A DNA stretch of 64,000 nucleotides from an uncultured Candidatus Saccharibacteria bacterium (GTDB lineage Bacteria > Patescibacteriota > Doudnabacteria > UBA920). Every line of letters begins with the position of its first letter. The first letter of the stretch is position 1. The position numbers were made by a program, and so were the translations under genes. The notes under the pieces were generated by a model that saw nothing but the letters and a program-made list of their open reading frames with translations, was not told where the DNA came from and did no database searches. Of the stretch, positions 1 to 64,000 are shown one piece after another. The stretch is taken from positions 18,566 to 82,565 of the forward strand of contig CAZBAS010000002.1 in the NCBI GenBank assembly GCA_964490395.1. Direction: 5' to 3'.

Positions 1-668
1 ATTTTCTCTATGCGTCTACCTTTTATACCATTGCTTTAGCTGTGTGGCTCGCGAACATACGCCGCAGCGCAGTTGCATATACCCTCTTGGCCATATATGT
101 ACTTTGTAACCTAGGTGCGTTTGTACACTACTGGCAAGATCTTAAGGTAACCGAAAAGCCAGGTATGAATGCAGCAGTGCACTATTTGCAAAGCCACGCC
201 CGACCAACCGACTACCTTATTGCCGGAACAAGTTTTGAATTCTTTAATTTAAAATATTACCTTACGCAAGTTCCTGCGCCCACAGGACAAACTGCAGCCC
301 CGCTCACTATGGCCTCTAAGGGGTTCTCACTTGAAGACTTAAGCGATGACGCGTCCCGCCCCGCGCCGGACGCCCCGCAAACAATTCAGTACTGGCCAAA
401 ACCCGTACTGTTCACAGGCGGCTCAACTTCCGTACACGACCTCCCTCACTTTGCCGGCACTGCAATTTTAACGGACGAAGACCTACTCCCCCATTTCGAG
501 GACAATGCCAAAACGGGAGAGACAGCCTGGCTAGTATGGACCAATGCCTTTGGCTCGAATAAACCAACCGTGCCAGCGAACTGGAAACAGCTGGACGAAG
601 CAGGTTTTGCTGAAGTCAGACCGTACGTTGGCACCTGGATTGTGGTGACGAAATACGAAGTGCAGTAA
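1..668 (+). CDS. Partial membrane glycosyltransferase-like protein (GT39/ArnT-like C-terminal periplasmic region); the 5' end lies outside the window.
   Basis: The open frame runs from window base 3 with no stop before 668. It has a hydrophobic N-terminal segment followed by a soluble domain. Only weak family resemblance; the next feature (683..719) is a hairpin terminator. Confidence 0.35.
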   Translation, partial: FLYASTFYTIALAVWLANIRRSAVAYTLLAIYVLCNLGAFVHYWQDLKVTEKPGMNAAVHYLQSHARPTDYLIAGTSFEFFNLKYYLTQVPAPTGQTAAPLTMASKGFSLEDLSDDASRPAPDAPQTIQYWPKPVLFTGGSTSVHDLPHFAGTAILTDEDLLPHFEDNAKTGETAWLVWTNAFGSNKPTVPANWKQLDEAGFAEVRPYVGTWIVVTKYEVQ

Positions 669-682
669 TACAATATCAAAAT

Positions 683-719
683 AAGACTGTAGATTTGTTT
701 TAAAGAAATCTACAGTCTT
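683..719. terminator. Bidirectional rho-independent terminator between convergent genes.
   Basis: Perfect 14-bp stem AAGACTGTAGATTT / AAATCTACAGTCTT with a 9-nt loop. It is followed by a T/A-run (ATTAATTATAATAAAAAAAA) and sits between the + gene ending at 668 and the - gene ending at 790. Confidence 0.7.
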
Positions 720-789
720 ATTAATTATAATAAAAAAAATGCGGCGAACCTTTGCTCGACGCATTTGAAATGCCTTACCCTGGCCGCAA

Positions 790-1188
790 TCAGAAGAAAT
801 TTTCAAAGACCCACCCGATTCCCATTGATCCTTGGATAGTAACCCAGATAATCAATGCGAATGTCGCAGCACTATCTGTGGCCATAAAGACCGGTGACCA
901 CCGGCCTTCAAACCACCGTTTCCAAAAGCTCACTTGGGTTGGAAAAAGACTATCTAATTCTCGTCTAATTTCTCCGACCAGTACCCAGAGCCATTTAATT
1001 ATGCCCAAAAGCAGAGCGGCCAAGGCCGAAAGGCTTGTGACTGGGCCAATGACCATATTGCTCCAACGAGCCCCAATATATGTGGGGGGCTGAGTTAATG
1101 AGTAAATAGCGAGGGCCACTAGCACCCAGAAGTACCATCTGGTAAGCAACCAGCGGATTTCAACTTCACCCGTAACTGGCATTGTCAT
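790..1188 (-). CDS. Hypothetical small integral membrane protein (3 predicted TM helices).
   Basis: 132-aa ORF with a GGGAGG Shine-Dalgarno 8 nt upstream of the ATG at 1188 and hydrophobic helices (WYFWVLVALAIYSL, LSALAALLLGIIKWLWVLVG). Preferred over the overlapping + ORF 752..1093, which has no SD or domain. Confidence 0.45.
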   Translation of the reverse strand: MTMPVTGEVEIRWLLTRWYFWVLVALAIYSLTQPPTYIGARWSNMVIGPVTSLSALAALLLGIIKWLWVLVGEIRRELDSLFPTQVSFWKRWFEGRWSPVFMATDSAATFALIIWVTIQGSMGIGWVFENFF

Positions 1189-1403
1189 AGGATTTCCTCC
1201 CCGAAATATGATAAAACTCTATGCAGAATAACATATTTCATTAGCTAAGTCAATATTTATCACTGTTAATATTGACAAACCTATAAATAATATGTATAAT
1301 ATAGAGTCTTATTTTAGCCATATCAGTGGCAGGATCTGGCCGCATATAACCATCAGGCATATGTGAGAATATAAGATTTAACAATAATTCGAAGTAAAGA
1401 TTT

Positions 1404-3110
1404 ATGTCACTCAAAACCATTATTCGTTCATACAAGCTCCTTACGCTCATAGTGAGCATAGCAGCTATAAGCGGCGCTACGTTCTACTGGACCAGCGCTC
1501 GCGCTACAGTAGACACTACTGCATTGCCCGACGGTACTGCAGGCCAAGCCTACTCATTTAAAATACAAGCAAGCGGCGGAAGCCAGCCCTATGAATTCGA
1601 AAAGTGGTACAACACGTACCCTGGCACTGAAATGACACTAAAGGCCGATGGGACTTTTTCTGGTACCCCAACTCAGGCAGGCACATGGGAACTGGGTATT
1701 CGCGTTACCGATGGGACCGGTCTTGGTGTATACAAAATACTTCCTTGGAAAGTAGTTAGCACCAGCACTACCACTGGCACCATCCGCATAGATGGTATAC
1801 AGGGATACAACCAGAACACTCAGCAATACAACAATACCGTTGCCACGCCAGATACCTATGTAGTGCTCTATGGCGCATTTGCGAGCAGCGGGAACCAGCT
1901 TGTTTCTACTGGCACCGTAAGTGGTACCATAGACTTTGAAAGCACTTCCCAAATAAACGTAAAACTTTCGAGTGGTACTGGTATTGCTACGTTTGCCATA
2001 CGCGCTAACGGCGTAGTTTCAAACAGCAAGAGCATAGGCGTTGGCACTGCTATCTCTACCACAACCAGCACACTTGCCATAAGTCCAGACACAACACTAG
2101 TTACTGGCGCTATCCCCGCTGGCGCGCCGCGTTACATTTTCGCTGCGTTCAAACTGCAAACAGGTAGCGCTCCCGTAACCATCACTTCCATTCGTGTAGT
2201 TTCTGAAACAAGCAGTACCAACCAGATCCGAAACATTATAGTTTCTAAAGATGGAAATGCAATTACCTCTAGTGTTGCCACCCTTACCAATTCCGATATA
2301 CCACTTTCCGCTGCGCTCACCATACCAGCAAATAGCACCGTCACTTTGGAAATAAGCGCTATAACCAATGACCAAGCAACTGGCCAGGTTCGTCTGGGCA
2401 TAGGCAGCATGCAGTTCAGCGGCACAGCACCTACCATAACCCCAGCCTTGCCTATCTACGGCCCTGTAGTGCCCATTGTAGCGGCTCCAACCCCTACCCC
2501 AGTCCCGGTCTCTGGTCAAATACTAGTTTCTACTAGTCCGGTAGCATGTACCGCTACCACCAGCACGGTATCTATAACAGTTACCGGTACAAATGGCACA
2601 CTCTATACCATTCGCCGCAACAACGAAACCTTTGCTACCATAACTGGCTCTGGCAGCGTGCAAGATACCATTTCTGTTGGCACTACAAAGAGCTACAGCT
2701 TGTTTGCAGGTAGCCAGCAAGTTGGTACTACTCAAACTATAATTGGTACACGCCAAGCTGGTTGTACTACCACCACTGGCGACCGATACGTACGTGTAGC
2801 AGGCGACCCAACTGTATACTGGGTTACCCCATGGAATGCTAAAATGCCAATTCTATCTGCGGAAGTATTTTACTCATACGGCAGTAAGTGGGAACAAGTG
2901 CAAATTATATCCCAGGAAGCGCTCGATGATATAGACGATGTAGAGTATATTAAACTCAAAGGCAACGCACGGGTATACAAAATAGACGGCGCAGTAAAAC
3001 GCTACGTCTCCCCTGCTGCAGCGCAGCGCCTAAACATAGACCCTGCAAAAGTAGTCACCGTAAACGAAACAGAGTTCTACTCCTACCGCACTGGCAAGAG
3101 CATACAATAG
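1404..3110 (+). CDS. Secreted or cell-surface protein with Ig-like/beta-rich repeats and a Pro/Thr linker.
   Basis: N-terminal signal peptide/TM (LLTLIVSIAAISGATF), Thr/Ser/Gly-rich beta-repeat composition and a PTPTPVPV linker. AT-rich promoter region upstream (1200-1400); hairpin terminator at 3149..3175. Confidence 0.6.
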   Translation: MSLKTIIRSYKLLTLIVSIAAISGATFYWTSARATVDTTALPDGTAGQAYSFKIQASGGSQPYEFEKWYNTYPGTEMTLKADGTFSGTPTQAGTWELGIRVTDGTGLGVYKILPWKVVSTSTTTGTIRIDGIQGYNQNTQQYNNTVATPDTYVVLYGAFASSGNQLVSTGTVSGTIDFESTSQINVKLSSGTGIATFAIRANGVVSNSKSIGVGTAISTTTSTLAISPDTTLVTGAIPAGAPRYIFAAFKLQTGSAPVTITSIRVVSETSSTNQIRNIIVSKDGNAITSSVATLTNSDIPLSAALTIPANSTVTLEISAITNDQATGQVRLGIGSMQFSGTAPTITPALPIYGPVVPIVAAPTPTPVPVSGQILVSTSPVACTATTSTVSITVTGTNGTLYTIRRNNETFATITGSGSVQDTISVGTTKSYSLFAGSQQVGTTQTIIGTRQAGCTTTTGDRYVRVAGDPTVYWVTPWNAKMPILSAEVFYSYGSKWEQVQIISQEALDDIDDVEYIKLKGNARVYKIDGAVKRYVSPAAAQRLNIDPAKVVTVNETEFYSYRTGKSIQ

Positions 3111-3148
3111 AAAAGAAGTTGCTAACTGCTAGTTATTAGCTTCTAGCA

Positions 3149-3175
3149 TAAAGCCCCGCAAGGGGCTTTTTTATT
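3149..3175 (+). terminator. Rho-independent terminator.
   Basis: AAAGCCCC GCAA GGGGCTTTTTTATT: an 8-bp GC-rich stem with a tetraloop followed by a T-run. Confidence 0.75.
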
Positions 3176-3221
3176 ATAGAAACATGCACGTTGTTTCTGT
3201 TGAGAATACCAATGTTAACCC

Positions 3222-3333
3222 TCTGTCATCCTCGCGTATGCGGGGATCCATATCGGCCCATTAGCCGATAACAGGATTGTTGTTTCGTTGCCCCCGGTGC
3301 GGGGGTGAATTCCCGCCTTCGCGGGAATGACAG
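3222..3333. repeat. About 110-nt GC-rich palindromic repeat element (MITE/REP-like) with terminal inverted repeats CTGTCAT...ATGACAG; copy 1.
   Basis: Contains the hairpins CTGTCATCCTCGCG-TAT-GCGGGGATCC, CCCCCGG-TG-CGGGGG and GAATTCCCGC-CTTC-GCGGGAATGACAG. The outer arms are mutually complementary and it is homologous to 30885..31035 in inverted orientation. It produces the classic spurious '...IPAKAGIH...' ORFs (3215..3403). Confidence 0.6.
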
Positions 3334-3588
3334 ACAAAAAATTGATATTAGAAATAAATGCGTTGACTCGCATGGCTAGAAACCGTAAACTGCATAAGCT
3401 CAAAAATCAAAATACGAAAGGAGGGCCTTACATGAAAAGCCCTGACAATTTCTTTGTAAGATTAGTTTGTATATTATTTATACTCCTAATCATCAAACTT
3501 CTATGGTTCGGCAACTAACTCCCCCACGCCGAACTTTTTTATTTGGGCAAAATGAAAACGGTAGTTGGCAGTCCTACCGCATATTGAA

Positions 3589-3729
3589 CTACAATGACCC
3601 GCATATGGCCAGTGCTGTTAGGACAAGTGCCGTGACAGCGGCACCAACTCCCAGCAGCACTATCATCTTACCCCCAGTACCACTTTGCCAGAGGGACACT
3701 TCGTCATTATTGTTGTTATGGTAACCCAT
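3589..3729 (-). CDS. Possible small membrane protein (46 aa, MGYHNNNNDEVSLWQSGTGGKMIVLLGVGAAVTALVLTALAICGSL).
   Basis: Strong SD (GAGGGGG) 4 nt upstream of the ATG and a single C-terminal TM helix. It lies immediately downstream of another small TM ORF (3741..3926) whose TGA overlaps the region. Confidence 0.3.
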   Translation of the reverse strand: MGYHNNNNDEVSLWQSGTGGKMIVLLGVGAAVTALVLTALAICGSL

Positions 3730-3740
3730 TCTTCCCCCTC

Positions 3741-3926
3741 TCATCTTTTGAAAGTAGCGACCGCAAAGATCACTACAAGTTGAACGAATAAGAATGCCAC
3801 GACTAGCAAACTCGCACATAGCGCAATTTGCTGGCCATCGGACAATCTCATACATCGCCGCATTAGGAGGTAGCAGCTCCTCAATATGCGACGTCCTTCC
3901 AAATTCGCATACAAGCCACCTCCCAA
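3741..3926 (-). CDS. Possible small membrane protein (TTG/ATG start uncertain).
   Basis: C-terminal hydrophobic helix (ALCASLLVVAFLFVQLVVIFAVATF) and a tandem arrangement with 3589..3729. No homology recognised. Confidence 0.2.
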   Translation of the reverse strand: MGGGLYANLEGRRILRSCYLLMRRCMRLSDGQQIALCASLLVVAFLFVQLVVIFAVATFKR

Positions 3927-4096
3927 TTGTTATGCTACACTTTGATAACCAAAAGCCGGATTGCGCATGCGTTCCGGCTTTTGTTTGATGTAAGTATAGC
4001 TATTAAATACCACTACAGCAACTAACCATGGGCACCATTGTAGCCGCTACAATGGTGCCCATGGTTTATGGGTTTAATGGCCTTACTCACGCCTCA

Positions 4097-4540
4097 TTAC
4101 TCATCCCTCACGCCTGTATTTAGCACCGCCTCTAGCGCCACCAACGCGTGGTCTGCGTCTAGGCCTATAATTTGTGATACAACCTGGGTGCGAATATTTG
4201 CATCAAAACTTTCAGCGCTGACTTTTTTAAGATGTTCAACAATGGCCTTGTCTATAACATGCGCTCGAATACTTACCCGGCGGAGCTCATCCCGCACAGC
4301 TTCCATATAGCGCGCCTCACCCCTTACAACAGTTTGCAAACCCATAGCGCACCCGTGCTCATCTAGTAAAGGTTTCTGTAACTGCGCATCGCGCTCCTGA
4401 AGCTGCTTCATAACCCACTCAGCTACATCTGGCACTTCATGAATAGGAACAATGGATAGCCCCAGCTCACCCAAAACAACATACCCCAGCAGCTGCCACT
4501 CTGTATTAAAAATTCCAATAACTTCTTCTTTCATAGCCAT
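4097..4540 (-). CDS. Hypothetical cytoplasmic protein.
   Basis: 147 aa from ATG (MAMKEEVIGIF...) with GGGAGGGG upstream. No family recognised. The palindromic motif AATACTAGACAGTATTCTAGTA lies about 90 nt upstream. Confidence 0.45.
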   Translation of the reverse strand: MAMKEEVIGIFNTEWQLLGYVVLGELGLSIVPIHEVPDVAEWVMKQLQERDAQLQKPLLDEHGCAMGLQTVVRGEARYMEAVRDELRRVSIRAHVIDKAIVEHLKKVSAESFDANIRTQVVSQIIGLDADHALVALEAVLNTGVRDE

Positions 4541-4687
4541 AACTATACCCAAATTTCCCCTCCCGCACAACCATCAAATATCATAATTAAATAAACCGTG
4601 AAGCATTTTATACCGCCCATTCCTTACCGTAATACTAGACAGTATTCTAGTAGAAGAAAAGAGATGTATTCTCTTAAATATAAAAAA

Positions 4688-4770
4688 ACACGGGCCTACA
4701 CATGCAGTCTGAGTCTATATCGTTGTAAGTGATATAGTCCCATACTACACGGTAGGCCCGCTGCTTATCG
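4688..4770 (-). terminator. Rho-independent terminator of the deacetylase gene.
   Basis: On the - strand: CGGGCCTAC...(nested GACTATATC/GATATAGAC)...GTAGGCCCG followed by TGTTTTTTTA. Confidence 0.6.
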
Positions 4771-4777
4771 CAAAAAG

Positions 4778-6313
4778 TTAGTTGCCCGTACGGCGCGGAG
4801 GACCGCCCCGATCACCGATAGGAGGCCTCCCAGGATTTACCTGCCGCCCCGGAACCGGATGTTGGAAGCCCTGAAACATATCTGGCCTGTCTCCATACTC
4901 TGACATGAACTCGTCATTGTTTAAGACCGGCAAACCCCAAAATTCGATATCGCGCATCAGGAACTCGAAATTCTGTTCTGATGTGCTATAGGGGTCACTT
5001 GGGTCGTCACAAATATTGTGTATGAGCCACGCAGTACACACCTTGTCCTGCGCGCTCCACATATTCATCATGTGGATTTTGTCCGGAGTCATATCACGTG
5101 TCAATGCACGAACTTTGATGCGCCACGGATGTGTACCGCGGCCATTTCCCCCATCGCTGGCATCTCTTTGAGTGTCAAAGAAGCAACCAGCAAGATAGTG
5201 CAAAAACGCGTTCAAATTACCCGACCCAAAAGGAAACGCCATATGATAGATTGGCGGCCCATCTGGCAGATTACAGTTCAGGATTTTGTCCGAGGTATCG
5301 AACTCCCAATTGATCCGTGCTATAGGATCTTTGAGATCTGGCAGCGGGATGTCATACTTGTGCGACACCCATGTGGCTGCTGCGAGCCACTCCGCATATT
5401 CGGCCTGCGTTTCAGATCCATTCAAAATCTTAGACATATCGGGGTGGGTAACCGTGTGGCTTCCAATATTCCCGCCGTCATTATAGATCTCGGCCAAGTC
5501 CGCCCACGAAATTCCACCGGGTTCGTTTGGGTTGCTAACCCAATCAATCCGGGGGAAAACATTCGCACGCCATTTACGAGGCTTCATGTACTTCCGGTAC
5601 ATGACGGGCTGTGAAGCATAACCATCATCGAAATGAATGGCGACACTTCCGCGCACGCGTTGATACTCCTTTACACTAACAGATTGAACTTCAACCGTTC
5701 CCACTGCGCGGATAAGACCAATAAAGATGTGGGCCTGCACGACTGGCTGCGGCACCTGAAATGCTTCCAGATGCACACTGATCTCGTGCCAGTCTGTGCT
5801 CTGAGTCGGATAGTTTGGATAATCAACAATCCATGCAGTCGTACCATCGGCCAAATCTAGTTTGACCTGCATGGTCAGACCCAAGTGCGGACTGTTTGGC
5901 CCATTTGGAGCGTCAGCCGGCGTGTCTTTGACCGGTCCAATTGATCGAACCGAGGCAGTAAAAGTCGTTGGGACGCCGATAGGCTGGTTGAGCACCAGGG
6001 TCTCATATGTTCCGGCGATATACAACTGACTATCAGCCTTAATCGAGAGAACACTTCCGCCGCCCGGCTTAGCTATTCTTGTGTAGCCGCCCCAGCCACC
6101 CCACGTTGGGAAGCCGTGTTGCCAATTCTGCGCCTCGGCACTGCTTGCGCCTGCCTGGGAAAAGTTGCCGTTAATGATCCGCTCGACGCCAGGTAAATAG
6201 CCTGGTGTCGGCTGTTGCTGCGCTGCTACCTTGTGTTGCATGCTGGGCGCGACCATACATGCGAGAAAAAGCAATGCCAGCGTGGCAAAGCCTACTAACT
6301 TTCTACGAGACAT
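4778..6313 (-). CDS. Secreted polysaccharide deacetylase (NodB/CE4 domain) with an N-terminal carbohydrate-binding-like domain.
   Basis: AGGAGG 6 nt upstream of the ATG (MSRRKLVGFATLALLFLAC... signal peptide). CE4 motifs HFDDGY and HTVTHPDM. The N-terminal domain resembles the CBM of 8955..10193 and 6662..7387. Confidence 0.7.
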   Translation of the reverse strand: MSRRKLVGFATLALLFLACMVAPSMQHKVAAQQQPTPGYLPGVERIINGNFSQAGASSAEAQNWQHGFPTWGGWGGYTRIAKPGGGSVLSIKADSQLYIAGTYETLVLNQPIGVPTTFTASVRSIGPVKDTPADAPNGPNSPHLGLTMQVKLDLADGTTAWIVDYPNYPTQSTDWHEISVHLEAFQVPQPVVQAHIFIGLIRAVGTVEVQSVSVKEYQRVRGSVAIHFDDGYASQPVMYRKYMKPRKWRANVFPRIDWVSNPNEPGGISWADLAEIYNDGGNIGSHTVTHPDMSKILNGSETQAEYAEWLAAATWVSHKYDIPLPDLKDPIARINWEFDTSDKILNCNLPDGPPIYHMAFPFGSGNLNAFLHYLAGCFFDTQRDASDGGNGRGTHPWRIKVRALTRDMTPDKIHMMNMWSAQDKVCTAWLIHNICDDPSDPYSTSEQNFEFLMRDIEFWGLPVLNNDEFMSEYGDRPDMFQGFQHPVPGRQVNPGRPPIGDRGGPPRRTGN

Positions 6314-6615
6314 AATTGTCCTCCTGCGTAAACATTGATGTAACAATTCTGCATTTTCCGCTCGATTCGAATCGAGATTTGCATGCTGTAAGCGGAAATG
6401 CCAGGGAGTTACGGTAACCCTGATCTGACTTCAGAAAATTTTGATCATTCCTGAAAAGACCAATAACTATAACATAAAATGCCATTTTTGGGAATACCCA
6501 GCATATATATTATTCCCCATTCTTAAGGGGTGTTTAGCTTCATTTTTACTTGACCATCAGCTCTCTTCCGGAATACTAGACAGTATTCTAGTAAAAATAT
6601 TGCCAATAGATAAAC

Positions 6616-6642
6616 AAAAAAGCACCCGGTGAGGGTGCTTTT
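6616..6642 (-). terminator. Rho-independent terminator (for the CBM gene on the - strand).
   Basis: AAGCACCC-GGTGA-GGGTGCTT with TTTTTTGTTT on the - strand. Confidence 0.65.
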
Positions 6643-6661
6643 GAGAGTTGTTTAGATAGAG

Positions 6662-7387
6662 CTAGCGAGGGCAGAGCCAGCGGAATGGGATTATGCAGCC
6701 GCGAGGTGGGATTGGAGTAGGTGTTGGCGTTGGTGCTGGAGCTACGTAGTCAGACATCATGGCTTCGGTTGCATCGGTGGTAGCTACTTCTTTTACGTTG
6801 AGGTCATCAAAGTAAGCGGTACCACTTGCGCGAATAATAGATGGTACTACAAATACATAATCTATGGGAGCGGAAATAAGGCTGCCAAGCTGAGCAGTGT
6901 TGAACCCTATCCACTTCCAGTCAAAGGTACCGGAGTTTGCAGTGGTGTTCCAGTATACTACCTGGCCATTGCGCAGGTGAATTTCTGCATACAAGGAAGC
7001 GCCAAAGTATGAACCAGGAGCCATGGTAACGTTCTCACCTTTTACGTACGCGCCAAGAAATACTGGCTCAATAGTTGTTTGGTTAAAATCTACGCGCTGG
7101 AAAGCACCTGCCATGCTGGCAGTAGATGTGCTTACCATTTTAGCGCCATACCAACCGGTATTTGGGCGACCAGCATACACTACACGAGTGTATCCAGTGC
7201 CAAAATTCTGCCAGTTATAGGCTTTGTCTGGCATACCCTGCTCAGAGCCATTCTCGTCCCAATATATACCTTCCTGCTCGAAACCAGCAGCAGAAAGTTG
7301 GTTACCAGCGGCATCTGTCTGCCCAATTGGCATAACTGCCCATACCAGCGTAAACGCGGTAACAAGTACTAAAATCTTCTTAAACAT
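6662..7387 (-). CDS. Secreted standalone carbohydrate-binding module protein (paralog of the N-domain of 8955..10193).
   Basis: Start at MFKKILVLVTAF (signal peptide). DKAYNWQNFGTGYTRV ... NSGTFDWKWIGFNT ... AYFDD matches DKAYDWQDFGGGYTRV ... NSGTFDWRWVGFNT ... AWFDD of the deacetylase at 8955..10193. It ends with a PTPTPTP linker. Confidence 0.6.
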   Translation of the reverse strand: MFKKILVLVTAFTLVWAVMPIGQTDAAGNQLSAAGFEQEGIYWDENGSEQGMPDKAYNWQNFGTGYTRVVYAGRPNTGWYGAKMVSTSTASMAGAFQRVDFNQTTIEPVFLGAYVKGENVTMAPGSYFGASLYAEIHLRNGQVVYWNTTANSGTFDWKWIGFNTAQLGSLISAPIDYVFVVPSIIRASGTAYFDDLNVKEVATTDATEAMMSDYVAPAPTPTPTPIPPRGCIIPFRWLCPR

Positions 7388-7618
7388 AATGTATCTGTAT
7401 TCTGCCTTTGCTAGGAAGTTAGCGACATAGCTATCTGAAATATCTCTAGATTGCTTTACTTCGCAGACTCGCTCGCAATGACAGTATGTATTGATTAATG
7501 TAAGCGACCCTGCATTGTAATGATAAATCCCCTTTTTGGCAAGTCTATAAAAAAAACCTCGCTGCAACGAAGATTCCACATATCTGTATGTGAAAATCAA
7601 CGCTGCAGCGATATTGCG

Positions 7619-7870
7619 CTACTGCGCGAATGGCCACCACCTAGCAAAGAAGGCGACGACCAAATATACGGCGACCAGTACCACTATCACCAGAACACGC
7701 GATGTCGGCTTAGCTGCCCCTGGACAAGCATGATTCCAGGAGTGGCCAATACAACATTTCAGCCCGCACTGATCGCAAATTGAATGAAAATCATTAGGAC
7801 AGGTGCCCGACCCGTCCTCGTACACATATTTGCAAGTCCCACCTTGAGCCGCTGGTCGGTTAGTCGCCAC
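7619..7870 (-). CDS. Small Cys-rich protein with a C-terminal membrane anchor.
   Basis: GGAGGT SD before a GTG start; 10 Cys in about 60 aa (CKYVYEDGSGTCPNDFHSICDQCGLKCCIGHSWNHAC) followed by a TM helix (VLVIVVLVAVYLVVAFF). Terminator hairpin plus T-run at about 7551-7605. Confidence 0.4.
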   Translation of the reverse strand: MATNRPAAQGGTCKYVYEDGSGTCPNDFHSICDQCGLKCCIGHSWNHACPGAAKPTSRVLVIVVLVAVYLVVAFFARWWPFAQ

Positions 7871-8079
7871 TATAATTACCTCCAAAAAAGTTTAGTTTGA
7901 TGTTAATAAAATCGGCAACTTTGTAGAGCATTGCCGACAGGAGTTAAAATTGTTTTTATTTCCAATTAGCAATACTATAACATATATACTTACTTTTGTA
8001 AAGGGTGATATGTAACCCGCTAAGATTGGCATCCTGCGATTGCTGGGGCACCAGACAGACCAAATTTACACACTGCATA

Positions 8080-8110
8080 CAAAAAACACTCCGGGATAGG
8101 AGTGTTTTTA
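8080..8110. terminator. Bidirectional terminator.
   Basis: AACACTCC-GGGATA-GGAGTGTT flanked by A-run/T-run. Confidence 0.6.
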
Positions 8111-8138
8111 AGTCTGGAAATCTTTTTTCTATGATGGA

Positions 8139-8897
8139 CTATTTCAAACCAAAGCTTGCGAGGAGCTTACCTGAGTAGTCGGTAATGTAGTACACGCGGT
8201 TGCCGCGCACAACGGCTAGGGCGGGTGCACCATCGAGCATATAGCGGAAGGCAAAGTAGCCTTGGAAGGTAATGTTTTCAAGCTTAGTAATGTTTGGGCT
8301 CAAAGCGAGCTGCTTGCCTAAGTCAGAAGGATCGTCCAGTAATAAATCTGCAACCTCTACCCGTGCGAGCAATGCATTTGCGCTGCTGCGGAACTCAACC
8401 ACTCGGTTGCCTTCTGCACCAGAGTTTACGGTAGTGCGCGCAGGCAACGTTATGCTAAAACCAGAAGCATCGGTATACACACGACTTGCGATTGTAGTGG
8501 TAGCGCCGAGTACAGTAGGAGCTGGAGTTGGAGCAGGCTTAGTAGCCACGGGCTTTGCAGGCTCAGTAACTACGTTTGGAGAGTCTGTGCTGGTGCTAGA
8601 TGTACGTGGAGCAGGTTCTGTAGCGCTTGGAGCTATAGATGGCGCCACTGCCACTGGAGAGCTTAACTGGGGCTCTACGGGGGCCTTAGCAACCTTTATA
8701 CCAGTACCCAGCTGCGGCCAGTGTCCATATACCACGTAGCCAAGTGCAAATGTAGCCACCAGCAAAATACACACAGTCACAATGCTACTGCGCACGCCAG
8801 AATCCTTGCTCGGTTGAACCGGGCTGACTATTTCCTCTATGGACATATTACCTGGATTCTCTTGGGGAGGGACCAGATTGCGTGGAAGGTCGGACAT
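8139..8897 (-). CDS. Membrane-anchored protein with a Pro/Thr/Ala-rich linker and a C-terminal globular domain.
   Basis: N-terminal TM (IVTVCILLVATFALGYVVY), low-complexity PAPT linker and a C-terminal domain. No family recognised. Confidence 0.5.
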   Translation of the reverse strand: MSDLPRNLVPPQENPGNMSIEEIVSPVQPSKDSGVRSSIVTVCILLVATFALGYVVYGHWPQLGTGIKVAKAPVEPQLSSPVAVAPSIAPSATEPAPRTSSTSTDSPNVVTEPAKPVATKPAPTPAPTVLGATTTIASRVYTDASGFSITLPARTTVNSGAEGNRVVEFRSSANALLARVEVADLLLDDPSDLGKQLALSPNITKLENITFQGYFAFRYMLDGAPALAVVRGNRVYYITDYSGKLLASFGLK

Positions 8898-8954
8898 ATA
8901 AGCGAAGCGCAGAATTAAGAAGTATGAATTACGAATTATGAATGAAGGCCAACA

Positions 8955-10193
8955 CTATCGGGCAACACCAAACTGCTGAAGGGCGTCGCTGTAGGTTTTT
9001 ACTGGTACACCACTTGCAGAAATGGACTGAAGAATTTGCTTAAACTGTGCCACTGGAGTGTGATAAATATCGTCACCAGTATTTGCTATATCGTGGAATA
9101 CAAACACTTCCCAGCGCTTTTGTGCCTGCGCCTCAGCGAGCCAGTTCTGAATGTCTGCCATGGTAGTCTGGGTAGTTATACCACGTACCTTTACGTCGTA
9201 TGGGAATGTTCCTTGTGGGTTACTCCCCTGTTCAAAGTTACGCATGGTCGTGTAATACTTCGCACCCTCACCCAAAATGTATGCGTTATACGCACCATAC
9301 GGAGTAGCAAACAGTTTTGGGCTCCACTTTGCTAGCGCAGCTTTGGAAGCTTCTAGCTCGGTTACAGCTTGAGCAGGAGTAATAGTGGTCATGTCTGTGT
9401 GGTTTACACTGTGAGACGCAATTTCCCAACCACTGGTGTAGAGTGCTTGTATTTGAGTACTCGTCATGTAGGTGGTGTCTTGGTCAGTGTAGCTGGTAAT
9501 AATACCGCTCACACCCTTGAAGCCATACACATCCATAGCTGGTTTTGCAGCGGTGAATGTGTTCGCTGGACCATCGTCGAACATAAGCGTTACTGCTGCT
9601 TGTGTTGGCTCAAAATCCGCTACAGTAACATCGTCAAACCAAGCAGTACCGCTGGCGTTGATAAGTGCAGGTACTACAAAAATATAATCTATAGGTCCGT
9701 TTATAAAAGAAACGCTTCCCGTGTTAAACCCAACCCAGCGCCAATCAAACGTACCAGAGTTTGCGATGGTGTTCCAGTACAGCGTACGGCCATCCATCAT
9801 GTGAATTTCTGCGTAGATGGACGCGCCAAAATATGAACCATTTACCATGTTCACATTGCTGCCCTTTACGTAGGCGCCAATGAACACTGGTTTCTGTACA
9901 GACTGGTGAAAGTCTACGCGCTGGTATCCACCAGCCATGGCATTCTGGGTAGCGTTCTGGAGCCGCATACTAAACTGACCAGTGTGGCCACCCGCAACAC
10001 GAGTATAGCCTCCGCCAAAATCCTGCCAGTCATATGCCTTGTCAGCACCGTTGCCAACCTGCTCAAATCCGCCATCGTTTAAGGGGTCAAGCATAGCAGC
10101 CTGGGCTGTGCGTGAAAACGAAGCAAGCGACAGCACCAGAAGGGCTACAACGAGCAAAACCTGCAATTTCTTTATCATGTTTTTAGAGCTCAT
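8955..10193 (-). CDS. Secreted polysaccharide deacetylase (CE4/NodB) with an N-terminal CBM.
   Basis: Signal peptide (LQVLLVVALLVLSLASFS); CE4 motifs MFDDGP and HSVNHTDM; N-terminal CBM paralogous to 6662..7387. Confidence 0.75.
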   Translation of the reverse strand: MSSKNMIKKLQVLLVVALLVLSLASFSRTAQAAMLDPLNDGGFEQVGNGADKAYDWQDFGGGYTRVAGGHTGQFSMRLQNATQNAMAGGYQRVDFHQSVQKPVFIGAYVKGSNVNMVNGSYFGASIYAEIHMMDGRTLYWNTIANSGTFDWRWVGFNTGSVSFINGPIDYIFVVPALINASGTAWFDDVTVADFEPTQAAVTLMFDDGPANTFTAAKPAMDVYGFKGVSGIITSYTDQDTTYMTSTQIQALYTSGWEIASHSVNHTDMTTITPAQAVTELEASKAALAKWSPKLFATPYGAYNAYILGEGAKYYTTMRNFEQGSNPQGTFPYDVKVRGITTQTTMADIQNWLAEAQAQKRWEVFVFHDIANTGDDIYHTPVAQFKQILQSISASGVPVKTYSDALQQFGVAR

Positions 10194-10262
10194 AAATTGT
10201 TATATAACAGACTATTATAGGATAAAAGGCATGTAGTGGCAAATGGAAGTTTGGGCGAAAAC

Positions 10263-11603
10263 CTAGGCACTAGTAGTAATAGTTCGCCGCGTGGGAGACA
10301 CCCAGGCACCTGTGGATTGGACCAAAAAGGTTCGCGGAAACGCCATAAGGAAGGTCCAGGCATCTATGTATTTCATAAAGAGAAACCCAAATCCGTACCA
10401 CAAGTACTGGGGCCTTCTAAATAGTATGGCTATAATAACCGACACTGCGTAGTCTATGGCAAAAAGCAACAACAGCCCTTTGAGTATGTTGTATTCTTGC
10501 GTAAACATGGTGTACAAGTCGTATACCCACGGGCTTACGTGACCAGCACCAAGGGCCGCAACCACTCCAATGAATACGAGTATTGCGGGAAGTAGTATAA
10601 GGCTGATGGTAGAAAGGAGTACTTCAGCAGAATACAAGAGTAGTGCTGCAGAAAATAAGCTCGGCCAAAACCCGTGACGCTTAAGTGTTTGCCAGTACCC
10701 TAGGTGCCAGCGGCGTACCTGCTTGTAGTAATCTCTGAGGTTATCTGGATCTTGTGTATTTCCATAGACACGAGGGTCCATAATAATTTTACCTAAGCGC
10801 TTACGGTGCACCTCAAAGGTCATGTTGTAATCTTCTATCACGAGTCCCCTCGCAGCTATATCTATGCGCGGTAAAATGCTTGCTCGGTATAAACTACAAA
10901 ACCCAGGAATAATAGGTGTTACAGACACGCCAAGCCAAGCCTGCGCATATTTAATAAGATACTGCACCAGAATGTACACACGTTCTCTGTGGGCCAGCAC
11001 AAACATGTTCCAAAAACCAGTGGTTGCTGGCTCCCATAGTGTTTTAGCAAAACCCGCCACTGCGGCTACGCGATCATCTTCCAGATAGGGCAAGGCATAG
11101 TCTAGATAGGTGGGACTAATGATAGTATCGGCATCTACAAACAGTACCCCTGCATAGCGCTGAGCAAGCTCAAAATGGTCTATGCCTTTTTTAAGCGCAC
11201 CTGCTTTACCAGAGTTTTCTGGCTCTAGCACATTCACGCCAAAACTTCGGGCTATGTCTGCGGTCTTGTCTTTAGACCCATCGGAGATGATGTAGATATT
11301 TTGCGGCGGCACTAGCACGAGGAGAGACCGTATAGACTTGGCTATAACCAATTCTTCGTTGTAGGCGGCCATGATAATAGCAACATCATGTTTGGTGAGG
11401 GTGCGCGTAGTAGAACGCTGAGGGACCAAACCTTTCACGGTAATTCGCAGGCCAGGAATGCGCGCAACTATTTCTACAAAAAATCGCACAACACCTATAC
11501 TTCCCCAAATGAGCAGGTTAAAACCGACAAGCGTAATAAGCTCATATATAAATGAGCTTGAATGAAACGGTACAAGTTTTACGAAAAAATCTAAACTAGG
11601 CAT
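10263..11603 (-). CDS. Family 2 processive glycosyltransferase (PgaC/cellulose/chitin-synthase-like) with N- and C-terminal TM segments.
   Basis: GT2 motifs: DVAIIMAAYNEE (DXD region), VLFVDADT and the Q/RxxRW-like RRWHLGYWQ. Multiple TM helices. Overlaps the upstream UXS gene by 8 nt (operon). Confidence 0.8.
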   Translation of the reverse strand: MPSLDFFVKLVPFHSSSFIYELITLVGFNLLIWGSIGVVRFFVEIVARIPGLRITVKGLVPQRSTTRTLTKHDVAIIMAAYNEELVIAKSIRSLLVLVPPQNIYIISDGSKDKTADIARSFGVNVLEPENSGKAGALKKGIDHFELAQRYAGVLFVDADTIISPTYLDYALPYLEDDRVAAVAGFAKTLWEPATTGFWNMFVLAHRERVYILVQYLIKYAQAWLGVSVTPIIPGFCSLYRASILPRIDIAARGLVIEDYNMTFEVHRKRLGKIIMDPRVYGNTQDPDNLRDYYKQVRRWHLGYWQTLKRHGFWPSLFSAALLLYSAEVLLSTISLILLPAILVFIGVVAALGAGHVSPWVYDLYTMFTQEYNILKGLLLLFAIDYAVSVIIAILFRRPQYLWYGFGFLFMKYIDAWTFLMAFPRTFLVQSTGAWVSPTRRTITTSA

Positions 11604-12555
11604 TTACCAGTCGAATTTTAAAATGTGCAATGGTGCGTGCCAAACCTTCTTCCAAACCTACGCTTGGTTTCCAGCCAAGGTTACGCACTTTGGTTGTATC
11701 GGGCAAGCGGCCAGAATGGTCGTGCGCCGGTCGCGGAACTGACACTATAGTACTTTGTGAACCAGTAAGTGCAAGTACCTGCTCAGCGAATGTTTTTATG
11801 GTAACTTGGTCAGTACCACCAACATTATAAGCTTCACCAGCAACACCATGCTCCATTACCAGTTCTACGCCGCTAATAACATCGTCTACATAGCAAAAGG
11901 TTCGGTTCTGAGACCCTTCACCTTGTATGGTTAAAGACTCACCGAGCAATGCTTGGCGAATGAATGTAGAAATAACGCGAGTATCACGGAGCACGTAGTT
12001 AGGACCATACGCATTAAAGAAACGCACTATTTTTCCGTCTACGCCGTACTTTTGCACGTAGAGACGAACATAGCTTTCTGCAACACGTTTTCCTTCTTCG
12101 TACGGAGCACGAAACCCAAGCGGGTCTACGTTGCCAGTGTACGTTTCGTTTTGCGGACTCACCTCTGGTTCGCCGTAGACTTCGGCAGAACTTGCGTGGA
12201 AAAACTTTGCCTTGTGCATGCGAGCGAGGTTAAGCAGATTGCGCACACCAAGCGTGCATGTGTCGAGCATAAGTTCGCCAAGTTTATCTGGTGCAATGTT
12301 TGGTACACCAGTAGGACAGGCAAAGTCGTATATGCGGTCAAAGGTATATGTTTTACCTAAGAATGCAACAAGTTCTGTATTACAAATATCCCCTTCTATA
12401 AATGTGAAGGACGCGTTCTGTTCTAGCGCCTGGATATTTTCAATTTCTCCCGTAATTAGGTTGTCTATTGCGACAACTGTGTGACCCTGGTTTAAAAAAT
12501 AGGCAGCAAAATTTGAGCCTAAGAAACCTGCACCCCCAGCTATAAGAATGTTCAT
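11596..12555 (-). CDS. UDP-glucuronate decarboxylase (UDP-xylose synthase)-like NAD-dependent epimerase/dehydratase.
   Basis: GGAGFLGS Rossmann motif and SSAEVYGEPEVSPQNETY...YEEGKR, characteristic of UXS-type SDR enzymes. Confidence 0.75.
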   Translation of the reverse strand: MNILIAGGAGFLGSNFAAYFLNQGHTVVAIDNLITGEIENIQALEQNASFTFIEGDICNTELVAFLGKTYTFDRIYDFACPTGVPNIAPDKLGELMLDTCTLGVRNLLNLARMHKAKFFHASSAEVYGEPEVSPQNETYTGNVDPLGFRAPYEEGKRVAESYVRLYVQKYGVDGKIVRFFNAYGPNYVLRDTRVISTFIRQALLGESLTIQGEGSQNRTFCYVDDVISGVELVMEHGVAGEAYNVGGTDQVTIKTFAEQVLALTGSQSTIVSVPRPAHDHSGRLPDTTKVRNLGWKPSVGLEEGLARTIAHFKIRLVNA

Positions 12556-12611
12556 AAAATCAGCATTAAAATGAATGACCGAGTATTATACTGAGTTTTA
12601 CAGAAAAAAGC

Positions 12612-12745
12612 AAGGGCCCCATGGTAAATCCATGTAAACATATAAGCATATAAGCATTTAAACAAAAGAGGGACCCCACAGAACGTCTAAATTCTGTTTG
12701 TTTACATGTTTAAATGCTTATATGTTTTAATGTTTACAAAAACCA
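12612..12745. repeat. Long AT-rich imperfect inverted repeat (arms about 30 nt: ...GTAAACATATAAGCATATAAGCATTTAAACAAA / TTTGTTTACATGTTTAAATGCTTATATGTTT).
   Basis: Direct read of the sequence; the arms are reverse complements separated by a loop of about 30 nt. It lies between the UXS start and the small basic ORF. Confidence 0.6.
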
Positions 12746-12799
12746 AAAACCGCCTAACAAGTAGGACGGTTTTAGGTAACTCTTGCGAGTAAGGAAGGA

Positions 12800-12883
12800 T
12801 TAAAGGCGCTTCTTCGAAGCCTTCTTTGTTGCCTTCTTTGCAACCTTTTTCTTGGCTGCTTTTTTGGTGGCTTTCTTTGCCAT
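12800..12883 (-). CDS. Possible tiny Lys/Ala-rich basic protein (MAKKATKKAAKKKVAKKATKKASKKRL).
   Basis: 27-aa ORF (34 aa from the upstream ATG) with GGGAGA 9 nt upstream. Followed on the - strand by a hairpin plus T-run terminator (12745-12775), and a large AT-rich region lies upstream. Histone H1-like composition; not in the ORF track (<60 aa). Confidence 0.3.
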   Translation of the reverse strand: MAKKATKKAAKKKVAKKATKKASKKRL

Positions 12884-13375
12884 TTTGCTAGTCTCCCGAG
12901 GCATAGACTGATTTTGGTCCATGCTCTTTAATTTTCTACTGCGCGTAAAAATGCGCTAGTAGCAACAGATAATTTCTTTCGGTGTTTCTTTCTAGTACAA
13001 GATATTCTTTGGTGTGGCGTGTTGCTCACACCAACCTTCGATATTTTATTTCAATCAAAGGTAGGATTTCTATTTCTATACTTCTACATGTTATAAAGAG
13101 TGGTAAGTTATTTTTGAAAAATATTTTTCAAATTTTTTCTCGCTCTTTATTTTTTGTAGGTGTCAATGTGCTTACATTAAAAATTATCGCGAAAAAAGTT
13201 TATTGTGTCAAGATACTACTGTTGATAACTTTTTTATAAAAAATATTTTCTACTTAATAAAAATATACAAAAATATATTTTGCAAAATATTTTTTCACTC
13301 GCACACAGTATAAAAGTAATTTGTGAGAATAATATGGCAAGATACGATACCATGTAACATATGGCATGTAACGAG

Positions 13376-13404
13376 TAACAAAAAACCGGACGAAGTCCGG
13401 TTTC
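13376..13404 (-). terminator. Rho-independent terminator of the atp operon.
   Basis: AAACCGGAC-GAAG-GTCCGGTTT followed by TTTTTTT on the - strand, 40 nt downstream of the atpC stop. Confidence 0.75.
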
Positions 13405-13450
13405 AACATGTTATATGTTACATGCCACCTGTTACATGCTTTGCACTCCT

Positions 13451-13906
13451 CTAATCTTCTCGCACCCCTTCACCGGTTATGGAAGTTCTCCGTCTATGTG
13501 CGTGCTTTCGCACTACCTGTAAATGAGAAAGATTTCTTTCAAGCGAAGCAGAAACTACTGCGTATTCTTCGGCAGACAGTGTCTGCTGCGTGAGACGTTC
13601 CTGTGCCCGAGCAACCGCCTCCGCAACTGCACGCTCATCTAGCTCATCTATGTGCTGCGCAGTATCCGCCAGCACAACTACCGTGTTACTTGGTTGAATT
13701 TGCAAAAAACCGCCCACAACACTTACCACCTGTTGCCCTGCCTCGGTATGGGCAATAAGCTCACCGGCAGAGAGTTCGGTCAGCATGGGAGCATGGTGCG
13801 GCAAGATGGTAATTTGCCCTGTCGTAGTAGGACACACTACACTCTCTACCTCTGCATCTACAATAGTGCGCTCAGGAGTTACTAATTGGAATTTAAAAGT
13901 GGCCAT
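13451..13906 (-). CDS. atpC: F1 ATP synthase epsilon subunit.
   Basis: Last gene of the atp cluster; N-terminal beta-sandwich followed by a helical hairpin, of typical epsilon length. Confidence 0.75.
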   Translation of the reverse strand: MATFKFQLVTPERTIVDAEVESVVCPTTTGQITILPHHAPMLTELSAGELIAHTEAGQQVVSVVGGFLQIQPSNTVVVLADTAQHIDELDERAVAEAVARAQERLTQQTLSAEEYAVVSASLERNLSHLQVVRKHAHRRRTSITGEGVRED

Positions 13907-14004
13907 AAAGTATCGATGCTAATATACGAATACATACTAATGATACAAATAATGCCCAATGTATTAATTCGTATAATTAGTACATTGGTATATTCGTATC
14001 GATA
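13907..14004. repeat. AT-rich imperfect inverted repeat at the atpD/atpC junction.
   Basis: AGTATCGATGCTAATATACGAATAC ... GTATATTCGTATCGATACT. Confidence 0.55.
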
Positions 14005-15500
<1,496 letters not shown>

Positions 15501-16595
15501 CTACTGCCCTTCCAACGCTATCTTCCCTGCCGTTATTTCACTCAACTCGGTTGTAATCTTATTTTGCCGCAGTTGGTTAAACGTAAGGGTTAAGTCTGCA
15601 ATTAAGTCTCCAGCACTTTCTGTTGCGTTCTTCATCATGATCATGCGGGCACTGTGTTCGGAGGCATCGCTTTCTAGCAGAGTCTGATAGAGCTGGCTTT
15701 CAAGAACTTTCGGAAGCAGGTGGCTGAGTACTTTTTCTGGAGATGGTTCTATGAGGTAGCCTGCTTGGTTCATACCACCCCTCGCCCCTCCTACCTTAGG
15801 AGGGGAACCGGAGGATACATCTGCGATTGAGGAACCACTATCGGCATTTTTTCCTCCCCTAACATAGGGGAGGCTAGGTGGGGTATCATTTTCGAGGCTC
15901 AGCGGCAACAGCTGCACTGTGCGTGCTTGTTGAGATAGTGTAGAAATAAAATGGTTATAGACTATATAAACGGAATTGTATTCCCCAGATATAAATGAGT
16001 CACTTATGAGACGCGCAACGGGAGCTATTTGGTCAATGGACGGGGTACTTTCGGACTTTGCAAAATCTGCCAGTACTCGGCGACGCATGCGTACAGCCAT
16101 GTCCATGGCTTTGCGACCCATAATAACGTACTCAAGGTTATCACGACCGTGCTGTTCCTCGAGTTTTTTAATCTGAACAAACAAGTTCGAGTTAAAACCG
16201 CCAACAAGTCCTTTATTTGTGGATATAACAACGACTAGTGCTTTTGTCGCAGAAGTGTTTGGTTGCATAAGAGCTGCGTAGTTCGTACCCTCTCTAACTC
16301 CCCCTACTCTAGGGGGAGAACCGGAAGAAACATCCGTGACGTAGGAACCACCCTCGGCATTTATTCCCCTCCTAGAATAGGAGGGGTTAAGGGCGGTAGG
16401 ATTCTCTGACGCCGATACCGTACCCCCCAAAGACCGCACCAAACTAAGCGCAAGCTCGCTATACGTGCGGCTGGCAACAGTTGCAGCCTGACTCTTGCGC
16501 ATTTTGGCAGCACTAATCATCTGCATAGCCCGCGTAACCTTGCGCGTGCTCTTGATAGATTTTATTCGGCGTGTGAGTTCTTGCGTACTTGGCAT
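15501..16595 (-). CDS. atpG: F1 ATP synthase gamma subunit carrying two in-frame insertions of about 35-40 aa derived from a palindromic repeat element.
   Basis: The conserved N-terminus (RRIKSIKSTRKVTRAMQMISAAKMRK) and C-terminus (SEHSARMIMMKNATESAGDLI...ELSEITAG) are present. It is 364 aa against about 290 typical. The extra segments ...SYVTDVSSGSPPRVGGVREG... and ...TPPSLPYVRGGKNADSGSSIADVSSGSPPKVGGARGG... are encoded by the repeat copies at 16299..16396 and 15785..15882. Confidence 0.85.
   Translation of the reverse strand: MPSTQELTRRIKSIKSTRKVTRAMQMISAAKMRKSQAATVASRTYSELALSLVRSLGGTVSASENPTALNPSYSRRGINAEGGSYVTDVSSGSPPRVGGVREGTNYAALMQPNTSATKALVVVISTNKGLVGGFNSNLFVQIKKLEEQHGRDNLEYVIMGRKAMDMAVRMRRRVLADFAKSESTPSIDQIAPVARLISDSFISGEYNSVYIVYNHFISTLSQQARTVQLLPLSLENDTPPSLPYVRGGKNADSGSSIADVSSGSPPKVGGARGGMNQAGYLIEPSPEKVLSHLLPKVLESQLYQTLLESDASEHSARMIMMKNATESAGDLIADLTLTFNQLRQNKITTELSEITAGKIALEGQ
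15785..15882. repeat. Hairpin-pair repeat element (RPE-like), copy A, inserted in-frame within atpG.
   Basis: CCCCTCCTA-CCT-TAGGAGGGG ... CCTCCCCTA-ACA-TAGGGGAGG-CTAGGTGGGG. It aligns with copy B at 16299..16396 and with the half copies at 20636..20675 and 36388..36425. Confidence 0.7.
16299..16396. repeat. Hairpin-pair repeat element (RPE-like), copy B, inserted in-frame within atpG.
   Basis: CTCCCCCTA-CTC-TAGGGGGAG ... CCCCTCCTA-GAA-TAGGAGGGG-TTAAGGGCGG. The shared core ...AACCGGA(G/A)GA(T/A)ACATC...GGAACCAC(T/C)(A/C)TCGGCATTT.. confirms homology with copy A. Confidence 0.7.
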
Positions 16596-16679
16596 AAACA
16601 GTTCGTAAAGTTTATAAAGCTGAAAGTTTATAAAGTCAGAAATTACTTTATGAACTTTAAAAGCATTATAAACTTTTAA
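16596..16679. repeat. AT-rich repeat/inverted-repeat element (GTTTATAAAG/TTCGTAAAG units) at the atpA/atpG junction.
   Basis: ...CGTAAAGTTTATAAAGCTGAAAGTTTATAAAGTCAGAAATTACTTTATGAACTTTAAAAGCATTATAAACTTTT; the same unit type occurs at 60520-60600. Confidence 0.6.
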
Positions 16680-18179
16680 CTACATAGTTTGCTTAAAATT
16701 CTCAATCGCTTCCTTAAGCTTTGCTTCGGTTTCTTCGTCGAGCTGTTTGGTGTCGCGGATGGTTTTGATGACTTCGCGGCCTTGGGTTGCCATGAACTCA
16801 TTAAACTTTTGCTGCCACTCGCCTATCTTTTCTACTGGTACGTCATCGGCATAGCCATTGTTTGCAGCATACAAGACTGCCACTTGGTACTCCATTGGTA
16901 CTGGAGCGTACTGGGGCTGTTTCAGAATTTCTGTCATGCGGCGACCAAGTTCTAGAGACTTGCGAGTCGCTTCATCTAAATCTGAACCAAACTGCGCAAA
17001 TGACTCAAGCTCGCGGAACTGGGCCAGTGCAAACTTCAGCTTGCCTGCCACTTTTTTCATGGCTTTGGTTTGCGCAGCACTACCTACACGGGACACAGAG
17101 ATACCAACGTTTAGCGCAGGACGAATACCTTTGTAAAACAGTTCGCTTTCAAGGAAAATTTGCCCATCAGTAATGGAAATAACGTTTGTTGGAATGTACG
17201 CAGACACATCCCCTGCTTGGGTTTCAATGATTGGCAGAGCGGTAATGGACCCACCACCAAAATCTGCGTTCAAGCTTGCAGAACGTTCAAGCAAACGAGA
17301 GTGGAGATAGAACACATCACCGGGGTACGCTTCACGTCCTGGTGGACGGCGAAGGAGCAATGATATTTCACGGTAGGCAACAGCTTGCTTAGATAAATCA
17401 TCGTACACAATAAGCACGTCTTTACCTTGGTCCATAAAGAACTCACCCATGGCACACCCCGCGTACGGAGCAAGATATTGCAATGCAGCAGATTCCGATG
17501 CAGCAGCAGAAACAACTATGGTGTACTTCATAGCGCCTCGCTCTTCAAGCTCGGCAACTATTTTTGCAACCTTACTTTCCTTTTGACCTATGGCAACATA
17601 AATACAAATCATGTTCTGGTCGTGCTGGTTCAGAATGGCGTCTATAGCAACAGCAGTTTTACCAGTTTGGCGGTCACCAATTATAAGCTCGCGTTGCCCG
17701 CGGCCAATAGGAATAAGGGCGTCTATAGCTTTTATACCTGTCTGCACTGGTTTTCGTACACCTTCACGGGTAATAACACCAGGAGCAATTTTTTCTACCG
17801 GGTAAAACTTTTCTGCTTTAATAGGACCTTTCCCGTCTTTTGGTTCACCAAGCGCAGAAAGCACGCGACCAATGTTTGCTTCGCCAACCGGCACAGATAA
17901 AATCTTCCCTGTGGCTTTAACCAGGTCACCCTGTTTTACTTTTTGGTAGTCGCTTAAAATAATGGCACCTACCGTGCGTTCTTCCAAGTTTAGCGCCACG
18001 CCGGTTATACCTTGGCCAAAGTCGAGCATTTCCATGCTGGCCACTTGGCGAAGACCAGAAATGCGCGCAACACCATCACCCACCTCAAGCACTGTACCAA
18101 CCTGGTCTACCTTAGGGTCTGCACTAAAACTGGTAAGTTTATTCTTTAACTGATCAATAATTTTTTCTGATGTAGTCAT
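16680..18179 (-). CDS. atpA: F1 ATP synthase alpha subunit.
   Basis: Walker A GDRQTGKT; 499 aa; strong family signature throughout. Confidence 0.95.
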
Positions 18180-18265
18180 ATGCCTTATTGCAAATTGTAG
18201 ATTTCAAATTGCAAATTGATTTCAGAATTAAATCTGCAATCTACAATTTGCAATCTGCAATTATA
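18180..18265. repeat. AT-rich inverted repeat (CAAATTG/AATCTACAA units) at the atpH/atpA junction.
   Basis: GCAAATTGTAGATTTCAAATTGCAAATTGATTTCAGAATTAAATCTGCAATCTACAATTTGCAATCTGCAATT. Confidence 0.65.
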
Positions 18266-18658
18266 TTACTCACTTAAATCTTTCTTTAATCGTTCGAGGT
18301 TCCCTTTGACGCTGGCGTCTATGAGCGTGTCGTCAACTCTGAGTACCATACCGCCCACAAGTTCGTTGTCCACTCTACTCCGTATTTCCATTTGGGGTCC
18401 AGCTACAGAGTTTAGCTCATCGAGTATGCCTTTATTTGCCGTTGCCTCTTTGGCGAATACTGCCTCGACCTCGGTAACTTCTCCAGCAATGAGTGACAGT
18501 TTTTCGAACTCTGCAACTATAGCTTCGTACTTATCGAGTTCGTTATTATCCTTTAAAACCCCAACCAGATTTTCTATAATCACATCTACATCTTCTGGTT
18601 TAGATTCTTGCAGGGCTAGTTGTAACGCTTGTGCGTATTCTTGTATGGTAGTTGCCAT
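18266..18658 (-). CDS. atpH: ATP synthase delta (OSCP) subunit, N-terminally shortened (130 aa).
   Basis: Sits between atpF and atpA. The C-terminal delta-like region (LVGGMVLRVDDTLIDASVKGNLERLKKDL) is present, but the protein is about 50 aa shorter than typical delta subunits. Confidence 0.65.
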   Translation of the reverse strand: MATTIQEYAQALQLALQESKPEDVDVIIENLVGVLKDNNELDKYEAIVAEFEKLSLIAGEVTEVEAVFAKEATANKGILDELNSVAGPQMEIRSRVDNELVGGMVLRVDDTLIDASVKGNLERLKKDLSE

Positions 18659-18747
18659 AAAACTTTTAAAAAGAATGCCTAATTCCTAATTTCTAATATC
18701 TAATTTCTGAATTCCTAACTTAGAAATTAGGAATTAGAGCTTAGACA
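18659..18747. repeat. AT-rich inverted repeat (CCTAAT/TTCTAAT units) at the atpF/atpH junction.
   Basis: GCCTAATTCCTAATTTCTAATATCTAATTTCTGAATTCCTAACTTAGAAATTAGGAATTAGAGCTTAGACATTAGCGC. Confidence 0.65.
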
Positions 18748-19323
18748 TTAGCGCTTGAGCGCGGCCAGCGCTTCTTCTGCCATCTGCTTATCCTTTGTAT
18801 CATCCAATTTCTCTCGCAATATCTTTTCTGTGGCTTGTATAACAATGTCTGCAAGTTGCCCCTTTGCTTCCTGAATCATGCGCACCTGTTCCTGCTCCAG
18901 CTTTTCTTTTCCATCTAGCACCACTGCTGCTTGTTCTTGCTTGGCTTTAGCCAGGAGTTCACTGCGCACTGCTTCCGCTTCTGTTTTTGCCTGTGTAACT
19001 ATATCTGCTGCTTCGGAACGCGCTTTGCCCATTTCCACTGCTTTCCACTTTTCAAATTCAAGCTTGTCTTTAGTAATGCTCTCGGCAGTTTTGAGCGAGT
19101 CTTCTATTTTCTGAGTTCGCTTCTGCAATGCTTTTGTGACTGGTGTGAACACCCACTTCCACAAGATGAACAATACAATAGAGAAGTTAACAAGCTGCGC
19201 TAAAAAGAGTTTCCAGCTTATACCAAACATACCTGCCAAATCCTGAGAAGGTTCAGCAGTAGTGGCGGCAGTGGCTACTTCTTCAGCTGCGTGAGCTATA
19301 TGTATAAAAAAATCCAAAACCAT
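18748..19323 (-). CDS. atpF: Fo ATP synthase subunit b.
   Basis: Single N-terminal TM (LFLAQLVNFSIVLFILWKWVF) followed by a long charged helical region rich in E/K/A; operon position. Confidence 0.75.
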   Translation of the reverse strand: MVLDFFIHIAHAAEEVATAATTAEPSQDLAGMFGISWKLFLAQLVNFSIVLFILWKWVFTPVTKALQKRTQKIEDSLKTAESITKDKLEFEKWKAVEMGKARSEAADIVTQAKTEAEAVRSELLAKAKQEQAAVVLDGKEKLEQEQVRMIQEAKGQLADIVIQATEKILREKLDDTKDKQMAEEALAALKR

Positions 19324-19419
19324 AACAGGGAAATTTCTAATTACTAATTCCTAATTTCTAATGCAATACGATTCTGACATTAGAAATTAGATATTAGGCA
19401 TTAGGAATTTTATTCTGTC
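19324..19419. repeat. AT-rich inverted repeat (TTCTAAT units) at the atpE/atpF junction, plus a small hairpin TTATTCTG-TCTTA-CAGAATAA.
   Basis: AATTTCTAATTACTAATTCCTAATTTCTAATG-CAATACGATTCTGA-CATTAGAAATTAGATATTAGGCATTAGGAATT. Confidence 0.65.
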
Positions 19420-19719
<300 letters not shown>

Positions 19720-20580
19720 CTAAACGGAAGGGGTGGGCTCTAGCAACTCCGCATCTTCCTTATGGCTCACTGCATCATGCTCGTGCACTTCTGTAGTTGC
19801 TATGGTCAAGTACACCAACGTAAGCAAGGAAAATACAGTCGCCTGCACCACACCTACCAAAAGCTCTAAAGCCATGAACGGAAGCGGAGCTACATATGCA
19901 ATAAGGGACGCAAGTACGGTCAATAGAACCTCGCCAGCAAATACGTTTCCAAATAAACGCAAAGAAAGGGAGGCCATTTTCGCCACTTCGGAAAACACTT
20001 CAATTATTCCTACCACAAACTCTATGAGCGAGATAAGAATTTTTGTTGGATTCATGCTCCGGACCGCTTTATAAATATCGCCAATCTTGATGAACTTGTT
20101 CGCGTACTTAAAAAACCCTATAGCGAAAATACCAATGATGTGGGAAGACACCACCACTAGTACAGCCATGGACAAGGTCATGTTAAGGTCGGTATTTGCT
20201 GGCCTAAACAGTGGGATAAGCTCTAGCTCGCCATGATGCATTTGCCACATACCAATAGAGCCTATGCCTGGCAAAAGTCCAATCCAGTTGGAAACGACAA
20301 TGAAGAAAAAGAGAGTTCCCACAATTGGCAAGAAGCGAAGAGTTTTTTTTCGGTCTCTGGTAACGCCGTCAAAATAGCCTAGAAGTATTTCTAAAATGGA
20401 TTCAAAAAAGTTTAACAAACCTTTTGGTGATTTGTTTGAGTATTTTTCCACTGCCCGCTTAATGCACCATGCAAAAATAGCAAAACCAACTACGGTCAAC
20501 AAAGAATTGATGTAGCTGTTTGTGACTGGAAAACTGCCGATATGGAAAATTGGTTCTGCTGCGAGAGGCGGAAGAGTCAT
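19720..20580 (-). CDS. atpB: Fo ATP synthase subunit a.
   Basis: Multi-TM; conserved R in SLSLRLFGNVFAGE; operon position. Confidence 0.85.
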   Translation of the reverse strand: MTLPPLAAEPIFHIGSFPVTNSYINSLLTVVGFAIFAWCIKRAVEKYSNKSPKGLLNFFESILEILLGYFDGVTRDRKKTLRFLPIVGTLFFFIVVSNWIGLLPGIGSIGMWQMHHGELELIPLFRPANTDLNMTLSMAVLVVVSSHIIGIFAIGFFKYANKFIKIGDIYKAVRSMNPTKILISLIEFVVGIIEVFSEVAKMASLSLRLFGNVFAGEVLLTVLASLIAYVAPLPFMALELLVGVVQATVFSLLTLVYLTIATTEVHEHDAVSHKEDAELLEPTPSV

Positions 20581-20613
20581 GGAGATGCGGAATGATGAAT
20601 GTAGAATTATGAA

Positions 20614-20934
20614 TTAGGATCCAGATTGATCCGGTCCGGTTCCTCCCCTTTCCAAGGGGAGGCTAGGAGGGGTGGAAGACTTGGTAAGCTCCTTACGGAT
20701 TTGATTTATCCTTCTACCAAGAAAGATAGTGCTGGTTATGAGTGCAAGTAAAATCCCGAGCAATGTATATAGGTGCTCATGGTGCGTACGACCATCGAGC
20801 CAGCGACCGCCTAAACCAAATACTACTACTGGTAGCGCAATAACAAAGCCAAATTCAGTTGCAAACCCTATCATGCGTTGCATGGTAAAAGCATAGGGCC
20901 TGGAATTTTCTATATTTTCGCTCACTTTTTCCAC
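20614..20934 (-). CDS. Small 2-TM protein upstream of atpB (AtpI/AtpZ-like) whose C-terminal tail (TPPSLPLERGGTGPDQSGS*) is encoded by a half copy of the RPE-like repeat.
   Basis: Position and topology resemble atpI. Nucleotides 20636..20675 (CCGGTTCCTCCCCTTTCCAAGGGGAGGCTAGGAGGGGTGG) match the second hairpin of the atpG copies and translate in the same frame as in atpG. Confidence 0.4.
   Translation of the reverse strand: MEKVSENIENSRPYAFTMQRMIGFATEFGFVIALPVVVFGLGGRWLDGRTHHEHLYTLLGILLALITSTIFLGRRINQIRKELTKSSTPPSLPLERGGTGPDQSGS
20636..20675. repeat. Half copy of the RPE-like hairpin element forming the 3' coding end of the atpI-like gene.
   Basis: CCTCCCCTTTCCAAGGGGAGG-CTAGGAGGGG; compare copy A's CCTCCCCTAACATAGGGGAGG-CTAGGTGGGG. 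Confidence 0.6.
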
Positions 20935-21032
20935 AAATTTGCCTTGTTTATGAGGAGTTTTACGTCCTTATCTTAACAAAAATCGGCCATTTTGGCAATA
21001 CCTTCATTTTTTGGGTGGGCAACAGTAAAACA

Positions 21033-21056
21033 CCCTTGCGGGTGTATTGTATGGGC
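21033..21056 (-). terminator. Rho-independent terminator downstream of tRNA-Thr.
   Basis: On the - strand: ACACCC-GCAA-GGGTGT followed by TTTTACTGTT. Confidence 0.55.
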
Positions 21057-21120
21057 AGCTGCCGGATTTGAACTGATCACCTGTCCGGTATACGCCGGAC
21101 CGCTCCGCCTGCCTATCGCC

Positions 21121-21196
21121 TGGAGCCGAAATCGGGAATCGAACCCGAGACCTACGCGTTACGAGTGCGTCGCTCTACCAACTGAGCTATTTCGGC
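21121..21196 (-). tRNA. tRNA-Thr (anticodon CGU).
   Basis: Manual fold. Acceptor GCCGAAA/TTTCGGC, D-arm GCTC-AGTTGGTA-GAGC, anticodon loop CTCGTAA (U33, CGT, A37), T-arm TCGGG-TTCGATT-CCCGA, encoded CCA. One A:C mismatch at 31:39. Confidence 0.85.
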
Positions 21197-21246
21197 GCTA
21201 GGCGACTGGCGGGCAGGTCTACCAGATGAGCTAAGCCAGCGCAAAT

Positions 21247-21759
21247 CTATTTATTGACAGTATAATATAGTTTAATCAATCCGCCGTCCATTTGTTCAAC
21301 CATATCAAAATGCAACTTCTGTAGCAGCTCAGTACCTGCAAATATCGGCATACCGCTTCCCAAGAACAAAGGGTGAACACTTATTATCACCTTATCAATA
21401 AGACCAGCTTGAATAAATGTAGCGTTTGTATGACTGCCACCAACCAATAACGCTCGCGCTATTCCATCATCCTCCATTTTCTGAACCATGGCTTTAGGAT
21501 CACCGCTCAGAAATTTAACAGATTCACCAACAGACTCTTTTGCCGTATCCGAAGTTACAACATAATTAACAACGTCGCGCATTGGATAAATCTCACCTTG
21601 GAACTGCTCAAAGGTTTTACGTCCTAAAATGATAGCACCCCGTTCTTTCGCAGCATTCTCAAACGACACAGCGTCAACTTCGGAAACCCAACCGGAACCG
21701 CCTTCGTTGGTGGCAATAAACCCATCTGCACTGGTTGCTATATATAATGTTACTTCCAT
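21247..21759 (-). CDS. Dihydrofolate reductase family protein (RibD C-terminal domain-like).
   Basis: MEVTLYIATSADGFIA...ILGRKTFE...LLVGGS pattern typical of the DHFR/RibD_C fold; 170 aa. Confidence 0.6.
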   Translation of the reverse strand: MEVTLYIATSADGFIATNEGGSGWVSEVDAVSFENAAKERGAIILGRKTFEQFQGEIYPMRDVVNYVVTSDTAKESVGESVKFLSGDPKAMVQKMEDDGIARALLVGGSHTNATFIQAGLIDKVIISVHPLFLGSGMPIFAGTELLQKLHFDMVEQMDGGLIKLYYTVNK

Positions 21760-21762
21760 AAG

Positions 21763-22011
21763 TTATATTGGTAAGAAATGTTTTCTTAGAAATGCTCTAC
21801 CTGAACCTGTTTTGAGATAATACTCGAATTCTTTTGCGGAACGTTCAGTGGTAAAACCTAGGTAGGTTACCAGCTTCCAAGGAGAAAACTTACTTGTGTA
21901 TTTAGACCCTCCCCAGTTGTGGGTTTGAATACGCGAACGCAAATCCTCAGAGTAGCCTACGTAGTGCTCTTTAGGATAATTGACACTCTGAAGTATATAT
22001 ACGTAATACAT
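21763..22011 (-). CDS. Small GIY-YIG nuclease family protein (YhbQ/UPF0213-like).
   Basis: Y-V-Y-I-L ... Y-V-G ... R...H motif pattern (MYYVYILQSVNYPKEHYVGYSEDLRSRIQTHN). 82 aa; paralog of 59651..59908. Confidence 0.7.
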   Translation of the reverse strand: MYYVYILQSVNYPKEHYVGYSEDLRSRIQTHNWGGSKYTSKFSPWKLVTYLGFTTERSAKEFEYYLKTGSGRAFLRKHFLPI

Positions 22012-22120
22012 CGTTCTGTGCTGGCGTAAGCCAGACGAAGCCGTATACTAATAGGCCCGCCTTCGCTAAAGCTTCGGCGCGCAGACTTCGCAAGACCTTT
22101 TTCAAAGCTCTTGCGAAGTC

Positions 22121-22194
22121 TGGAGCGGGATACGGGAATCGAACCCGTGTCTAAACCTTGGGAAGGTCTCATACTACCATTGTACTAATCCCGC
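22121..22194 (-). tRNA. tRNA-Gly (anticodon CCC).
   Basis: Manual fold. Acceptor GCGGGAT/ATCCCGC, anticodon stem AGACC/GGTTT, loop TTCCCAA, T-arm ACGGG-TTCGATT-CCCGT, U73, CCA encoded. Confidence 0.85.
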
Positions 22195-22338
22195 ACGTAG
22201 CTAGAGTATATTAATAAAATTTTGCTCGTTTGACTAGTAGCCCAAGAATTTGAGCAGTATTTAAACATGTAAAGATAAAACACCTAAGCAAGTAAGCCTT
22301 ACATGTTTAGATGTTTAGATGATTCTTTGTTTATATGA

Positions 22339-23169
22339 TTACTGTATGTACCATCGCACTGGCACTTTATCTTCTTCCTTAGCAAGCCATGTATCGTAGC
22401 CTTTTGGCACTAGCACTACTTCGTGAAGATTTACCAGGCGCTTGCCACTGTCGTCTGTGGTCTCCCCCACTACCTCAACTAGGTGTATGCCATAGCGCGT
22501 ATACACAGCAGTTGGTTTGTTCTTCGGCAAATTTTTTACCGCATCCCGGTACTCTGGAATAGCTTGGTCTAGATCCACAAAGCCAGTGTCGCCCGCAAAC
22601 CATTTTGTGGCGCTATCATCGCTATAGTCTTTTGCCAATTGTTCATAAGTGCTCCCGTTTGCAAGCGCACGCTGCACTGTTGCGAGCCTCGTTGCCAATG
22701 CCGGCTCCAAACCTGGCTGGCTTGCATACCAGGCTCTCAGTTTTGCATCTAGCGCGAAGCTTTTTGCAAGGGTGTCTTGGGCGTTGCTCTTCCCTGCAGA
22801 AGAGACCGCTTTAGTATATACTTCGTCTTTTTCTAGAGCCTTAGCTGCAGCAGCTATATCGGCGCCAGATACGCTCACTTTACCTTTCGCCACTACTTCA
22901 AGCTTGAGGGAGTCTGTGAGCGCTGCCGTGGACGTCTTACCCAGGAGAGGCGCCACATGGTCATACAAAGCCAAATCACTTGGAGATATGTGAACATCGC
23001 CCACCGTACCGAGCGGAAGGTGGAAAGCCTTGAACACCGAAAGTTTGGCTGGAGTAGCACTGCCACTATAGAGCCAAATGCCCACGGCCAAGCCTACAGC
23101 TAAGACAATCAAGAATGCCACTAAGCCAGTAAGAAATATTTGTAAGGGTGTTCGCTTTTTCTTTTCCAT
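22339..23169 (-). CDS. Membrane-anchored protein with a C-terminal parvulin-like peptidyl-prolyl isomerase domain (PrsA/SurA-like foldase).
   Basis: N-terminal TM (IFLTGLVAFLIVLAVGLAVGIWLY) and a C-terminal ...YRDAVKNLPKNKPTAVYTRYGIHLVEV parvulin-like signature. Confidence 0.45.
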   Translation of the reverse strand: MEKKKRTPLQIFLTGLVAFLIVLAVGLAVGIWLYSGSATPAKLSVFKAFHLPLGTVGDVHISPSDLALYDHVAPLLGKTSTAALTDSLKLEVVAKGKVSVSGADIAAAAKALEKDEVYTKAVSSAGKSNAQDTLAKSFALDAKLRAWYASQPGLEPALATRLATVQRALANGSTYEQLAKDYSDDSATKWFAGDTGFVDLDQAIPEYRDAVKNLPKNKPTAVYTRYGIHLVEVVGETTDDSGKRLVNLHEVVLVPKGYDTWLAKEEDKVPVRWYIQ

Positions 23170-23227
23170 AAGGTTATATAGGTAAAATCACAATTTGAGT
23201 TATAAAACTTGAGGACACAGCCAGGCG

Positions 23228-23602
23228 CTACTGCTCGCCAAAAAAATAATCCCACCACGCCCGCACATTACTTTGTTTTTTAGTTTCAGTGGTAGTAACT
23301 GCAGCATCCTTAGAAGGCATAAATACTACAGCAATCTCCCCTGGCTTTTTTAAATTCATTTGCTGTCGCGCGAGTCGCTCGGTGGCAGAAGTACTAGAAA
23401 GGTATTTCAGGGAGTCTTCCAGTTGGCCATTTTTTTCTTCAACAAGCTTTGCTTCGCTCTTCAGCGAATCTATTTGTCGCTGCACTTTTTGCCGCGACTT
23501 CCACTGGTGATACTGCGAAACGGACAAAAGGACCAAGCTCCCCACAAGCAGCACTACAACAAATCGGTTCGATATAAATGTAATGGTTTTACGGGTAGAC
23601 AT
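23228..23602 (-). CDS. Septum formation initiator-like protein (FtsB/DivIC/FtsL family).
   Basis: Start at MSTRKTITF. A single TM (VVVLLVGSLVLLSVS) is followed by a coiled-coil (IDSLKSEAKLVEEKNGQLEDSLKYL), the typical FtsB architecture. The upstream VTFVTFVT extension in the ORF track is encoded by a simple-repeat element and is probably non-coding. Confidence 0.45.
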   Translation of the reverse strand: MSTRKTITFISNRFVVVLLVGSLVLLSVSQYHQWKSRQKVQRQIDSLKSEAKLVEEKNGQLEDSLKYLSSTSATERLARQQMNLKKPGEIAVVFMPSKDAAVTTTETKKQSNVRAWWDYFFGEQ

Positions 23603-23708
23603 GTGTATGGTGACAAAAGTTACAAAAGTGACAAAAATATCGAATGCGGACATTATTCATTTTTGTCATTTTTATTTATTTTTGCTCATTTTTTTCATTT
23701 CTAGAACG

Positions 23709-24248
23709 TTATGGCACCCTCTGGTTCGGCATGCCATATTCTTGCATGTTATGAGCAGTGGGGCGGCCAGCCAGTGACTGTTCGTGCAGGCGCCAGAGAA
23801 ACTCTTTAACAATTGCAGGGCGCTGGACAGATTTAACAATAATAGGATCCACCCTGCCCACTACCTGCAAATCTATATTGCCGTAGCCAGTAAGCATGGA
23901 CCATGGACCAGTCGTTCGGAAGCTTACATTGAGAATGCGGTCAAGCGCGGTTTCGCTTACCTCTTGTTTAAATACATTCTCATGTGAGGTTTTTACAAAC
24001 CGTGCTGTGGTTACTATATATTTTTCTCGGCGCCACAAAATGAACTTCTCAGAAAACCAACCAAGGACCAACAGTACCCATATGCACAGCCAGAATTTTA
24101 AACTACCGACTAAAGCATATTTAGTTGCGTACCAGAACGGCACCACAAGCAGTACTACCGCAACGAACGCGGGGAACGCAAGAATAGCCGGGCTCTGCCT
24201 GAACACGGTCACCACTTCTTCGCCTGGCTGTAAAATAATACTCCGCAT
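23709..24248 (-). CDS. Membrane protein with 2 N-terminal TM helices and a C-terminal bacterial PH-like domain (YdbT/DUF304-like).
   Basis: Hydrophobic hairpin (AILAFPAFVAVVLLVVPFWY ... LKFWLCIWVLLVLGWF) followed by a soluble domain. Architecture call only. Confidence 0.45.
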   Translation of the reverse strand: MRSIILQPGEEVVTVFRQSPAILAFPAFVAVVLLVVPFWYATKYALVGSLKFWLCIWVLLVLGWFSEKFILWRREKYIVTTARFVKTSHENVFKQEVSETALDRILNVSFRTTGPWSMLTGYGNIDLQVVGRVDPIIVKSVQRPAIVKEFLWRLHEQSLAGRPTAHNMQEYGMPNQRVP

Positions 24249-24695
24249 ATATTCAAATATACAAATCTACAAATGACTACAAATATTAATCTGGATTATC
24301 CGTAGGCATTTGTAGATTTGTTCTATATGTAGATTTGGACAGTTACTTAATAACTGCTGTTCCCAAGGTCAGCACAAGCATGGCCAGCACCATAACGATG
24401 GCGAGCACACTGAATACTTTTTTAACTGTTTTCTGGTTTCGAATCATACTCAAACTATTATACCATAAACGCCTCTATTCCTAGCGTATGGGCAAGACGT
24501 GCGCCACCCGTCCATCGAAAACGCCACATGAGACATTCCAAAAGAACAAATACATCGCAACGCCCAAAATAGCAAGAAATCCTGAGTTTAGGTCTTGATG
24601 ATTTTAGCTTCGTGCTTATTTGTGATTTGTTATTTGAAATGTGGAACTCATACACCAAACCACAAGCTTTTCGCCTAATATACGAATATAAATTT

Positions 24696-26591
24696 TTATT
24701 TCTTCAAAATTGCTAAGAATGCTTCTTGTGGTATTTCCACTTTCCCAATTTTCTTCATGCGTTTTTTACCTTTTTTCTGTTTCTGTAGGAGCTTCATTTT
24801 ACGGGTAACGTCACCGCCATACAGGTAACCAGTTACGTCTTTACGCAGCGCGGAAATAGTTTCGCGTGCTATAACGCGGCCGCCAATGGCTGCTTGAATG
24901 GCTATTTCAAACTGTTGTCTTGGAATAAGCTCTTTAAGCTTCGTTACCAGCTCCCTACCTTCTACATCTGCCACAGAGCGGTGCATCATGGTGGAAAGCG
25001 CTTCCACTTTTTCATTCGCCACCAAAACATCTACTTTAACCAAATCTCCAGTGCGCAGTTCTAGAAAATCGTAGTTGAGCGAGGCATAGCCACTAGATAC
25101 GCTTTTTAGCTTATCGTAAAAATCTATAATAATGTTGCCGAGGGGCATTTCAAAATGCATATCCACGCGGTCTTCACCCAAATATTGTATGTCACCCGAT
25201 ATGCCACGACGTTTGGTAACAATATCTAATATAGGCCCTATGTAGTCAGATGGAGTAAGAATATTTACTTTCATCCATGGCTCCATAACCTGGGCTATAC
25301 TCGATGGATCGGGAAACTGCGCTGCGGACTGCACGGTAACTTCTTCACCCGAAGTTTTTATAACTTTAAACGCCACACTTGGTGCGGTTAAAATAAGGTC
25401 AAGATCGTACTCGCGGGTAAGACGCTCCTGCACTATATCCATGTGGAGCAGTCCTAAAAAGCCAGTGCGGAAACCAAACCCTATGCTTGGAATATGCTCA
25501 GGCTCAAACTCGAGCGAGGCGTCACTCAAGCGAAGTTTGTCCATGGCATCGCGAAGGTTTGGGTAATCATCACCTGAAACCGGAAAAATGGTCGCATACA
25601 CCATGGGCTTTACATGTTTGTACCCAGGCAATGCTTCGGTCTTAGCACGCTCGCTCAGTAGAGTTATAGTGTCACCCACACGAGCCTTAGAAACATCGCG
25701 GAGACCAGTGACTATATATCCCACCTCACCGCACTGAATGGCATCTGACTTTTCCATCTTTGGGTGGAAGTATCCCACTTCTAAACTTTCCGCTTCGGTT
25801 TTGCTCCCCAGGGTAAATATTTTTTGTCGGGGCAACAGTTTGCCATCAAAAATACGAACAAAACAAATTACACCGCGATGAATGTCGTATGCGGAATCAA
25901 AAATAAGCCCGCGCAGGTCGCCCGTTGGGTTTCCTTGTGGAGCAGGTACTCGCTCTACTATGGCGTCGAGTATGCCCAGAACACCCTCGCCGGTCTTACC
26001 CGATGCATACAAAATTTCATCGTCACTAAACCCAAACGCATCTTGCAGTTCTCGAGCGGTTTTTTCCCTGTCGCTATTTGGTAAGTCTATTTTATTAACA
26101 ACGGGAATAATTTTTAAATTATGTTCCAGCGCAAGATACGCGTTGGCTAATGTCTGCGCTTCTATGCCCTGTGTGCTGTCTACTACTAAAATTGCCCCTT
26201 CGCAGCAGGCAAGACTTCTCGAAACTTCATACGCAAAGTCCACGTGACCCGGAGTGTCTATCAAATTCAGAATATATTCTGAATTTGCAAATTTCAAATT
26301 CGAATCTTTAAATTCTAAAGGCTCTGAGCTGAGTGTTTTATTATTTTGTAAGTGGGATTCGTTTCGGATTTCGGATTTCGGATTTCGGTATTCATAGCTC
26401 ATGCGCGCTGGTTGAAGCTTGATGGTAATACCGCGCTCTCGCTCTAGGTCCATTTGGTCGAGTAGCTGGTCTTTCATTTCGCGCTTGCTCACGGTATGGG
26501 TCAACTCTAAAAGCCGGTCAGCCAATGTAGACTTACCGTGATCTATGTGAGCGATAATGCAAAAGTTGCGAATATTTTCTAAAGAAGACAT
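24696..26591 (-). CDS. lepA: Translation elongation factor 4 (LepA) with an in-frame low-complexity insertion of about 35 aa in the G domain.
   Basis: GHIDHGKST, DTPGHVDF, NKIDL and the conserved C-terminal LepA domain (YGGDVTRKMKLLQKQKKGKKRMK). The extra segment RNPKSEIRNESHLQNNKTLSSEPLEFKDSNLKFANSE lies between GITIK.. and NLIDTPGH and is encoded by the simple-repeat DNA at about 26270-26395. Confidence 0.9.
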   Translation of the reverse strand: MSSLENIRNFCIIAHIDHGKSTLADRLLELTHTVSKREMKDQLLDQMDLERERGITIKLQPARMSYEYRNPKSEIRNESHLQNNKTLSSEPLEFKDSNLKFANSEYILNLIDTPGHVDFAYEVSRSLACCEGAILVVDSTQGIEAQTLANAYLALEHNLKIIPVVNKIDLPNSDREKTARELQDAFGFSDDEILYASGKTGEGVLGILDAIVERVPAPQGNPTGDLRGLIFDSAYDIHRGVICFVRIFDGKLLPRQKIFTLGSKTEAESLEVGYFHPKMEKSDAIQCGEVGYIVTGLRDVSKARVGDTITLLSERAKTEALPGYKHVKPMVYATIFPVSGDDYPNLRDAMDKLRLSDASLEFEPEHIPSIGFGFRTGFLGLLHMDIVQERLTREYDLDLILTAPSVAFKVIKTSGEEVTVQSAAQFPDPSSIAQVMEPWMKVNILTPSDYIGPILDIVTKRRGISGDIQYLGEDRVDMHFEMPLGNIIIDFYDKLKSVSSGYASLNYDFLELRTGDLVKVDVLVANEKVEALSTMMHRSVADVEGRELVTKLKELIPRQQFEIAIQAAIGGRVIARETISALRKDVTGYLYGGDVTRKMKLLQKQKKGKKRMKKIGKVEIPQEAFLAILKK

Positions 26592-26715
26592 GTGGTGGTA
26601 AATATATAAAAAAACGTACGAACATTACGAATTAGATTCGTAGACATTCGTAGATTCGTCTCATTCGTCTTGTCCGACATAGCTCTAGCGACGTCGGAAG
26701 ATTCGGATAGCGCTG
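26592..26715. repeat. AT-rich repeat/inverted-repeat element (ATTCGTA units) at the murJ/lepA junction.
   Basis: ...ACGAACATTACGAATTAGATTCGTAGACATTCGTAGATTCGTCTCATTCGTC... Confidence 0.6.
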
Positions 26716-28371
26716 CTATTCTACCAATTTTAAGGCTTTTCCGCAAGCTCTTAAGACTTTTCTGATAATGCGTTCAAACAATTCCGCATCGGAAAGTTTC
26801 ACTGCTTTAGCCACCCCCACGTACACGAGCACCCCCGCGCCGCCAGACACACCCGCCTGCACCACAAGCCCAAGCCATGTGTGCGTATCTACCAAAGGCT
26901 CCACTGCATACAAGGCGCCGTATATGGTGAACGCGCATGCCAGTGTGGCGCTTAAAATTTTCCAGACCTCGCGAACCAACATATACTCTTCACGCGCGAG
27001 TACAACACCTTTGTCCGCACCGTCGCCCAAAAGCTCGGGCCTGAGCCAGGCATATAGCACTATCGCATTAAAGGTCATGCCCGCAGCATACCCAGCAGCA
27101 ACACCACTAATGCCATAGGTGGGCACACACAAAAGCGCCACCACAACAGTCACCAGAATAGAAAGAATATTACCAACCACAGGCGCCCACGTATTATGGC
27201 GCGCCAGGAGGGCCCGAGCGAATAATGGCACGAGTGATTGCCCTACCAAAGAAAACGTAAGTACTCCAAGCACTGCAAACGTTGCTCTGGTATCTTCCCA
27301 GCTAAACTGACCTGCACCATACAGTATACGGACTGCATGAGCGCGAAGCAGCAGCAGGGATACCGCTATGGGCAACATAAAAAACAATATGCGTACAATT
27401 GCCTGCCTTAATAGTAATGTGAACGCAGCTAAATCTTTTTTAGAATAGTGGTCAGATAGATGCGGGAATGTTGCTGTTGCTACGGCTATTGCAAATACCC
27501 CCACGGGCACGGCTTGTATATCGAACCCAAGAGAAAACACGGCAATACTACCCGCGGTAAGTAAAGAACCAAAAATGGATGCAAGTAATAAACTTACCTG
27601 AGAGAGATCCAACGTAAACAACCGAGGAACGTACAACTTAAGAATTGCCACCATGCCAGTATCAAAACTAAATACGGGCATAAAGCGAAACCCTGCCAAA
27701 TACAAATCCACAAGTTGGGTTATTACATGCGCAGTAGCACCTAAAATGACCCCGTAGCCTAGGCCGGCCAGGCCAAAGTGGGGGTAGAGCCAGACCACAC
27801 CTACTATGAGACCAAGATTGTAAGTAATGGGCGCAAAGCCCGCCCAAAAAAACCTCTTCACTGCATTGAGTGCGGTTGCAGCAACGTTTCCTACGGAAAG
27901 CAACACTTGCGCTATAAGAATAATCCGCGTAAGACTTGCCACTTCCCTGCTTGCTTCTGGACTAAACCCGGGAACCACAATGTGTACGAGCCATGGCGCA
28001 AGTAACGCAGCCAAACCGCAAAGCACTGCCATACACACGAACGTAATGTTCAGCAAGTTTGCCACGAGTCTCCGACCTTGGGTTTCATCTTCAAGTAAAT
28101 ACTGGGATATAATGGGCAACGCCGCAATGGACAAGGTACCCACTATAAGCACCCCCATAAGAAAGTCTGGGATGCGAAACGCCGCATAGTAGGTATCGAG
28201 CAGCTGGCCTGCGCCGAAGTGACTCGCAAATATGCGGATGCGCAAAAGCCCCACCACCCGTGAGGCAAGCGTAAGCACCGCAACAATAAAGGAAGACCAC
28301 CCAACTGTTGCGTAGACGGCAGATGTTGCAGAGGCTTTTATTTTGTTGTTACCAGCGCTGGATGGTTGCAC
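26716..28371 (-). CDS. murJ: Lipid II flippase MurJ (MviN family).
   Basis: 14-TM MOP-superfamily pattern; conserved N-terminal RIRIFASHFGAG and internal motifs; 551 aa. Confidence 0.8.
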   Translation of the reverse strand: MQPSSAGNNKIKASATSAVYATVGWSSFIVAVLTLASRVVGLLRIRIFASHFGAGQLLDTYYAAFRIPDFLMGVLIVGTLSIAALPIISQYLLEDETQGRRLVANLLNITFVCMAVLCGLAALLAPWLVHIVVPGFSPEASREVASLTRIILIAQVLLSVGNVAATALNAVKRFFWAGFAPITYNLGLIVGVVWLYPHFGLAGLGYGVILGATAHVITQLVDLYLAGFRFMPVFSFDTGMVAILKLYVPRLFTLDLSQVSLLLASIFGSLLTAGSIAVFSLGFDIQAVPVGVFAIAVATATFPHLSDHYSKKDLAAFTLLLRQAIVRILFFMLPIAVSLLLLRAHAVRILYGAGQFSWEDTRATFAVLGVLTFSLVGQSLVPLFARALLARHNTWAPVVGNILSILVTVVVALLCVPTYGISGVAAGYAAGMTFNAIVLYAWLRPELLGDGADKGVVLAREEYMLVREVWKILSATLACAFTIYGALYAVEPLVDTHTWLGLVVQAGVSGGAGVLVYVGVAKAVKLSDAELFERIIRKVLRACGKALKLVE

Positions 28372-28470
28372 AAATAAATTTCTAATTTTTAATTTTCAAT
28401 TTTTAATTACAATACACTCAAGTAAGCACTGGGCCGATTTTGAAAATTGTAAAATTAAAAATTGAAAATT
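28372..28470. repeat. AT-rich inverted repeat with a stem of about 24 bp at the DUF4012/murJ junction.
   Basis: AATTTTCAATTTTTAATTACAAT ... ATTGTAAAATTAAAAATTGAAAATT; the arms are reverse complements with one indel and the loop is about 32 nt. Confidence 0.65.
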
Positions 28471-30693
28471 CTACTGGGCTTGCATCACTGTTCCAAAAAA
28501 CCTATCTCTATCTATGTCTAACTCTTTAGTCAGCGAATGACCCGCCGCAGTACTGTCGGTTGCCCAGACAATAGTTCGACCTGGTGCGTCTACTCCATAG
28601 CTGAGCACATACGGGTTTGCTCCTGCTTGCTTTTGTACTGCAAGGCTTACCCGGTCAAGAGCCTCAATGGTAAATGGCAGTTCGTAGACAATTTCTAGTG
28701 TCTGACGCTGACCCCCCTCTAAGTTCACCCAATTACCAAAAAACGTTTTACCGGCTTCTTGCCCCACAAGCATACCACTTGCTACTTCTTTAACTGTGTG
28801 CGATTCCCACTCTGCTACTTTTGGATGCGGCTCTGCAGTAGTCCCATATTTTACATCTAAATCCATGTAAGAGAAACCCTTGCTACTTATGAGCTTGCTG
28901 CCCTCTGGCACGTAAATACGCATGAAGTCTTTATTTTCCAAACCTTTCACGTGTGGCAGGGGGTTACTTCTTACTATGGTCAGAGTGTTCGTGAGCACGC
29001 CAGTACTGGAAACAGCGGTCTTAAGCTGCACGCTTTGGCTCATGGCAAGGTCGGTTTTTGTACCACCCAAATTGGTAGAAACAATGCTTAGGTAGTCGCG
29101 AGCTGTATCCACCAAACGACCATCCCAGGAAAGACTGCGGAGCTTTTCTGCAAGCACGCCGTCACGCGCGTACATTTGTATATCTTTAGAGGCAAAAGAT
29201 TTCTGCAAACTCAGTAACACCGAAGGCATGTCTTCTTTGGGAAAAGACGCGAGCTTATTTAGAAAGATAGGAAAGAACTCCGACAACATTTTTTTGGGTT
29301 TATTCTCTTCCTTGTCGTACTGGAGCGATGTTTCTACTTGGGTTACTTCTATGAAATTATCTGCATCCAGAGGCGTGGTATACCCAGGCACGCTTATAGG
29401 GCCAGTTAACTTGAGCAAGTTTGTTGCGAGTTGCGGAGTAATGGCTACGACCACATCGGGCGTTACATGCGCCTCTTCTTCGTAGAACGTGCTCAAGACT
29501 TCCGCAGACTCAGGAAAAGACGCGAACCAGTTGCTATCACGCATATACCACCGGTTATTTACCGCAAACAGTGGGAGGGGTGGAGTATATTTAGATACAA
29601 GCTGCCCGTCTAAATCGTATATGCTACTAATAGTTTGCTTTACTATGGTGCCGTTTTCTACATCAAACGCCCCATAGGTTCCAGGGAACCCACCCGAGGG
29701 CCTAAGCTCATTGCTATTCTGAAGCAGCACCAGAATGTGCTTATGACCGCTCGACAACGCAACTATTACGTCGAGCGCGCTTCCCACCGTTTCTAGTGAG
29801 CCATCGAGGAGCAACAACTCAGTACGAGCTTGCTCAAATTTTTGCCTCGCCCCTTCGGGCACGTGTGCGCTATTTACTTTGCTGCTGCTCGTTGCTGCTT
29901 CGTGAATAGCTTGGCGAACTGCGGCGAACTCCGCCTGCACGCCTACAATGCTTTCACCCCCATTGTCTGCATGAAAACCAGTGGCGTCCATGTGCAGCGC
30001 CTTAAGCGCTGCAAATAATTTTGTTAAGTGTACTGCCGCTTCGCTTCCCGCGCTACCCGCACGCAATAAATTTTGCGCGTCTTTCCCCGCAGGAAGCACG
30101 CTTGCGGTTGCCTGTATAAGCACATTCGTATCCCCTACTAGCTTTTGGCTGTCTTGAAACGAACGAAGTGCAAGCTCGAATTTACTTTGCGCTTCTTCCA
30201 AATTTTCGCTCGCCAGTTTATCTTTCCCTTGCTCAAGCTTACTCACTGCATTGGTTGCTTGCCCTAGCACCCGGCCTTTTATGTGAAGGCCTTCAGCAAG
30301 CAAGGTACCCACGGAGACAAGCGCGAAGCACGACACCGATACTGCAAAAAAGAGCGCCAGGCCATAGGCAAATTGTGCCTGCCCTGCCCGTGCGCGCATG
30401 CGCGGAATATGTCCAAATGTTTGCGCAATGTCACGCAAAAATAAATGCCACACATATACCAAAGCGCGGGCAATTGTTTTTGGGGGCCAAAGCACAGCAA
30501 GTCCTGCTGCGTGGCACACGGTACTCACGAGCCACACAAGCCCGCCGCCAATGCTCAGCAATGCAAGGCCAATAGCATACGGCAACCAGAGCACTGCATG
30601 CACCATACGCACAAAAAAACTGCGCTGCTGTTTAGGAGCAGTACTTTGCAGCCGTATCTGAATTTCTCTATTTTTTTTGGCTAAAAGATGCAT
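28471..30693 (-). CDS. DUF4012 domain-containing membrane-anchored protein.
   Basis: N-terminal TM segments followed by a large extracytoplasmic domain containing the DUF4012 signature ...NSNELRPSGGFPGTYG... Confidence 0.65.
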   Translation of the reverse strand: MHLLAKKNREIQIRLQSTAPKQQRSFFVRMVHAVLWLPYAIGLALLSIGGGLVWLVSTVCHAAGLAVLWPPKTIARALVYVWHLFLRDIAQTFGHIPRMRARAGQAQFAYGLALFFAVSVSCFALVSVGTLLAEGLHIKGRVLGQATNAVSKLEQGKDKLASENLEEAQSKFELALRSFQDSQKLVGDTNVLIQATASVLPAGKDAQNLLRAGSAGSEAAVHLTKLFAALKALHMDATGFHADNGGESIVGVQAEFAAVRQAIHEAATSSSKVNSAHVPEGARQKFEQARTELLLLDGSLETVGSALDVIVALSSGHKHILVLLQNSNELRPSGGFPGTYGAFDVENGTIVKQTISSIYDLDGQLVSKYTPPLPLFAVNNRWYMRDSNWFASFPESAEVLSTFYEEEAHVTPDVVVAITPQLATNLLKLTGPISVPGYTTPLDADNFIEVTQVETSLQYDKEENKPKKMLSEFFPIFLNKLASFPKEDMPSVLLSLQKSFASKDIQMYARDGVLAEKLRSLSWDGRLVDTARDYLSIVSTNLGGTKTDLAMSQSVQLKTAVSSTGVLTNTLTIVRSNPLPHVKGLENKDFMRIYVPEGSKLISSKGFSYMDLDVKYGTTAEPHPKVAEWESHTVKEVASGMLVGQEAGKTFFGNWVNLEGGQRQTLEIVYELPFTIEALDRVSLAVQKQAGANPYVLSYGVDAPGRTIVWATDSTAAGHSLTKELDIDRDRFFGTVMQAQ

Positions 30694-30884
30694 GGAAAAT
30701 GCACTGCGCTATTTATAATCACACCTAAACCTAGAGTGCATGTAATTACTAAAATTATACCACGCTTTCCTGCTTCAACTGCTATGTATTTCACCACATA
30801 TTGAGAAAAAACCAGCATGCCCTATTCCCAATTATCAAAATCCGCCAGAAGCTCCCACAAGCCCTGGCGGATTGTTTTTATTTT

Positions 30885-31035
30885 CTGTCATTCCCGTGCA
30901 GACTCGCCTCGCTGGAGCTATGGCGAAGCGGGCGGGAATCCAGTCGGCCTACCAGCCGACACGAGGATATGTAGAAATCAATCAATGCTCGCTTATGGAT
31001 GGGCTGGATTCCCGCATGCGCAAGAATAACAAACG
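30885..31035. repeat. GC-rich palindromic repeat element, copy 2 (homolog of 3222..3333, opposite orientation, with a 31-nt loop insertion).
   Basis: CTGTCATTCCCGTGCA[...]GCGGGAATCCAG, GTCGGCCTACCAGCCGAC, ...GGATTCCCGCATGCGCAAGAATAACA. It aligns arm by arm with the reverse complement of copy 1 and lies between the DUF4012 start and the ftsW stop. Confidence 0.6.
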
Positions 31036-31040
31036 CGATA

Positions 31041-32174
31041 TTACCCTTTCACCTGCTTGCTTACATTCAGAAGTATGCCAACTGCAGTAAGGTTTACTAT
31101 GAGCGCGCTACTGCCATAGCTAAAGAATGGGAGGGGTATACCAGTTAGTGGCAAGAGGCCAATGGTAGCACCTATGTTTATAATCACCTGCAGCGTAATC
31201 ATGGCAGTGAGGCCTGCGGCAAGGAGCCGACCAAACAAGTCAGGCGCATTGGCTGCCACTTGAAAACCACGAATAAAGAAAAAAGTGAATACTGCGAATA
31301 TACCCAGCACGCGAACAAGTCCAAGCTCTTCCGCCACTACCGCAAACACCGAGTCACCCAATACTTCGGGAAGATAGTTGTGTTTTTGTCTTGACTGGCC
31401 ATAGCCAAGGCCCCAGACACCACCAGAACCAACAGCCATAAGCGCTTGGCTTATTTGATACCCCGCACCCTTTGGGTCTAGCTCAGGGTTTAAAAAAGTA
31501 AACAAGCGAGCAGCGCGGTATGGCTCAAGTTTAATAAGCAACAACAGCAAACCTGCCCCAGCCACTATAAGACCAACAATCCATCTCCACGGCACCCCAG
31601 CAGCTATTATCATTACGAGCGCTGTACCCAAAAGAGCAATCATAGTACCAAAGTCTGGTTGCCATAAAATGAGTAACGCAAATAAACCTATAATCGCAAG
31701 CATTGGAAATACCCCGGACATAAAGTCATGCAAATGCTCCTTCCGACTTGCAGCCCAGGCAGCGCAGTAGACAATAATGGCTAGCTTGGCAAGTTCAGCA
31801 GGCTGAAAAAACAAAGGACCCACATGAATCCACCTGCTTGCCCCGCCAGCAGAAAAACCAATGCCTGGGAGTTTCACCATAACCAGCAGTATGAGTGACC
31901 CGCCAATAATATACGGCACTAACTTTTGCCACCAGTGATAGTCAATCTTGTAACAAATGTATAGAGAAAGGAGGCCAAGACCTGCACCTTGCAATACTTG
32001 GCTACGTAAAAAATGAGTAGTATTGCCAAACCGTTCCAGGGATTCAACCGTAGAAACTGAGTACAGCATTATAAGCCCAATAACCAAAAGCAGACCCGCC
32101 GAAGCTGCGAGCCATACATCTGCACTCCCGCCCTTTTTTACTATTCGTTTTTGTTTATTATATTCGTGAACCAT
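31041..32174 (-). CDS. ftsW: SEDS-family peptidoglycan glycosyltransferase FtsW.
   Basis: 10-TM SEDS pattern and conserved motifs; located directly downstream of murD, as in dcw clusters. Confidence 0.8.
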   Translation of the reverse strand: MVHEYNKQKRIVKKGGSADVWLAASAGLLLVIGLIMLYSVSTVESLERFGNTTHFLRSQVLQGAGLGLLSLYICYKIDYHWWQKLVPYIIGGSLILLVMVKLPGIGFSAGGASRWIHVGPLFFQPAELAKLAIIVYCAAWAASRKEHLHDFMSGVFPMLAIIGLFALLILWQPDFGTMIALLGTALVMIIAAGVPWRWIVGLIVAGAGLLLLLIKLEPYRAARLFTFLNPELDPKGAGYQISQALMAVGSGGVWGLGYGQSRQKHNYLPEVLGDSVFAVVAEELGLVRVLGIFAVFTFFFIRGFQVAANAPDLFGRLLAAGLTAMITLQVIINIGATIGLLPLTGIPLPFFSYGSSALIVNLTAVGILLNVSKQVKG

Positions 32175-32176
32175 GG

Positions 32177-33589
32177 TTATACGTATTTTTTAGCAGCATC
32201 CCTAAACAACTCCCCTCGTTCTTTGTAGTTTTTAAACATACCAAACGAAGCACAAGCAGGACTCAAGAGCACTACATCGCCGGGCTGTGCCAGCTCGTGA
32301 ACTTGGGCAAATATTTCTACCATATTTGTAGCACCTCGTTTTAATGCGCCACCATAGCCAGCCGTCTCAAGTGCGCGAGCAATGCGCTGAGCGGTAACAC
32401 CAATGAGTATTACCCCTCGCACGTGCCCACCAGATGCAATGCGCTCTGCAAGGGCAGTGAAATCTGAGTTCTTTTCAGACCCGCCCAAAATTAGAACGGT
32501 AGGAGCACTAAACGATTCCAGCGCAGCTATGGCACTCTCTGGCACAGTGGATATAGAGTCATTGTAAAATTGCACTTTGCCATACTCTCCTACATACTCA
32601 AGCCTATGCTCGAGCCCAGTAAATGCCACTACCGTCTTTTCAATAATTGACAAAGGCGCGCCGGCAATCTCTGCCGCAAGGCTAGCTGCGCATATGTTCT
32701 CTAAATTATGTGCGCCAGGAAGCAACCTTTCTCTTACACTAAATACACCATTCTCTGGTAGTCCCAGTATGTGCACCGATTCATCCTCAGCATACGCTCC
32801 ACGCTCCACTGTATGATATCTGCTAAATGAAAATTTTAGACCTTTACCCTGCGCCCCTATAGCCTGACTTGCCGGGTAATCATCTGAATAAATAGCGAAA
32901 TCACTTGTTCCCTGATACGCAACAATAGCGCTCTTCGCCCTATGATACTCGGCCAAGTCTGCATGGTGATCTAAGTGCTCCTGCGTGACCATGAGGCACA
33001 CACCTATATGTGGACTACGAGTAAGGTCTTGCAATTGAAAACTAGAAAGTTCAAAAACAACGATATCTACAGCAGTGAGCAGCGGTAATATATCCAAAGG
33101 ATCTTGCTTGCCAATGTTGCCAGTAACGAATATGCGAGTGCTTGTTTGTATAAGATTATTTTCGGCACGGGCGGAGCACGCAGCTTCTAAAATGCCCGCA
33201 ATAAGCGTGGCAGTTGTACCCTTCCCTTTAGTTCCGGTAATACCGATAATGGGCGCGGGGCAATGGTCGAAAAAGAATTTTGTTTGACTAGTTATAACAA
33301 TACCGTGCATCTCTGCTGCAACTAACGCAGGGTGCAACCTCCGCACGCCTGGACTTCGAAATAGCACCGTGCAGTCATCAAAGGACGATAAAACCTCACC
33401 AAAGCTGAATACAAAGCCATCCGCCTCAAGCGAAACCAACTCTGCTTCTGTGAATGCACTGCGGGCTTGCTCATCGTATACTCGCGCAGCAAGCCCATGC
33501 TGCTTTAAAAATCGAGCAACAGCCTGGCCCTCTTTACCAAATCCTACAATACCCACCCGGGCCTTTTTTAAATCTTCAACAGTAAGCAT
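32177..33589 (-). CDS. murD: UDP-N-acetylmuramoyl-L-alanine--D-glutamate ligase.
   Basis: Mur ligase motifs GITGTKGKGTT and DSISTVPESA...; 470 aa; context between mraY/aminoacylase and ftsW. Confidence 0.9.
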   Translation of the reverse strand: MLTVEDLKKARVGIVGFGKEGQAVARFLKQHGLAARVYDEQARSAFTEAELVSLEADGFVFSFGEVLSSFDDCTVLFRSPGVRRLHPALVAAEMHGIVITSQTKFFFDHCPAPIIGITGTKGKGTTATLIAGILEAACSARAENNLIQTSTRIFVTGNIGKQDPLDILPLLTAVDIVVFELSSFQLQDLTRSPHIGVCLMVTQEHLDHHADLAEYHRAKSAIVAYQGTSDFAIYSDDYPASQAIGAQGKGLKFSFSRYHTVERGAYAEDESVHILGLPENGVFSVRERLLPGAHNLENICAASLAAEIAGAPLSIIEKTVVAFTGLEHRLEYVGEYGKVQFYNDSISTVPESAIAALESFSAPTVLILGGSEKNSDFTALAERIASGGHVRGVILIGVTAQRIARALETAGYGGALKRGATNMVEIFAQVHELAQPGDVVLLSPACASFGMFKNYKERGELFRDAAKKYV

Positions 33590-33628
33590 AGTTGTCCTAT
33601 AACTAATTCAGAAAAACCGAAAGCAATA

Positions 33629-35206
33629 TTACACCTTCCTCAAAAATGTGCCGCTGCGGATGCCGGTGAGCTGACCTTCGGAGGCTGCGAGTGCACCATT
33701 TACCCAGACTTTGTGAATACCTTGCGGCGAACGGTATGGGTTTTGGATGGTTGCGCGGTCATGGGTATGGAGCGGGTCGAACAAGACTAAATCTGCAACC
33801 GAGCCCACACTCACCTGCCCGCGATCTGGCAAACCCCAAATACGCGCCGGCAAGCTAGTAAGCTTAGCGATTGCGGTTTCTAATGAAATTCGCTTGGAAC
33901 GTTTCATAAGCGAAATAAAGTTACTGGTAGTGCCAAAGCAGCGAGGATGTACTAGCTTGCTTACGTGTTGGCCCTGGTGGAGTAGCGGGAAGCCGCCACC
34001 ATCCGTAGCGACCACAGACAGCGGATGTGCGAGTAGCTCCTCTACCTGGTCTGCATGCAGGCAGTGGTCAAACACAAGCACTTCTGTGCCACCGTTTTTT
34101 AGCACCTCGAGCAGCGCTTCTTCACTAGACACGCCAAGGTTTTGGGCAATTTGTCCCATGGTTTTACTGACTACGCGCATATTGAAGCTCGTAGACGCCA
34201 CAATTAAGTCAGCAACAGGGTTTTGGCTTGCGTGTAAATGCGCTAAAACTTTTTTATACTGCGCAGGGTCGTTCAATATTGTAAGCATGGCGCTGCGTCC
34301 GCCACCTGTGGCCCATTTTGGTAAATAGGTGTAGAGTGGCTGCCACGTAGATGTATAGGGGTAGACATCAAAACTTACGTCCGCGCCCATATGTACTACA
34401 TTTTCTATGCGCGCTAGCACTTCGGAAAGCTGGCTCCAGTTTGTTTTGCCCCGAACTTTGAAGTGTGAAAGTTTAAGCCGAGAGCCAGACTTTTGCGCCA
34501 CCTCTAGCGCCTCTTCTACGCTTTCGGGCAAGCCTTCTGCTTCATTACGCAAATGCACCGAAAGCAGAGCATTGTACGCAGTAACAACTTTTGCAAGTTC
34601 GTACAGTTCAAGTTCACTTACTGCAAATTCATGCGCGTACGACAGCCCAGTAGAAAGCCCAAACGCCCCCGCCTGTAAACTTTCCTCCAATGCGCGGCCA
34701 AGTATTTCTACTTCCTCAGAACTTAAACTCCGTTGCTGGTCCCCTACCAGCCCGCGACGAAGCGTGCTTAATCCAACCAAGCTTCCCACATTGGTACCAA
34801 AATTCTGGCTACTGAGTGTATCTGCAAACTCTGCAAAACTAGACCAGTTAAAATTGCTACTGGTAAGGTCGTGCCATTTTTGTGAGGACTTAAGCGCGTT
34901 GCGAGACAGCAGTGGCGCAAGGCTGGTACCGCAATTACCTACCAAAACAGAAGTTATACCCTGAAGGACAAGGCTGTCGAGATTGGGAGAATCAAATAAA
35001 GACCAGTAGCTATCGCTATGGTTTTGTACATCTATAAACCCAGGAGCGAGCACTAACCCTTCTGCTTCTATTACCTCTTTTGCTTTAACCGGTATGTCTA
35101 GGGCTATGTCTATAATAATGCCATCGGTAATGCCAATATCGGCCACAAAGCTTTCCTGCCCTGTGCCATCTATTACTGTTGCTCGTTTTATTAAAAGATC
35201 GTACAT
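33629..35206 (-). CDS. Amidohydrolase-family N-acyl-D-amino-acid deacylase (D-aminoacylase)-like.
   Basis: Metal-dependent amidohydrolase motifs (GFIDVQNHSD..., ...HCLHAD...) and a length of 525 aa, consistent with the D-aminoacylase subfamily. Confidence 0.65.
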   Translation of the reverse strand: MYDLLIKRATVIDGTGQESFVADIGITDGIIIDIALDIPVKAKEVIEAEGLVLAPGFIDVQNHSDSYWSLFDSPNLDSLVLQGITSVLVGNCGTSLAPLLSRNALKSSQKWHDLTSSNFNWSSFAEFADTLSSQNFGTNVGSLVGLSTLRRGLVGDQQRSLSSEEVEILGRALEESLQAGAFGLSTGLSYAHEFAVSELELYELAKVVTAYNALLSVHLRNEAEGLPESVEEALEVAQKSGSRLKLSHFKVRGKTNWSQLSEVLARIENVVHMGADVSFDVYPYTSTWQPLYTYLPKWATGGGRSAMLTILNDPAQYKKVLAHLHASQNPVADLIVASTSFNMRVVSKTMGQIAQNLGVSSEEALLEVLKNGGTEVLVFDHCLHADQVEELLAHPLSVVATDGGGFPLLHQGQHVSKLVHPRCFGTTSNFISLMKRSKRISLETAIAKLTSLPARIWGLPDRGQVSVGSVADLVLFDPLHTHDRATIQNPYRSPQGIHKVWVNGALAASEGQLTGIRSGTFLRKV

Positions 35207-35338
35207 ATATATTTTTTGACGAATCTACGAATGAACAAATATTGCAAATGGCTACGAATCTGGGACCTAGATAACGTCGCGCATTCGTAGCAATTCGTTA
35301 TCATTCGTTCATCCGCAGATTCGTCAACATTCTCTTTA
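35207..35338. repeat. Nested AT-rich inverted repeat built from ACGAAT/ATTCGT units (GACGAATCTACGAATGAACAAAT ... ATTCGTTCATCCGCAGATTCGTC; inner GCTACGAAT/ATTCGTAGC).
   Basis: Direct read of the sequence; the same unit type occurs at 26592..26715 and 13907..14004. Confidence 0.6.
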
Positions 35339-36376
35339 TTACCCTAAGAAATATACAATTATACCAATTATGGCCAACACGGAGGCAAATATCCAAGCGC
35401 GCATAGTCACTTTTGTTTCAGGCCAGCCCAGCGCTTCAAAGTGATGGTGAATGGGAGCAGAGAGAAATATTTTTTTCTTAAATACTTTTTTGGAAAATAT
35501 TTGGAGCACGGTTGTAACTGCTTCCAAGACAAAGACAAAACCAATTATAGGAAGCAGTGCTATGGAGTTAGTAAGGAATGCGACTATGGCAAGGAGTACC
35601 CCCAGCCCCATGGACCCTGTATCCCCCATAAAAAACCGCGCCGGGTATACATTGAACCACAAAAATGCAAGCAAACTTCCTGCCACCACGCCAATGAGTG
35701 CAGCTAAATTCTCTTGCCCGCGCACATACGCTATAAGCCCAAAGGCAAAAAACGCTATAAGTAGCGTACCACCGGCAAGCCCGTCCAGTCCGTCTGTTTG
35801 GTTTACGGCAAAGCTTGTGGCTATAACAACCAGTATGAAAAATGGGATAAACACCCAGCCAAGGTGTAGCGAACCTGCAAATGGTATGTGTACTGCCTCG
35901 AAACCCAGTTTAAAATAAAACCACCATGCACCTATAGCAGCAACAATGGCGTACAAAATAACTTTGAAGCGAAACGGAAACCCGCGCCCCTGGTGACCCA
36001 TGCGGTTTATATCAAGGAGGTCATCGGCAAGGCCTACCACTGCAGCACCCACAAAGGCGCCCAAAGGGAGCAAAGTTTCGCGACGGGTAAGAATGTTGAG
36101 GTTATGAAAAACATCAAGCCCGACTACTCTATCTAAAAACCAAAACGCAGAAATAATAACGCAGGTAATACCCCACACGAGGAGGCCGCCCATGGTCGGA
36201 GTCCCCTTTTTTGCAGCATGCATTTTGGTAAAGAGCGGAGTTTCTTTGGAATCGCGAATGTTTTTACCCAGCTTATATTTATAGAGGAAATACGTTAGCA
36301 GCGGCGTTGTGCCAAGCGCTAAGATGAACGAAATAGAAGTAAGTGAAAATATCTTTGTCAGTACCAAATCTGTCAT
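35339..36376 (-). CDS. mraY: Phospho-N-acetylmuramoyl-pentapeptide transferase.
   Basis: MraY signature motifs (DDLLDIN..., ...VNQTDGLDGLAGG..., FMGDTGS) and 10 TM helices. Confidence 0.9.
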   Translation of the reverse strand: MTDLVLTKIFSLTSISFILALGTTPLLTYFLYKYKLGKNIRDSKETPLFTKMHAAKKGTPTMGGLLVWGITCVIISAFWFLDRVVGLDVFHNLNILTRRETLLPLGAFVGAAVVGLADDLLDINRMGHQGRGFPFRFKVILYAIVAAIGAWWFYFKLGFEAVHIPFAGSLHLGWVFIPFFILVVIATSFAVNQTDGLDGLAGGTLLIAFFAFGLIAYVRGQENLAALIGVVAGSLLAFLWFNVYPARFFMGDTGSMGLGVLLAIVAFLTNSIALLPIIGFVFVLEAVTTVLQIFSKKVFKKKIFLSAPIHHHFEALGWPETKVTMRAWIFASVLAIIGIIVYFLG

Positions 36377-36387
36377 ATATTCTCTTT

Positions 36388-36425
36388 TTCTCCCCCTCCT
36401 TTCTAGGGAGGGGTTAGGGGAGGTG
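36388..36425. repeat. Half copy of the RPE-like hairpin element in the mraY 5' leader.
   Basis: CCCCTCC-TTTCTAG-GGAGGGG-TTAGGGGAGG matches copy B's CCCCTCCTAGAATAGGAGGGGTTAAGGGCGG. In the mraY orientation it supplies a GGAGGGGG SD-like sequence about 18 nt upstream of the ATG. Confidence 0.55.
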
Positions 36426-36634
36426 AAATGTAGAATTTATAATAAATACGGACCTTCGCAACTGCAATTGAGGAATACCTAAATCAATCTTCTCAGAAAT
36501 AACTGTATTAATTATACCACAAACCTTGAAATTCCCCGCTAAACCTGCTAAAGTAACCAGTCGCAAACAAAACCACCCCCATAAAAACCAACCGCGGCCC
36601 CGCCGCACATCCGCTCCCTAAAAAGGAGCAGCCA

Positions 36635-37321
36635 ATGGAGGCAACACCGATGAAACGACTTTCTACACTAGTAATGCTCGCGCTCGGCTTTTGCTACTTT
36701 TTAATTTGTGGCCAATCCGTCCTGGCGCAGGATGGGATCACCGCAAAATTCGAAACCACGAACGGTAAAGAGCACGCCACATATGCAATTGGAAGTTGTA
36801 TTGTGAGCGCTAGCGGCAACCCGCCAGTATGGTCAATTCAGAACAAACAATCCAGCTCAGTCCAGAAGGACTGCGATGCGTTGTTCGAAAACTTACCCGA
36901 CCATGTCAGCGAACAACTGCGCAACCGTATCCCAAAACAGGTCCCCTTGCCTATTACAGGTGTGCTTGCAGCCGTGTTCCAATACGATGAGTTATCGTTT
37001 CGTTGGCTGCACAACACAGCCGACAAACATCTGCTGGACGCTTTTCTACTAACCTCCACAGACGGACAGGCAAGAAAATCCACCCTGGGCATGGAGCAGC
37101 GGTACAATACCGCCGAAACAGCCCTGAATGCAAACTCGTGGCACCAAGTAAAGATTCTCAAAGTAGAGATCGAGGGTGCGACTGCCACGGTAACAACGAG
37201 CGAAACATTTTATTGGGAATCGAACATACGGGTTCGAGACCACAAAGAAAACCAGCAACAAGTGTATAAGCTGGTTTTCAAGAACGGATTCTGGCTCGTT
37301 GATTACAACGCGCCAGTCTAA
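36635..37321 (+). CDS. Secreted hypothetical protein.
   Basis: AAGGAG SD 7 nt upstream of the ATG; signal peptide (MKRLSTLVMLALGFCYFLICGQSVLAQ); no family recognised. Hairpin plus T-run at about 37330-37400. Confidence 0.55.
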   Translation: MEATPMKRLSTLVMLALGFCYFLICGQSVLAQDGITAKFETTNGKEHATYAIGSCIVSASGNPPVWSIQNKQSSSVQKDCDALFENLPDHVSEQLRNRIPKQVPLPITGVLAAVFQYDELSFRWLHNTADKHLLDAFLLTSTDGQARKSTLGMEQRYNTAETALNANSWHQVKILKVEIEGATATVTTSETFYWESNIRVRDHKENQQQVYKLVFKNGFWLVDYNAPV

Positions 37322-37502
37322 AGTCGAAACCGCCCCGCCTCAGATATCACTAGCATACGCTACATATCTGTCCGCGGGGTTTATCTTTTTTATATTGTAT
37401 GATTGACCGCTCCCCTTTTTTAATGCATAATCCTTAGTTGCCACGGCGCAACTCGCAATTATCAAAACGTAATTTAACCATTTCTAAGCCGAAGGAGGGC
37501 CC

Positions 37503-38084
37503 ATGAAATTCTTATTGCTACTTTTTACGCTACCAAACGAAGTACTTGAAGAAACTCTCCGCAAGCTCAACGCGGAGATAGCAGATAACAATCAACTGCT
37601 TTTCCAGGGAGTGTTCGTCATATTCGCGCTCGTCGTTTTTGTATTTACTCAATACATAAAAAATGACGTAGAGAACATCACGAAAGCACAACGGCTTGTC
37701 CATAAGCGTTTACGGGCACTCCTCTTGGCACTTGTACTTTCAGGAGTATGGTTTGTCGCTCGCCAAGAGCTACTCATCCACTCGCCGGGTACCTACGCGC
37801 AGAAGATCGAGGTCGTACTAAACGACATACACATAGAACACGATCCTACCTACGAGCTATCTGGGTGGGAAACTGATAGAAAAAAACAGCGGGTCAGATT
37901 TCCGCTTCTACTGCTATCAAACATTCTGTCTACGAGCGCTATTGCATACGTAGCCTATGGGCTCGTACGCAAACCACGTGAGCGTAGTTACTTGCGAGCA
38001 TGCGTTGGTTGGGTAGCGTATATGTGCCTGCTACTAGCCGGCCTTAGTGCAGTTTTCATTGCCGCCATATATGGCGGACAATAA
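37503..38084 (+). CDS. Hypothetical membrane protein (4 TM).
   Basis: GGAGGG SD; hydrophobic helices; terminator at 38092..38130. Confidence 0.5.
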   Translation: MKFLLLLFTLPNEVLEETLRKLNAEIADNNQLLFQGVFVIFALVVFVFTQYIKNDVENITKAQRLVHKRLRALLLALVLSGVWFVARQELLIHSPGTYAQKIEVVLNDIHIEHDPTYELSGWETDRKKQRVRFPLLLLSNILSTSAIAYVAYGLVRKPRERSYLRACVGWVAYMCLLLAGLSAVFIAAIYGGQ

Positions 38085-38091
38085 GAAAAGC

Positions 38092-38130
38092 AAAGCCCAC
38101 GCAGCATTCTCTGCGTGGGCTTTCTCATTT
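38092..38130 (+). terminator. Rho-independent terminator.
   Basis: AAAGCCCACGCAG-CATTCTC-CTGCGTGGGCTTT followed by a T-rich stretch. Confidence 0.75.
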
Positions 38131-38229
38131 TCAATATATGCTGCTTACTCAGCAACTACAAAAGGCCGAATTTTCTAAACTCTTGCCACTTATGAGATTC
38201 GTCCATTTCTAACCCCTCCACCTCTCTCC

Positions 38230-38271
38230 AAATTACGGTTTCACTCACAAATGTGAGTGAAACCGTAATTT
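38230..38271. promoter_or_regulatory. 42-nt perfect palindrome abutting the stop codon of the PaaX-like gene.
   Basis: AAATTACGGTTTCACTCACA-AA-TGTGAGTGAAACCGTAATTT; paired with the near-identical palindrome at 38966..39001. Confidence 0.7.
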
Positions 38272-38934
38272 CTATAATAACTTCTTTTGTTTAAAAAATC
38301 GAAGAAGTCTTTCTTTATCCTGAACGTCTAATCTTATAATTTCCATTACAGTGACGAAGTGTGCTACATGATACTGGATAGCAATGTGCCCCAACTCTTT
38401 TCTGGGATCGAACGGATGGATCCATAATGTACGTTGCAAAGAATAGAATTGCAATTCACGCAGTTTGGCTCGAAGCATATCTGCGCCAGCTCGATATTCC
38501 CTCGTAGGTATGTCTGCAGCCACCAACCACCAGGTGCCAGCCCAATGCGCGGGTTTAGTAATTTGATAAATTCCCTTGTTCAAATCGCGGAGACGACCTT
38601 GCCCCTTCTCGGTCAAACGTGCAAGTAACTTGCCTCCTTTTTCTTCAATAATAATTTGTCCTGACTGTTTTAAGTAATATACCGCCCTTACTAACTTTTG
38701 TGCCTGCTCTGAATGTCGTAACGGTCTCTTGTATCTACGTCGCAAAAAAGGCGCTAAAACCTTAAGTGTATTCGGAGCTGTTAACAGCATCCCCACAGCA
38801 CCCGCCATTCCTGCAATGATCAAAACATTCATTGCCACAGTTTTAACGCGCTCAGAAGTAAGCAGGGCCTCAAGATTTTGCAGTGAATCTCCGGGGGCTT
38901 TTCGCACCTGCTTTGTTATAGGCATCCGAACCAT
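38272..38934 (-). CDS. PaaX-family-like winged-helix transcriptional regulator (short form, 220 aa), paralog 1.
   Basis: wHTH region (VRAVYYLKQSGQIIIEEKGGKLLARLTEKGQ) and a PaaX-type central domain (WAGTWWLVAADIPTRE...LRELQFYSLQRTLWIHPF; compare E. coli PaaX WDGKWLLLLSEGLD...GFGALAPSL, from memory). Similar to 44770..45294. Confidence 0.5.
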   Translation of the reverse strand: MVRMPITKQVRKAPGDSLQNLEALLTSERVKTVAMNVLIIAGMAGAVGMLLTAPNTLKVLAPFLRRRYKRPLRHSEQAQKLVRAVYYLKQSGQIIIEEKGGKLLARLTEKGQGRLRDLNKGIYQITKPAHWAGTWWLVAADIPTREYRAGADMLRAKLRELQFYSLQRTLWIHPFDPRKELGHIAIQYHVAHFVTVMEIIRLDVQDKERLLRFFKQKKLL

Positions 38935-38965
38935 AAGACGTTATCTTTTTATATTGTTGCTCAAT

Positions 38966-39001
38966 TTACGATTCCACTCACATTTGTGAGTGGAATCGTA
39001 A
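38966..39001. promoter_or_regulatory. 36-nt perfect palindrome 32 nt upstream of the PaaX-like start codon.
   Basis: TTACGATTCCACTCACA-TT-TGTGAGTGGAATCGTAA. It differs from 38230..38271 only by compensatory changes in both arms (G>A, T>C). Confidence 0.7.
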
Positions 39002-39059
39002 TAATTGTAAATTAGCGTGGTGAGACTTTTACCCACAGATACATGTGCCGATTTTCGAA

Positions 39060-39548
39060 TTATCGTGTAAGGGCAAGGATACTGTTACCAATTATAGGCT
39101 CGGCCGTAGGAGCAAACACCGTAATGCGGCCATTGGCGTCTTGGAATAGACGGTAGCCGGTGGTATAGGTGGTGCCGTTCCAACTCGTTCCGTTGCTCGG
39201 GTCTACTGGTAGTTCAGAAATGTATGACGGTACCAAACACGAACGCAGGTCTAGCTCGCCGGTGCCGTTACCAATAATACTTCCCGCTGTCCCGGTAGCC
39301 ACTGTGCCGGTTGGAAAGGTAATCCCAGCACAATTAAACTGCCCTTTATTCTCTGCTATGCGCTGGCCTACACTATTGAGCAGTGCGTTCAAATCGCTCG
39401 ACCGCTGCGTATTGCGCATATTTGCAAATTGCCGCGCCGGGTTAACAGCTATAAGTACTATCGCGGCAAGCGCCGCAAGCAAACCTATAGAGACCAAAAT
39501 TTCAATGAGCGTAAAACCATTTTGAGTAGAAACGTGAGAACTTTGCAT
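39060..39548 (-). CDS. Type IV major pilin (prepilin with N-terminal cleavage/methylation domain).
   Basis: Leader plus QNGFTLIEILVSIGLLAALAAIVLIA (class III signal with G-F-T-L-I-E) followed by a variable C-terminal domain containing Cys; 162 aa. Confidence 0.75.
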   Translation of the reverse strand: MQSSHVSTQNGFTLIEILVSIGLLAALAAIVLIAVNPARQFANMRNTQRSSDLNALLNSVGQRIAENKGQFNCAGITFPTGTVATGTAGSIIGNGTGELDLRSCLVPSYISELPVDPSNGTSWNGTTYTTGYRLFQDANGRITVFAPTAEPIIGNSILALTR

Positions 39549-39578
39549 ATACTTCGTTTTTTAATTTTAATTAGTTTT

Positions 39579-39616
39579 ATGTTCGCAATTTAAGCGGCCG
39601 CTTAAATTGCGAACAT
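39579..39616. promoter_or_regulatory. 38-nt perfect palindrome in the pilin promoter region.
   Basis: ATGTTCGCAATTTAAGC-GGCCGC-TTAAATTGCGAACAT, 31 nt upstream of the pilin ATG. It has the same GCGGCCGC centre as the palindrome at 45308..45349. Confidence 0.7.
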
Positions 39617-39644
39617 GAGGATGCGTTACGGGAAGATTCTGTAT

Positions 39645-40079
39645 TTAGGGAGGTTCTGACTCCATGGTTACGGTAAAATTTGCTTGATCCAAGTTCGCGA
39701 GAAGATTTGTCTCCGCGCCTACCACCGCAGCATGAGTGCGAACTTCCCACGTGCCGCCTGTATTTTGCACACTTACTATGTCGCATGAATTATCTTCTAC
39801 CGCTATCGAGCGTGCACTTGGGTACACAGAAGCTTTCAACTGTAGGACAGCCAGACGAACACAACTATCGGCAAGAGTATAGCTTTGTTCTTTTGCCCAG
39901 GCCTGCAGCGAGCTTTGTCCGCTATTCCACACAACGAGCGCATGGCTGGATATAAGCATGCTCACTATGGCCGACATAAGTATTACACAGATGAGTGCAA
40001 TATACCCTTCGTCAAAGTGAGTGCTATTTGGCTTAAGGGAAAAAGATGTGCCTATGTATATTTTCATTATCAACTCCAA
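39645..40079 (-). CDS. Putative minor pilin/pilus assembly protein (PilX-like N-terminal hydrophobic segment).
   Basis: N-terminal hydrophobic helix (YIALICVILMSAIVSMLISSHALVVW) in the pilus gene cluster. The prepilin motif is degenerate. Confidence 0.35.
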   Translation of the reverse strand: MELIMKIYIGTSFSLKPNSTHFDEGYIALICVILMSAIVSMLISSHALVVWNSGQSSLQAWAKEQSYTLADSCVRLAVLQLKASVYPSARSIAVEDNSCDIVSVQNTGGTWEVRTHAAVVGAETNLLANLDQANFTVTMESEPP

Positions 40080-40500
40080 TAGTAACTATTAATTCTCTAT
40101 TCGGTTCACTGTACGTAAACGCTGGCATTCCTTGCGTTAACTGAGTTAGGTGTGTGGGAAGCAAGTCTACCGCACCACTGCCTGCATACGAAAGGGTCAG
40201 CATAGTATGCTCTATGCGAATATTCACCGGAGAGCCAATTCCTATATGCACATTTGTAAATACAACGCCGTCAGGAGTGGTTACAATAGACTGTGCCCCC
40301 GTGCCGAGCCAGCGTAATTTTGCTATTACAAAATCCACATCCTCTTGCGTACGAATATCTGCGCTCGTCTTATCCATGTTTCCCATAAGGCCAAATAGTG
40401 CTGCCCACGAGCCCACACACAGAACCGACAACAGTCCAACATATACAATTATTTCTAGGAGCGTAAACCCGGTCGCACAGGGAGACCTCTTATGAATCAT
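40033..40500 (-). CDS. Type IV pilus pseudopilin (minor pilin).
   Basis: ATGFTLLEIIVYVGLLSVL prepilin N-terminal methylation motif; 155 aa. Confidence 0.65.
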   Translation of the reverse strand: MIHKRSPCATGFTLLEIIVYVGLLSVLCVGSWAALFGLMGNMDKTSADIRTQEDVDFVIAKLRWLGTGAQSIVTTPDGVVFTNVHIGIGSPVNIRIEHTMLTLSYAGSGAVDLLPTHLTQLTQGMPAFTYSEPNRELIVTIGVDNENIHRHIFFP

Positions 40501-40510
40501 GGATATATAC

Positions 40511-41932
40511 TTAGTTACTTATCAAAGATATGCCGCTGCCATGGGGCGCAAAAACCACATTGTCCTGATAGTCCACTCTTCCGCTATTTGCAATGATGTT
40601 TGACGTACTACACGAGGTAACAGTAGCTATTTCCGTAACCGAACATACCAAAAGTGGCGCAGTAGTATCGGAAGTAGTCATAATGAGTGTGGCGTTACTA
40701 ACTACAAAACCATTTACTACACTGCCAGACTTAAGCTTTGCGTTATACGAAGAGAGAAACACTGGGTGCTGGGGGTCAGTTACGGACAACGCAATCACTG
40801 TAGGCTCCCCTGTTACTTGCTGTCTTGCAATCCACATAATGTTTCCCGCGGCAAATAGCGCGGTTGCGCTACCACTCCCCTGGGCGTCGAACAAAGAAAA
40901 ATCTGTAATGTGTGTTGCATCGGTAACATTCAACACTTGCAGTTCTGAATTGTTTGCCGAAGATGCAATGTACGCCAGAAGCTTTAGACTGCCGCCCACA
41001 ACCTCTTCCCGCACAACTATGGTACGTACGCTATGGTTTACGGCCCTACTACCTAAAAAAACTGGGCTCAAAGGATTGCTTACATCAAATATATAAAACT
41101 CTGAGCCAGCAGTTTCATACGTGCCAATATAGGCGCGGTTTCGAAATACAAAAATACTTCTCCCTTCCGGAAAGGAGCCAGATGCGCTCGGCAAACTGCG
41201 TGAAGCAACCAGCACTGGATGGGCCGGAGTGGATACATCAACAACTTGAAATTGTAATGTACTACTATTCTGGACTGCATACGCATAGGACCCGGCAACA
41301 TCAACTGCAAATAAACCACTGCCTGTATGTAAACTAGAGAGTACCTGCAAAGAAGATGGAATGGTTGTGTCAATGACAAATAAATCTGCGTCCGCAGCTT
41401 GAGAACTTGTCCCCACCGCAACTGCCAGTCGTGCGGAATTTCTTTCCACCACATCAACACCATGTATTTGAAGTCTCGTGGGACCGAGTGGAACTGTGCC
41501 CACAATGTGTGCGCTACTCCAGCCTCCTACCAACCCCACCACTGGACAATCGTAGCCGCTCTCCTCCACCGACTGCGTACTCGTTACTGTAGTTGCTATC
41601 TCGGCAGAAGCAGGATGCGGCATGCTCCAGCCCACACGGGATACCGCTGTAGCCGTGCATAACGTGGACACATGGAGTGCCCTCTCCATGGTAAATGGCG
41701 CATGTGCCAATACCGCTGGCGGAACCCCTTGGAGCGGACCAGTATACGCGCGAACCCGCGCTGCATCACCGCTCAATATATCTCGTGCTTCAGTAGCCAA
41801 ATGTCTCGCCGCCACTGCATCTTGCAAACCAAACACCATTCGCGCAGATGCCGCAAGCACTGTTGCCATAACAGCTAAGGCCACCAGAAATTCAATGCTT
41901 AAACTACCATATTGTGACCCCATGTGTTTCAC
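40511..41932 (-). CDS. Large pseudopilin-like protein (473 aa) with a beta-rich C-terminal domain; candidate pilus tip/adhesin subunit.
   Basis: N-terminal GSLSIEFLVALAVMATVLAA (G...E at +5) prepilin-like helix followed by a long Ser/Thr/Val-rich domain. Confidence 0.45.
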   Translation of the reverse strand: MKHMGSQYGSLSIEFLVALAVMATVLAASARMVFGLQDAVAARHLATEARDILSGDAARVRAYTGPLQGVPPAVLAHAPFTMERALHVSTLCTATAVSRVGWSMPHPASAEIATTVTSTQSVEESGYDCPVVGLVGGWSSAHIVGTVPLGPTRLQIHGVDVVERNSARLAVAVGTSSQAADADLFVIDTTIPSSLQVLSSLHTGSGLFAVDVAGSYAYAVQNSSTLQFQVVDVSTPAHPVLVASRSLPSASGSFPEGRSIFVFRNRAYIGTYETAGSEFYIFDVSNPLSPVFLGSRAVNHSVRTIVVREEVVGGSLKLLAYIASSANNSELQVLNVTDATHITDFSLFDAQGSGSATALFAAGNIMWIARQQVTGEPTVIALSVTDPQHPVFLSSYNAKLKSGSVVNGFVVSNATLIMTTSDTTAPLLVCSVTEIATVTSCSTSNIIANSGRVDYQDNVVFAPHGSGISLISN

Positions 41933-42384
41933 TATTCTATTGCTCCTTCAGAATTTATATGAATGGATGTAGTGTGGCCATTGCTTTCCATAGTAACGGT
42001 TGTATCGGTGCTCCGAGCAGACAAGGGCGCAAATATCACCACTAGAGGCTCTGGCACATGGTTAACGGTACCGGAGAGCGTTGTTGTTTCATTTGTTGGT
42101 AACCCTTCTGTAAAAGTTTCTCCTTGGAAGAGTACATATTTTGTATCATCTATGTACACGCCATACCCGCCCTGACCAATGTGCGCGTACGCACGGCTCC
42201 GTGCCGCAAGCAGAAGTTCTGTAAGCATGTCTCGCTGCGAAATCAAACCCTCAGTGCGCACATAGCCTATGCCCATGGGTACGGTAGCAGCAAGAAGCAC
42301 CGCCAAGAGCCCTATGGCCAATAATATTTCTGCATAGGTAAAGCCCTGTGTTTTTTCAAAAATGAATCGCCTGCGTAATCCCAT
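41932..42384 (-). CDS. Type IV pilus pseudopilin (GspH/FimT-like).
   Basis: Leader MGLRRRFIFEKTQG followed by FTYAEILLAIGLLAVLLAATV. The ORF track start at 42414 is also possible. Confidence 0.6.
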   Translation of the reverse strand: MGLRRRFIFEKTQGFTYAEILLAIGLLAVLLAATVPMGIGYVRTEGLISQRDMLTELLLAARSRAYAHIGQGGYGVYIDDTKYVLFQGETFTEGLPTNETTTLSGTVNHVPEPLVVIFAPLSARSTDTTVTMESNGHTTSIHINSEGAIE

Positions 42385-43441
42385 ATATAGGTGTGATAAT
42401 GGCAATGGCAACAAAGCCCACTACAAGCCCCACCACCAGCAACAATGCAGGCTCAAACAGCACGGTTACTTTTTTGGTCAATTCTTCTGTTTCTTCTTGC
42501 AGCATAAGAGCGCAGTACGCAAGACTTTCTGTGAGCGTGCCCGCCTGTTCTCCTACCTGAAGTAATTGGGTTACGTGCAAAGGAAATAAAGCCGGATACC
42601 ATTGCAAGCTTGCGGCCAGCGACGCACCATCAAGTACCCGTTCATGCACCTTACTCAGTGCAGTACGATATACCATATGCTGCATGCTCTGCGCAGTCTT
42701 CTCTAAGGCGCGAGCGAGCGGTACTTCTGCCTTGAGTAAAACCGCCAAAGTTCGGCATATGTGCCAATTCTGATATTGGACAAGATACGACCGAATAATG
42801 GGTACTCGCAAAATAGCGCGATACCACAGAGTACGGGTTTTTTGAGCATGGGCTACCATATACACAGCTACCAAAGCCAAACCCAAGCAGAGCAGAAGTG
42901 CTATGAAATCTTTAGTCACCGTTGTGTATATACCAAGCAAGATGCGTGTTGTGAGTGGTAGCTTAAAATGAAGACTACTAAATATGGGCATTAGTTTTGG
43001 AAACACATAGAGGAGAAGAAGCAGTGCCACGGCGCACGCAATCACGAACACAAAGAGCGGGTAGACTAAGGCAGACCATATTTTTCTTCGCATTGTTTGC
43101 TGCTGGCCCAACTGTTCTGTTACATATCGTAAATGTTCAGGAAGCATGCCAGTTTGCTCCCCCACCTCTATAAGATGGAGTGTGAGAGGACTCACGACGT
43201 TTCCACAATCTGCGAGCCCTGCAGCAAGACTTCTACCACTACTCACCGCCCCCACCAAACTACCTATCACTTCCGCAACACCACCCTTGGCCTGCACCGA
43301 AAGTAAACGCAAAGATTCGAGCAAGGGCACTCCAGCAGTGACGAGTGTTGAAAGTCTTTTTATGAGTAAGAGTTGCTCTGTAACGGAAATGCGCATGGAA
43401 AACACCTCATTGCTTAATAATGTTTCAATCGGACAGTACAC
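42356..43441 (-). CDS. pilC: Type IV pilus/T2SS inner-membrane platform protein PilC (GspF family).
   Basis: Two GspF repeats with 3 TM segments; conserved ...LLESL..., ...GE..G.L and L...L motifs; 361 aa. Confidence 0.85.
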   Translation of the reverse strand: MYCPIETLLSNEVFSMRISVTEQLLLIKRLSTLVTAGVPLLESLRLLSVQAKGGVAEVIGSLVGAVSSGRSLAAGLADCGNVVSPLTLHLIEVGEQTGMLPEHLRYVTEQLGQQQTMRRKIWSALVYPLFVFVIACAVALLLLLYVFPKLMPIFSSLHFKLPLTTRILLGIYTTVTKDFIALLLCLGLALVAVYMVAHAQKTRTLWYRAILRVPIIRSYLVQYQNWHICRTLAVLLKAEVPLARALEKTAQSMQHMVYRTALSKVHERVLDGASLAASLQWYPALFPLHVTQLLQVGEQAGTLTESLAYCALMLQEETEELTKKVTVLFEPALLLVVGLVVGFVAIAIITPIYGITQAIHF

Positions 43442-44624
43442 GTATTATTTCCTCAGGGGTAGTAATTTGCGCACACATCTTTTCTGCTCCGTCTATTGCC
43501 ATGGCTCGCATACCCTCTCCTATAGCCTGACGAGTAATTTCAGAGGCAGGCACTCTCCGAAGAATGAGCCCTCGAATACTAGGCGTAACATGTAAAATTT
43601 CAAAAAGCGCCACCCTCCCTTTGTAGCCGCTACCCCGACACTCTACGCAGCCAACTGCTTTAACCCCTGTAACAACTTCTTTTTCCGGTATACACGACCG
43701 TACAATGGGTGGTAAATCACGGACTGCATACGAACAAAGTTCTTTGCACGCACTACACACGGTACGAACTAGTCGCTGGGCAATAATTACGCTCACGGTA
43801 GAACTCACGAGATATGGCTCAACCCCCAGATCGAGCAAACGCAACAAAGTAGTTGCGGCATCGTTGGTATGAATGGTCGAAAGTAGTAAGTGTCCGGTTA
43901 GCGCTGTGTTAGTGGAAAGACGAGCAGTTTCGCCATCGCGAATTTCCCCCACCATAATAATGTTAGGATCTTGTCTTAAAATACTCCGCAGACCAGTGGT
44001 AAACGTAAGGTTTGTTCGAGGGTTCACTTGAATCTGGCAAGTCCCAGCAATGGCATACTCTATTGGATCCTCAACTGTAATAACGGACACAGTGGCACGG
44101 TGCACCAGTTGCAACAGCGCATATAGTGTTGTGGTCTTACCGCTCCCCGTTGGTCCACTAGCCAAGATCATGCCATGGGGTTTATGCAGCACCAGTTCCA
44201 AGCGAAGTCTATCTGCCTCACTCATCCCAAGAGCCGTGAGCGTCTTAAATCCAAACTCTTGGCTGAGCAGTCTTAACACGGCTCGTTCACCATAATACGT
44301 AGGACTTATGGCAACACGTACATCAACAGGATGATGTGCAATAGAAATGCGAAAGCGGCCATCTTGGGCCGCTTGGTGTTCGTCTGTGCGTAGTTCAGAC
44401 AATACTTTTATTTTGCTAATGAGGGCAGGAAGGTGATGCACGGTCATGTGTACGACATCTTCCAACTCACCATCTATGCGGAACCGGATGCGAACGTCAT
44501 CAGCAGTAGGATCCACATGCACATCTGAGGCACGCATACTCATGGCCTGGTGCAATAGCGCATCAATGCCTTCTGTGACAGAGAAGTTTTGTGTATCTTC
44601 AAAAATTTCTTGCAATGACTTCAT
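43425..44624 (-). CDS. pilB: Type IV pilus assembly ATPase PilB (GspE family), short form (399 aa) lacking the long N-terminal domains of typical PilB/GspE.
   Basis: Walker A GPTGSGKTTT, Asp box, His box and tetracysteine motif (CSACKELC...CVECRGSGYKGR); overlaps pilC by 17 nt. Confidence 0.85.
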   Translation of the reverse strand: MKSLQEIFEDTQNFSVTEGIDALLHQAMSMRASDVHVDPTADDVRIRFRIDGELEDVVHMTVHHLPALISKIKVLSELRTDEHQAAQDGRFRISIAHHPVDVRVAISPTYYGERAVLRLLSQEFGFKTLTALGMSEADRLRLELVLHKPHGMILASGPTGSGKTTTLYALLQLVHRATVSVITVEDPIEYAIAGTCQIQVNPRTNLTFTTGLRSILRQDPNIIMVGEIRDGETARLSTNTALTGHLLLSTIHTNDAATTLLRLLDLGVEPYLVSSTVSVIIAQRLVRTVCSACKELCSYAVRDLPPIVRSCIPEKEVVTGVKAVGCVECRGSGYKGRVALFEILHVTPSIRGLILRRVPASEITRQAIGEGMRAMAIDGAEKMCAQITTPEEIIRVLSD

Positions 44625-44731
44625 AACATAGCACTTGGGCGCTCAAACTTTTCCTCACAATATCAAGCAGATGAAGAAAAAACAAAAAAGTTATCCACTT
44701 TTCTAGCGACCAAACACCTACGCTCAAACGA

Positions 44732-44771
44732 AAATACAACGTTTTTCGTGGCCACGAAAAACGTTGTATTT
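44732..44771. promoter_or_regulatory. 40-nt perfect palindrome overlapping the stop codon of the PaaX-like paralog 2.
   Basis: AAATACAACGTTTTTCGTGG|CCACGAAAAACGTTGTATTT. Confidence 0.7.
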
Positions 44772-45294
44772 AGAGATCAAAACGGTGGCGCAAATCTGCA
44801 TCATCGTCGAGCCGCTCAACGGTCAAAAGCCTTATGTACTGGAGTAAACCAGAGGTCTTTAGATACTCCATGGCAGCTGCATTAAACGCATACGGACCTA
44901 TATAAACACTAGCTTGTAGTTTTACAAACGATAGTTCACGCAAGTGATAAACCAAAAGCGAACGCAGGTGCGCTGCGGACTCTGGAATATCAAACACGAG
45001 CACCCTCCATTTTTTGTCCCACTGCCCAACTTGCACCACACCAAACGTGGAAAGCAGGATCCTTACTTTTCCTTGTCTGGTTAAAGTTATAAAGCGCTTA
45101 CCATCTTTATCTCGCCAGCGAATATAGCCTTTTTGGTATAAATAGTACACAGTCCGCTTTAGGTGCCCACTCGTAGTAAGCCCTTCGTGATAAACTTGCT
45201 GGATGCTTCTGCCTTTCATTCCAAATACTAAACACCGCGTATCATGCACGGCAGTCAGTATTTTGTGCGCAAGCTGCGCAGTCTCTGCATGCAT
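44770..45294 (-). CDS. PaaX-family-like winged-helix transcriptional regulator (short form, 174 aa), paralog 2.
   Basis: VYYLYQKGYIRWRDKDGKRFITLTRQGK wHTH and WDKKWRVLVFDIPE...LRELSFVKLQASVYIGPY central domain; paralogous to 38272..38934. Confidence 0.5.
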   Translation of the reverse strand: MHAETAQLAHKILTAVHDTRCLVFGMKGRSIQQVYHEGLTTSGHLKRTVYYLYQKGYIRWRDKDGKRFITLTRQGKVRILLSTFGVVQVGQWDKKWRVLVFDIPESAAHLRSLLVYHLRELSFVKLQASVYIGPYAFNAAAMEYLKTSGLLQYIRLLTVERLDDDADLRHRFDL

Positions 45295-45307
45295 ACTAAC
45301 CCTTTCT

Positions 45308-45349
45308 AAAATACCACGTTTTCTGCGGCCGCAGAAAACGTGGTATTTT
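45308..45349. promoter_or_regulatory. 42-nt perfect palindrome 14 nt upstream of the PaaX-like paralog 2 start codon.
   Basis: AAAATACCACGTTTTCTGCGG|CCGCAGAAAACGTGGTATTTT. It is related to 44732..44771 by compensatory substitutions in both arms. Confidence 0.7.
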
Positions 45350-45350
45350 G

Positions 45351-45941
45351 TTACTGTCCTAAAATCTTATTTTTCAGCTCAGACATTTTGGCGGGGTCGA
45401 GTTTTGCCTCGAGGAACTGGCACCTGAGTTCGCGGTCGTAGAAGTTTGGGGCGGAGACTATTTCTACCAATTCATCAAATGTAACTTCCGCGGTTTCTAC
45501 TCGTTCGTCTGCCTGCTGGACCCAGTTCTCTCTCCTCTGCGCATTACGAGCAACGAATGCGTATATGACCCATTCGAGTTTTGGGTGCATATGCCATGCA
45601 TCCAGCAAACTCCAGCCGTCCGATACATACCCTGTCTCTTCTAATAGTTCCCTCTTTGCTGCCTCCAGCGCATCTTCACCCTCGTCTACCCTACCACCCG
45701 GCGGGGTTATATATACTTCCGTACCCGGTTGCTGCTCACGCGAGATGAGAATAGTTTTTTGTGGAGTAACCGCAAATATATGTACTGTGTCTGGCCGTTT
45801 TATTTTTTCAAACGTCCGCGTCTTACCATCGAACCCTTCTTGCTGCCACTGATACACATCGAAAATCTGCCCCTTAAACACGAGCTCCGCGCTATCTGGC
45901 ATAGGTTGTTTTGATTGTGGTCTATCCATATGCTTTACCAA
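45351..45941 (-). CDS. NUDIX hydrolase.
   Basis: Nudix box GGRVDEGEDALEAAKRELLEETG; 196 aa. Confidence 0.7.
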   Translation of the reverse strand: MVKHMDRPQSKQPMPDSAELVFKGQIFDVYQWQQEGFDGKTRTFEKIKRPDTVHIFAVTPQKTILISREQQPGTEVYITPPGGRVDEGEDALEAAKRELLEETGYVSDGWSLLDAWHMHPKLEWVIYAFVARNAQRRENWVQQADERVETAEVTFDELVEIVSAPNFYDRELRCQFLEAKLDPAKMSELKNKILGQ

Positions 45942-47884
45942 ATCTTAGCGCGCTTCTCGGGAGCAATGTACATAGGGTCTTCAGGAGTTATACCAAAGGC
46001 ATCGTAGAACCTGTCTACATTTTTTAGTACTCCATTTACTCTAAACTTAGCAGGAGCATGGGGATCTGTAAGCACTTGTTCACGAAGTTTTTGTTCTCGT
46101 TGATTCTCCGCATTGTACAAGGCCATGCTCAAGAAAAATCTTTGTATTGGGGTGAACTTTTCAGACTCACCTTCCGCTGCGCCTTCGGACAAAGCACGTC
46201 GCTCTAATGCGTCTAAGGCAATCTCTACCCCACCAATATCGGAAGTGTTTTCACCGAGCGTAGTAGTTCCGTTGAGTGTTAAGTCCGGAAACACGTGAAA
46301 ATTATTTGCCTGGTCAACAAGCACAGCACAACGGGCCTTAAAGTTTTCTATGTCACGTTCGGAACGCCACGAAATCATATTGCCGTTTATATCGAACTGA
46401 CCACCATGATCATCAAACCCGTGGGTCATTTCGTGACCAATCACCGAACCAATCGCTCCGTAGTTTTCCGCGTCCCCTGCCTGCATGTCAAAAAATGGGG
46501 GCTGAAGAATGCCAGCAGGAAATACAATTTCATTTAAATTGTACCAGTTGTAAGCATTTACATCTTGAGGCTCCATTAGCCATTCTTCTTTATCTACGGG
46601 AGAGCCAAGCTTACGGAAATTCTTTTCAACCTCAAAACGCCTTGCCTCCAATACATTCAGGAGATAGTTATCAGGAGTAACTGTAAGGGACGAATAGTCG
46701 CGCCACTTATTTGGGTAGCCAATTTTAACCCGTGAGGCATGCAGCTTGGCAATTGCCTTTTGCCTTGTCTCCGCCTCCATCCACTCGGTTTTATTGATTC
46801 GCTGTTCAAAGGCTACACGCAAGTCATTTACCAACACTTCCATACGTTCCTTTGCTGCGGGTGGAAAATGTTTATCAACAAATAATTTACCAAGCGGCTC
46901 ACCCACGCTTAAATGCATCATAATAACAACCCGCTTCCAGCGAGGCTGGATAACCTCGGCGCCGCTCAAAACTTTTCCATAGAACAAAAACCGAGCTTCT
47001 TCAAATCGTTCGCCCATGCACGCCGATGCTACGCGTAGTACGTGCCAACGAAGGTAATTTTTCCATGTGTCGAGCGATTTACTTGCGAGAAGTTCATTCA
47101 CCGCTGCAAAAAACTTCGGCTGGTCTACTATGTATTCATGAGGCAATGATAGGTTTTGCGCTGCAAAAAAAGCATCCCACGCTATATTAGGCGTTAACTC
47201 TTTCAATGCCTCCAGACTGAACTTGTTGTATATCGCTTCTAGATCGTGCGCCTCTGTTCTGGTCATGGACGCCTCAGCCAACACAGTTTCAATGGACAAG
47301 ACGTCTTCGACTAGCTTTTCGGTATTTTCCCAGCCCATGAGCGCAGCCATGCGTGGTATGTGAATACGGTACTCCGAACGTATGGTTTCCATATCCGCAC
47401 CCTCACGGAAATAATAGTCACGGTCGGGCAGCCCTAAACCGCTCTGTCGAAATCTAAAAATATACTGCTCGCTGTTTTTATCATCTACATCAATAAAATG
47501 CTCCCAAGGCACTGACCACCCATATTTCTGCATTTTTGCCATGTACGCAATGAGGCCAGCTGCATCCTCCACGCGATCAAGTTCATCAATCCACGATTGA
47601 AGGTACGGTACAGTAACTTCCTCGGGCCTGCTTGGATCTATGGCAGATATATAAAACGACGCAAGCATTCGCTCATGCGACCCTTCAGCCAAATCTGTAC
47701 GCTTGGACAGTTCTTCTAAAATATCATTAAGACGTAACCAGTTATCTTCCCTTACACGTAAAAAAGTGCCCCAGCGACTTTCAGATGCTGGCATGGGATT
47801 TGCAGCGAGCCACCCGCCCACAGCATAATCGTAAAAATCTTCTTTTGGGTTTTTGGTAGTATCTAATTGGCTCCGCGTGTTCAT
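45935..47884 (-). CDS. M13-family zinc metallopeptidase (PepO/neprilysin-like).
   Basis: HExxH (VIGHEMTHGFDD), ENxxDxGG (GENTSDIGG) and N-terminal M13 motifs; 649 aa with no signal peptide evident. Confidence 0.85.
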   Translation of the reverse strand: MNTRSQLDTTKNPKEDFYDYAVGGWLAANPMPASESRWGTFLRVREDNWLRLNDILEELSKRTDLAEGSHERMLASFYISAIDPSRPEEVTVPYLQSWIDELDRVEDAAGLIAYMAKMQKYGWSVPWEHFIDVDDKNSEQYIFRFRQSGLGLPDRDYYFREGADMETIRSEYRIHIPRMAALMGWENTEKLVEDVLSIETVLAEASMTRTEAHDLEAIYNKFSLEALKELTPNIAWDAFFAAQNLSLPHEYIVDQPKFFAAVNELLASKSLDTWKNYLRWHVLRVASACMGERFEEARFLFYGKVLSGAEVIQPRWKRVVIMMHLSVGEPLGKLFVDKHFPPAAKERMEVLVNDLRVAFEQRINKTEWMEAETRQKAIAKLHASRVKIGYPNKWRDYSSLTVTPDNYLLNVLEARRFEVEKNFRKLGSPVDKEEWLMEPQDVNAYNWYNLNEIVFPAGILQPPFFDMQAGDAENYGAIGSVIGHEMTHGFDDHGGQFDINGNMISWRSERDIENFKARCAVLVDQANNFHVFPDLTLNGTTTLGENTSDIGGVEIALDALERRALSEGAAEGESEKFTPIQRFFLSMALYNAENQREQKLREQVLTDPHAPAKFRVNGVLKNVDRFYDAFGITPEDPMYIAPEKRAKIW

Positions 47885-47903
47885 ATAATTTATGGTGTTA
47901 ATT

Positions 47904-48407
47904 CTATCGTACCCAACATTTGCGGGTGTCGGTAAATTTATCTAAAATCACAATTCCTTGGGTATGGTCGTATTCGTGTTGAATAATCTTTGCCAGAAGT
48001 CCGGTAGCCTTAAGAGTGAATGGTTGTAAGTTTTCATCGAACGCCCTCACCTCCACTTCTGCTGGACGCTTAACTGGGCCAAACAGTGTTGCTCGGGCCA
48101 CACTCCCACAGCCTTCTTCTAATATAGTTTGCTTGGATGACTTTTTAGTGATCTTCGCGTTTATGAATACCCGGAAGCCATCTAAATCCTTGGACTTGCG
48201 GCTTTTAGTTTTCCGCACCTCACTCACAAACATTTGCAAACCTACCCCAATTTGCGGCGCTGCTATGCCGACTAAATCTGTAGCCACCATAGAGTCACGC
48301 AAATCTTTGATAAGCTTTTTTATTCCTGCTTTGTCTTGTAGGTTCACGGGTTTCGCCTTCGCGCGAATAACCGCCTCCCCTACCTGGGATATTTTCTTTA
48401 TTGCCAT
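47904..48407 (-). CDS. def: Peptide deformylase.
   Basis: Motifs GIAAPQIG, EGCGS and QHEYDHTQG (HExxH). Confidence 0.85.
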   Translation of the reverse strand: MAIKKISQVGEAVIRAKAKPVNLQDKAGIKKLIKDLRDSMVATDLVGIAAPQIGVGLQMFVSEVRKTKSRKSKDLDGFRVFINAKITKKSSKQTILEEGCGSVARATLFGPVKRPAEVEVRAFDENLQPFTLKATGLLAKIIQHEYDHTQGIVILDKFTDTRKCWVR

Positions 48408-48457
48408 ATATATTATAAAAAATACTAGACAGTATTAAAGTAAACTACATGCGTATA

Positions 48458-49111
48458 TTATCTTTTTGCATAGACACAAAGTTCCGGTGCGTTAACAGCA
48501 GAAAGCCAAGCCCGGCAGAAGTGCTCGACGGTTTCCACCCGCGCTGCTCGAGGTGTGACAGGGCGAGGATCGTGAAAAACTACAGACGAATCGGTTACCT
48601 CTAACACAACTACACGATGTAGGGAGAAGCCTGTTTTTCCATCTAGAGCCCGAGCATCTAGCACCACTTCGCACACAGCCCCTTGCGCAATCGCATGTTG
48701 CAAGTCAGCAAATGTGGGCTTTCTTCTTACATACACAAAGCCTGGCTTATCAAAAATCTGCGGAATGAGAGCACTCAAAGCGTGGATATCATGCGTGGCA
48801 TTGAGATAAAAATCATATTCTTCTTTAGGAACCGATTCTTTAAGCCCAGTCAAACCACGCAAAGCCCACGCCTCATAGTCTATAAGGTCATAGTCGGTTA
48901 TGGTAATACCCTCCTGTAAAAGAAAATCCCAAAATTTGAACCCCCACACCGCCTTGCCAGGATGCCAATCTACAATTATAGCAACTTCATCAATGCTGAC
49001 ATGTAGGTTAAAATAGCTCGCAACCATAGCATGTGAAGCAAGGGCACAACTATAATCATCTGGCGGTTGTATATAAGGAATTTCCAACATATTGCTTACA
49101 TAGCATATCAA
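48458..49111 (-). CDS. Papain-like cysteine peptidase, C39-like domain protein.
   Basis: IPYIQPPDDYSCALASHAMVASYF matches the C39-like catalytic Cys region; His/Asp candidates lie downstream (HRVVVLEV). Confidence 0.4.
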   Translation of the reverse strand: MICYVSNMLEIPYIQPPDDYSCALASHAMVASYFNLHVSIDEVAIIVDWHPGKAVWGFKFWDFLLQEGITITDYDLIDYEAWALRGLTGLKESVPKEEYDFYLNATHDIHALSALIPQIFDKPGFVYVRRKPTFADLQHAIAQGAVCEVVLDARALDGKTGFSLHRVVVLEVTDSSVVFHDPRPVTPRAARVETVEHFCRAWLSAVNAPELCVYAKR

Positions 49112-49140
49112 AAAGTCGTCATTTTGACGACTTGATTGTT

Positions 49141-49845
49141 TTAAGCCAATACCTTGTCTAATTGCTCGCGTATGCTAGCATTCGAGATAAAATTATGCGG
49201 TCTAAGAGTGGCCCCACCAGCATACTCGTCTACACCCTCTCCAAAATACTGCTGCATAACTTCCTCGTATGGACGCTTTTCCCAGCTCTGTGCTTTGTAG
49301 ACATCATCAACACTAGCGAGCAAAGCATTGAGCTCCGCCGCACTGGCTTCTAAGTGATAGGCGTATACGGTCTGGAATTCATTGGTTGTAGAATTCTCGT
49401 GTGTTCCGAGCTGGTGCAACTGCTCTGCGTATATGCGTGCATGAGGCACAGCAGTTTCCTCAGCAACCTTGGCAAGAGCCAATTCATCTAGCGGCACCGC
49501 CTCATAGTGGTCACCAGAAAGCACAGCTCTTCGCTGCGCAGCCACACTTGCCAGGTCTAATTTATTTGGCTCCCAGCGCATGGCGCTACTTCGCTTTTGC
49601 AAAAATATATTCCGCTGAGCATCGTACAGCATTACCAAGATAGAATCGTGAGGAAATAATTTTCTAAACTCGTCTACTATAACAGCGCTCCCTGCATGGT
49701 CCATGTATGCATAGTGCTCTACCGTTTCACCCTCCGTGCTTGTGTACACAAGCACATCACCAACACCTCGTACAAGATTATACTCTTGAGGTAATAGAAT
49801 TGGAGTAACAACTCCTGGTAAAAAATGCTCGGCAAAATTTTTCAT
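49141..49845 (-). CDS. Hypothetical protein (possible degenerate Nudix-like fold).
   Basis: ORF with a plausible start; weak REx2EE-like segment (LALAKVAEETAV) but no canonical Nudix box. Confidence 0.35.
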   Translation of the reverse strand: MKNFAEHFLPGVVTPILLPQEYNLVRGVGDVLVYTSTEGETVEHYAYMDHAGSAVIVDEFRKLFPHDSILVMLYDAQRNIFLQKRSSAMRWEPNKLDLASVAAQRRAVLSGDHYEAVPLDELALAKVAEETAVPHARIYAEQLHQLGTHENSTTNEFQTVYAYHLEASAAELNALLASVDDVYKAQSWEKRPYEEVMQQYFGEGVDEYAGGATLRPHNFISNASIREQLDKVLA

Positions 49846-49859
49846 CTTAGAGTGGTGTA

Positions 49860-50333
49860 TTAATATCCAGTAGGTGGTTTTGTCTTTGGACCTAGGTGCA
49901 CTAAATGCAGTGCTTCTATGCTTTGTAGCATGACGGCTAAATCTTTTTTTAGCTCTTCGGTATTTAGACCTTGTTCAGCCACTTTTTCCAGTACGTAGGT
50001 TTCCGTTTTATCAAAATCGTTTTTAAATTTTGTATTTACATCTTTCCACGCAATGCCCGAGAGTGCCTTGGCCCATGTTTCTTGGTACGAGATAGTCCCT
50101 TGTGCGCACAAGAACGTTATGGCTGGATAGCCAAGATACCCCTGCCAGTAAGAGCCATTATCATTGCACATAATTGCAGAGGTTTCTGGGTCATACGTTA
50201 CAGTATAAAATTTACCACGACTCGAAGAGTACACTTTCGCGGTATTACCATCTATCTCTATGCGACCATCCCCCAATGCCCCCAACGCTTCGTAGAGTTT
50301 AATAATAGGTGGAGTTTTCCAGGTAAGAGCCAT
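49860..50333 (-). CDS. Hypothetical protein.
   Basis: 157-aa ORF tightly packed in the minus-strand gene run; no family recognised. Confidence 0.35.
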   Translation of the reverse strand: MALTWKTPPIIKLYEALGALGDGRIEIDGNTAKVYSSSRGKFYTVTYDPETSAIMCNDNGSYWQGYLGYPAITFLCAQGTISYQETWAKALSGIAWKDVNTKFKNDFDKTETYVLEKVAEQGLNTEELKKDLAVMLQSIEALHLVHLGPKTKPPTGY

Positions 50334-50357
50334 ATATATTATATAAGTAATGAAATA

Positions 50358-50984
50358 TTATAGTAATGTATTTTCTACAGACTGTATACCCACCGGCGCC
50401 GGGGACAAAGCAGCCTTAATGCGAGCGTCTATTTGCTGTAAATCATGTTCGCTATGGAAATCCATCCCAGTGCGGTCAATGACCAATGCTCCATACTCTG
50501 CCGCCAACTGAATAAAATTTTCCTGCACACGCACTGCTTGTTCGGCAATGGAAACTACTTCCTCCGACACCCTCCCCCGCTGCGCAATGTACGCTGCAAG
50601 AATTTCTGGCTTTGCCACTAGCACCACAGTTAGGTCTGCAGGCGTTACTTCAAGCTGCACAATAAGATCCTGAAGCTCTTGAGTATGCGCATTTGGAGAT
50701 ATGGCTGCATAACTACGAATGGTTATAGGGCTGGCATTGTCTACAAAACTATTTGTTCCCAAAGTAGAGATGGCATGGGCGCACTGAAGCGATGCCATGT
50801 ACTGCCCCACAAACCAGCGCTCGCGCCCTACCGGGTCTTCGGTAATTAAGTTACTCGTTACCACTTCTGGGAACACGCCCTCCTCACCTTCAAAAAAAGC
50901 CGGCGCCCTGTTTAGTGCTGCAAGCTGCCGCACCAAGGTAGATTTCCCCACCCCCGCGCAACCAATTATAGATATGACTGCCAT
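50358..50984 (-). CDS. P-loop NTPase/kinase (deoxynucleoside-kinase-like or AAA-family).
   Basis: Walker A GCAGVGKST at the N-terminus; 208 aa. Confidence 0.5.
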   Translation of the reverse strand: MAVISIIGCAGVGKSTLVRQLAALNRAPAFFEGEEGVFPEVVTSNLITEDPVGRERWFVGQYMASLQCAHAISTLGTNSFVDNASPITIRSYAAISPNAHTQELQDLIVQLEVTPADLTVVLVAKPEILAAYIAQRGRVSEEVVSIAEQAVRVQENFIQLAAEYGALVIDRTGMDFHSEHDLQQIDARIKAALSPAPVGIQSVENTLL

Positions 50985-51044
50985 ACGGTTTAGTTAAAAG
51001 TGTATAAAGTTCTTACTGTTTGTAAAGTCAGAGATCAGAAGTGC

Positions 51045-51653
51045 CTAATGCACCTTTACACCCAATTCGCCCAAGCGAGACATAAATGCATCGAACGTTG
51101 TGTAATGTAATGTTTCAATGCCAAGCTTTGTCGCGGTTTCTATGGCAGCATCGTAGTCATCCGCATAAAATATTTCGCCTGCAGACACCCCCGATTTTTC
51201 AATAAGCGCTTCAAATAATTCTTTTTGTGGTTTTATAGCTCCTACCTCGCTCGATATGACCGAAACATCAAAGTTATCGAGAAAACCAAAGCGCTTGTGC
51301 AGACCGTTAATACGCGCAGGGAAATTATTGGTACAGATGAGTGTTTTATACCCACGGCCCCGCACTTTTTTTACTACAGCAACCACATCGTTATCTACTT
51401 CGTATCCCTGTATAAGCAGGTCAATAATTTCTTGTGCTGACATGGAAAGTTTCCACTCAGCAAGAGCCCATGACCAGAACTCTTCGTCCGTCATGGCACC
51501 AGTCTTATACTGGAAATTCATTTCATCACTCGACAAAAACACCCGCCTTGCCTCTTCCTCGCTTACCCCCAACTCGCCCAAACTCTTTATAAAGTTTGAT
51601 TTACCCTTCACAAAATACACACCATCTAAATCAAATGTAATTGCTTTTATCAT
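51045..51653 (-). CDS. HAD-superfamily hydrolase.
   Basis: Motif I FDLDGV, motif II/III pattern (...CTNN..., ...ADD...); 202 aa. Confidence 0.7.
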   Translation of the reverse strand: MIKAITFDLDGVYFVKGKSNFIKSLGELGVSEEEARRVFLSSDEMNFQYKTGAMTDEEFWSWALAEWKLSMSAQEIIDLLIQGYEVDNDVVAVVKKVRGRGYKTLICTNNFPARINGLHKRFGFLDNFDVSVISSEVGAIKPQKELFEALIEKSGVSAGEIFYADDYDAAIETATKLGIETLHYTTFDAFMSRLGELGVKVH

Positions 51654-51658
51654 AGCTA

Positions 51659-52138
51659 TTACTTTATTGGGTTTGTAGTAAAGTATTGCAGCAGCCCATG
51701 AATGTACGGCTTGCGCTGCTCCGGAGTAGACACTTCGGTATTATAGACAAAGTTTGTCCAATCATCGTTCTCAAAACGGGGATATACGTGGAGATGATAA
51801 TGAAATGCATGCTGGTTACTTGCTGGCTCATTGTTTTGTAACAGAGTAACACCGTCGCACTTTCTCACTTCTTTAAGTGCAACTGCCAATTGTCGTGCAA
51901 CACTCATAATGCGCGCGGCGAGCCCATCGGGCAATGTGTACACGTTCTCAAAATGTTCATTCGGGACAATAATTAAGTGCCCAGGGTTGTTCTTTACAAA
52001 TTTAGAATTTACAAAAACACTCACCATGGAATCTCGGTATATCAAATCTTCTATCTTAAGCATGGTCGCTTCGCTCTCGACGCCGTCTACGCCTAAACAA
52101 ATAGGACAATTATAGTTTTCCGGTGCATGATTATACAT
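51659..52138 (-). CDS. HIT-family nucleotide hydrolase/transferase.
   Basis: Histidine triad HYHLHVYPR; 159 aa. Confidence 0.7.
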   Translation of the reverse strand: MYNHAPENYNCPICLGVDGVESEATMLKIEDLIYRDSMVSVFVNSKFVKNNPGHLIIVPNEHFENVYTLPDGLAARIMSVARQLAVALKEVRKCDGVTLLQNNEPASNQHAFHYHLHVYPRFENDDWTNFVYNTEVSTPEQRKPYIHGLLQYFTTNPIK

Positions 52139-52142
52139 ATAT

Positions 52143-53216
52143 CTAAAATTTCTTCTTACTTTCCATTTCCTTACTCGGCGTAAACTTCAAATCTATACTC
52201 ATTAGCACATATGCCTTCTCTACCGCAACCGATAGCGCTTCAAAATCTTTGTAGCCACCTTCTTTTATTCTAGCCACCACTTCGTCCATCTCGATATCAA
52301 ATTCCGCAACAGTAGGATTATGTGCGCTAAAAAAATTCTTTAGTGCCCGCCCAAGCCTTTTGTTTTGCAACTCTACGAACTTCTTCATTGTATATTCGGG
52401 GCTACTCTCTTCCAGCGGCACGCCACTGGCTGGCTTAGACCTTTCCCACAATTCATTCAGCGTCTCCCGCACCGTAATAACCGGATTACTTGTACCCGTT
52501 ACGGAAATGCTGTTGGCCGCTACTTCCATATCACCTCCATAATCTTTCATTGCCCGCATCACATCTTCAGATTCATTATACAACTCATTATACGCAGCCC
52601 AAGGCTCACGACCTTCTTGGACATGGAAAGAAATAGTTCCATATGGAGTTACCACGTGACTCTCTGCATTCTTATATTTATACGCAGCGTACGCGTTCAT
52701 CATTACGTCAGAATGTGCCCACCGGGAATCGTTAAAATAGGGCAAGTACGCCATCCACGTCTCGTGTGAAAGCAAGCGTTTACTTTCAATATCCTTACGA
52801 ATCTTTTCTTCCTCCGCTTTTGCTTCTGTTATTTTAGGTAAGACAGCAGATCCGACTCTGTATAAGTCAATTACAGCATCAGAGCTATTTGCTTCTTTAT
52901 TTATAACTGTGAGCAAACGACTAAAGTGTACAACGTCTTTATCTTCACCGTCGCTTTTTTCCTTATGGCCATCGTAGCTATCCACTGCCCATGCCTCTTT
53001 TTTATTATGAATGTACAAGGCAGTATTAATTTCCGGACGTGCGTGCCCAGCAAACTCCAAGAGCTGCGCTTCACCTTTTTCCTGACTCTGCGTCCGATCA
53101 AACTCAGCTGACCGCTCTTTTTTCTCCTGTTTCACATTTTGCCCAAACGCCGTATGCTCAACGGCAAACATTCCTGTTGCCATACCCGCACCAACCATGA
53201 ACTCTCTTCTATTCAT
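52143..53216 (-). CDS. Tat-signal secreted hypothetical protein.
   Basis: Twin-arginine motif MNRREFMVGAGMATGMFA; 357 aa, Glu/Lys-rich; no family recognised. Confidence 0.5.
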   Translation of the reverse strand: MNRREFMVGAGMATGMFAVEHTAFGQNVKQEKKERSAEFDRTQSQEKGEAQLLEFAGHARPEINTALYIHNKKEAWAVDSYDGHKEKSDGEDKDVVHFSRLLTVINKEANSSDAVIDLYRVGSAVLPKITEAKAEEEKIRKDIESKRLLSHETWMAYLPYFNDSRWAHSDVMMNAYAAYKYKNAESHVVTPYGTISFHVQEGREPWAAYNELYNESEDVMRAMKDYGGDMEVAANSISVTGTSNPVITVRETLNELWERSKPASGVPLEESSPEYTMKKFVELQNKRLGRALKNFFSAHNPTVAEFDIEMDEVVARIKEGGYKDFEALSVAVEKAYVLMSIDLKFTPSKEMESKKKF

Positions 53217-53228
53217 ACAATGTCCCAG

Positions 53229-53609
53229 TTACTGGCTTAACTGCAAGATATCACTTGGCTTTATTTGCTCTATCTGCTGAGGTGTTACGTGCGCGGTGGA
53301 AAAGAGTGACTTGGTAAATAAGCTAATGAGTACAAGTGACACTACTGTGAGGATGATGCACATGTACGCAGCATGGTGACCATCATCATAGTCCGAAAAA
53401 TAAAACTTGATAGCAAAAATAAGACCAAACGGTGGGGCACCAAGCGCAATGGCAAAAGCCAGCCGTTTCTGGTTAGTAGGCACCAAATTGCTTTGGTGGT
53501 TCTGCAGCACATTTGCCATAAGCGCGGCTACATCTACATTCTTATTTTCTTTAGCCAGCTGTGCTATTTCGGAAACTTGATCTTCTAATTTGCGTTCTGA
53601 AGTTTGCAT
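53229..53609 (-). CDS. Hypothetical membrane protein (2 TM).
   Basis: Hydrophobic segments LAFAIALGAPPFGLIFAI and YMCIILTVVSLVLISLF. Confidence 0.4.
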   Translation of the reverse strand: MQTSERKLEDQVSEIAQLAKENKNVDVAALMANVLQNHQSNLVPTNQKRLAFAIALGAPPFGLIFAIKFYFSDYDDGHHAAYMCIILTVVSLVLISLFTKSLFSTAHVTPQQIEQIKPSDILQLSQ

Positions 53610-53693
53610 AAAATTAGTATAGCTCCTTTAGCGCTCACTGCAAAAAACCTAATATATATTGAAAAAATTACTTACTGTGGGCCTGCATCTTAT

Positions 53694-54614
53694 TCAGACA
53701 TTTTTTTGCAACACAGTGACCATGTAGCAAAACAGTCCTTGACGCATGCTTTCAGGCATAAGGTATCCGGCAGGCGCATTATAGACAACCGCTGACGGTA
53801 GCACTAGCCGTACGAGCTTTGCAAGGAGCGGATGATTGAAAAATAAAGCGGCCAATTTTTCAAAGCGCTCCATACTGGGGATAACAAACAACGATACATC
53901 TTGTTCATCGGCTACGGTAAACCCTACTTCTTTTGCAGTAGAGCGAAACGAAAGGAACGGCTCAAACCGCTCCACGCTCATACCTTTTTCTACCAGCCCC
54001 TTCACTTCGCGCTCATCGGTAGATAAGTCGCTATCTACTTTCTTTGCATACCCATCCACCACTATACACACACCGCCGGGTTTTAGCACCCGGTACACTT
54101 CCGTAAGGACCAGCTGTTTACGGATACTGTGACAGAGAGCTTCTATGACAAATACCACGTCGAAAGAAGCATCCTTAAACTGACTTAGATCATGGTAGTC
54201 CCCCTTGCTTGGAAAAAAATTTTCAAGCAACCGCGCCTTCTTTTGGGCCAGACTTAACTGCGCGCTCGAAATATCTATTCCGTAAAATTTCGCATCCGGT
54301 CTCTGTCCGGCAATGTACGCCGAATTAGCACCCCTCCCGGTTGCAAGTTCCAGCACCTGTGCGCCTGGCACCCACGGTATATATCGCGCTACTATTCGAG
54401 AATGTTCACGCAAATCATCCTCGCTATACACCCCGCTTCGGCTTATACCCATATGCAGAAACCCTGAGCGAGTATGAAAGAGCGAGTACATCCATTTATT
54501 TATTTTGTAATAATGTTGTATGTACTCTACGCCTGCTTCTGTGCGGAGAATTTTCTCAACGTCAAAAACTTTTCGTATCTGTGCCAGTCTTTCTCTAAAT
54601 GAGCGTGCGGCCAT
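53694..54614 (-). CDS. Class I SAM-dependent methyltransferase.
   Basis: Motif I VLELATGRGANSAYI and motif post-I/II ...LKPGGVCIVVD. Confidence 0.7.
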   Translation of the reverse strand: MAARSFRERLAQIRKVFDVEKILRTEAGVEYIQHYYKINKWMYSLFHTRSGFLHMGISRSGVYSEDDLREHSRIVARYIPWVPGAQVLELATGRGANSAYIAGQRPDAKFYGIDISSAQLSLAQKKARLLENFFPSKGDYHDLSQFKDASFDVVFVIEALCHSIRKQLVLTEVYRVLKPGGVCIVVDGYAKKVDSDLSTDEREVKGLVEKGMSVERFEPFLSFRSTAKEVGFTVADEQDVSLFVIPSMERFEKLAALFFNHPLLAKLVRLVLPSAVVYNAPAGYLMPESMRQGLFCYMVTVLQKNV

Positions 54615-54651
54615 ATGACAGTATTGTTATGTATAAAAGTGCGGCAGCGCT

Positions 54652-55509
54652 TTAGATACTACTTGCAAGCAATGCTTGTACGGCCTCCAAAAGCATGCGA
54701 TCTTGCTCATACTCCACATTGAGCGTGCGGTTGTAGAATTCGTACCGCCCTGCCGTTGAGTTACGCACCAACTCTACCACAACCCTTGCATATGCTTCCG
54801 TTGTTTCTCTTGATGGCAATGAGATATATCTATGGTTAAATACCAGACGCAATAAAAGCTGAGTAGGCACCCAATGCTCAAAAAACTGTGGAGCATGTAT
54901 TTGGCGAGCAACAATGGCTAGCACAGTAGGAGTGCCGCTTAACAAAGCTTTAAACAATCTCCTATTGCCATCTATAACTCTTAGCTTAGACTCTGTCTCT
55001 ACAACCAAAATAGGAAAATGGTTACGCTCTACGGTTTCGGCTTCTGCAGAGTGTAGATATTGTTCTGCCTGACTACGTACGTTACTGCCTGCAGGGGTGT
55101 GTAAAAAATCAGACACTGCTTTGGCTGAGGGCCTCTTGCCAAGGGTTGCAAATTCTTGGAAAGTGGTGCCGAACCACAGCTCTTCTACGCTTTGGTCTAC
55201 TTTTTCAATGCTCATGTTACGTGACGTAAGCCAAGGGACAATGTGTTTTAATTTAAAGCCCCCAGAAATTGCATCTACGCCATTCCAAAAGTCTCTCACT
55301 GGCGCAAGGAGTTTGCTTTCGTCAAACCACTGAGTGACGTCGCTATCTATAGTCTCCCACAGAGCAACATCGCGCACATGCGGAAATAATTTTCTTAGCT
55401 CATGCTGCACATATCCCACCGCAACTTCTCGGCGAATCGGATCGTATAAATGTGGCAAATATTCTTCTGTATGTTGCATATATTTAGATGTTACAAGTAA
55501 TATATTCAC
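54652..55509 (-). CDS. Hypothetical protein (possible ParB/sulfiredoxin-like segment).
   Basis: 285-aa ORF; RVIDGNRRLFKALLSG weakly resembles the ParB/Srx fold motif; low confidence. Confidence 0.35.
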   Translation of the reverse strand: MNILLVTSKYMQHTEEYLPHLYDPIRREVAVGYVQHELRKLFPHVRDVALWETIDSDVTQWFDESKLLAPVRDFWNGVDAISGGFKLKHIVPWLTSRNMSIEKVDQSVEELWFGTTFQEFATLGKRPSAKAVSDFLHTPAGSNVRSQAEQYLHSAEAETVERNHFPILVVETESKLRVIDGNRRLFKALLSGTPTVLAIVARQIHAPQFFEHWVPTQLLLRLVFNHRYISLPSRETTEAYARVVVELVRNSTAGRYEFYNRTLNVEYEQDRMLLEAVQALLASSI

Positions 55510-56140
55510 CCTCGCCTACAATGCTTACAGCGTTATCCACCACCTCAAGCGCAGATTGGTCATCGAGCGCATATAATGGCTGGCCAATCTCGCGCGCCAC
55601 TTGCTCTACATAGTCTTTACGAACCTTAGTGAAGTAGGGAGAATTTAAGTGTGGACGAAATTGGAAGTCAACAAAGCCCAAACCTTTATTACTGGCTGGT
55701 TGGCCATTTTCTTCCTCATATATTTTAGACTGACTCACTAGAATCTCACGAGAAGCCACCATACTTCCTGCACTAATACCCACATACACCCTGGTTTGTA
55801 GTAAACCGCTCAGCAATTCGGCTAATCCGGACTTATGTAATTGGGAAGCTAAATAGTAGGTATTGCCCCCACCAAACAGTAATACATGCGCCATTTCTAA
55901 ACGAGGTAACCAGACTTCCTTCGGTAGTGCTGCAATATCTACTATGTCTACCATGTTAAACCCTAGTGCACCACAACGAGAAAAATCATCTATAAGCCAA
56001 GATTTATCTCCCTCTTCCATGTTTGCGGCAGTGGGCACGAATACTAAATTGGTTTCAGAAAAAGGCCTTCCCAGTAGCCGCTGCAAAGAACTTATTATGG
56101 TAGGATTTGTGAGTCCTGCAGATGTGAGTAGTAACTTCAT
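55484..56140 (-). CDS. Peptidase E-like (S51 family, class I glutamine amidotransferase-like fold).
   Basis: LLFGGGNTYYL and the nucleophile motif GISAGSMV; 218 aa. Confidence 0.6.
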   Translation of the reverse strand: MKLLLTSAGLTNPTIISSLQRLLGRPFSETNLVFVPTAANMEEGDKSWLIDDFSRCGALGFNMVDIVDIAALPKEVWLPRLEMAHVLLFGGGNTYYLASQLHKSGLAELLSGLLQTRVYVGISAGSMVASREILVSQSKIYEEENGQPASNKGLGFVDFQFRPHLNSPYFTKVRKDYVEQVAREIGQPLYALDDQSALEVVDNAVSIVGEGEYITCNI

Positions 56141-56895
56141 ACAATGTATCCTGTATGCTCCCTTCGCTTGCGCAAAGAGAACAAGAGTATAAGCAGCACA
56201 CTAAATAACGCTGCCAGCCATGCAACATCGGTTACAAAATCTTGATGGTTTTGGTAGAACCACTGTGCGTCAGTAGGTGGTACAGGAGTTTTTTCTCTAT
56301 CTAACGGAAGCTGTATATCGCTTACCAGAGCAAGACTCAAACACCCTGTTCTTTCTTTTTGCAGTCTTTTCAAGGACACGGCAAACGCGTTGGTAGGATA
56401 TATTTGCACGCACCGCATGTGCGTATCTATAACGTATGCAGTATTTCCTACAAAGCCAATATTTCCATAATCGCCGCCATAGTTAATCCACCACTGCAGC
56501 GCTGCTTCTTCTGGAAACCGTGGTGCAGGGATAAGTTTTAAACGCGGCGTATCGAGCGATGTTACTCTGCGTATATCGTACGCAAGGTTGTACTCTATAC
56601 CTTCTTTGTTTACGGAAACATACACATAGTCGAACGGCTTAAGCTTATTCCACTCTGGGTGAATATGCGTTTCGTGTACTCGAATGGTGCCGTACATAGG
56701 TGCGCCCGTGAGTACTTCACTTACGGCAATGTCTGCCACTGTGCCATCTATGCGCAGCACCGTACCGAGCACAAGCGCATACTGTAAATGATTATGCGTC
56801 ATGCACCAGTCTGGTGTGCATGCAGCCGCAGTAAGCGGCTGACCCAGAAAGAGAAGGAGCGCGAGTACACCAACGAAGCGATATAGAGAAATCAT
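56137..56895 (-). CDS. Secreted/membrane-anchored hypothetical protein with a C-terminal TM.
   Basis: N-terminal signal (LYRFVGVLALLLFLGQPLTAAAC) and a C-terminal TM (VAWLAALFSVLLILLFSL). Confidence 0.45.
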   Translation of the reverse strand: MISLYRFVGVLALLLFLGQPLTAAACTPDWCMTHNHLQYALVLGTVLRIDGTVADIAVSEVLTGAPMYGTIRVHETHIHPEWNKLKPFDYVYVSVNKEGIEYNLAYDIRRVTSLDTPRLKLIPAPRFPEEAALQWWINYGGDYGNIGFVGNTAYVIDTHMRCVQIYPTNAFAVSLKRLQKERTGCLSLALVSDIQLPLDREKTPVPPTDAQWFYQNHQDFVTDVAWLAALFSVLLILLFSLRKRREHTGYIV

Positions 56896-56955
56896 ACAAG
56901 GGAGAAAGTGCTTTCATCATATCAAAAAATCGCCCAGAGGGCGATTTTGTGAGCG

Positions 56956-58824
56956 CTATAAATCTATAATAATAGGCATTATCATAGGCCGGCGTTCGGT
57001 TTTCTTGAATAAATACTCACCCACATCGTCGCGAATGCGTTGCTGGAGGGTGGATTGGCTCATTTCTACATTTGAACGACCCTGGCTCTCAACCATTTTC
57101 CGCACTTCGTGTTTTACCTCACGAATAATGTCTTCGTTACCCTTCATGTAAATAAACCCACGGGAAATTATGTCTGGCTGGTTTACCAGCTTACCAGTCT
57201 TACGGTCTATGGACACTATAATTACAAACATACCATCCTGCGCCATAACCTTGCGGTCTCGCAGCACTACTTCGCCTATGTCCCCTATACCCAGACCGTC
57301 TACATACACATACCCAGAAAAGACCTTGCCCGCTTTTTTCGCCACACCAGCTGCGTCTATTTCTAGTACATCGCCGTTGTCCAAAATAGGAATTCGTTCT
57401 GCAGGCATACCTATGCCCAGTCCTATTTTCGAATGAGCAATAAGCATGTGATGTTCGCCATGAATAGGCACCAAATACTTTGGACGAAGCAAGCTCAGAA
57501 TAATTTTGTGTTCTTCTTGCTGCGCATGCCCGGAAGTGTGAATGTCGAGCATCTTATTGTATATCACTCTGGCGCCTTCACGAGTGAGGTTGTCTATAAC
57601 CTCTACAATGGACCGTTCATTACCCGGAATAGGTGAAGCCGAAATAACCGCAGTATCCCCTGGCTTAATCTGTATGGAACGGTGGTCGCCGCGGGCCATA
57701 CGCGCAAGACCAGCAGACTCTTCACCCTGCGCACCGGTAGTCATAATGATGACCTGGTTGTCGGGTAGCTTGCTAATTTGCTCTGGCTTGATAATGGTTT
57801 TTGGTTGAAACTTTAAGTACCCAAGCGATATACCAAGCTCCACGTTGTTTATCATAGAGCGACCTACCACAGCAACTTTGCGGTTGTATTTTGCAGCGAT
57901 GTTTAGCACTTGCTGCATGCGAGCAAAAAGCGAAGAGAACGATGCAAAAATAATGCGCCCTGGAGCTTCATCGAAGATACGGTCTATGGTACCGCCTATT
58001 TCCGACTCCGATGCAGTATAGCCAGGCTTAGCTGCGTTGGTGGAATCGCTCATAAACGCGAGCACACCTTCTGCGCCGTATTTTGCTATTTTAGAAAACT
58101 CAGCCGGAGCCTCACCAACAGGAGTATGGTCTATTTTCCAGTCACCACTGTGTACCACTTGGCCAATAGGCGTGGTAATAGATAGTCCTACCGAATCTGG
58201 AATGTTGTGATTTACCCCGTAGAAGCGCACCTTGAAACTACCAAGCGGTACCATGTCGTCTTTTGACACTGTATTAATGCGCACCTGTTCGGCCATGTTG
58301 AACTCTTCCAAACGTTTTTGGATAAGACCTGCAGTAAGCGGCAAGGTATAGATAGGCGGATTACCAATTTTTGGCAAAATGTACGGCACTGCACCCATGT
58401 GGTCCATATGCCCATGGGTAATAAAAATACCGCGAATGTTTTGCTTGCGCTCTTCTAAGTAAGTAACATCGGGAATTATGTAATCTATGCCGGGAGTGGT
58501 TTCGTCGGGAAACGCAAACCCTACGTCAACAATTATAATATCGTCGCCGTATTCATAGACCATCATGTTCGCACCGACTTGCTCGAGACCGCCGAGTGGA
58601 ATTATGCGAAGGTTACGAGAAGTGTTTGGCCGAGTAGTCGCGCCTGCTGTTTGTACGGCAGGAGTACGTCCAGACCTAACAGTGGGAAGAACACTCGTAG
58701 AAGGTTTTTTAGGAAACGGCCTGGAACGACCGCCAACACTGCCGGAGCGTGGCGCTGAAGAATTGGGTTTATTCATAAATAATTTTATATCCTCAAATGA
58801 AACTCGCCTTCTACGCAACAACAA
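56956..58824 (-). CDS. rnj: Ribonuclease J (beta-CASP metallo-beta-lactamase RNase) with an N-terminal basic, low-complexity extension.
   Basis: HGHMDHMG motif, beta-CASP region and a C-terminal domain. The first about 70 aa are disordered and Arg/Pro/Ser-rich; the true start may be the internal Met at about 58776. Confidence 0.88.
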   Translation of the reverse strand: MLLRRRRVSFEDIKLFMNKPNSSAPRSGSVGGRSRPFPKKPSTSVLPTVRSGRTPAVQTAGATTRPNTSRNLRIIPLGGLEQVGANMMVYEYGDDIIIVDVGFAFPDETTPGIDYIIPDVTYLEERKQNIRGIFITHGHMDHMGAVPYILPKIGNPPIYTLPLTAGLIQKRLEEFNMAEQVRINTVSKDDMVPLGSFKVRFYGVNHNIPDSVGLSITTPIGQVVHSGDWKIDHTPVGEAPAEFSKIAKYGAEGVLAFMSDSTNAAKPGYTASESEIGGTIDRIFDEAPGRIIFASFSSLFARMQQVLNIAAKYNRKVAVVGRSMINNVELGISLGYLKFQPKTIIKPEQISKLPDNQVIIMTTGAQGEESAGLARMARGDHRSIQIKPGDTAVISASPIPGNERSIVEVIDNLTREGARVIYNKMLDIHTSGHAQQEEHKIILSLLRPKYLVPIHGEHHMLIAHSKIGLGIGMPAERIPILDNGDVLEIDAAGVAKKAGKVFSGYVYVDGLGIGDIGEVVLRDRKVMAQDGMFVIIVSIDRKTGKLVNQPDIISRGFIYMKGNEDIIREVKHEVRKMVESQGRSNVEMSQSTLQQRIRDDVGEYLFKKTERRPMIMPIIIDL

Positions 58825-59017
58825 GCAGCCGCCAGGGCCGCTCTATAGAATATACCTGTTAGTATTGGCGAAGGATAAACAAATAAGAAGCAAAGTTTAT
58901 CTAAAAACATTGACTCTTATTTGCATACCTCTCTATGTATTATACAGATAAGTGGTACTATTAGCAAGCACAAACCCCTCCGGGGTCTCACATTCTATAC
59001 CGTAGCTACAGACCCAC

Positions 59018-59560
59018 CTACCCGACAAACTTAGTTACCTGCGCAGCCAATGACTGGTAGTTAACAGCCTCAAAACTGGTAGTATCTACTTCGCACACTG
59101 TCCCAATACCCACCGCCTCATGTTGGCCCAAGTCAACATACCTACCCTCTAAAAAAGTATCTACGTGTCCAGGGTGCCGCTCGCCCGAAGTGACCCTACA
59201 CTTTGCACGATTGAGCAAAATTTCTTCTGGGGCATGGCAGTGCAGCTCTAAGACTTCGGCTTGATATGCATCAACCAATTTTTGCACATGTGCAGTATCC
59301 AATTGCGGTTTGAAATTTGCTTCGGCAATGACACTTCTACCAGCCCTGAGCTCTTTCTCTATAGAGAAAAATAATAATCTAATGGCAGCAACACCAAGCT
59401 TCTTTGACCACTCCTTATCTGACCAACCCAAACTATCAAACAGCTGCTCTTTTATTTCATCCTTACAAAAATAGGGAATTCTAGTAGCTTCAGATATAAA
59501 CTTGGCTAAATATGTTTTTCCCGACCCAGTAGGTCCGGAGACTATAATGAGCTTACTCAT
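59018..59560 (-). CDS. P-loop kinase (AAA/zeta-toxin/chloramphenicol-phosphotransferase-like).
   Basis: Walker A SGPTGSGKTY at the N-terminus; 180 aa. Confidence 0.5.
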   Translation of the reverse strand: MSKLIIVSGPTGSGKTYLAKFISEATRIPYFCKDEIKEQLFDSLGWSDKEWSKKLGVAAIRLLFFSIEKELRAGRSVIAEANFKPQLDTAHVQKLVDAYQAEVLELHCHAPEEILLNRAKCRVTSGERHPGHVDTFLEGRYVDLGQHEAVGIGTVCEVDTTSFEAVNYQSLAAQVTKFVG

Positions 59561-59650
59561 ATAGGTACAATAGCAAATTTACTTAATGTGACTCTACTTT
59601 ACCCCCCATACAAAATAATCGCACACATGTGCGGTGATTTTGCGCAAGTA

Positions 59651-59908
59651 CTAAAGTGCCAAATAATTTCTAAGCTGCTTGTGTAAATAAACTCTGCCGG
59701 AGCCGCTCTTCAAAAACTTCTCACGCCCGAGAGCGTCGGCTTTGAGCCAATATGCTTCGTAGTAAATAAGCCTCCACTCCAGTTTTCTTGCTGTAGTGCG
59801 GGCACCAGTTCCGTTATTGTGCCTGGCAACCCGGGCGCGAAGATCGCCTGTTTGTCCAATATACCAACTTTTGTCTTGCTGGCATTCCAGGAGATATACG
59901 TAGTGCAT
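59651..59908 (-). CDS. Small GIY-YIG nuclease family protein (YhbQ/UPF0213-like), paralog 2.
   Basis: MHYVYLLECQQDKSWYIGQTGDLRARVARHN...; same family as 21763..22011. Confidence 0.7.
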   Translation of the reverse strand: MHYVYLLECQQDKSWYIGQTGDLRARVARHNNGTGARTTARKLEWRLIYYEAYWLKADALGREKFLKSGSGRVYLHKQLRNYLAL

Positions 59909-59961
59909 ATTTTTTGGCCCCGTAAAGCTTGCCTAACGGCTTCGCCACGGGGCTCACGTAA

Positions 59962-60046
59962 AACTCGCTCGAGAACTTACCCATCATTGTAGCAAGCTTT
60001 TGTGGGGCTTGCCACGTGACGAGTGAGTCTTCGAGCGAGTTTTACG
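59962..60046. repeat. Large hairpin (16-bp perfect stem CGTAAAACTCGCTCGA / TCGAGCGAGTTTTACG, loop of about 52 nt) between tRNA-Trp and the GIY-YIG gene.
   Basis: Direct read; the loop contains TTGCTACAATGATGGG (a possible -10 in GIY-YIG orientation). Confidence 0.6.
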
Positions 60047-60120
60047 TGGCAGGGGGTGTAGGAATCGAACCCACGCGAGCGGTTTTGGAGACCGCCGTAC
60101 TACCACTATACGAACCCCCC
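60047..60120 (-). tRNA. tRNA-Trp (anticodon CCA).
   Basis: Manual fold. Acceptor GGGGGGT/ACCCCCT, anticodon stem GCGGT/ACCGC, loop CTCCAAA, T-arm GTGGG-TTCGATT-CCTAC, G73, CCA encoded. Confidence 0.85.
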
Positions 60121-60199
60121 AAGCCGCCCGGGGGCGGAATGACCAAATTCCTAACGTCCAATTTCATTAGACATTAGGAATTGGAAATTGGATATTTTC

Positions 60200-60367
60200 T
60201 TATTTCGTTTCTCTGTGCAAAGTTTTCTTCTTGCAGTGCTTACAAAACTTTTGGAATTCTAAGCGCTTGCGGTTGTTTGCAGTAGCACTTTTCTTGTTGC
60301 GGCGAGACTGGTAGTTCAAGTGCTTGCACACGGTACACTCGAGGTGTATGAGACGTTCTTGGGACAT
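60200..60367 (-). CDS. rpmG: 50S ribosomal protein L33.
   Basis: 55-aa [58 protein letters not shown] with the L33 Cys4 zinc-ribbon pattern (C..C...C..C) and the classic context next to tRNA-Trp. Below the 60-aa ORF-track threshold, so found manually. Confidence 0.8.
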
Positions 60368-60609
60368 ATCTTAATGACCTTTGACGCTTAACAAATGACA
60401 TCTAGCCACTATATACAATAGCAAGCTAATGACCAAATGTAAGTGGTTAATTGTTTTACTTCGCCTTACAGTGCCATATATGTTTCGCTACACTATATAT
60501 AACACTCCAGGCATTACTTAGTTTATAAAGTTCGTAAAGTGAAAAGTTAGTAAAGTAAAACAAATGTCTAACTTTATAAACTTTAAAAACTTAATGAACT
60601 CAATACTCG

Positions 60610-60665
60610 CTCCGCTAAGCGGAAGCTGGACCCGCTAAGCGGGTCTGTCACCACGCTAAGCGTGG
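60610..60665. repeat. Three tandem short stem-loops, each with a GCTAAGC core (CTCCGC-TAA-GCGGAAG, GACCCGC-TAA-GCGGGTC, CACCACGC-TAA-GCGTGGTG), directly 3' of tRNA-Thr.
   Basis: Direct read of the sequence. Confidence 0.6.
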
Positions 60666-60741
60666 TGGAGCCGGCTGTCGGACTCGAACCGACCACCTAC
60701 GGTTTACAAAACCGTTGCTCTACCGGATGAGCTAAGCCGGC
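60666..60741 (-). tRNA. tRNA-Thr (anticodon UGU).
   Basis: Manual fold. Acceptor GCCGGCT/AGCCGGC, D-arm GCTC-ATCCGGTA-GAGC, anticodon stem ACGGT/ACCGT, loop TTTGTAA, T-arm GTCGG-TTCGAGT-CCGAC, CCA encoded. Confidence 0.85.
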
Positions 60742-60892
60742 CAAATGTATTACACGCTATTTGAAACCATGTGTACCGTTACTGCGAGGCAGTTACCGGA
60801 TATCCGCCAGCTGGCGGACGGCCAAATGTGCGTACCCACTGGCTAGACACGCACAAGAACTGTACCACAATCCCCTCCTCATGTCCAGAAGC

Positions 60893-61210
60893 TTATGGCT
60901 TACCTTTGGTATAATCTGTTTCACCCAACACCTGAATACGGCGCCTAAATCGCAGATACCGCACAGCCCCCATGGCCATTATGCCTACACCAAGTATTAC
61001 TAACATCATACCCGTACTTCTCAAAAGTACATCGTGGAAGAGGTTAAAACCAGTCACCCCAGAGACCAATGTAGTTAAGCCGGTACGGTAATACGCCAAA
61101 AGGGAACGTTCATTTGAAAGCCGTGTTCGGTCTAGGGCTAAATAATCCCGAATAATTAAATCGTCTCTGGGACTTACGGTAGGTTTCCACCGAGGGAACT
61201 GTAATTTCAT
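60893..61210 (-). CDS. DUF202 (YidH-like) domain membrane protein.
   Basis: AAGGAG SD 9 nt before the ATG (MKLQFPRWK); signature RDYLALDRTRLSNERSLLAYYRT followed by two TM helices. Confidence 0.65.
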   Translation of the reverse strand: MKLQFPRWKPTVSPRDDLIIRDYLALDRTRLSNERSLLAYYRTGLTTLVSGVTGFNLFHDVLLRSTGMMLVILGVGIMAMGAVRYLRFRRRIQVLGETDYTKGKP

Positions 61211-61380
61211 GTTTTTCTTCTCCTTTTTAGTATTTCTATACATAACTATACTAAAATTATATGAAAAATATACCTGTTACTATCTTTTCCGGAAAAATAT
61301 TGTATACTATATAGTAGTTATCTGGGTATCCGCCTTGAAAGAAACACCAACGAGTACAGAACGATTGGATAACACTTTCC

Positions 61381-63411
61381 ATGGAAACACTTGAAACAAA
61401 TGTTGCCAAAATTCAAATAGGCAACAGTAAACAAACAAATACCTACGTTACCACTCTTGCAGAGCGCACGGTTCATGAAGACTGCGAGCTCTTTGCCGTA
61501 GTCGCACTCCCCCTTTTAAACCCCGCAGCAGCCGATGATTGCGAACGCATAGGCAGCGGCATACTAGGAGCACTGCGTCGTTGTTTTAAGCGAAGCGCAA
61601 ACGAGAATACGTTCGAAGTCGCGTTGGGTGAAATAAACGATGAAATAGGCAAACTTGCAAGCCTTGGCCAGCATAACTGGACCGGCAAAATTTCTGCTGT
61701 TATTGGCGTACGTCTGGGCAGCCGTTTTTATGCTGCTGCAACTGGTAAGGCAAGCGCCCTGCTCATGCGCGCGGGTGAATTTAACGAAATCACAGAAACC
61801 TCAAATCCCAAGCACGTCCTAAAAACCTTTGACACTTTTTCCGCAGGAAAAATAAAGGTTGGTGACGTGCTTATTATCACTACTGCTGAGTTGTTTAACC
61901 ACGTATCTATAGATCGCATAAAGAATATTCTCAGTCAAAATACTTTGGAAATTGCTGCACAGGAAATGGTGCGCATCATAGAAGACACTGCGGGTCCTGA
62001 AGTGGCTTTCGGCACTCTACTGCTCCAGGAAACCGAACCGCTTATTGCAAGCAGTGAAGGCATTCAAACCAGCGACTTTACAGCCCAGCCTGGTAAAAAT
62101 AAATTACTAGACGGTCTTTCGGACAAAGCAAAGCAGGTCATGAGTCGCGAGTCGGCACTAAAAATATGGCAAGCGGTCCGGACCGCTACCAAGCGCCGTC
62201 CCAACCTGAGTATGAAAAAACTTTCGGGCATGGCCCTTGCCGGCGGGGCATCGGGACTTTCACGCATTAAAGAACAAGCCCAAAATTATAAAAATATAGA
62301 CTTTAAAGCCCCGGTCTCCATGTTTCGTGGGTTCAGTAAGTCTAAAAAGTTTTTCGCTATTTCCGTACTCGTACTACTACTCGCTCTGGTTATAAATCTT
62401 TTTGTTGCTCGGGGTAAGCGAAACGACAGCAGCTCCGCCACAACTTTTGAACAAAATAAAACTGCAATTGTAAAAATACTCAGCGACGCAGACAGCAAAC
62501 TGGTATTTAAAGATGAGCTCGCCGCAAGCACCTTAGTAAACGAAGCGCGCGAAAAAACCCAGGGACTCGCGCCCGCAAACACAACGCAAGAAGGTGCAAA
62601 GGCGGACTTAGAAAAACAAGTTGCGGAGCTCACCCAGCGCATTAACAAAATAGAAACTCCAGCCATAACGGCTCTTGCCACACTTAGCAGTGCTGGTAAC
62701 CTTATTGCACTTCCAAATGTTCTTGCAACTGCTACAGGTAAAGTAGTAGTAAGCTATAACACGAACACTAAAACCACGGAAGACGGTACTCTGCGAACGA
62801 ATACGGATATAGTAGACAGCGCCTACGTATCCGATACCCAAGTCTTGGTATTCGACGGACAAGGGCTCAATATGTGGAACTATAGTAAAGGTACTAACGG
62901 TCCGGAATTTTTCCTCAATGTCCCAAAAGCAGCTGACTTTATAGGCTTTGTTCGTTATCCCACGAACAATCGGGCCTATACGGCAGATAAAACCTTGGGC
63001 CAGGTTATTAGCTATCTCATAACTGGCAGCACCATTAGTAAACCACTCGTATCAGTAAAAGATAGCGCCATAAAAGATGCACAGGACCTGGCAGTAGATG
63101 GCAGCGTCTACGTCCTCACCACCACAGGAATACACAAATATACCGCTGGCAAACCAGTTGCATTTACTTTCCCTGTACTCGCCGAAGCCTTCTCGGGCAA
63201 AGGCAAGCTATACACAGATGCAAAATCTAAAAACCTATACGTGCTCGATAGCAACGGCCGAATAATAATTACCGACAAAACCGGCAAGCTTACAAAAATC
63301 CTCCAAAGCGACAACCTCAAAGGAGCAAGCGACTTCACCGTAGACGAAGCAACAAAAGCAATGTACATTCTCCGTTCTGGTAGTTTGCTCAAAGTAGATT
63401 TCTCTTTATAA
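61381..63411 (+). CDS. Large membrane protein: N-terminal cytoplasmic domain, single TM, C-terminal extracytoplasmic beta-rich domain.
   Basis: 676-aa ORF with a TM at about residue 320 (FFAISVLVLLLALVINLFVA); no confident family (possibly a PP2C/SpoIIE-like N-domain); terminator hairpin at 63426..63462. Confidence 0.5.
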   Translation: METLETNVAKIQIGNSKQTNTYVTTLAERTVHEDCELFAVVALPLLNPAAADDCERIGSGILGALRRCFKRSANENTFEVALGEINDEIGKLASLGQHNWTGKISAVIGVRLGSRFYAAATGKASALLMRAGEFNEITETSNPKHVLKTFDTFSAGKIKVGDVLIITTAELFNHVSIDRIKNILSQNTLEIAAQEMVRIIEDTAGPEVAFGTLLLQETEPLIASSEGIQTSDFTAQPGKNKLLDGLSDKAKQVMSRESALKIWQAVRTATKRRPNLSMKKLSGMALAGGASGLSRIKEQAQNYKNIDFKAPVSMFRGFSKSKKFFAISVLVLLLALVINLFVARGKRNDSSSATTFEQNKTAIVKILSDADSKLVFKDELAASTLVNEAREKTQGLAPANTTQEGAKADLEKQVAELTQRINKIETPAITALATLSSAGNLIALPNVLATATGKVVVSYNTNTKTTEDGTLRTNTDIVDSAYVSDTQVLVFDGQGLNMWNYSKGTNGPEFFLNVPKAADFIGFVRYPTNNRAYTADKTLGQVISYLITGSTISKPLVSVKDSAIKDAQDLAVDGSVYVLTTTGIHKYTAGKPVAFTFPVLAEAFSGKGKLYTDAKSKNLYVLDSNGRIIITDKTGKLTKILQSDNLKGASDFTVDEATKAMYILRSGSLLKVDFSL

Positions 63412-63425
63412 AAAGACAATAGTAA

Positions 63426-63462
63426 AAGCGGCTGGCACACGAAGTCCAGCCGCTTTGTTATT
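63426..63462. terminator. Bidirectional rho-independent terminator.
   Basis: AAGCGGCTGG-CACACGAAGT-CCAGCCGCTT followed by TGTTATT, between convergent genes. Confidence 0.65.
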
Positions 63463-63478
63463 CTCGTTCTTGTTTGGC

Positions 63479-63934
63479 CTATGCCGCTTTCTGCCGCAGC
63501 CGCGCTTTCGACTCACGCTCTTCGTACTTCTGAGCACGAAGATACATTCGAGTTGCCTCAATGGCTTTCCCGATTTCCGTGAGTGCACCTTGCGGACTAC
63601 GCCCGAACGCAGTCACCCAGTATGCAAGCGCCCGCAGTGTTCGCTCTCTGTCGAGTGGCAAAGAGATGTCGTTCAAACGACCAAGCAGCTCCGCGAACGG
63701 ATTGCCGCCAGCCCGAGGCCAGCTCTCTTGAGCGGTGTGTAAGGCTTTCTCTACAGCTCGTAGCAAAATTTCTAAGGCGTCGTTGTGTTCATAAAGAAAC
63801 TCAAACGCCAAATTATCTGCCACGCTCTGCCCAGGAGCCTCCACAAGCTTAACTGCGACAAATGAGTGACCGCTTTTTGCTACCACTTCGTACCCAGCAT
63901 GGGTAGAAGGAAGCCAAATACGGTACTTAACCAA
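63479..63934 (-). CDS. Hypothetical protein (alpha-helical); the gene may extend to or beyond the window edge.
   Basis: 151-aa ORF from the ATG at 63934; no family recognised. Confidence 0.35.
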   Translation of the reverse strand: MVKYRIWLPSTHAGYEVVAKSGHSFVAVKLVEAPGQSVADNLAFEFLYEHNDALEILLRAVEKALHTAQESWPRAGGNPFAELLGRLNDISLPLDRERTLRALAYWVTAFGRSPQGALTEIGKAIEATRMYLRAQKYEERESKARLRQKAA

Positions 63935-64000
63935 GTTGTTTTTCAGGCTGACATATGCACCACTGCTTTGTTGAACTTCTACTTCAGAAACGAAGCAGGT

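Follow-up and report, generated by a model that had tools for sequence, protein, structure and literature searches.

The window analyzed here, a 64-kb stretch from the tiny genome of a CPR/Patescibacteria bacterium, contains a set of genes that an initial annotation had read as a locus for polysaccharide synthesis and modification, and our analysis supports that assignment. An open reading frame check confirmed all the genes, on the minus strand, and the palindromic motif at the positions given earlier; a conserved 252-aa membrane-anchored protein (D) had been left out of the gene list. The features are collected in Table 1 under the letters A to G, with the two CE4 genes lying downstream of the G-F pair on the same strand. 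Peptidoglycan genes are also present in the window, and a PMT_2/ArnT-like GT-C is found close by (window 42..668).

Table 1. Genes, domains, and regulatory features of the locus (window coordinates).
Feature	Description	Position	Strand	Evidence
G	UXS-like UDP-uronate decarboxylase (NAD-dependent), 319 aa, opens the G-F operon	11596..12555	-	Pfam Epimerase E=5e-51, extended SDR
G promoter-like site	CTTGCT-17-TATAAT, ~30 nt before the G start codon	12585..12614	-	alignment
F	membrane-integrated processive GT2 synthase, 446 aa	10263..11603	-	Pfam PF13641, PF00535, PF13632
E promoter-like site	TTGCCA-17-TATAAT	10242..10214	-	
E	secreted deacetylase with CBM-like and CE4 domains, 412 aa	8955..10193	-	Pfam Polysacc_deac_1 E=1e-18
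E, CBM-like domain		~9615..10091	-	
E, CE4 domain		~8979..9605	-	
D	conserved single-pass membrane protein, 252 aa, Pro/Thr/Ser-rich linker, C-terminal globular domain	8139..8897	-	
C promoter-like site		8002..7974	-	
C	tail-anchored Cys/His-rich miniprotein, 83 aa, strain-variable insertion	7619..7870	-	
C terminator		7572..7557	-	
B	stand-alone CBM-like protein, secreted, 241 aa, PT linker and short Cys-containing tail	6662..7387	-	
22-bp inverted repeat	after the B terminator, upstream of A	6572..6593	-	exact copy
A	second secreted protein with CBM-like and CE4 domains, 511 aa, hypervariable among strains	4778..6313	-	Pfam Polysacc_deac_1 E=4e-9
22-bp inverted repeat	after the A terminator, upstream of a 157-aa ORF (4097..4570)	4631..4652	-	exact copy
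22-bp inverted repeat	14 nt before the def start codon, then TATAAT	48421..48442	-	2 mismatches

The G and F genes overlap by 8 nt (GTAAATGCCTAG, from direct inspection of the sequence), which bears out the translational coupling proposed earlier for the pair, and the promoter-like site ahead of G is conserved in alignment with three related loci (L001, L004, and L003). Human UXS1 is the top PDB match of G (E=3e-65), and the catalytic S-x-E, YxxxK, and Arg line up between the two. The previous label of UDP-xylose-synthase-like holds in that G is a UXS-like SDR, although a divergent one: G is only 40% identical to human UXS1, where plasmid-borne bacterial UXS reach 60-62% and a proven UDP-XylNAc synthase (UXNAcS) reaches 38%. 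In direct comparison, G scores 225 bits against UXS and 134 bits against UXNAcS, which places it somewhat closer to the former; its identity to UXNAcS is only 33%, and it falls in a different UXS-like clade. The proven UXNAcS, too, finds human UXS1 as its top PDB match, and sequence similarity alone therefore leaves the substrate unfixed. A nucleotide-sugar dehydrogenase of any type was not found within the 64-kb window.

All hallmark motifs of a processive synthase are carried by F, and those invariant in its family are D112, DAD157-159, IEDxNMTF256-263, QxxRW295-299 (here QVRRW), and a C-terminal GxWxSPxR. A Foldseek search with the AF2 model of F (pLDDT 90) returned full-length matches, first to hyaluronan synthases (TM 0.55-0.62; sequence identity 14-18%) and then to BcsA and chitin synthases. 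The top NCBIfam match, also full length, is PgaC_IcaA at 85 bits, against an equivalog cut-off of 422 bits, and F and E. coli PgaC share 25% identity and a C-terminal WVSPxR motif. These motifs and the modeled fold agree with the initial annotation of F as a processive membrane GT2 and place it outside the non-processive, single-sugar clades. As modeled, F is by class a membrane-embedded processive synthase, for which we infer the substrate. The sugar specificity of GT2 synthases is not readable from sequence or fold.

In terms of the secreted enzymes, E and A were correctly called as CE4 deacetylases, with Pfam matches, hydrophobic signal-like N-termini, and CE4 domains that keep both the catalytic and the metal-binding Asp/His residues. 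They can be aligned over their whole length at 22% identity (E=4e-23). For E, HfsH is the top NCBIfam match, and the top PDB entries are 2cc0, an S. lividans acetylxylan esterase, and 6dq3, a polysaccharide deacetylase; FDDG, HSxNH, and PYG align. CE4 motif 3 of E has another residue in place of its Arg (FATPYG), and 6dq3 lacks this Arg as well. The CE4 motifs of A read FDDG, HTVTH, FPFG, and IHN. The mature part of A is only 29% identical to its counterpart in L001, whereas the signal peptide and C-terminus are conserved and the flanking DNA is ~80-83% identical, a pattern typical of diversifying selection at an interaction surface.

The N-terminal CBM-like domains and their stand-alone paralog, B, had also been recognized, and this assignment is consistent with the predicted fold. 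B is 51% identical to the N-terminal domain of E (E=1e-65), and its model is a CBM-type beta-sandwich that matches CBM16, CBM70, and CBM22. The domain is rare and has no family recognizable in Pfam or CAZy, and seven of its ten examined closest relatives are accompanied by a CE4 domain. B does have the PT linker described before but does not end there, since a 15-aa tail with two Cys follows. Between E and the Cys-rich miniprotein C lies D, which has a transmembrane segment at residues 38-56 and no Pfam or NCBIfam match. In all four of the related loci L001, L002, L004, and L084 it follows E, at 82-96% identity, and in a 65%-identity Doudnabacteria relative its position is occupied by a 253-aa gene.

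To place the locus in context, we used a comparison set of 80 related loci from CPR, Proteobacteria, and Actinomycetota, the last being a phylum in which the GT2 family of F is abundant. A decarboxylase-type SDR lies near the GT2 gene in 71 of the 80 (14/15 CPR, 4/4 proteobacterial, and 52/59 actinobacterial loci and one unclassified MAG), and orthologs of G directly adjoin the GT2 gene on its upstream side in 12 of the 15 CPR loci. The order UXS-GT2-CE4-D is maintained down to 65% GT2 identity. A CE4 gene adjoins the GT2 gene in eight of the 15 CPR loci by tblastn, and Pfam also finds a CE4 domain in the large downstream protein of L010; in Actinomycetota, CE4 or PIG-L deacetylases recur near the GT2 genes, with CE4 within 8 kb in 26 of 59 loci. 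Many related loci also carry a 6-dehydrogenase of UDP-HexNAc type and not of Ugd type. In six of them (L006, L008, L010, L011, L022, and L064) it forms a tight operon with the G and GT2 genes, and these six dehydrogenases score 242-338 bits against the proven B. cereus UDP-GlcNAc 6-dehydrogenase but 55-92 bits, or no match, against E. coli Ugd. The three that were scanned against NCBIfam (L008, L011, and L064) give a score profile parallel to that of the proven enzyme. With the proven UXNAcS, the SDRs of the actinobacterial loci share 38-44% identity. The occurrence of the SDR beside this GT2 family across three phyla, often with a HexNAc-type dehydrogenase, argues for a pentose or aminopentose polymer and not plain poly-GlcNAc.

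With some hesitation, we favor a synthase-dependent pathway for a pentose-containing surface polymer, probably of XylNAc/GlcNAc type, that would be deacetylated outside the cell. In the cytoplasm, G would oxidatively decarboxylate a UDP-hexuronic acid to a UDP-pentose; the sister loci favor UDP-GlcNAcA to UDP-XylNAc (2-acetamido-2-deoxy-xylose), with UDP-GlcA to UDP-Xyl as the alternative. F would polymerize the UDP-pentose, possibly together with UDP-GlcNAc, and the chain would pass through the transmembrane channel of F itself. Outside the membrane, the CBM-like beta-sandwiches of E and A may dock on the polymer while their metal-dependent CE4 domains strip acetyl groups, which would alter its charge and solubility, and D (membrane-anchored, with its long PT linker) and B (CBM only) would act as accessory surface proteins. 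The lectin-like retention suggested earlier for B is a putative role. The sugar-supply gene hints that the polymer includes an unusual five-carbon (amino)sugar, the product of an uncharacterized enzyme family, and our analysis turned up no characterized relative within the family. The UDP-XylNAc pathway of Bacillus cereus subsp. cytotoxis, from Gu et al. 2010 as cited in PMC5078965, consists of UGlcNAcDH and UXNAcS. The likeness lies in a HexNAc-type UDP-sugar 6-dehydrogenase followed by a UXS-like decarboxylase, and it is with UGlcNAcDH that the dehydrogenases of the related loci score best. In contrast, no GT2 of the F family adjoins the B. cytotoxicus operon, and the missing dehydrogenase in the window and the distance of G from UXNAcS both speak against XylNAc. 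The acetylxylan esterases among the CE4 relatives of E and its replaced motif-3 Arg also weigh against this reading.

Those relatives lend themselves to a second, less probable explanation, in which G is a true, divergent UDP-xylose synthase supplied by a Ugd encoded elsewhere, and the product is a xylan-like polymer or a Xyl/GlcNAc co-polymer from which the CE4 enzymes remove acetyl from GlcNAc residues or O-acetyl groups. The alignment of every catalytic residue of G with human UXS1, its top match, and the closer score to UXS fit this explanation, as do the best solved relatives of the E CE4 domain, which include the O-deacetylating acetylxylan esterases 2cc0, 7ax7, and 2c71, and the presence of the xylan-binding family CBM22 among the fold matches. 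However, a Ugd-type gene sits directly beside the SDR-GT2 pair in none of the 80 loci, and the partner dehydrogenase, where present, is of HexNAc type. G also falls well short of the identity that bacterial UXS orthologs have to the human enzyme, and an O-acetyltransferase that could supply an esterase with its substrate is absent from the locus.

The initial annotation compared the locus instead to PNAG (pgaABCD in E. coli, icaADBC in staphylococci) or chitosan systems, and the resemblance is real at the level of a processive GT2 with D, DxD, ED, QxxRW, and WVSPxR motifs and, after it, an extracytoplasmic CE4 acting on the exported polymer. On that model F would make a PNAG- or chitin/chitosan-like GlcNAc homopolymer, which the CE4 enzymes would partly de-N-acetylate, and the UXS-like gene would serve another glycan. 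The full-length PgaC_IcaA match, the common WVSPxR motif, and the synthase-then-deacetylase arrangement of pgaBC and icaAB agree with it, and UDP-GlcNAc is certainly available because the window contains peptidoglycan genes. We consider it improbable. The analogy ignores the decarboxylase, whose coupling to the synthase and co-inheritance across three phyla are difficult to account for if its product goes elsewhere, and F scores far below the PgaC/IcaA cut-off. Furthermore, neither a PgaA porin nor a small two-TM partner of PgaD/IcaD type is evident, Pfam finds no PgaB-like C-terminal hydrolase domain in E, and the CE4 of the window comes with a CBM-like domain. In class I hyaluronan (hasA-hasB-hasC) and pneumococcal type 3 (cps3D-cps3S) systems, a single membrane GT2 polymerizes and exports the chain and is co-transcribed with the nucleotide-sugar enzyme that supplies its special substrate. 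The joined precursor gene and the best fold matches of F resemble these systems, but identity is low, the precursor enzyme is a decarboxylase and not Ugd, and extracellular deacetylases are present. The logic of the locus is PNAG-like or hyaluronan-like, and its family is distinct and not a member of pga/ica.

Just as doubtful is the idea that the CBM-CE4 and CBM-only proteins target peptidoglycan, for PgdA/PplD-like self-protection, or the surface glycans of a host cell, episymbiosis being common among CPR bacteria, and lie near the synthase operon only through the clustering of envelope genes: the separate promoter-like sites and terminators of E, B, and A, the divergence of mature A, the likeness of E to 6dq3, and the abundance of the F family in Actinomycetota, a phylum known to host Saccharibacteria, are set against GT2-CE4 adjacency in independent CPR lineages, deacetylases near the actinobacterial GT2 genes, and a GT2-CE4-D order retained at 65% identity. 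CBM-bearing CE4 enzymes such as S. lividans AxeA and C. thermocellum CtCE4, together with 6dq3, are likewise secreted and metal-dependent with DD/HxxxH/LxH motifs, and some have a modular CBM + CE4 architecture, although the CBM-like domain found here is rare and outside the recognizable families. The Arn pathway for L-Ara4N lipid A (ArnA decarboxylase, ArnC GT2, ArnD CE4-type deformylase, and ArnT GT-C) matches the enzyme classes superficially and was rejected: QxxRW and a six-helix channel ally F with polymer synthases and not with the ArnC/DPMS type, the CE4 proteins are secreted, the ArnA model gives G a score of 30 bits, and the locus has neither an aminotransferase nor a formyltransferase.

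Two further features are outside the core of the system. The miniprotein C, with an SD of GGAGG, has a C-terminal transmembrane segment and no detected signal peptide and is therefore tail-anchored; it was rightly described as membrane-anchored, but we count seven Cys in place of ten. It is a strain-variable insertion and does not belong to the conserved locus: L001 and L004 lack it and have ~35 bp between the D stop and the B start, and it is 66% identical at the amino-acid level to its L084 homolog between flanks of 99.4% nucleotide identity. The 22-bp palindrome (TACTAGAATACTGTCTAGTATT in gene orientation), which recurs at orthologous intergenic positions, looks like an operator or promoter element. 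No copies are expected by chance; both exact copies reported earlier were found, and the third extends to 48442 and not 48436. In L001, L002, L004, and L084 the orthologous site retains the copy upstream of A, although the intergenic DNA around it differs.

The locus at 4778..12555 comprises seven ORFs, all on the minus strand (table), within a window of about 46% GC that encodes type IV pilins, has peptidoglycan genes and is CPR/Patescibacteria-like. ORF calls and Pfam domains confirm that the genes described there in the initial annotation are real, and they add one that had been missed, the conserved 252-aa membrane protein D. The exact sequence of the GT2 synthase F had no record in public assemblies, and the comparison rests on relatives with 90% and 65% identity. 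Two ENA contigs and a MAG labelled Candidatus Saccharibacteria encode proteins with 90-91% identity to F, and a Candidatus Doudnabacteria MAG encodes one with 65%; over its positions 1..7545 the window matches the Logan contig L084 at 99.4% identity. The gene order UXS-like decarboxylase, GT2, CE4 protein (412 aa) and D (252 aa) is the same in all of these relatives, down to the Doudnabacteria MAG, and D is followed in the relatives by a second CE4 protein and then by a protein of 136-179 aa. Among the relatives compared, the stand-alone CBM-like protein B is restricted to the closest lineage. The opposite strand of the window and its relatives encodes a secreted protein of 566-589 aa together with a PMT_2 GT-C, a pairing retained down to 65% GT2 identity, and a small membrane protein lies between the two in the window and in L084. 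These three genes may be part of a larger envelope-glycan neighbourhood. Rfam at gathering thresholds found four tRNAs and nothing else in the whole window.

Positions of the features discussed, in window coordinates
Feature	Position	Strand	Remarks
PMT_2/ArnT-like GT-C	42..668	+	truncated by window start; convergent to locus
Membrane protein	790..1188	-	132 aa
Secreted protein	1404..3110	+	568 aa; no Pfam match; convergent to locus
22-bp palindrome, first copy	4631..4652		exact
A, CBM-like + CE4	4778..6313	-	511 aa
22-bp palindrome, second copy	6572..6593		exact
B, stand-alone CBM-like	6662..7387	-	
C, Cys-rich miniprotein	7619..7870	-	
D, membrane protein	8139..8897	-	252 aa
E, CBM-like + CE4	8955..10193	-	412 aa
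F, processive GT2	10263..11603	-	446 aa
G, UXS-like decarboxylase	11596..12555	-	319 aa
Conserved unit between atpC and G	12700..13211	-	
Terminator-like hairpin	12745..12771	-	after 27-aa ORF
27-aa Lys-rich ORF	12800..12883	-	MAKKATKKAAKKKVAKKATKKASKKRL; preceded by SD GGGAG
Leader hairpin	13007..13036	-	two compensatory changes; leader of ~300 nt with conserved blocks
Promoter-like TTGACA-17-GATAAT	13211..13183	-	of the unit upstream of G
ATP synthase gamma subunit	15501..16595		364 aa
22-bp palindrome, third copy	48421..48442		two mismatches

F matches three GT2 families in Pfam, and across 27 members of its own family D112, K133, DAD157-159, PGF, IEDxNMTF, QxxRW-LGxWQT and a C-terminal GxWxSPxR are invariant. 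The D, DAD, ED (257-258 in F) and QxxRW (QVRRW295-299) motifs align with those of E. coli PgaC, which shares 25% identity with F and ends in RWVSPDRG. In an AlphaFold (AF2) model of F (pLDDT 90.1, pTM 0.88), a GT-A domain is surrounded by long helices, two at the N-terminus and four at the C-terminus, in agreement with hydropathy, and Foldseek placed the full-length model closest to the hyaluronan synthases of Chlorella virus (CvHAS) and Xenopus (XlHAS1) at TM 0.55-0.62, followed by BcsA and chitin synthases. The best NCBIfam model for F is PgaC_IcaA (TIGR03937), yet the score is 85 bits against an equivalog cut-off of 422.3 bits. Because of these motifs, fold matches and the score below cut-off, F is assigned by sequence and model to the processive, channel-forming class of membrane GT2 enzymes (BcsA/PgaC/HAS/Chs type) and yet is no PgaC/IcaA ortholog. 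The earlier assignment of a processive membrane GT2 thus holds, the predicted fold being of the HAS/BcsA/Chs type and not that of a non-processive clade, and the description as PgaC-like is right for the shared motifs and the best model but not for the score or the overall identity. No small two-TM partner of the PgaD/IcaD type was found among the locus ORFs, where D spans the membrane once and has a large ectodomain, and Pfam detects no PgaB-type C-terminal hydrolase domain (GH153) in E, which consists of CBM-like and CE4 domains.

The gene for G overlaps that for F by 8 nt (GTAAATGCCTAG), and its product is an extended SDR (Pfam, E=5e-51). The closest solved structure is human UXS1 (hUXS1; E=3e-65), and in the alignment with 4gll (GGAGFLG, SSAEVYG, YEEGKRVAE and GSQNRTF) the S-x-E, the YxxxK and the closing Arg are all matched. 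The UDP-XylNAc synthase of B. cereus (UXNAcS), a biochemically proven UDP-GlcNAcA decarboxylase whose reference sequence was taken from Additional file 1 of PMC5078965, also has hUXS1 as its best PDB match, so this top match is insufficient to call G a UXS. In BLAST comparisons with hUXS1, G is 40% identical (225 bits), plasmid-borne bacterial UXS orthologs 60-62% (about 400 bits) and UXNAcS 38% (186 bits), and G and UXNAcS share 33% identity with each other (134 bits). G reaches no NCBIfam equivalog.

The genetic company that this synthase family keeps was surveyed in 80 loci encoding GT2 relatives, with SDR genes counted within 8-kb flanks. A decarboxylase-type SDR is present near the GT2 in 14 of 15 CPR loci (directly adjacent in 12 of the 15), in all four proteobacterial loci, in one unclassified MAG and in 52 of 59 actinobacterial loci. 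Those from CPR and Proteobacteria are G-type, 41-55% identical to G once its closest relatives are excluded, and those from Actinomycetota are UXNAcS-type, with 38-44% identity to UXNAcS and 30-39% to G. A nucleotide-sugar 6-dehydrogenase lies alongside in 7/15 CPR, 1/4 proteobacterial and 43/59 actinobacterial loci. Orthologs of G have an operon partner of the UDP-GlcNAc 6-dehydrogenase type in eight loci (L006, L007, L008, L010, L011, L022, L081 and L064), and in six of these (L006, L008, L010, L011, L022 and L064) dehydrogenase, decarboxylase and GT2 form tight operons with overlaps or gaps of about 90 nt or less. The dehydrogenases of the tight operons score 234-338 bits against the proven UDP-GlcNAc 6-dehydrogenase and, where they match it at all, 52-92 bits against E. 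coli Ugd; the four that were scanned with NCBIfam have score profiles parallel to that of the proven enzyme. An Ugd-type gene stands directly beside the SDR-GT2 pair in none of the 80 loci. Given the SDR co-occurrence, the HexNAc-type dehydrogenase scores and the absence of an adjacent Ugd, comparison of the genes defines what we take as a conserved module of HexNAc-type 6-dehydrogenase, UXS-like decarboxylase and processive GT2. At one actinobacterial locus of the same GT2 family (Herbiconiux, L078 5214..7681), a Cap5O-like dehydrogenase lies at the SDR and GT2 genes with divergent transcription.

Both E and A contain Polysacc_deac_1 (E=1e-18 in E; E=4e-9, a partial match, in A) behind a hydrophobic signal-like segment at the N-terminus. 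The catalytic Asp and His residues expected of the CE4 deacetylases proposed in the initial annotation are retained on alignment: motifs 1, 2 and 5 read FDDG, HSVNH and FVFHD in E and FDDG, HTVTH and LIHN in A, which keeps the metal triad and the catalytic base and acid. The Arg of motif 3 (RxPY) is replaced in both (FATPYG in E, AFPFG in A), and 6dq3, a polysaccharide deacetylase of solved structure, likewise lacks it (IAYPSG), so this Arg is not universal among solved CE4-family members. The best solved relatives of E are an S. lividans acetylxylan esterase (E=1.7e-8), 6dq3 and clostridial CE4 domains, and its top NCBIfam model is HfsH; a sequence search of the PDB with A gave zero matches. 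A aligns end to end with E at 22% identity, with a 36-residue insertion in the CE4 domain. Over the mature part, A shares 29% identity with the protein at its position in L001, a related locus, and the catalytic motifs persist; the signal peptide, the ten C-terminal residues and the DNA on either side (about 80-83% identical) are conserved. Similarity breaks at about 4808 and 6232, inside the coding region, and from sequence this segment looks like the result of allelic replacement or of a secreted enzyme diversifying under selection. In at least 8 of 15 CPR loci the GT2 is followed by CE4 genes, and in 26 of 59 actinobacterial loci such genes lie within 8 kb of it. The Jiangella locus L013 has a PIG-L family de-N-acetylase instead, which together with a WbqC-like protein lies as an extra gene between or beside SDR and GT2 (6493..7974).

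Protein B is 51% identical to the N-terminal 160 residues of E (E=1e-65), and its model is a beta-sandwich with a core pLDDT of 80-93, a predicted beta-jelly-roll similar to known CBMs (CBM4/16/22/61/70-like). Neither B nor the N-terminal domains of E and A matched a defined CBM family in Pfam or NCBIfam. A profile of the three copies in the window retrieved only 346 representative clusters from 1.84 billion proteins searched; a CE4 domain is present in seven of the ten closest matches examined, and remoter matches are repeats within large surface proteins, one with SLH domains. The PT linker said to end B is there, and B continues beyond it into a short tail that contains Cys.

Cellulose, PNAG, hyaluronan and alginate are examples of synthase-dependent exopolysaccharides, a group that influences how cells adhere, form biofilms and interact with hosts, and the known synthase families each have a defined product. 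The window locus resembles PNAG systems in pairing a synthase with extracytoplasmic CE4 enzymes and hasAB or cps3DS in co-transcribing a synthase with a precursor enzyme. By sequence comparison, it appears to belong with none of PgaC/IcaA, core UXS or UXNAcS. We class it as a synthase-dependent exopolysaccharide pathway with an uncharacterised synthase family, one that is nearly always accompanied by a UDP-uronate decarboxylase and at many loci by a HexNAc-type dehydrogenase as well. Of the PNAG- or chitosan-like system first proposed, the polysaccharide synthase with deacetylases stands; F is no PgaC/IcaA ortholog (85 bits), and the decarboxylase linkage in most loci departs from that proposal. 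Enzyme classes, motifs, folds and gene coupling are observed together with a linkage that crosses phyla, and we infer that G supplies F, that the polymer has a pentose or aminopentose and that the CE4 enzymes act on it.

The simplest reading of the module is that UDP-HexNAc is converted to UDP-HexNAc-uronate and then to a UDP-2-acetamido-2-deoxy-pentose, which is polymerized. Against it, no nucleotide-sugar dehydrogenase is found in the 64-kb window or beside G in the nearest relatives, and G and UXNAcS fall in different clades. A Ugd may nonetheless be encoded outside the window. The B. cytotoxicus UXNAcS operon contains a 271-aa protein (no Pfam match), a dehydrogenase and UXNAcS, and a GT2 of the F family is absent from it. 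A bolder proposal, which we consider rather unlikely, is that the F family is the missing UDP-XylNAc polymerase, which with dehydrogenase and decarboxylase would build a chitin- or PNAG-like chain made partly or wholly of 2-acetamido-2-deoxy-xylose on which secreted CE4 enzymes would then act to give a polycationic polymer of xylosamine. Under this proposal, the CPR organism may also use its hypervariable CBM-CE4 proteins to recognise that polymer on actinobacterial hosts. To our knowledge, no XylNAc or xylosamine biopolymer of this kind has been described. Literature searches on CPR/Patescibacteria UXS, deacetylases or glycosyltransferases and on UDP-XylNAc or xylosamine returned no description of the module and no report of a biological role for UDP-XylNAc. 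A product with XylNAc or xylosamine, a testable and potentially novel reading, would give UDP-XylNAc such a role and define a new cell-surface polymer of the CPR envelope, which is poorly understood. Should F make ordinary PNAG or a polymer of xylose, the locus would count as a routine cluster for an envelope glycan. The module occurs in CPR bacteria, in some Proteobacteria and in many Actinomycetota that can be cultivated; among the last, Arthrobacter, Cryobacterium, Rhodococcus and Jiangella have homologs through which the question can be tested directly. An Arn (L-Ara4N) pathway, which the decarboxylase, GT2, CE4 and nearby GT-C might recall, was rejected: it calls for a non-processive ArnC-type GT2, whereas F is of the channel-forming type, as well as for an ArnB aminotransferase and an ArnA formyltransferase domain, neither of which is in the locus, and the CE4 proteins here are secreted and G scores 30 bits with the NCBIfam ArnA model.

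Between the deacetylase genes, Pfam matched nothing in 6662..7387, 7619..7885 or 8139..8897, and Pfam and NCBIfam together gave zero matches for B, C, D and two further proteins labelled H and I. Protein C, annotated initially as a 10-Cys miniprotein, has 7 Cys, no signal peptide and a C-terminal TM, and its gene is equipped with a promoter-like site, an SD and a terminator of its own. Its tail-anchored topology suggests a Cys/His domain that is cytoplasmic and binds Zn. C is 66% identical to its L084 counterpart, though the flanks are 99.4% identical, and the C-bearing segment 7388..8138 is 74% identical to L084 within DNA that is 96-99% identical. Because it is divergent in L084 and missing altogether from L001 and L004, which have about 35 bp between D and B, C is a strain-variable, small hypervariable insertion.

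The 22-mer AATACTAGACAGTATTCTAGTA, in gene orientation [T/C]ACTAGAATACTGTCTAGTATT, occurs at three places in the window and has zero matches in shuffled sequence. The initial annotation had located these sites correctly, except that the third copy extends to 48442 rather than 48436. The two copies in the locus sit about 25-30 nt past the terminators of B and A, upstream of A and of a 157-aa ORF, and the third stops 14 nt short of the def ATG and has a TATAAT after it. The palindrome is present at both orthologous sites in L001 (10205, 11999), L002, L004 (12284, 14089) and L084 (2873, 4814), where the adjoining intergenic DNA is divergent, and an exact 20-mer of it had zero matches in JGI metagenome contigs. 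The idea that it marks a recombination boundary of a variable A cassette was rejected because the divergence from L001 begins within the gene. The palindrome behaves instead like a putative operator or promoter-associated element. The genes downstream encode a CE4 deacetylase, the 157-aa protein and peptide deformylase, and since the first and last are metal-dependent hydrolases, a metal-responsive regulator might, as pure speculation, be involved.

Upstream of G, the conserved unit next to atpC is separate and travels with the UXS-GT2 pair where the upstream neighbours differ (L001, L004, L003). Rfam at permissive thresholds gave only spurious miRNA-like matches in this region and nothing credible. 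Further upstream, the ATP synthase gamma subunit has two inserts that resemble each other, each about 25 aa long (…SYVTDVSSGSPPRVGGVREG… and …SSIADVSSGSPPKVGGARGG…), and its Doudnabacteria homolog is 316 aa long on one contig and called as two genes (205 and 101 aa) on another.

Follow-up and report, generated by a model that had tools for sequence, protein, structure and literature searches.

The question raised by this locus is why an ATP synthase gamma subunit should carry two extra segments, and what these segments are. In the window, by which we mean the whole 64-kb stretch of patescibacterial DNA analysed here, the open reading frame of atpG encodes 364 amino acids, compared with a median of 290.5 amino acids among the 120 closest homologues. 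This agrees with the first-pass annotation, which had given about 290 amino acids as typical and had traced the additional sequence to two copies of an element of about 100 nt. Two in-frame copies are indeed present, but the unit is longer than claimed, at exactly 117 nt in each case. The host gene, the copies and their hairpins are located as follows.

15501 to 16595, minus strand: atpG, ATP synthase F1 gamma subunit, 364 amino acids (open reading frame and Pfam), host of both full copies
15769 to 15885, minus strand: element copy A, 117 nt or 39 codons, gamma residues 238-275 (TPPSLPYVRGGKNADSGSSIADVSSGSPPKVGGARGGM)
15785 to 15805, unstranded: perfect hairpin CCCCTCCTA-CCT-TAGGAGGGG, module at the C-terminal side of copy A
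15853 to 15873, unstranded: perfect hairpin CCTCCCCTA-ACA-TAGGGGAGG, module at the N-terminal side of copy A
16282 to 16398, minus strand: element copy B, 117 nt or 39 codons, gamma residues 67-104 (TALNPSYSRRGINAEGGSYVTDVSSGSPPRVGGVREGT)
16298 to 16318, unstranded: perfect hairpin CTCCCCCTA-CTC-TAGGGGGAG, module at the C-terminal side of copy B
16366 to 16386, unstranded: perfect hairpin CCCCTCCTA-GAA-TAGGAGGGG, module at the N-terminal side of copy B

The gamma backbone is unbroken around the inserts. The atpG product covers the Pfam family PF00231 end to end (1-285 of 285, E 5e-77), which bears out the earlier statement that the N- and C-terminal gamma sequence is intact on both sides of the in-frame inserts. 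The AlphaFold model of the protein resembles solved gamma subunits with TM-scores of 0.72-0.84 (normalised by target length), and its pLDDT falls below 50 only in two stretches, which are the two inserts: residues 64-101, directly after the N-terminal helix (site 1, copy B), and residues 236-277, between the last beta-strand and the C-terminal helix (site 2, copy A). The alignment to solved gamma subunits is interrupted at residues 61-96 and 234-277, so that low model confidence and alignment breaks coincide at the surface loops in which the first-pass annotation had placed the insertions. Site 2 is spanned without interruption by the alignment with the chloroplast gamma subunit, in which a loop of its own also precedes the C-terminal helix. 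In the model, the two inserts are Gly/Ser/Pro-rich loops at the foot of the central stalk, predicted to be disordered and presumably read through by the ribosome; the tryptic peptides predicted from them include NADSGSSIADVSSGSPPK and GINAEGGSYVTDVSSGSPPR.

Comparison with the closest relative (contig L003, gamma protein P0002) shows that the two gamma backbones differ almost only at synonymous sites, with 74% of the differences at third codon positions and 97 synonymous compared with 18 non-synonymous codon pairs. This synonymous-dominated divergence rules out that atpG is a pseudogene. An assembly artefact was likewise ruled out, since L001 and L002, which were assembled independently, both carry the copies in identical form. 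At both insert sites, however, L003 carries other, unrelated hairpin-forming DNA, and at site 1 the loop of the homologue P0114 is short; the ortholog alignment thus identifies the two segments as lineage-specific, and the idea of a conserved domain was rejected because the inserts are missing from close relatives. Across the 120 gamma homologues, the interval is shorter than 30 residues in 99 at site 1 and in 98 at site 2, and a long insert at either loop is found in about one sixth of them. Hairpin-forming DNA was also seen at the same two loops in many gamma subunits of the Candidate Phyla Radiation (CPR, i.e. Patescibacteria). As a separate observation, the ATP synthase operon of the window contains many structured spacers.

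The full element is built from a pair of modules, each about 40 nt long and inverted relative to the other, with some 45 nt of conserved spacer between them. In the full copies, each module comprises an outer ACCnCnCCTAR lead followed by a perfect hairpin with a C-rich arm of 9 nt, a loop of 3 nt and a G-rich arm of 9 nt. The end modules (about 38-40 nt) are inverted repeats of each other, with 28 of 40 positions identical, and one pair of end modules taken across copies A and B is 79% complementary. The two copies are 73% identical over the 117 nt, with a weaker likeness extending about 8 nt beyond each side, and the flanking residues are alike at both sites (E-N-x before, N-x-A after). Two folds are open to the element, a pair of local hairpins or a single long one; the latter is the minimum-free-energy structure of the coding strand, and z values of -2.5 to -3.2 were obtained for both strands. 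As claimed earlier, the spacer is conserved: each of its two blocks occurs exactly twice in the window, compared with means of 0.33 and 0.01 in shuffled sequence. All six of the perfect hairpins described in the first-pass annotation were recovered, four in the full copies and one each at 20642-20662 and 36393-36413, and a window-wide scan for perfect C-rich/G-rich hairpins returned only three others, of unrelated sequence.

The two remaining hairpins belong to solo modules, which brings the number of modules in the window to six, five of them inside genes.

20638 to 20677, minus strand: solo 40-nt module in the 3' part of an atpI-like gene (20614 to 20934), read as STPPSLPLERGGT
36389 to 36428, minus strand: solo 40-nt module, intergenic, in the untranslated leader of mraY (35339 to 36376)

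The atpI-like gene gains about 13 in-frame codons from its module, close to what had been proposed, but the stop is not part of the module: after it come the final 7 codons and the TAA, which are native and shared with the relative L003. The mraY-leader module, with a 7-bp stem and a 7-nt loop, is present as described. The Shine-Dalgarno role suggested for it was rejected, as its GGAGG core is poorly placed: it forms part of the hairpin stem and is 18 nt upstream of the ATG. Such solo modules may be single units or remnants of doublets.

The element is not restricted to atpG. A third full copy and a truncated one were found in two further genes, both in frame and in the same orientation and frame as the atpG copies.

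L016, 4213 to 4329: third full copy, 117 nt, in miaA
L019, from another bacterium: truncated copy in fmt

The miaA contig (12.5 kb) comes from samples DRR235452, DRR274969 and SRR24788853, in which contigs with the proteins of the window also occur, and by this sample co-occurrence it is a probable second contig of the source genome. It carries two or three modules, in addition to the six in 64 kb. Recurrence outside atpG, on which the earlier reading had been made to depend, was thus observed in miaA, in truncated form in fmt, and as solo modules. Modules of the same family are present on a scaffold of 53% G+C that does not resemble Patescibacteria and on five viral contigs, and in another genome (L020) they form arrays in alternating orientation. 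The earlier suggestion of a protein-invading repeat family therefore holds as regards recurrence in unrelated genes, but not as regards confinement to this lineage.

The reading frame of the copies is as uniform as their length. Each of the three full copies measures exactly 117 nt (39 x 3). Of the six frames, a single one lacks stops in every full copy, and this is the frame used by all four genic copies; four of the other five frames contain 1-5 stops in every copy. Among 15 aligned modules, 96% of the cells are paired and changes on both sides of the stem are seen at 4 of 9 pairs, a result equalled by none of 500 shuffles, although it derives from about three stem variants and therefore from few independent covariation events. 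When element copies are compared as codons, their differences are spread evenly over the three positions, with 13-20 non-synonymous and 6-7 synonymous codon pairs. What these alignments show is apparent selection on the hairpin, through propagation of the element or homogenisation between copies, and not on the peptide.

Based on these findings, we consider it probable that the two extra gamma segments are copies of a selfish, non-autonomous palindromic doublet, tolerated in permissive loops of the protein. We propose the following as the most likely course of events, in which (i) copies would multiply in the genome, with the module family passing between genomes as well, by a mobilising enzyme that may act in trans and be encoded outside the window; (ii) a copy landing in a gene would survive if it keeps the frame (117 = 39 x 3), and only in the single stop-free orientation and frame and in a structurally permissive loop, as the sequences of the genic copies show; (iii) the ribosome would have to read through it; and (iv) in gamma, one copy after the N-terminal helix and one before the C-terminal helix would be translated as loops. 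Neither a transposase, a Y1/RAYT protein nor a DUF559 domain was found by Pfam in the 40 window open reading frames that could not be identified by eye, and so mobility is deduced from the distribution of the copies; none of these 40 open reading frames revealed an insertion sequence sharing the element ends. The core of the earlier reading, namely an in-frame hairpin repeat in an essential gene, tolerated in loops and behaving like the Rickettsia palindromic elements (RPEs), is supported by the lineage-specific inserts, their recurrence in unrelated genes in the same frame and their loop location.

The inserts might instead have been co-opted by the host, either as mRNA hairpins that lower the output of gamma compared with the alpha and beta subunits encoded on either side, or that stabilise or process the operon transcript, or as protein loops with a regulatory role at the foot of the stalk, as in chloroplasts. 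Site 2 can be equated with the site of the chloroplast loop, since the alignment with the chloroplast chain runs across it without a break; compensatory changes maintain the hairpins, structured spacers abound in the operon, and DNA able to form hairpins is found at these two loops in many CPR gamma subunits. However, the element is equally present in miaA and fmt, which pose no problem of stoichiometry, close relatives have other inserts or none, the peptide evolves with no bias among codon positions, and disorder is predicted for the inserts. We therefore regard co-option as improbable, although it fares better than the other alternatives. That the element inserted once and then reached the second site by intragenic duplication or gene conversion, with no actively spreading family, is suggested by the shared frame and the like flanks of the two atpG copies and by the empty spacer-pattern scans outside the window (see below). 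Against it, copy A is 80% identical to the miaA copy and 73% to copy B, from which it follows that A and B are not simply products of intragenic duplication; miaA and fmt also harbour copies, solo modules lie elsewhere, and the two sites have no common host sequence that could drive conversion. This makes duplication within atpG very unlikely. Least credible of all is that the segments escape translation, being cut from the mRNA or bypassed by the ribosome, for although a length divisible by three would make exact 117-nt removal frame-neutral and the whole element can fold into a long hairpin that brings its ends together, the absence of stops from the used frame in 4 of 4 genic copies, with 1-5 stops per copy in four of the five other frames, would be expected only of copies that are read, native codons follow the atpI module in the same frame, and we know of no described bacterial mechanism for excising such an mRNA segment.

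Searches beyond the window gave the following picture for the selfish doublet that we favour. The spacer pattern AACCGGANGANNCATCN{7,11}GGAACCNC was scanned over 185,579 representative genomes and the JGI metagenomes, and returned only 5 and 6 chance matches without hairpins, respectively; neither collection returned the two copies of the window, so the source genome is in neither. The pattern was too strict, since the miaA copy has GACCGG and GGATCC, and the negative outcome of the scans is therefore weak. A looser pattern for the module would be of the ACCNCNCCTNRCYCYCCCT type. A word-indexed protein search with two 43-amino-acid peptides gave no candidates. A HMMER search of 1.84 billion representatives with a peptide profile gave 16 matches; most of those examined were rejected as false, being translations of CRISPR repeats (GSPPRVWGIR), and P0130 and P0135 were the only carriers of module peptides among the matches examined. 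Rfam returned only tRNAs and sub-threshold microRNA hairpin models, and Logan contigs with the proteins at the window ends added only about 1 kb of sequence. In the literature searched, no paper was found that links Patescibacteria or gamma subunits to REP, MITE or palindromic elements. The behaviour is thus known, from RPEs and intragenic REPs, and we found no description of the repeat itself in that literature.

The closest precedent is provided by the RPEs, which, according to the accounts relayed in PMC10969869 and PMC3733652 (Ogata et al. 2000, 2002), are about 100-150 nt long and lie in frame in unrelated housekeeping genes, where the extra peptides are compatible with the fold and some genes are struck twice. 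The present element is alike in its in-frame 117-nt copies in atpG (twice) and miaA, its truncated copy in fmt and its host with a reduced genome. It differs in the host phylum, Patescibacteria, and, from RPE-4 and RPE-6 (PMC3733652), in that none of 15 aligned modules has their CGTC tag beside the stem, the comparison being one of tags.

In its architecture, the element is comparable to REP dimers, REPINs and BIMEs (PMC3116915, PMC3337134, PMC3733652), which are built from palindromic units of 35-40 nt with an unpaired lead, arranged as inverted pairs with a spacer, and which have also been reported within genes, at times two per gene, in Opitutus terrae and R. conorii. The units of the REP superfamilies are given as 20-40 bp long and able to form a stem-loop (PMC3733652). 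REP-like features of the module are its size of 40 nt, its stem of 9 bp with a 3-nt loop and its unpaired lead, as well as the occurrence of singles beside doublets, of heterodimers with different stems and of alternating arrays (L020), while the inverted doublet of 117 nt, conserved as a whole in three copies and foldable as one long hairpin, recalls REPINs. In contrast to the REP tag GTAG/CGTC, 9 of the 15 modules have CTAG or CTAA and the other six CTCG, TTAA, CTCA, CTTG or CTGG, with GTAG/CGTC never seen. REPs are, moreover, mostly extragenic, whereas five of the six modules in the window lie in genes. REPs occur as many dispersed copies per genome; the count here is six modules in 64 kb and two or three on the 12.5-kb contig. 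REPINs go with a single-copy RAYT gene, coding for a Y1 transposase and flanked by the same REPs, and no Y1 transposase was seen among the 40 window open reading frames scanned.

Bacterial MITEs that give in-frame fusions are represented by Correia/NEMIS, ERIC, Nezha and the Anabaena MITEs (review PMC10969869). The element resembles them in being small (117 nt, below about 300 bp), non-coding in itself, bounded by terminal inverted repeats and able to extend open reading frames in frame. Unlike MITEs, it has no consistent flanking direct repeat at copies A and B and the miaA copy. A TA duplication would be indistinguishable from the palindromic TACC...GGTA ends of the element.

Lineage-specific loops of gamma subunits are generally conserved within clades and have regulatory roles. 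The redox loop of chloroplasts and cyanobacteria and the mycobacterial gamma loop are extra segments before the C-terminal helix, as is copy A. Unlike these, the inserts described here are common to miaA and fmt, missing in close relatives and predicted to be disordered.

The in-frame invasion of genes by palindromic DNA was first held to be peculiar to Rickettsia, with REP dimers later found in a few other phyla. Our results place RPE-type invasion of essential genes in Patescibacteria, with their small genomes and host-dependent life. That the rotor subunit of the ATP synthase was struck twice lends support to the idea that selfish hairpins can settle in the protein loops of reduced genomes because selection there is weak. 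The length variation and low-complexity loops of patescibacterial proteins thereby gain a concrete explanation, and annotators should treat segments of this kind as repeat DNA and not as domains.

As a tentative extension, which we regard as possible though doubtful, the CTAR-led C-rich hairpin unit of 40 nt might represent a cross-phylum REP-like superfamily, present in Patescibacteria, on the diderm-looking 53% G+C scaffold and on viral contigs, mobilised by something other than a classical RAYT and, together with other palindromic families, systematically colonising the loops of essential proteins in Patescibacteria. If this were true, selfish hairpin DNA would be a main source of protein-length variation in their reduced genomes. 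A 40-nt unit common to distant genomes and phage contigs offers a handle on the enzyme that moves it. A lead on this enzyme comes from L020, where module arrays flank a DUF559 (Vsr-like) nuclease domain.

The first-pass annotation described a hairpin-forming element inserted twice, in frame, in atpG, and this observation is confirmed. The gene is an ORF on the minus strand (15501..16595) with a 364-residue product, and nine perfect G/C-rich hairpins were detected across the whole window. All six C-rich/G-rich hairpins of the annotation are among them: four belong to atpG, and the other two lie at 20642 and 36393. Each of the two conserved spacer blocks was located exactly twice in the window, against 0.33 and 0.01 occurrences expected from shuffles. 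The element is longer than the roughly 100 nt assigned to it: alignment of copies A and B with a third copy, in miaA, fixes the core at exactly 117 nt (TACC...GGTAYGAA in coding sense).

Element copies and solo modules
15769..15885, in the minus-strand gene atpG: element copy A, at site 2, the loop before the C-terminal helix (three-copy alignment)
16282..16398, in the minus-strand gene atpG: element copy B, at site 1, the loop after the N-terminal helix (three-copy alignment)
L016 (miaA contig) 4213..4329: miaA element copy, full 117 nt aligned to copies A and B
20638..20677: complete single module in the tail of the atpI-like gene
36389..36428: complete single module in the mraY leader

Copies A and B share 73% identity over the core, and weaker similarity extends for about 8 nt on each side. 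At each end lies a module of about 40 nt (consensus nnnTACCnCnCCTARCCYCYCCTAnnnTAGGRGRGGAAnn); the two modules are mutually inverted (28 of 40 positions identical), with some 45 nt of spacer between them. The best fold of the coding (mRNA) strand is a single long hairpin, the opposite strand favours two local hairpins, and every fold exceeds shuffled sequence in stability by 2.5 to 3.2 standard deviations. The G+C content of the element is 54–55%, compared with 47% in the remainder of atpG.

The host protein is otherwise an ordinary gamma subunit. It matches all 285 positions of the Pfam model PF00231, and the median length of its 120 closest homologues, which come from Patescibacteria-type metagenome assemblies, is 290.5 residues; the two 39-codon elements explain 78 of the 79 residues by which it exceeds the shortest close homologues (285 residues). 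The AlphaFold model shows the normal gamma fold (TM-scores of 0.72–0.84 to solved chains, normalised by target length), with pLDDT below 50 confined to residues 64–101 and 236–277, and alignments to solved gamma subunits are interrupted at residues 61–96 and 234–277. Since these breaks coincide with the inserts and the profile is matched end to end, the placement in surface loops of an intact protein is borne out. A chloroplast gamma with an extra loop of its own ahead of the C-terminal helix aligns in one unbroken stretch across site 2.

Comparison with orthologues shows that the inserts are lineage-specific. The closest relative, P0002 on contig L003, is encoded by a gene in which the hairpin-forming DNA at the two sites is quite different, and the gamma subunit P0114 has merely a short loop at site 1. 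Between the window and L003 the gamma backbone differs by 97 synonymous and 18 non-synonymous codon pairs, 74% of differences falling at third codon positions. Over the 120 homologues, median interval lengths are 17 residues at site 1 (30 or more in 21 homologues) and 21.5 at site 2 (30 or more in 22). Many of the long intervals resemble translated palindromic repeats of other kinds, and three of three other site-2 inserts folded give G/C-rich hairpins, so several palindromic families seem to exploit these two loops. Other hairpin-forming repeats occur at these loops in L003 (5288–5440, 5800–5960) and in the Patescibacteria contigs L022 (~6244–6420) and L023 (~10595–10715). Patescibacteria gammas with other repeats there include P0002, P0008, P0012, P0078, P0082, P0085 and P0099, their peptides resembling RRGNL..EIASSQSxLAMT, IARSASDEAIS..ITSSALAIT, IPAQAGI..SEAGMT and KGEYRPQGGEGV.

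The three full copies are of equal length, a multiple of three. Of the six frames, a single one lacks stop codons in all three copies, and this is the frame in use in both atpG copies, in miaA and in fmt. Differences between copies are spread evenly over the codon positions, and non-synonymous outnumber synonymous codon pairs (17:7, 13:6 and 20:7), so the peptide as such is not conserved. Conservation is seen in the hairpin: 96% of cells pair across 15 modules, both sides have changed in four of nine pairs (C-G to U-A is one case), and neither shuffles nor slid registers come close to this pairing, although the pattern rests on about three stem variants and few independent events. Co-option of the inserts at the mRNA or protein level would be a less likely rival reading.

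Further hosts were found by a word-indexed search with a concatenate of all module peptides, which returned MiaA (P0137, insert ...TPSNSPYPKGKTNADNGSFIADASSGPPPKIGGVRGGM...) and Fmt (P0139, insert ...DVASILQGVSSGSPPKIGGARGGMN...); the fmt copy is truncated to one module and the adjoining part of the spacer. Searches with element peptides gave nothing, or CRISPR-repeat translations. The spacer pattern gave chance hits only in 185,579 genomes and JGI metagenomes, and because it was too strict to match the miaA copy, these negative scans say little. L016 was assembled from the same three samples (DRR235452, DRR274969, SRR24788853) as contigs carrying window proteins, and on this co-occurrence alone is probably a further piece of the window organism's genome. 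One insertion followed by gene conversion would be an unlikely account of the atpG pair. Over 117 nt the miaA copy is 80% identical to copy A and 69% to copy B; copy A thus resembles the miaA copy more than it does copy B (73%), so that A and B are separate family members rather than a local duplication. MiaA has a second low-complexity insert in its C-terminal part (SMSGSLPRIGRVSLSDEALAKSEGG, L016 4948–4980), a weak module match (E 0.0035) with an ALAKEGG-type motif also present in Fmt.

The data show that the inserts belong to a repeat family, sit in frame, occupy loops and are constrained in their hairpins. We propose as the most economical account that (i) a selfish, non-autonomous palindromic doublet would spread in trans, moved by a putative mobilising enzyme; (ii) selection would retain those insertions that keep the frame, lie in the permitted orientation and are structurally tolerated; (iii) survivors would be read through into disordered Gly/Ser/Pro-rich loops; and (iv) hairpins would be kept because propagation, or homogenisation between copies, requires them. 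Removal or bypass of the 117-nt segments would be an unlikely alternative. No transposase was found among the 40 window ORFs scanned (those not identifiable by eye).

Rickettsia palindromic elements behave in this way (review PMC10969869), and the RPE-like interpretation of the atpG inserts is supported by the repeat family, its in-frame presence in unrelated genes and its loop location. The architecture is shared with REP dimers, or REPINs (PMC3116915, PMC3337134), and Di Nocera et al. described intragenic REP dimers in Opitutus terrae, R. conorii and others, with some genes holding two (PMC3733652). Tagged REP superfamilies are defined by GTAG or CGTC, whereas the present module carries CTAR, so membership fails on the tag; MITE membership fails as well, no target-site duplication being seen flanking the element. 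Our literature search found no report of such repeats in Patescibacteria: behaviour and architecture are already known, and the repeat itself and the phylum are new to the literature searched.

The supposed half copies at the atpI-like gene and mraY are present, but each is a complete single module, and a profile built from the six modules detected no further, weaker copies in the window. The atpI-like module, read in the frame of the genic element copies, contributes about 13 internal codons; it does not supply the stop, as had been claimed, since the last seven codons and stop are native and common to L003. A Shine-Dalgarno role for the mraY module, also suggested, is unlikely because the GGAGG core lies 18 nt from the ATG and inside the hairpin stem. 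At the atpI-tail position (window 20638–20690), L003 has a segment of similar length (1020–1075) with partial similarity at the module start (ACCC.T..T.GCCTC) and no hairpin. This segment may represent a decayed copy, in which case the insertion would predate the split of the two lineages.

The 40-nt module also occurs, with the same two stem variants, in alternating-orientation arrays on a 53% G+C scaffold (L020/L021) encoding OmpA-type and other genes atypical of Patescibacteria, and an exact 27-base module pattern matches five viral contigs (50–58% G+C), which indicates that the unit is not confined to the window lineage. On L020 (3755–5458), and likewise on L021, an HPPK domain and a DUF559 (Vsr-like nuclease) domain are preceded, separated and followed by modules, about 19 in all; the array is open in frame and joins the two domains, so that the gene caller merges them into one protein, P0138. 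This array may be a lead to the module-moving enzyme.

A second class of structured repeat, unrelated to the element, consists of long AT-rich hairpins (stems of about 20–40 bp) built of words of about 8-nt period such as TCTAATNT, in most atp intergenic spacers and some nearby ones, and in most corresponding spacers of L003. For the six folded regions, the RNA folds exceed shuffled sequence in stability by 4.6 to 8.7 standard deviations.

AT-rich hairpin spacers
15406-15500, folded
16596-16679, folded
18659-18747, folded
19324-19419, folded
12620-12745, folded
13340-13450, folded
60152-60204, repeat match only

A small PaaX_M (Cas2-like) domain gene (38272–38934) lies between two copies of a near-perfect 40-nt palindrome, ATTACGGTTTCACTCACAAATGTGAGTGAAACCGTAATTT (38232–38271, 38963–39002); a second PaaX_M gene lies at 44770–45294. 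Stand-alone GIY-YIG nuclease ORFs at 21763–22011 (82 residues, Pfam) and 59651–59908 (85 residues, judged from sequence) adjoin tRNA genes (21124–21196, 22124–22194, 60050–60120, 60669–60741). As small additional genes between atp genes, L022 carries two PDDEXK_3 genes (5129–5575, 8507–8908) and L023 a HicB-like gene (9532–9780), and L016 has two 23S_rRNA_IVP genes amid housekeeping genes.

Follow-up and report, generated by a model that had tools for sequence, protein, structure and literature searches.

In-frame period-7 repeat DNA in the G domain of a Patescibacteria LepA: a loop expansion that may have grown in place

How does simple-sequence repeat DNA come to lie in frame within the G domain of a highly conserved housekeeping protein? 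This question is raised by the lepA gene of a Doudnabacteria-like member of the Patescibacteria, a tiny bacterium of the groundwater type. The gene is located on a 64-kb stretch of DNA analyzed here as a whole and called the window in the following.

24696..26591, minus strand: lepA (elongation factor 4), host gene of the insert (open reading frame, 631 aa)

Judged by its sequence, the product is LepA/EF4. It scored 880.8 bits against the equivalog model TIGR01393, which is above the cut-off of 533.9 bits, with a match in two stretches that are broken at the insert. The protein contains the Pfam domains GTP_EFTU, GTP_EFTU_D2, EFG_C and LepA_C, the last of which is the LepA-specific C-terminal domain (PF06421, 157.2 bits), and it matched EF4 of T. 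thermophilus (5imq_B) with 685 bits. The motifs G1 (AHIDHGKS), G3 (DTPGH) and G4 (NKID) are intact on both sides of the insert, and all G-motif columns are invariant in an alignment of 39 relatives (alignment A1).

From GITIK to DTPGH, the protein encoded in the window has 53 residues, compared to a clade baseline of 20, and the resulting 33 extra residues replace the estimate of about 35 given in a preliminary description of this DNA. Residues 70-103 stand where EF4 of T. thermophilus has two residues. The variable part was delimited as follows:

26277..26393, minus strand: variable segment, codons 67-105 (EYRNPKSEIRNESHLQNNKTLSSEPLEFKDSNLKFANSE), from alignment A1 and the lengths in 120 relatives

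This segment comprises 39 residues versus 6 in insert-free relatives and is flanked by two conserved tyrosines in the β2-β3 hairpin. AF2 yielded pLDDT values below 50 at residues 76-100, with strands at 62-68 and 104-111 on either side. According to this model, the insert, predicted to be disordered, takes the place of the β2-β3 turn in the G domain; its product would be an N/E/S/K-rich surface loop, which the GTPase presumably tolerates. The DNA of the segment has a GC content of 33% and contains no stop codon in frame but two and three in the other frames, and shuffling gave a probability of 0.06 for a stop-free segment. The insert therefore lies in frame and free of stops at a place of a conserved gene that is predicted to be structurally tolerant. 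Of eight loci, seven contain stops in the other two frames, and the chance of a stop-free frame in the AT-rich inserts was 0.05-0.13; the apparent restriction to in-frame inserts without stops is partly an ascertainment effect because only intact open reading frames were sampled.

At the DNA level, the insert is composed of the following parts, given in the reading direction of the gene:

26361..26388, minus strand: arm 1, (CCGAAAT)x3 then CCGAAAC, a perfect period-7 array encoding RNPKSEIRNE (TRF and pattern search)
26307..26360, minus strand: spacer of ~54 nt, parting arm 1 from arm 2 (sequence and DNA alignments A2 and A4)
26288..26306, minus strand: arm 2, a degenerate period-7 block, GATTCGA ATTTGAA ATTTG (TRF)
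26262..26287, minus strand: perfect 26-nt palindrome with the halves CAAATTCAGAATA and TATTCTGAATTTG (palindrome scan with shuffles)

TRF placed the CCGAAAT array at 26362-26388 (period 7, 3.9 copies, 100% matches, variant unit CCGAAAC at the end) and arm 2 at 26282-26300 (period 7, 2.5 copies). Arm 2 has retained AUUU facing AAAU of arm 1 and has lost CGG, and its part GATTC-GAATTTGAA looks as if it had been copied directly from the native TATTCTGAATTTGAT. The spacer differs in length and sequence among relatives and is missing from one of them (L004). The final residues of the insert, (A)NSE(Y), are specified by the left half of the palindrome, and its right half is made up of the conserved codons of the native (Y)ILNL. 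The window contains two perfect palindromes with arms of 10 nt or more entirely inside coding sequence, one of which is that in lepA, compared to an expectation of about 0.1 from block shuffles. The in-frame insertion of period-7 simple-sequence DNA into the G domain, noted in the preliminary description, was thus borne out. The second block does not directly adjoin the CCGAAAT heptamers, and the tail described as near-palindromic is a perfect palindrome.

The two arms of the window's insert pair weakly in RNA folding (z = -1.4 to -1.5), and most of the predicted structure comes from the junction palindrome. The idea of a stable hairpin inside the window's own insert was therefore rejected. 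Because the window's own arms pair so poorly (z = -1.4), the reading of the insert as a hairpin leans largely on the relatives. Searching the whole window for Rfam families at gathering score returned four tRNAs only, and just sub-threshold chance hits were obtained near the insert.

The insert had been assumed to be specific to a strain or lineage, which does not hold: among the 120 closest LepA proteins, 47 carry an insert at exactly the same site, with unrelated sequences. The distance from GITIK to DTPGH amounts to 20 residues in 65 of these proteins, 16-22 in 8 others, 24-53 in 45 and 163 or 167 in the remaining 2. As a distant control, we used the 141 loci with a readable LepA segment among 158 loci from other phyla (48-58% identical, among the matches listed), of which 138 have 16-23 residues in this interval (21 residues in 119 of them) and just 3 have an insert. 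The segment is therefore not an old feature of the protein that distant LepA have preserved, and the turn is a clade-wide insertion hotspot. Close loci among the matches listed in two contig scans were L006 (genome contigs) and L090 (metagenome contigs).

Inserts at this site differ even between very similar proteins. Of 27 pairs with at least 98% identity in the core (544 residues, insert masked), 10 have inserts that are less than 40% identical, and one protein with a core 98% identical to that of the window (P0133) has no insert at all. The combination of cores with 98-99.6% identity and unrelated inserts had suggested hypermutation, but this reading was dropped, as the DNA of locus L173, the closest relative, shares only 89% identity with the window within lepA and 72% in the sequence flanking it. 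This divergence indicates a different species, and the turnover of the inserts is consistent with approximately neutral evolution together with indels. By position, the insert of the window is homologous to the inserts of L001, L002, L004 and L173. An assembly or amplification artefact was excluded by identical or near-identical inserts that recur in independent samples and sources, namely in P0001 and P0134; in P0003, P0137 and P0138; in L088 and L090; and in L173, L174 and L175. The start methionine of two cluster-1 proteins from JGI (P0122 and P0124) lies within an insert.

At the DNA level, the inserts of ten relatives are inverted tandem arrays, mostly of period 7, with a unit that differs from relative to relative:

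L001: (NCCNAAT)x4 opposite (AATTGGA)x4
L173: (NCCAATN)x4 opposite (AAATTGG)x4.3
L002: AAATCCGAA opposite TTCGGATTT
L004: (TCGAAAT)x4
L005: TTAATCCTT opposite AAGGATTAA
L006: (AGGTTNN)x4 opposite (AACCCTC)x3.5
L088 and L090: (AAGATTG)x4.9 opposite (AAATCTT)x5.1
L089: (CAAATAT)x4.6 opposite (AATTTTT)x3.9

These arrays are imperfect (75-91% matches). The arms homologous to those of the window are well paired in L001 and L173, and the z values of the RNA folds were negative at all eight loci folded, ranging from -1.4 to -4.3. In the ten relatives, the downstream array often continues into native codons; the arrays reported by TRF at L088 (6248-6283) and L089 (6282-6310) cover the native Y-I-L(-N-L) codons. 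The junction palindrome is also present elsewhere, with arms of 13+13 nt in L001 and L173, 12+12 in L004, 14+14 with a loop of 2 in L005, and 11/12 matching positions in L002. Its left arm tracks the synonymous codons of each lineage: TTG is faced by CAAA in the window, CTT by AAGA in L001 and L173, and TTG..CT by AG..CAA in L004. Across the window, L001, L173, L004, L005 and L002, the left arm matches TTG, CTT, CTC or TTA for one leucine and CTG or TTG for the other. The arm is thus an exact inverted copy of the adjoining sequence, with lineage differences compensated on both arms, as is expected for template switching. In the insert-free L172, a quasi-palindrome with 9/11 complementary bases is present at the junction position, and none was found at this position in L170 and L171.

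On balance, we lean towards a reading in which the segment represents an expansion of the β2-β3 turn of LepA that is in frame and translated, its DNA is a quasi-palindromic microsatellite made up of two inverted period-7 arrays and a perfect palindrome, and both arose and keep changing in situ by slippage and template switching, filtered by the reading frame in a tolerated loop. The starting point would be the native codons of the turn and strand β3 (K-D-S-E-Y/F-I-L-N-L), which may already have been quasi-palindromic. Intra-strand template switching during replication would then perfect and lengthen the palindrome, leaving inverted copies of the flank, and slipped-strand mispairing would multiply and homogenize short units, giving each lineage its own. 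Because LepA is needed, only stop-free variants with a length that is a multiple of three would survive. Template switching is known to make and maintain hairpins and to homogenize the arms of inverted repeats, including those in coding sequence; one arm of an imperfect inverted repeat serves as the template for the other, which makes the repeat perfect and lengthens it through multi-base, compensatory changes (PMC8794818, PMC7202029, PMC8604942). The cases described so far involve minor corrections or slight lengthening of the arms (PMC7202029, PMC8794818, PMC8604942), whereas the lepA inserts are insertions of 60-120 nt that combine inverted with tandem period-7 amplification and recur at a single site throughout the clade.

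Period-7 arrays are not confined to lepA. With a threshold of at least 3 copies and at least 80% match, the window contains 12 of them, compared to 0.5 expected from block shuffles. Eleven lie in the non-coding 16% of the window, and the lepA array is the sole coding one. Period 8 is represented by 5 arrays (expectation at most 0.5), and periods 9-12 are almost absent. This strong preference for period 7 is not predicted by plain slippage and weighs against an origin in situ. The units vary by locus (NNCTAAT, ATTGCAR, AATTTTN, ATGTAAC, ACGAATN and CCGAAAT), with NNCTAAT being common to three spacers of the atp operon. Few-copy 7-nt arrays enriched in intergenic regions are also known as the STRR of cyanobacteria and the TAACTGA repeats of Beggiatoaceae (PMC4679880), and heptameric SSRs are in general excess in bacteria (PMC4692102). 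The STRR and Beggiatoaceae arrays consist of a few genome-wide units in mostly direct orientation (PMC4679880), whereas those of the window have locus-specific units, form inverted hairpin pairs and include one in a conserved gene.

The preliminary description regarded the lepA insert as an intergenic repeat element that had invaded the gene. In this case, the intergenic repeats would have given rise to a mobile copy of the MITE type that landed in lepA and is in frame by chance, in analogy to the palindromic elements inserted in frame into Rickettsia genes (RPEs). RPEs (Ogata et al. 2000, 2002) form dispersed families of ~150 bp with conserved sequence and peptide at many loci; they resemble the lepA insert as palindromic, non-coding-looking DNA that is translated in frame at fold-tolerated surfaces of conserved housekeeping proteins (PMC10969869). 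An invasion would be consistent with the inverted period-7 architecture common to the insert and the spacers of the window, which was correctly recognized before, and with the three NNCTAAT-containing atp-operon spacers, which are compatible with copies of one element and could mean, against a purely local origin, that some of the arrays were spread by copying. In atpG of the same genome, a dispersed palindromic element is indeed present in frame. However, the unit sequence is not shared with any spacer: no second copy of the CCGAAAT array exists within the 64 kb, and the only other match to the unit contains 2 mismatches and lies within a tRNA gene (21126). Moreover, the exact site is constant among lineages while the unit differs in every one, the arrays grade into native codons and consist in part of lepA's own flanking sequence, the junction palindrome mirrors lineage-specific synonymous codons, and no period-7 array (at least 3 copies) other than that in lepA occurs within the 6-11 kb read in L001, L002, L004, L006 and L088; further ones occur near lepA in L089 and L173. 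The insert does contain inverted arms, but its right end is native coding sequence, and no convincing target-site duplication was found, since GAATA at both ends represents native Glu-Tyr codons. Unlike RPEs, the insert thus occurs just once in the window, at a single fixed site, and combines a lineage-specific sequence with period-7 tandem units and incorporated native flanking codons. We therefore consider a mobile copy very unlikely. The atpG inserts, with which the lepA insert had been grouped, are two copies of a dispersed 133-nt GC-rich palindromic element in frame, which belong to a different class and are the better RPE analogue in this window.

A second kind of element does occur at the lepA site. 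In three relatives (P0009 at L086, P0112 at L087, and P0149), a domain of 145-160 residues is present in frame at the identical position and was recognized as the nuclease-like GxxExxY domain of the PD-(D/E)XK type (TIGR04256, 120.9 bits versus a cut-off of 35; PF13366). Inverted tandem arrays with a period of ~10-11 and a CGGAC/GTCCG core border it on both sides at L086 and L087, and the domain appears to come and go, as the core of P0149 is 98.5% identical to that of an insert-free protein. These findings hint at an element-driven process rather than growth in situ, and the short inserts might derive from a selfish GxxExxY element homing to lepA, having no open reading frame themselves, or be its footprints or landing pads. 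The arms of the GxxExxY inserts are unlike all short inserts read in both period and sequence, the gene is absent from the window by tblastn, the fused domain lacks its own start codon, and no nuclease activity or target is known for this family in the sparse literature; we consider such an origin very unlikely. An extended version would place the arrays as the cis part of an undescribed Patescibacteria system that builds or recognizes hairpins of fixed repeat length and repeatedly targets one site of lepA near the G3 codons, with the GxxExxY domain as its autonomous form. We regard this as quite unlikely; if true, the preference for period 7 and the conserved arms of one intergenic hairpin would reflect recognition by a protein. 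Such a system could be likened to the hairpin-bounded, ORF-carrying intervening sequences of rRNA, which are found in rRNA genes instead of a protein-coding gene.

The conserved intergenic arms also bear on the possibility that selection maintains the structure, either as a hairpin in RNA or DNA that influences ribosome pausing or the stability or processing of the mRNA, or as a variable surface loop under diversifying selection. In the spacer between the DUF4012 gene and murJ, the hairpin arms are ~93% identical between the window and L173, with an unrelated loop and flanking genes of 72% identity, and the orthologous atp and mur spacers of relatives hold hairpins of other sequences. Because the DUF4012-murJ arms are conserved well above the loop and the flanks, this hairpin looks selected, a point against purely neutral growth, and inverted arrays, including that of lepA, may have a function. 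Across many lineages, the architecture is conserved while the sequence is not, and changes in the junction palindrome are compensatory; both observations would agree with selection on the lepA insert. Nevertheless, the insert is missing from over half of the close relatives, the arms in the window have decayed (z = -1.4), no Rfam family was found at the lepA site, and the composition of the peptide follows the AT-rich repeat DNA instead of any conserved motif. Compensatory changes are equally expected from template switching, and we consider a selected structure unlikely.

The perfect CCGAAAT array within an open reading frame, with a unit that is not divisible by three, also has the makings of a contingency locus, in which gain or loss of one 7-nt unit would shift the frame and switch LepA off. 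The proteins starting at a methionine within the insert, P0122 and P0124, could represent frameshifted alleles. The array has only 3.9 copies, those of the relatives are imperfect, there is neither a demonstrated frameshifted allele nor a biological rationale for switching a housekeeping factor, and phase variation appears extremely unlikely.

If the insert has grown in place, it illustrates a route by which a highly conserved protein acquires a new disordered segment from copying errors driven by DNA structure. The site offers many natural replicates, with dozens of unrelated inserts in proteins that are otherwise 90-99% identical, so the LepA turn of Patescibacteria may serve as a natural system for the birth of hairpins and microsatellites, the homogenization of their arms and the filter imposed by the reading frame. 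The inserts could also be used as a fine-scale strain marker, and low-complexity stretches in housekeeping proteins of Patescibacteria (candidate phyla radiation) should be annotated with caution, as they can be translated repeat DNA. The repeat length of 7 nt and the GxxExxY domain at the same site could raise the importance of the locus.

Similar additions of disordered polar segments by fast-evolving local nucleotide repeats are known from Borg proteins, where the genic repeats are direct and have units divisible by three (PMC9879509), whereas lepA contains inverted arrays of a 7-nt unit and, because of this unit length, a peptide period of 21 nt (7 aa). Long perfect inverted repeats inside translated genes also occur in the mitochondria of Nematomorpha, where both arms encode conserved protein (PMC6649704); in lepA, this applies to the last 13 nt only, and the rest encodes a presumably dispensable loop.

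The lepA gene (elongation factor 4) in the window encodes a protein that scores 880.8 bits with TIGR01393 (cut-off 533.9) and 685 bits with T. thermophilus EF4, and contains the Pfam domains GTP_EFTU, GTP_EFTU_D2, EFG_C and LepA_C. The TIGR01393 match is broken in two by an insert in the G domain, where the motifs GITIK and DTPGH are separated by a segment of 53 residues.

Features of lepA and its insert
24696-26591, minus strand: lepA, open reading frame of 631 aa
26362-26388, minus strand: period-7 array of 3.9 copies with 100% matches (TRF)
26282-26300, minus strand: weaker period-7 block (TRF)
26262-26287, minus strand: perfect 26-nt palindrome, its right half being the conserved Y-I-L-N-L codons

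The open reading frame, TRF and the palindrome scan confirmed the in-frame repeat insertion of the preliminary description, and the insertion is real; an excess of residues was found as claimed, with a size of 33 instead of about 35. The minus-strand sequence runs ...TAT GAA TA(CCGAAAT)x3 CCGAAAC, followed by a spacer of about 54 nt, by GATTCGAATTTGAAATTTG and by CAAATTCAGAATA|TATTCTGAATTTG. The two period-7 blocks are not adjacent but lie on either side of this spacer, and the tail described as near-palindromic is a perfect palindrome. It and just one other in the window are perfect, have arms of 10 nt or more and lie wholly in coding sequence, compared with about 0.1 per window in block shuffles.

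In the alignment with T. thermophilus EF4, residues 70-103 take the place of two residues that form the beta2-beta3 hairpin tip. The general topology of Ras-like G domains puts the beta2-beta3 turn at that end of the sheet which is remote from the nucleotide pocket. An AlphaFold2 model from the protein alignment with 39 LepA relatives (mean pLDDT 66.5) placed strands at 62-68 and 104-111, and residues 76-100 remained below a pLDDT of 50. The insert peptides contain many N, E, S and K residues. The lepA frame is open through the inserts, with stops in both other frames in 7/8 loci; for the AT-rich inserts, a frame would lack stops with a probability of 0.05-0.13. For this sample, which consists of intact ORFs only, the open frame fits translation plus a reading-frame filter, and we take the window insertion to be translated. 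Phase variation, as another explanation of the repeats, appears highly improbable to us.

The closest proteins carry the names Candidatus Doudnabacteria or Patescibacteria. In the best 120 LepA matches, which are 72-89% identical across the full protein, the segment from GITIK to DTPGH comprises 20 residues in 65 proteins, other lengths of 16-22 residues in eight, 24-53 residues in 45, and 163 or 167 residues in two. Among the matches listed, 138 of the 141 distant LepA loci from other phyla (48-58% identity) contain only 16-23 residues there, which speaks against an old, conserved domain feature. All three exceptions (44-69 residues), two of which are from groundwater samples, have a YILNLI or YVLNLI motif of the Patescibacteria type. 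From these segment lengths, the site is a clade-wide insertion hotspot rather than the place of a strain-specific insertion.

We read the DNA of 11 relatives' loci with short inserts (L-numbers; L088 and L090 share one insert), of two loci with a GxxExxY insert and of three with little or no insert. All short inserts are paired inverted arrays, mostly of period 7, and each lineage has its own unit.

Insert arrays in relatives (upstream arm; downstream arm)
L001: (NCCNAAT)x4; (AATTGGA)x4
L173: (NCCAATN)x4; (AAATTGG)x4.3
L002: AAATCCGAA; TTCGGATTT
L004: (TCGAAAT)x4; weak partner
L005: TTAATCCTT; AAGGATTAA
L006: (AGGTTNN)x4; (AACCCTC)x3.5
L088, L090: (AAGATTG)x4.9; (AAATCTT)x5.1
L089: (CAAATAT)x4.6; (AATTTTT)x3.9

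RNA fold z-scores were negative in 8/8 tested loci, from -1.4 (window) to -4.3 (L001). Five inserts, those of the window, L001, L173, L002 and L004, could be aligned by position; they have arm remnants and the palindrome at the junction to the native codons in common, and the spacer is variable or missing. In the window insert, the first arm is freshly homogenised and the second is decayed. Some LepA gene calls, P0122 and P0124 (cluster of the LepA protein P0001) and P0144 and P0148 (cluster of P0051), start at a Met within the insert or are split (82-aa and 333-aa pieces on one 86-kb contig); these four could be frameshifted or interrupted hotspot alleles. A further coding period-7 array, (AAATCAC)x4.6 with 96% matches, lies in frame within a relative's gene for a MurD-like ligase (L089:27-58), encodes EEITNHKSQIKN and has no obvious inverted partner.

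The junction points to a local origin of the insert. In two loci, L088 and L089, the TRF array on the downstream side takes in the native Y-I-L(-N-L) codons, so the native sequence is the array's last unit, and the upstream array is complementary to this downstream array. Six loci have a perfect or almost perfect junction palindrome, with arms of 13+13 nt in the window, L001 and L173, 12+12 in L004, 14+14 with a 2-nt loop in L005, and 11/12 in L002. Synonymous codon differences in its right arm are matched by changes in the left arm (TTG pairing with CAAA, CTT with AAGA, CTG or TTG with CAG or CAA), where amino acids are altered and complementarity is kept. Even the insert-free locus L172 shows a quasi-palindrome (9/11) in the corresponding codons, K-D-S-E-F-I-L-N-L. 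No second copy of the window's unit was found in the 64 kb, and in L001, L002, L004, L006 and L088 (6-11 kb read) the lepA site is the sole period-7 array of at least three copies. These facts do not fit the import of a ready-made element; a mobile element inserted in lepA is quite improbable, given that its unit lacks another copy in the 64 kb, that the palindrome tracks native synonymous codons and that arrays cover native codons. We favour, with moderate confidence, growth in situ: a native quasi-palindrome would have been perfected and extended by template switching combined with slippage, variants would have passed a reading-frame filter, and the product would be a tolerated disordered loop. 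Template switching and slippage are both documented elsewhere (PMC7202029, PMC8794818, PMC8604942). Slippage leaves the 7-nt preference unaccounted for, which leaves some room for a functional or element-based reading.

A lead towards an element-based reading is provided by three relatives' LepA proteins, P0009 (L086:6160-6660), P0112 (L087:10160-10670) and P0149, which carry a GxxExxY domain of 145-160 residues in frame at exactly the site of the hairpin inserts (GxxExxY/PDDEXK_3; TIGR04256, 120.9 bits; PF13366 match). The fused domain lacks its own start codon, and in L086 and L087 it lies between inverted tandem arrays (period ~10-11) that have CGGAC/GTCCG as their core. The P0149 core is 98.5% identical to an insert-free LepA. 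No GxxExxY gene was detected in the window by tblastn, and the literature holds next to nothing on this family; we regard a GxxExxY-related element as an improbable source of the window insert.

Over the 544-residue LepA core with the insert masked, the window protein is 99.6% identical to P0128 (encoded by L173), whereas the inserts share just 31%; P0133 (98.0%) has no insert, and P0131 (97.4%) carries another one. Core identity was 98% or more in 27 pairs, and in 10 of these the inserts were less than 40% identical. Hypermutation is not demonstrated by this turnover, because LepA is very constrained and the window and L173 belong to different species: at the DNA level (window 24696-26591 vs. 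L173:10001-11890, plus flanks), lepA is 89% and the neighbours murJ, DUF4012, ftsW and murD are about 72% identical. The behaviour of the insert is that of repeat DNA free of constraint, in which indels are frequent. A second 89%-identical gene (L173:119-1446, window 35335-36662) lies close to the locus's far end; genes at this level reflect either unusually strong constraint or recent exchange.

The window contains 12 period-7 arrays (0.5 expected), 11 of them in the 16% of non-coding DNA, and five period-8 arrays (0.1 expected). Most form inverted pairs filling spacers, notably in the ATP synthase operon, and each hairpin arm consists of 3-5 tandem copies of a 7-nt, at times 8-nt, unit.

Spacer hairpins in the window
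12556-12740
13340-13440
15406-15500
18180-18265
18659-18747
19324-19420
19659-19719
24255-24325
26592-26700
28372-28470, between DUF4012 and murJ

The units vary by locus, NNCTAAT/ATTAGNN being common to three atp spacers. The preliminary description put the lepA insert in the same class as these repeats, which is true of its architecture and not of its unit; an invasion of lepA by intergenic elements finds no support in the unit, which has no other copy in the 64 kb. Since the architecture is shared and the unit is not, one repeat-forming process behind both is the economical reading. In the DUF4012-murJ hairpin, each period-7 arm shares about 93% identity with its counterpart in L173 (L173:8107-8204), with an unrelated loop and flanking genes of just 72% identity, which suggests that the arms are under selection, possibly with a 5'-UTR or promoter function. 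This conservation leaves some room for a functional or element-based reading also for lepA, where we consider a hairpin or loop kept by selection unlikely. The murJ-lepA spacer hairpins of the window and L173 are unrelated in sequence.

The atpG gene (15501-16595, minus strand), named before as a parallel case, belongs to a different class. It contains two in-frame copies (15761-15893 and 16274-16406, 72% identical) of a 133-nt element whose palindromic core, CCCCTCCT..AGGAGGGG, is GC-rich; both insert peptides contain DVSSGSPP[RK]VGG, and the gamma subunit has 364 aa compared with a 285-position profile. This element is a dispersed one and the true case in the window resembling Rickettsia palindromic elements. 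The lepA insert is like those elements in its outcome, lying in frame within a gene, but forms no dispersed multi-copy family in the 64 kb, the feature that defines them (PMC10969869). It has the unit length of the heptamer repeats in cyanobacteria and Beggiatoa (PMC4679880, PMC4692102), but is inverted and lacks a genome-wide unit. Like Borg tandem repeats (PMC9879509), it creates a disordered protein segment, although its unit length is not divisible by three.

The window also contains perfect intergenic palindromes of 36-42 nt with 17-21-nt arms (38230-38271, 38966-39001, 39579-39616, 44732-44771 and 45308-45349), including two related pairs (AAATTACGGTTTCACTCACA with TTACGATTCCACTCACA, AAATACAACGTTTTTCGTGG with AAAATACCACGTTTTCTGCGG), which may be terminators or protein-binding sites.
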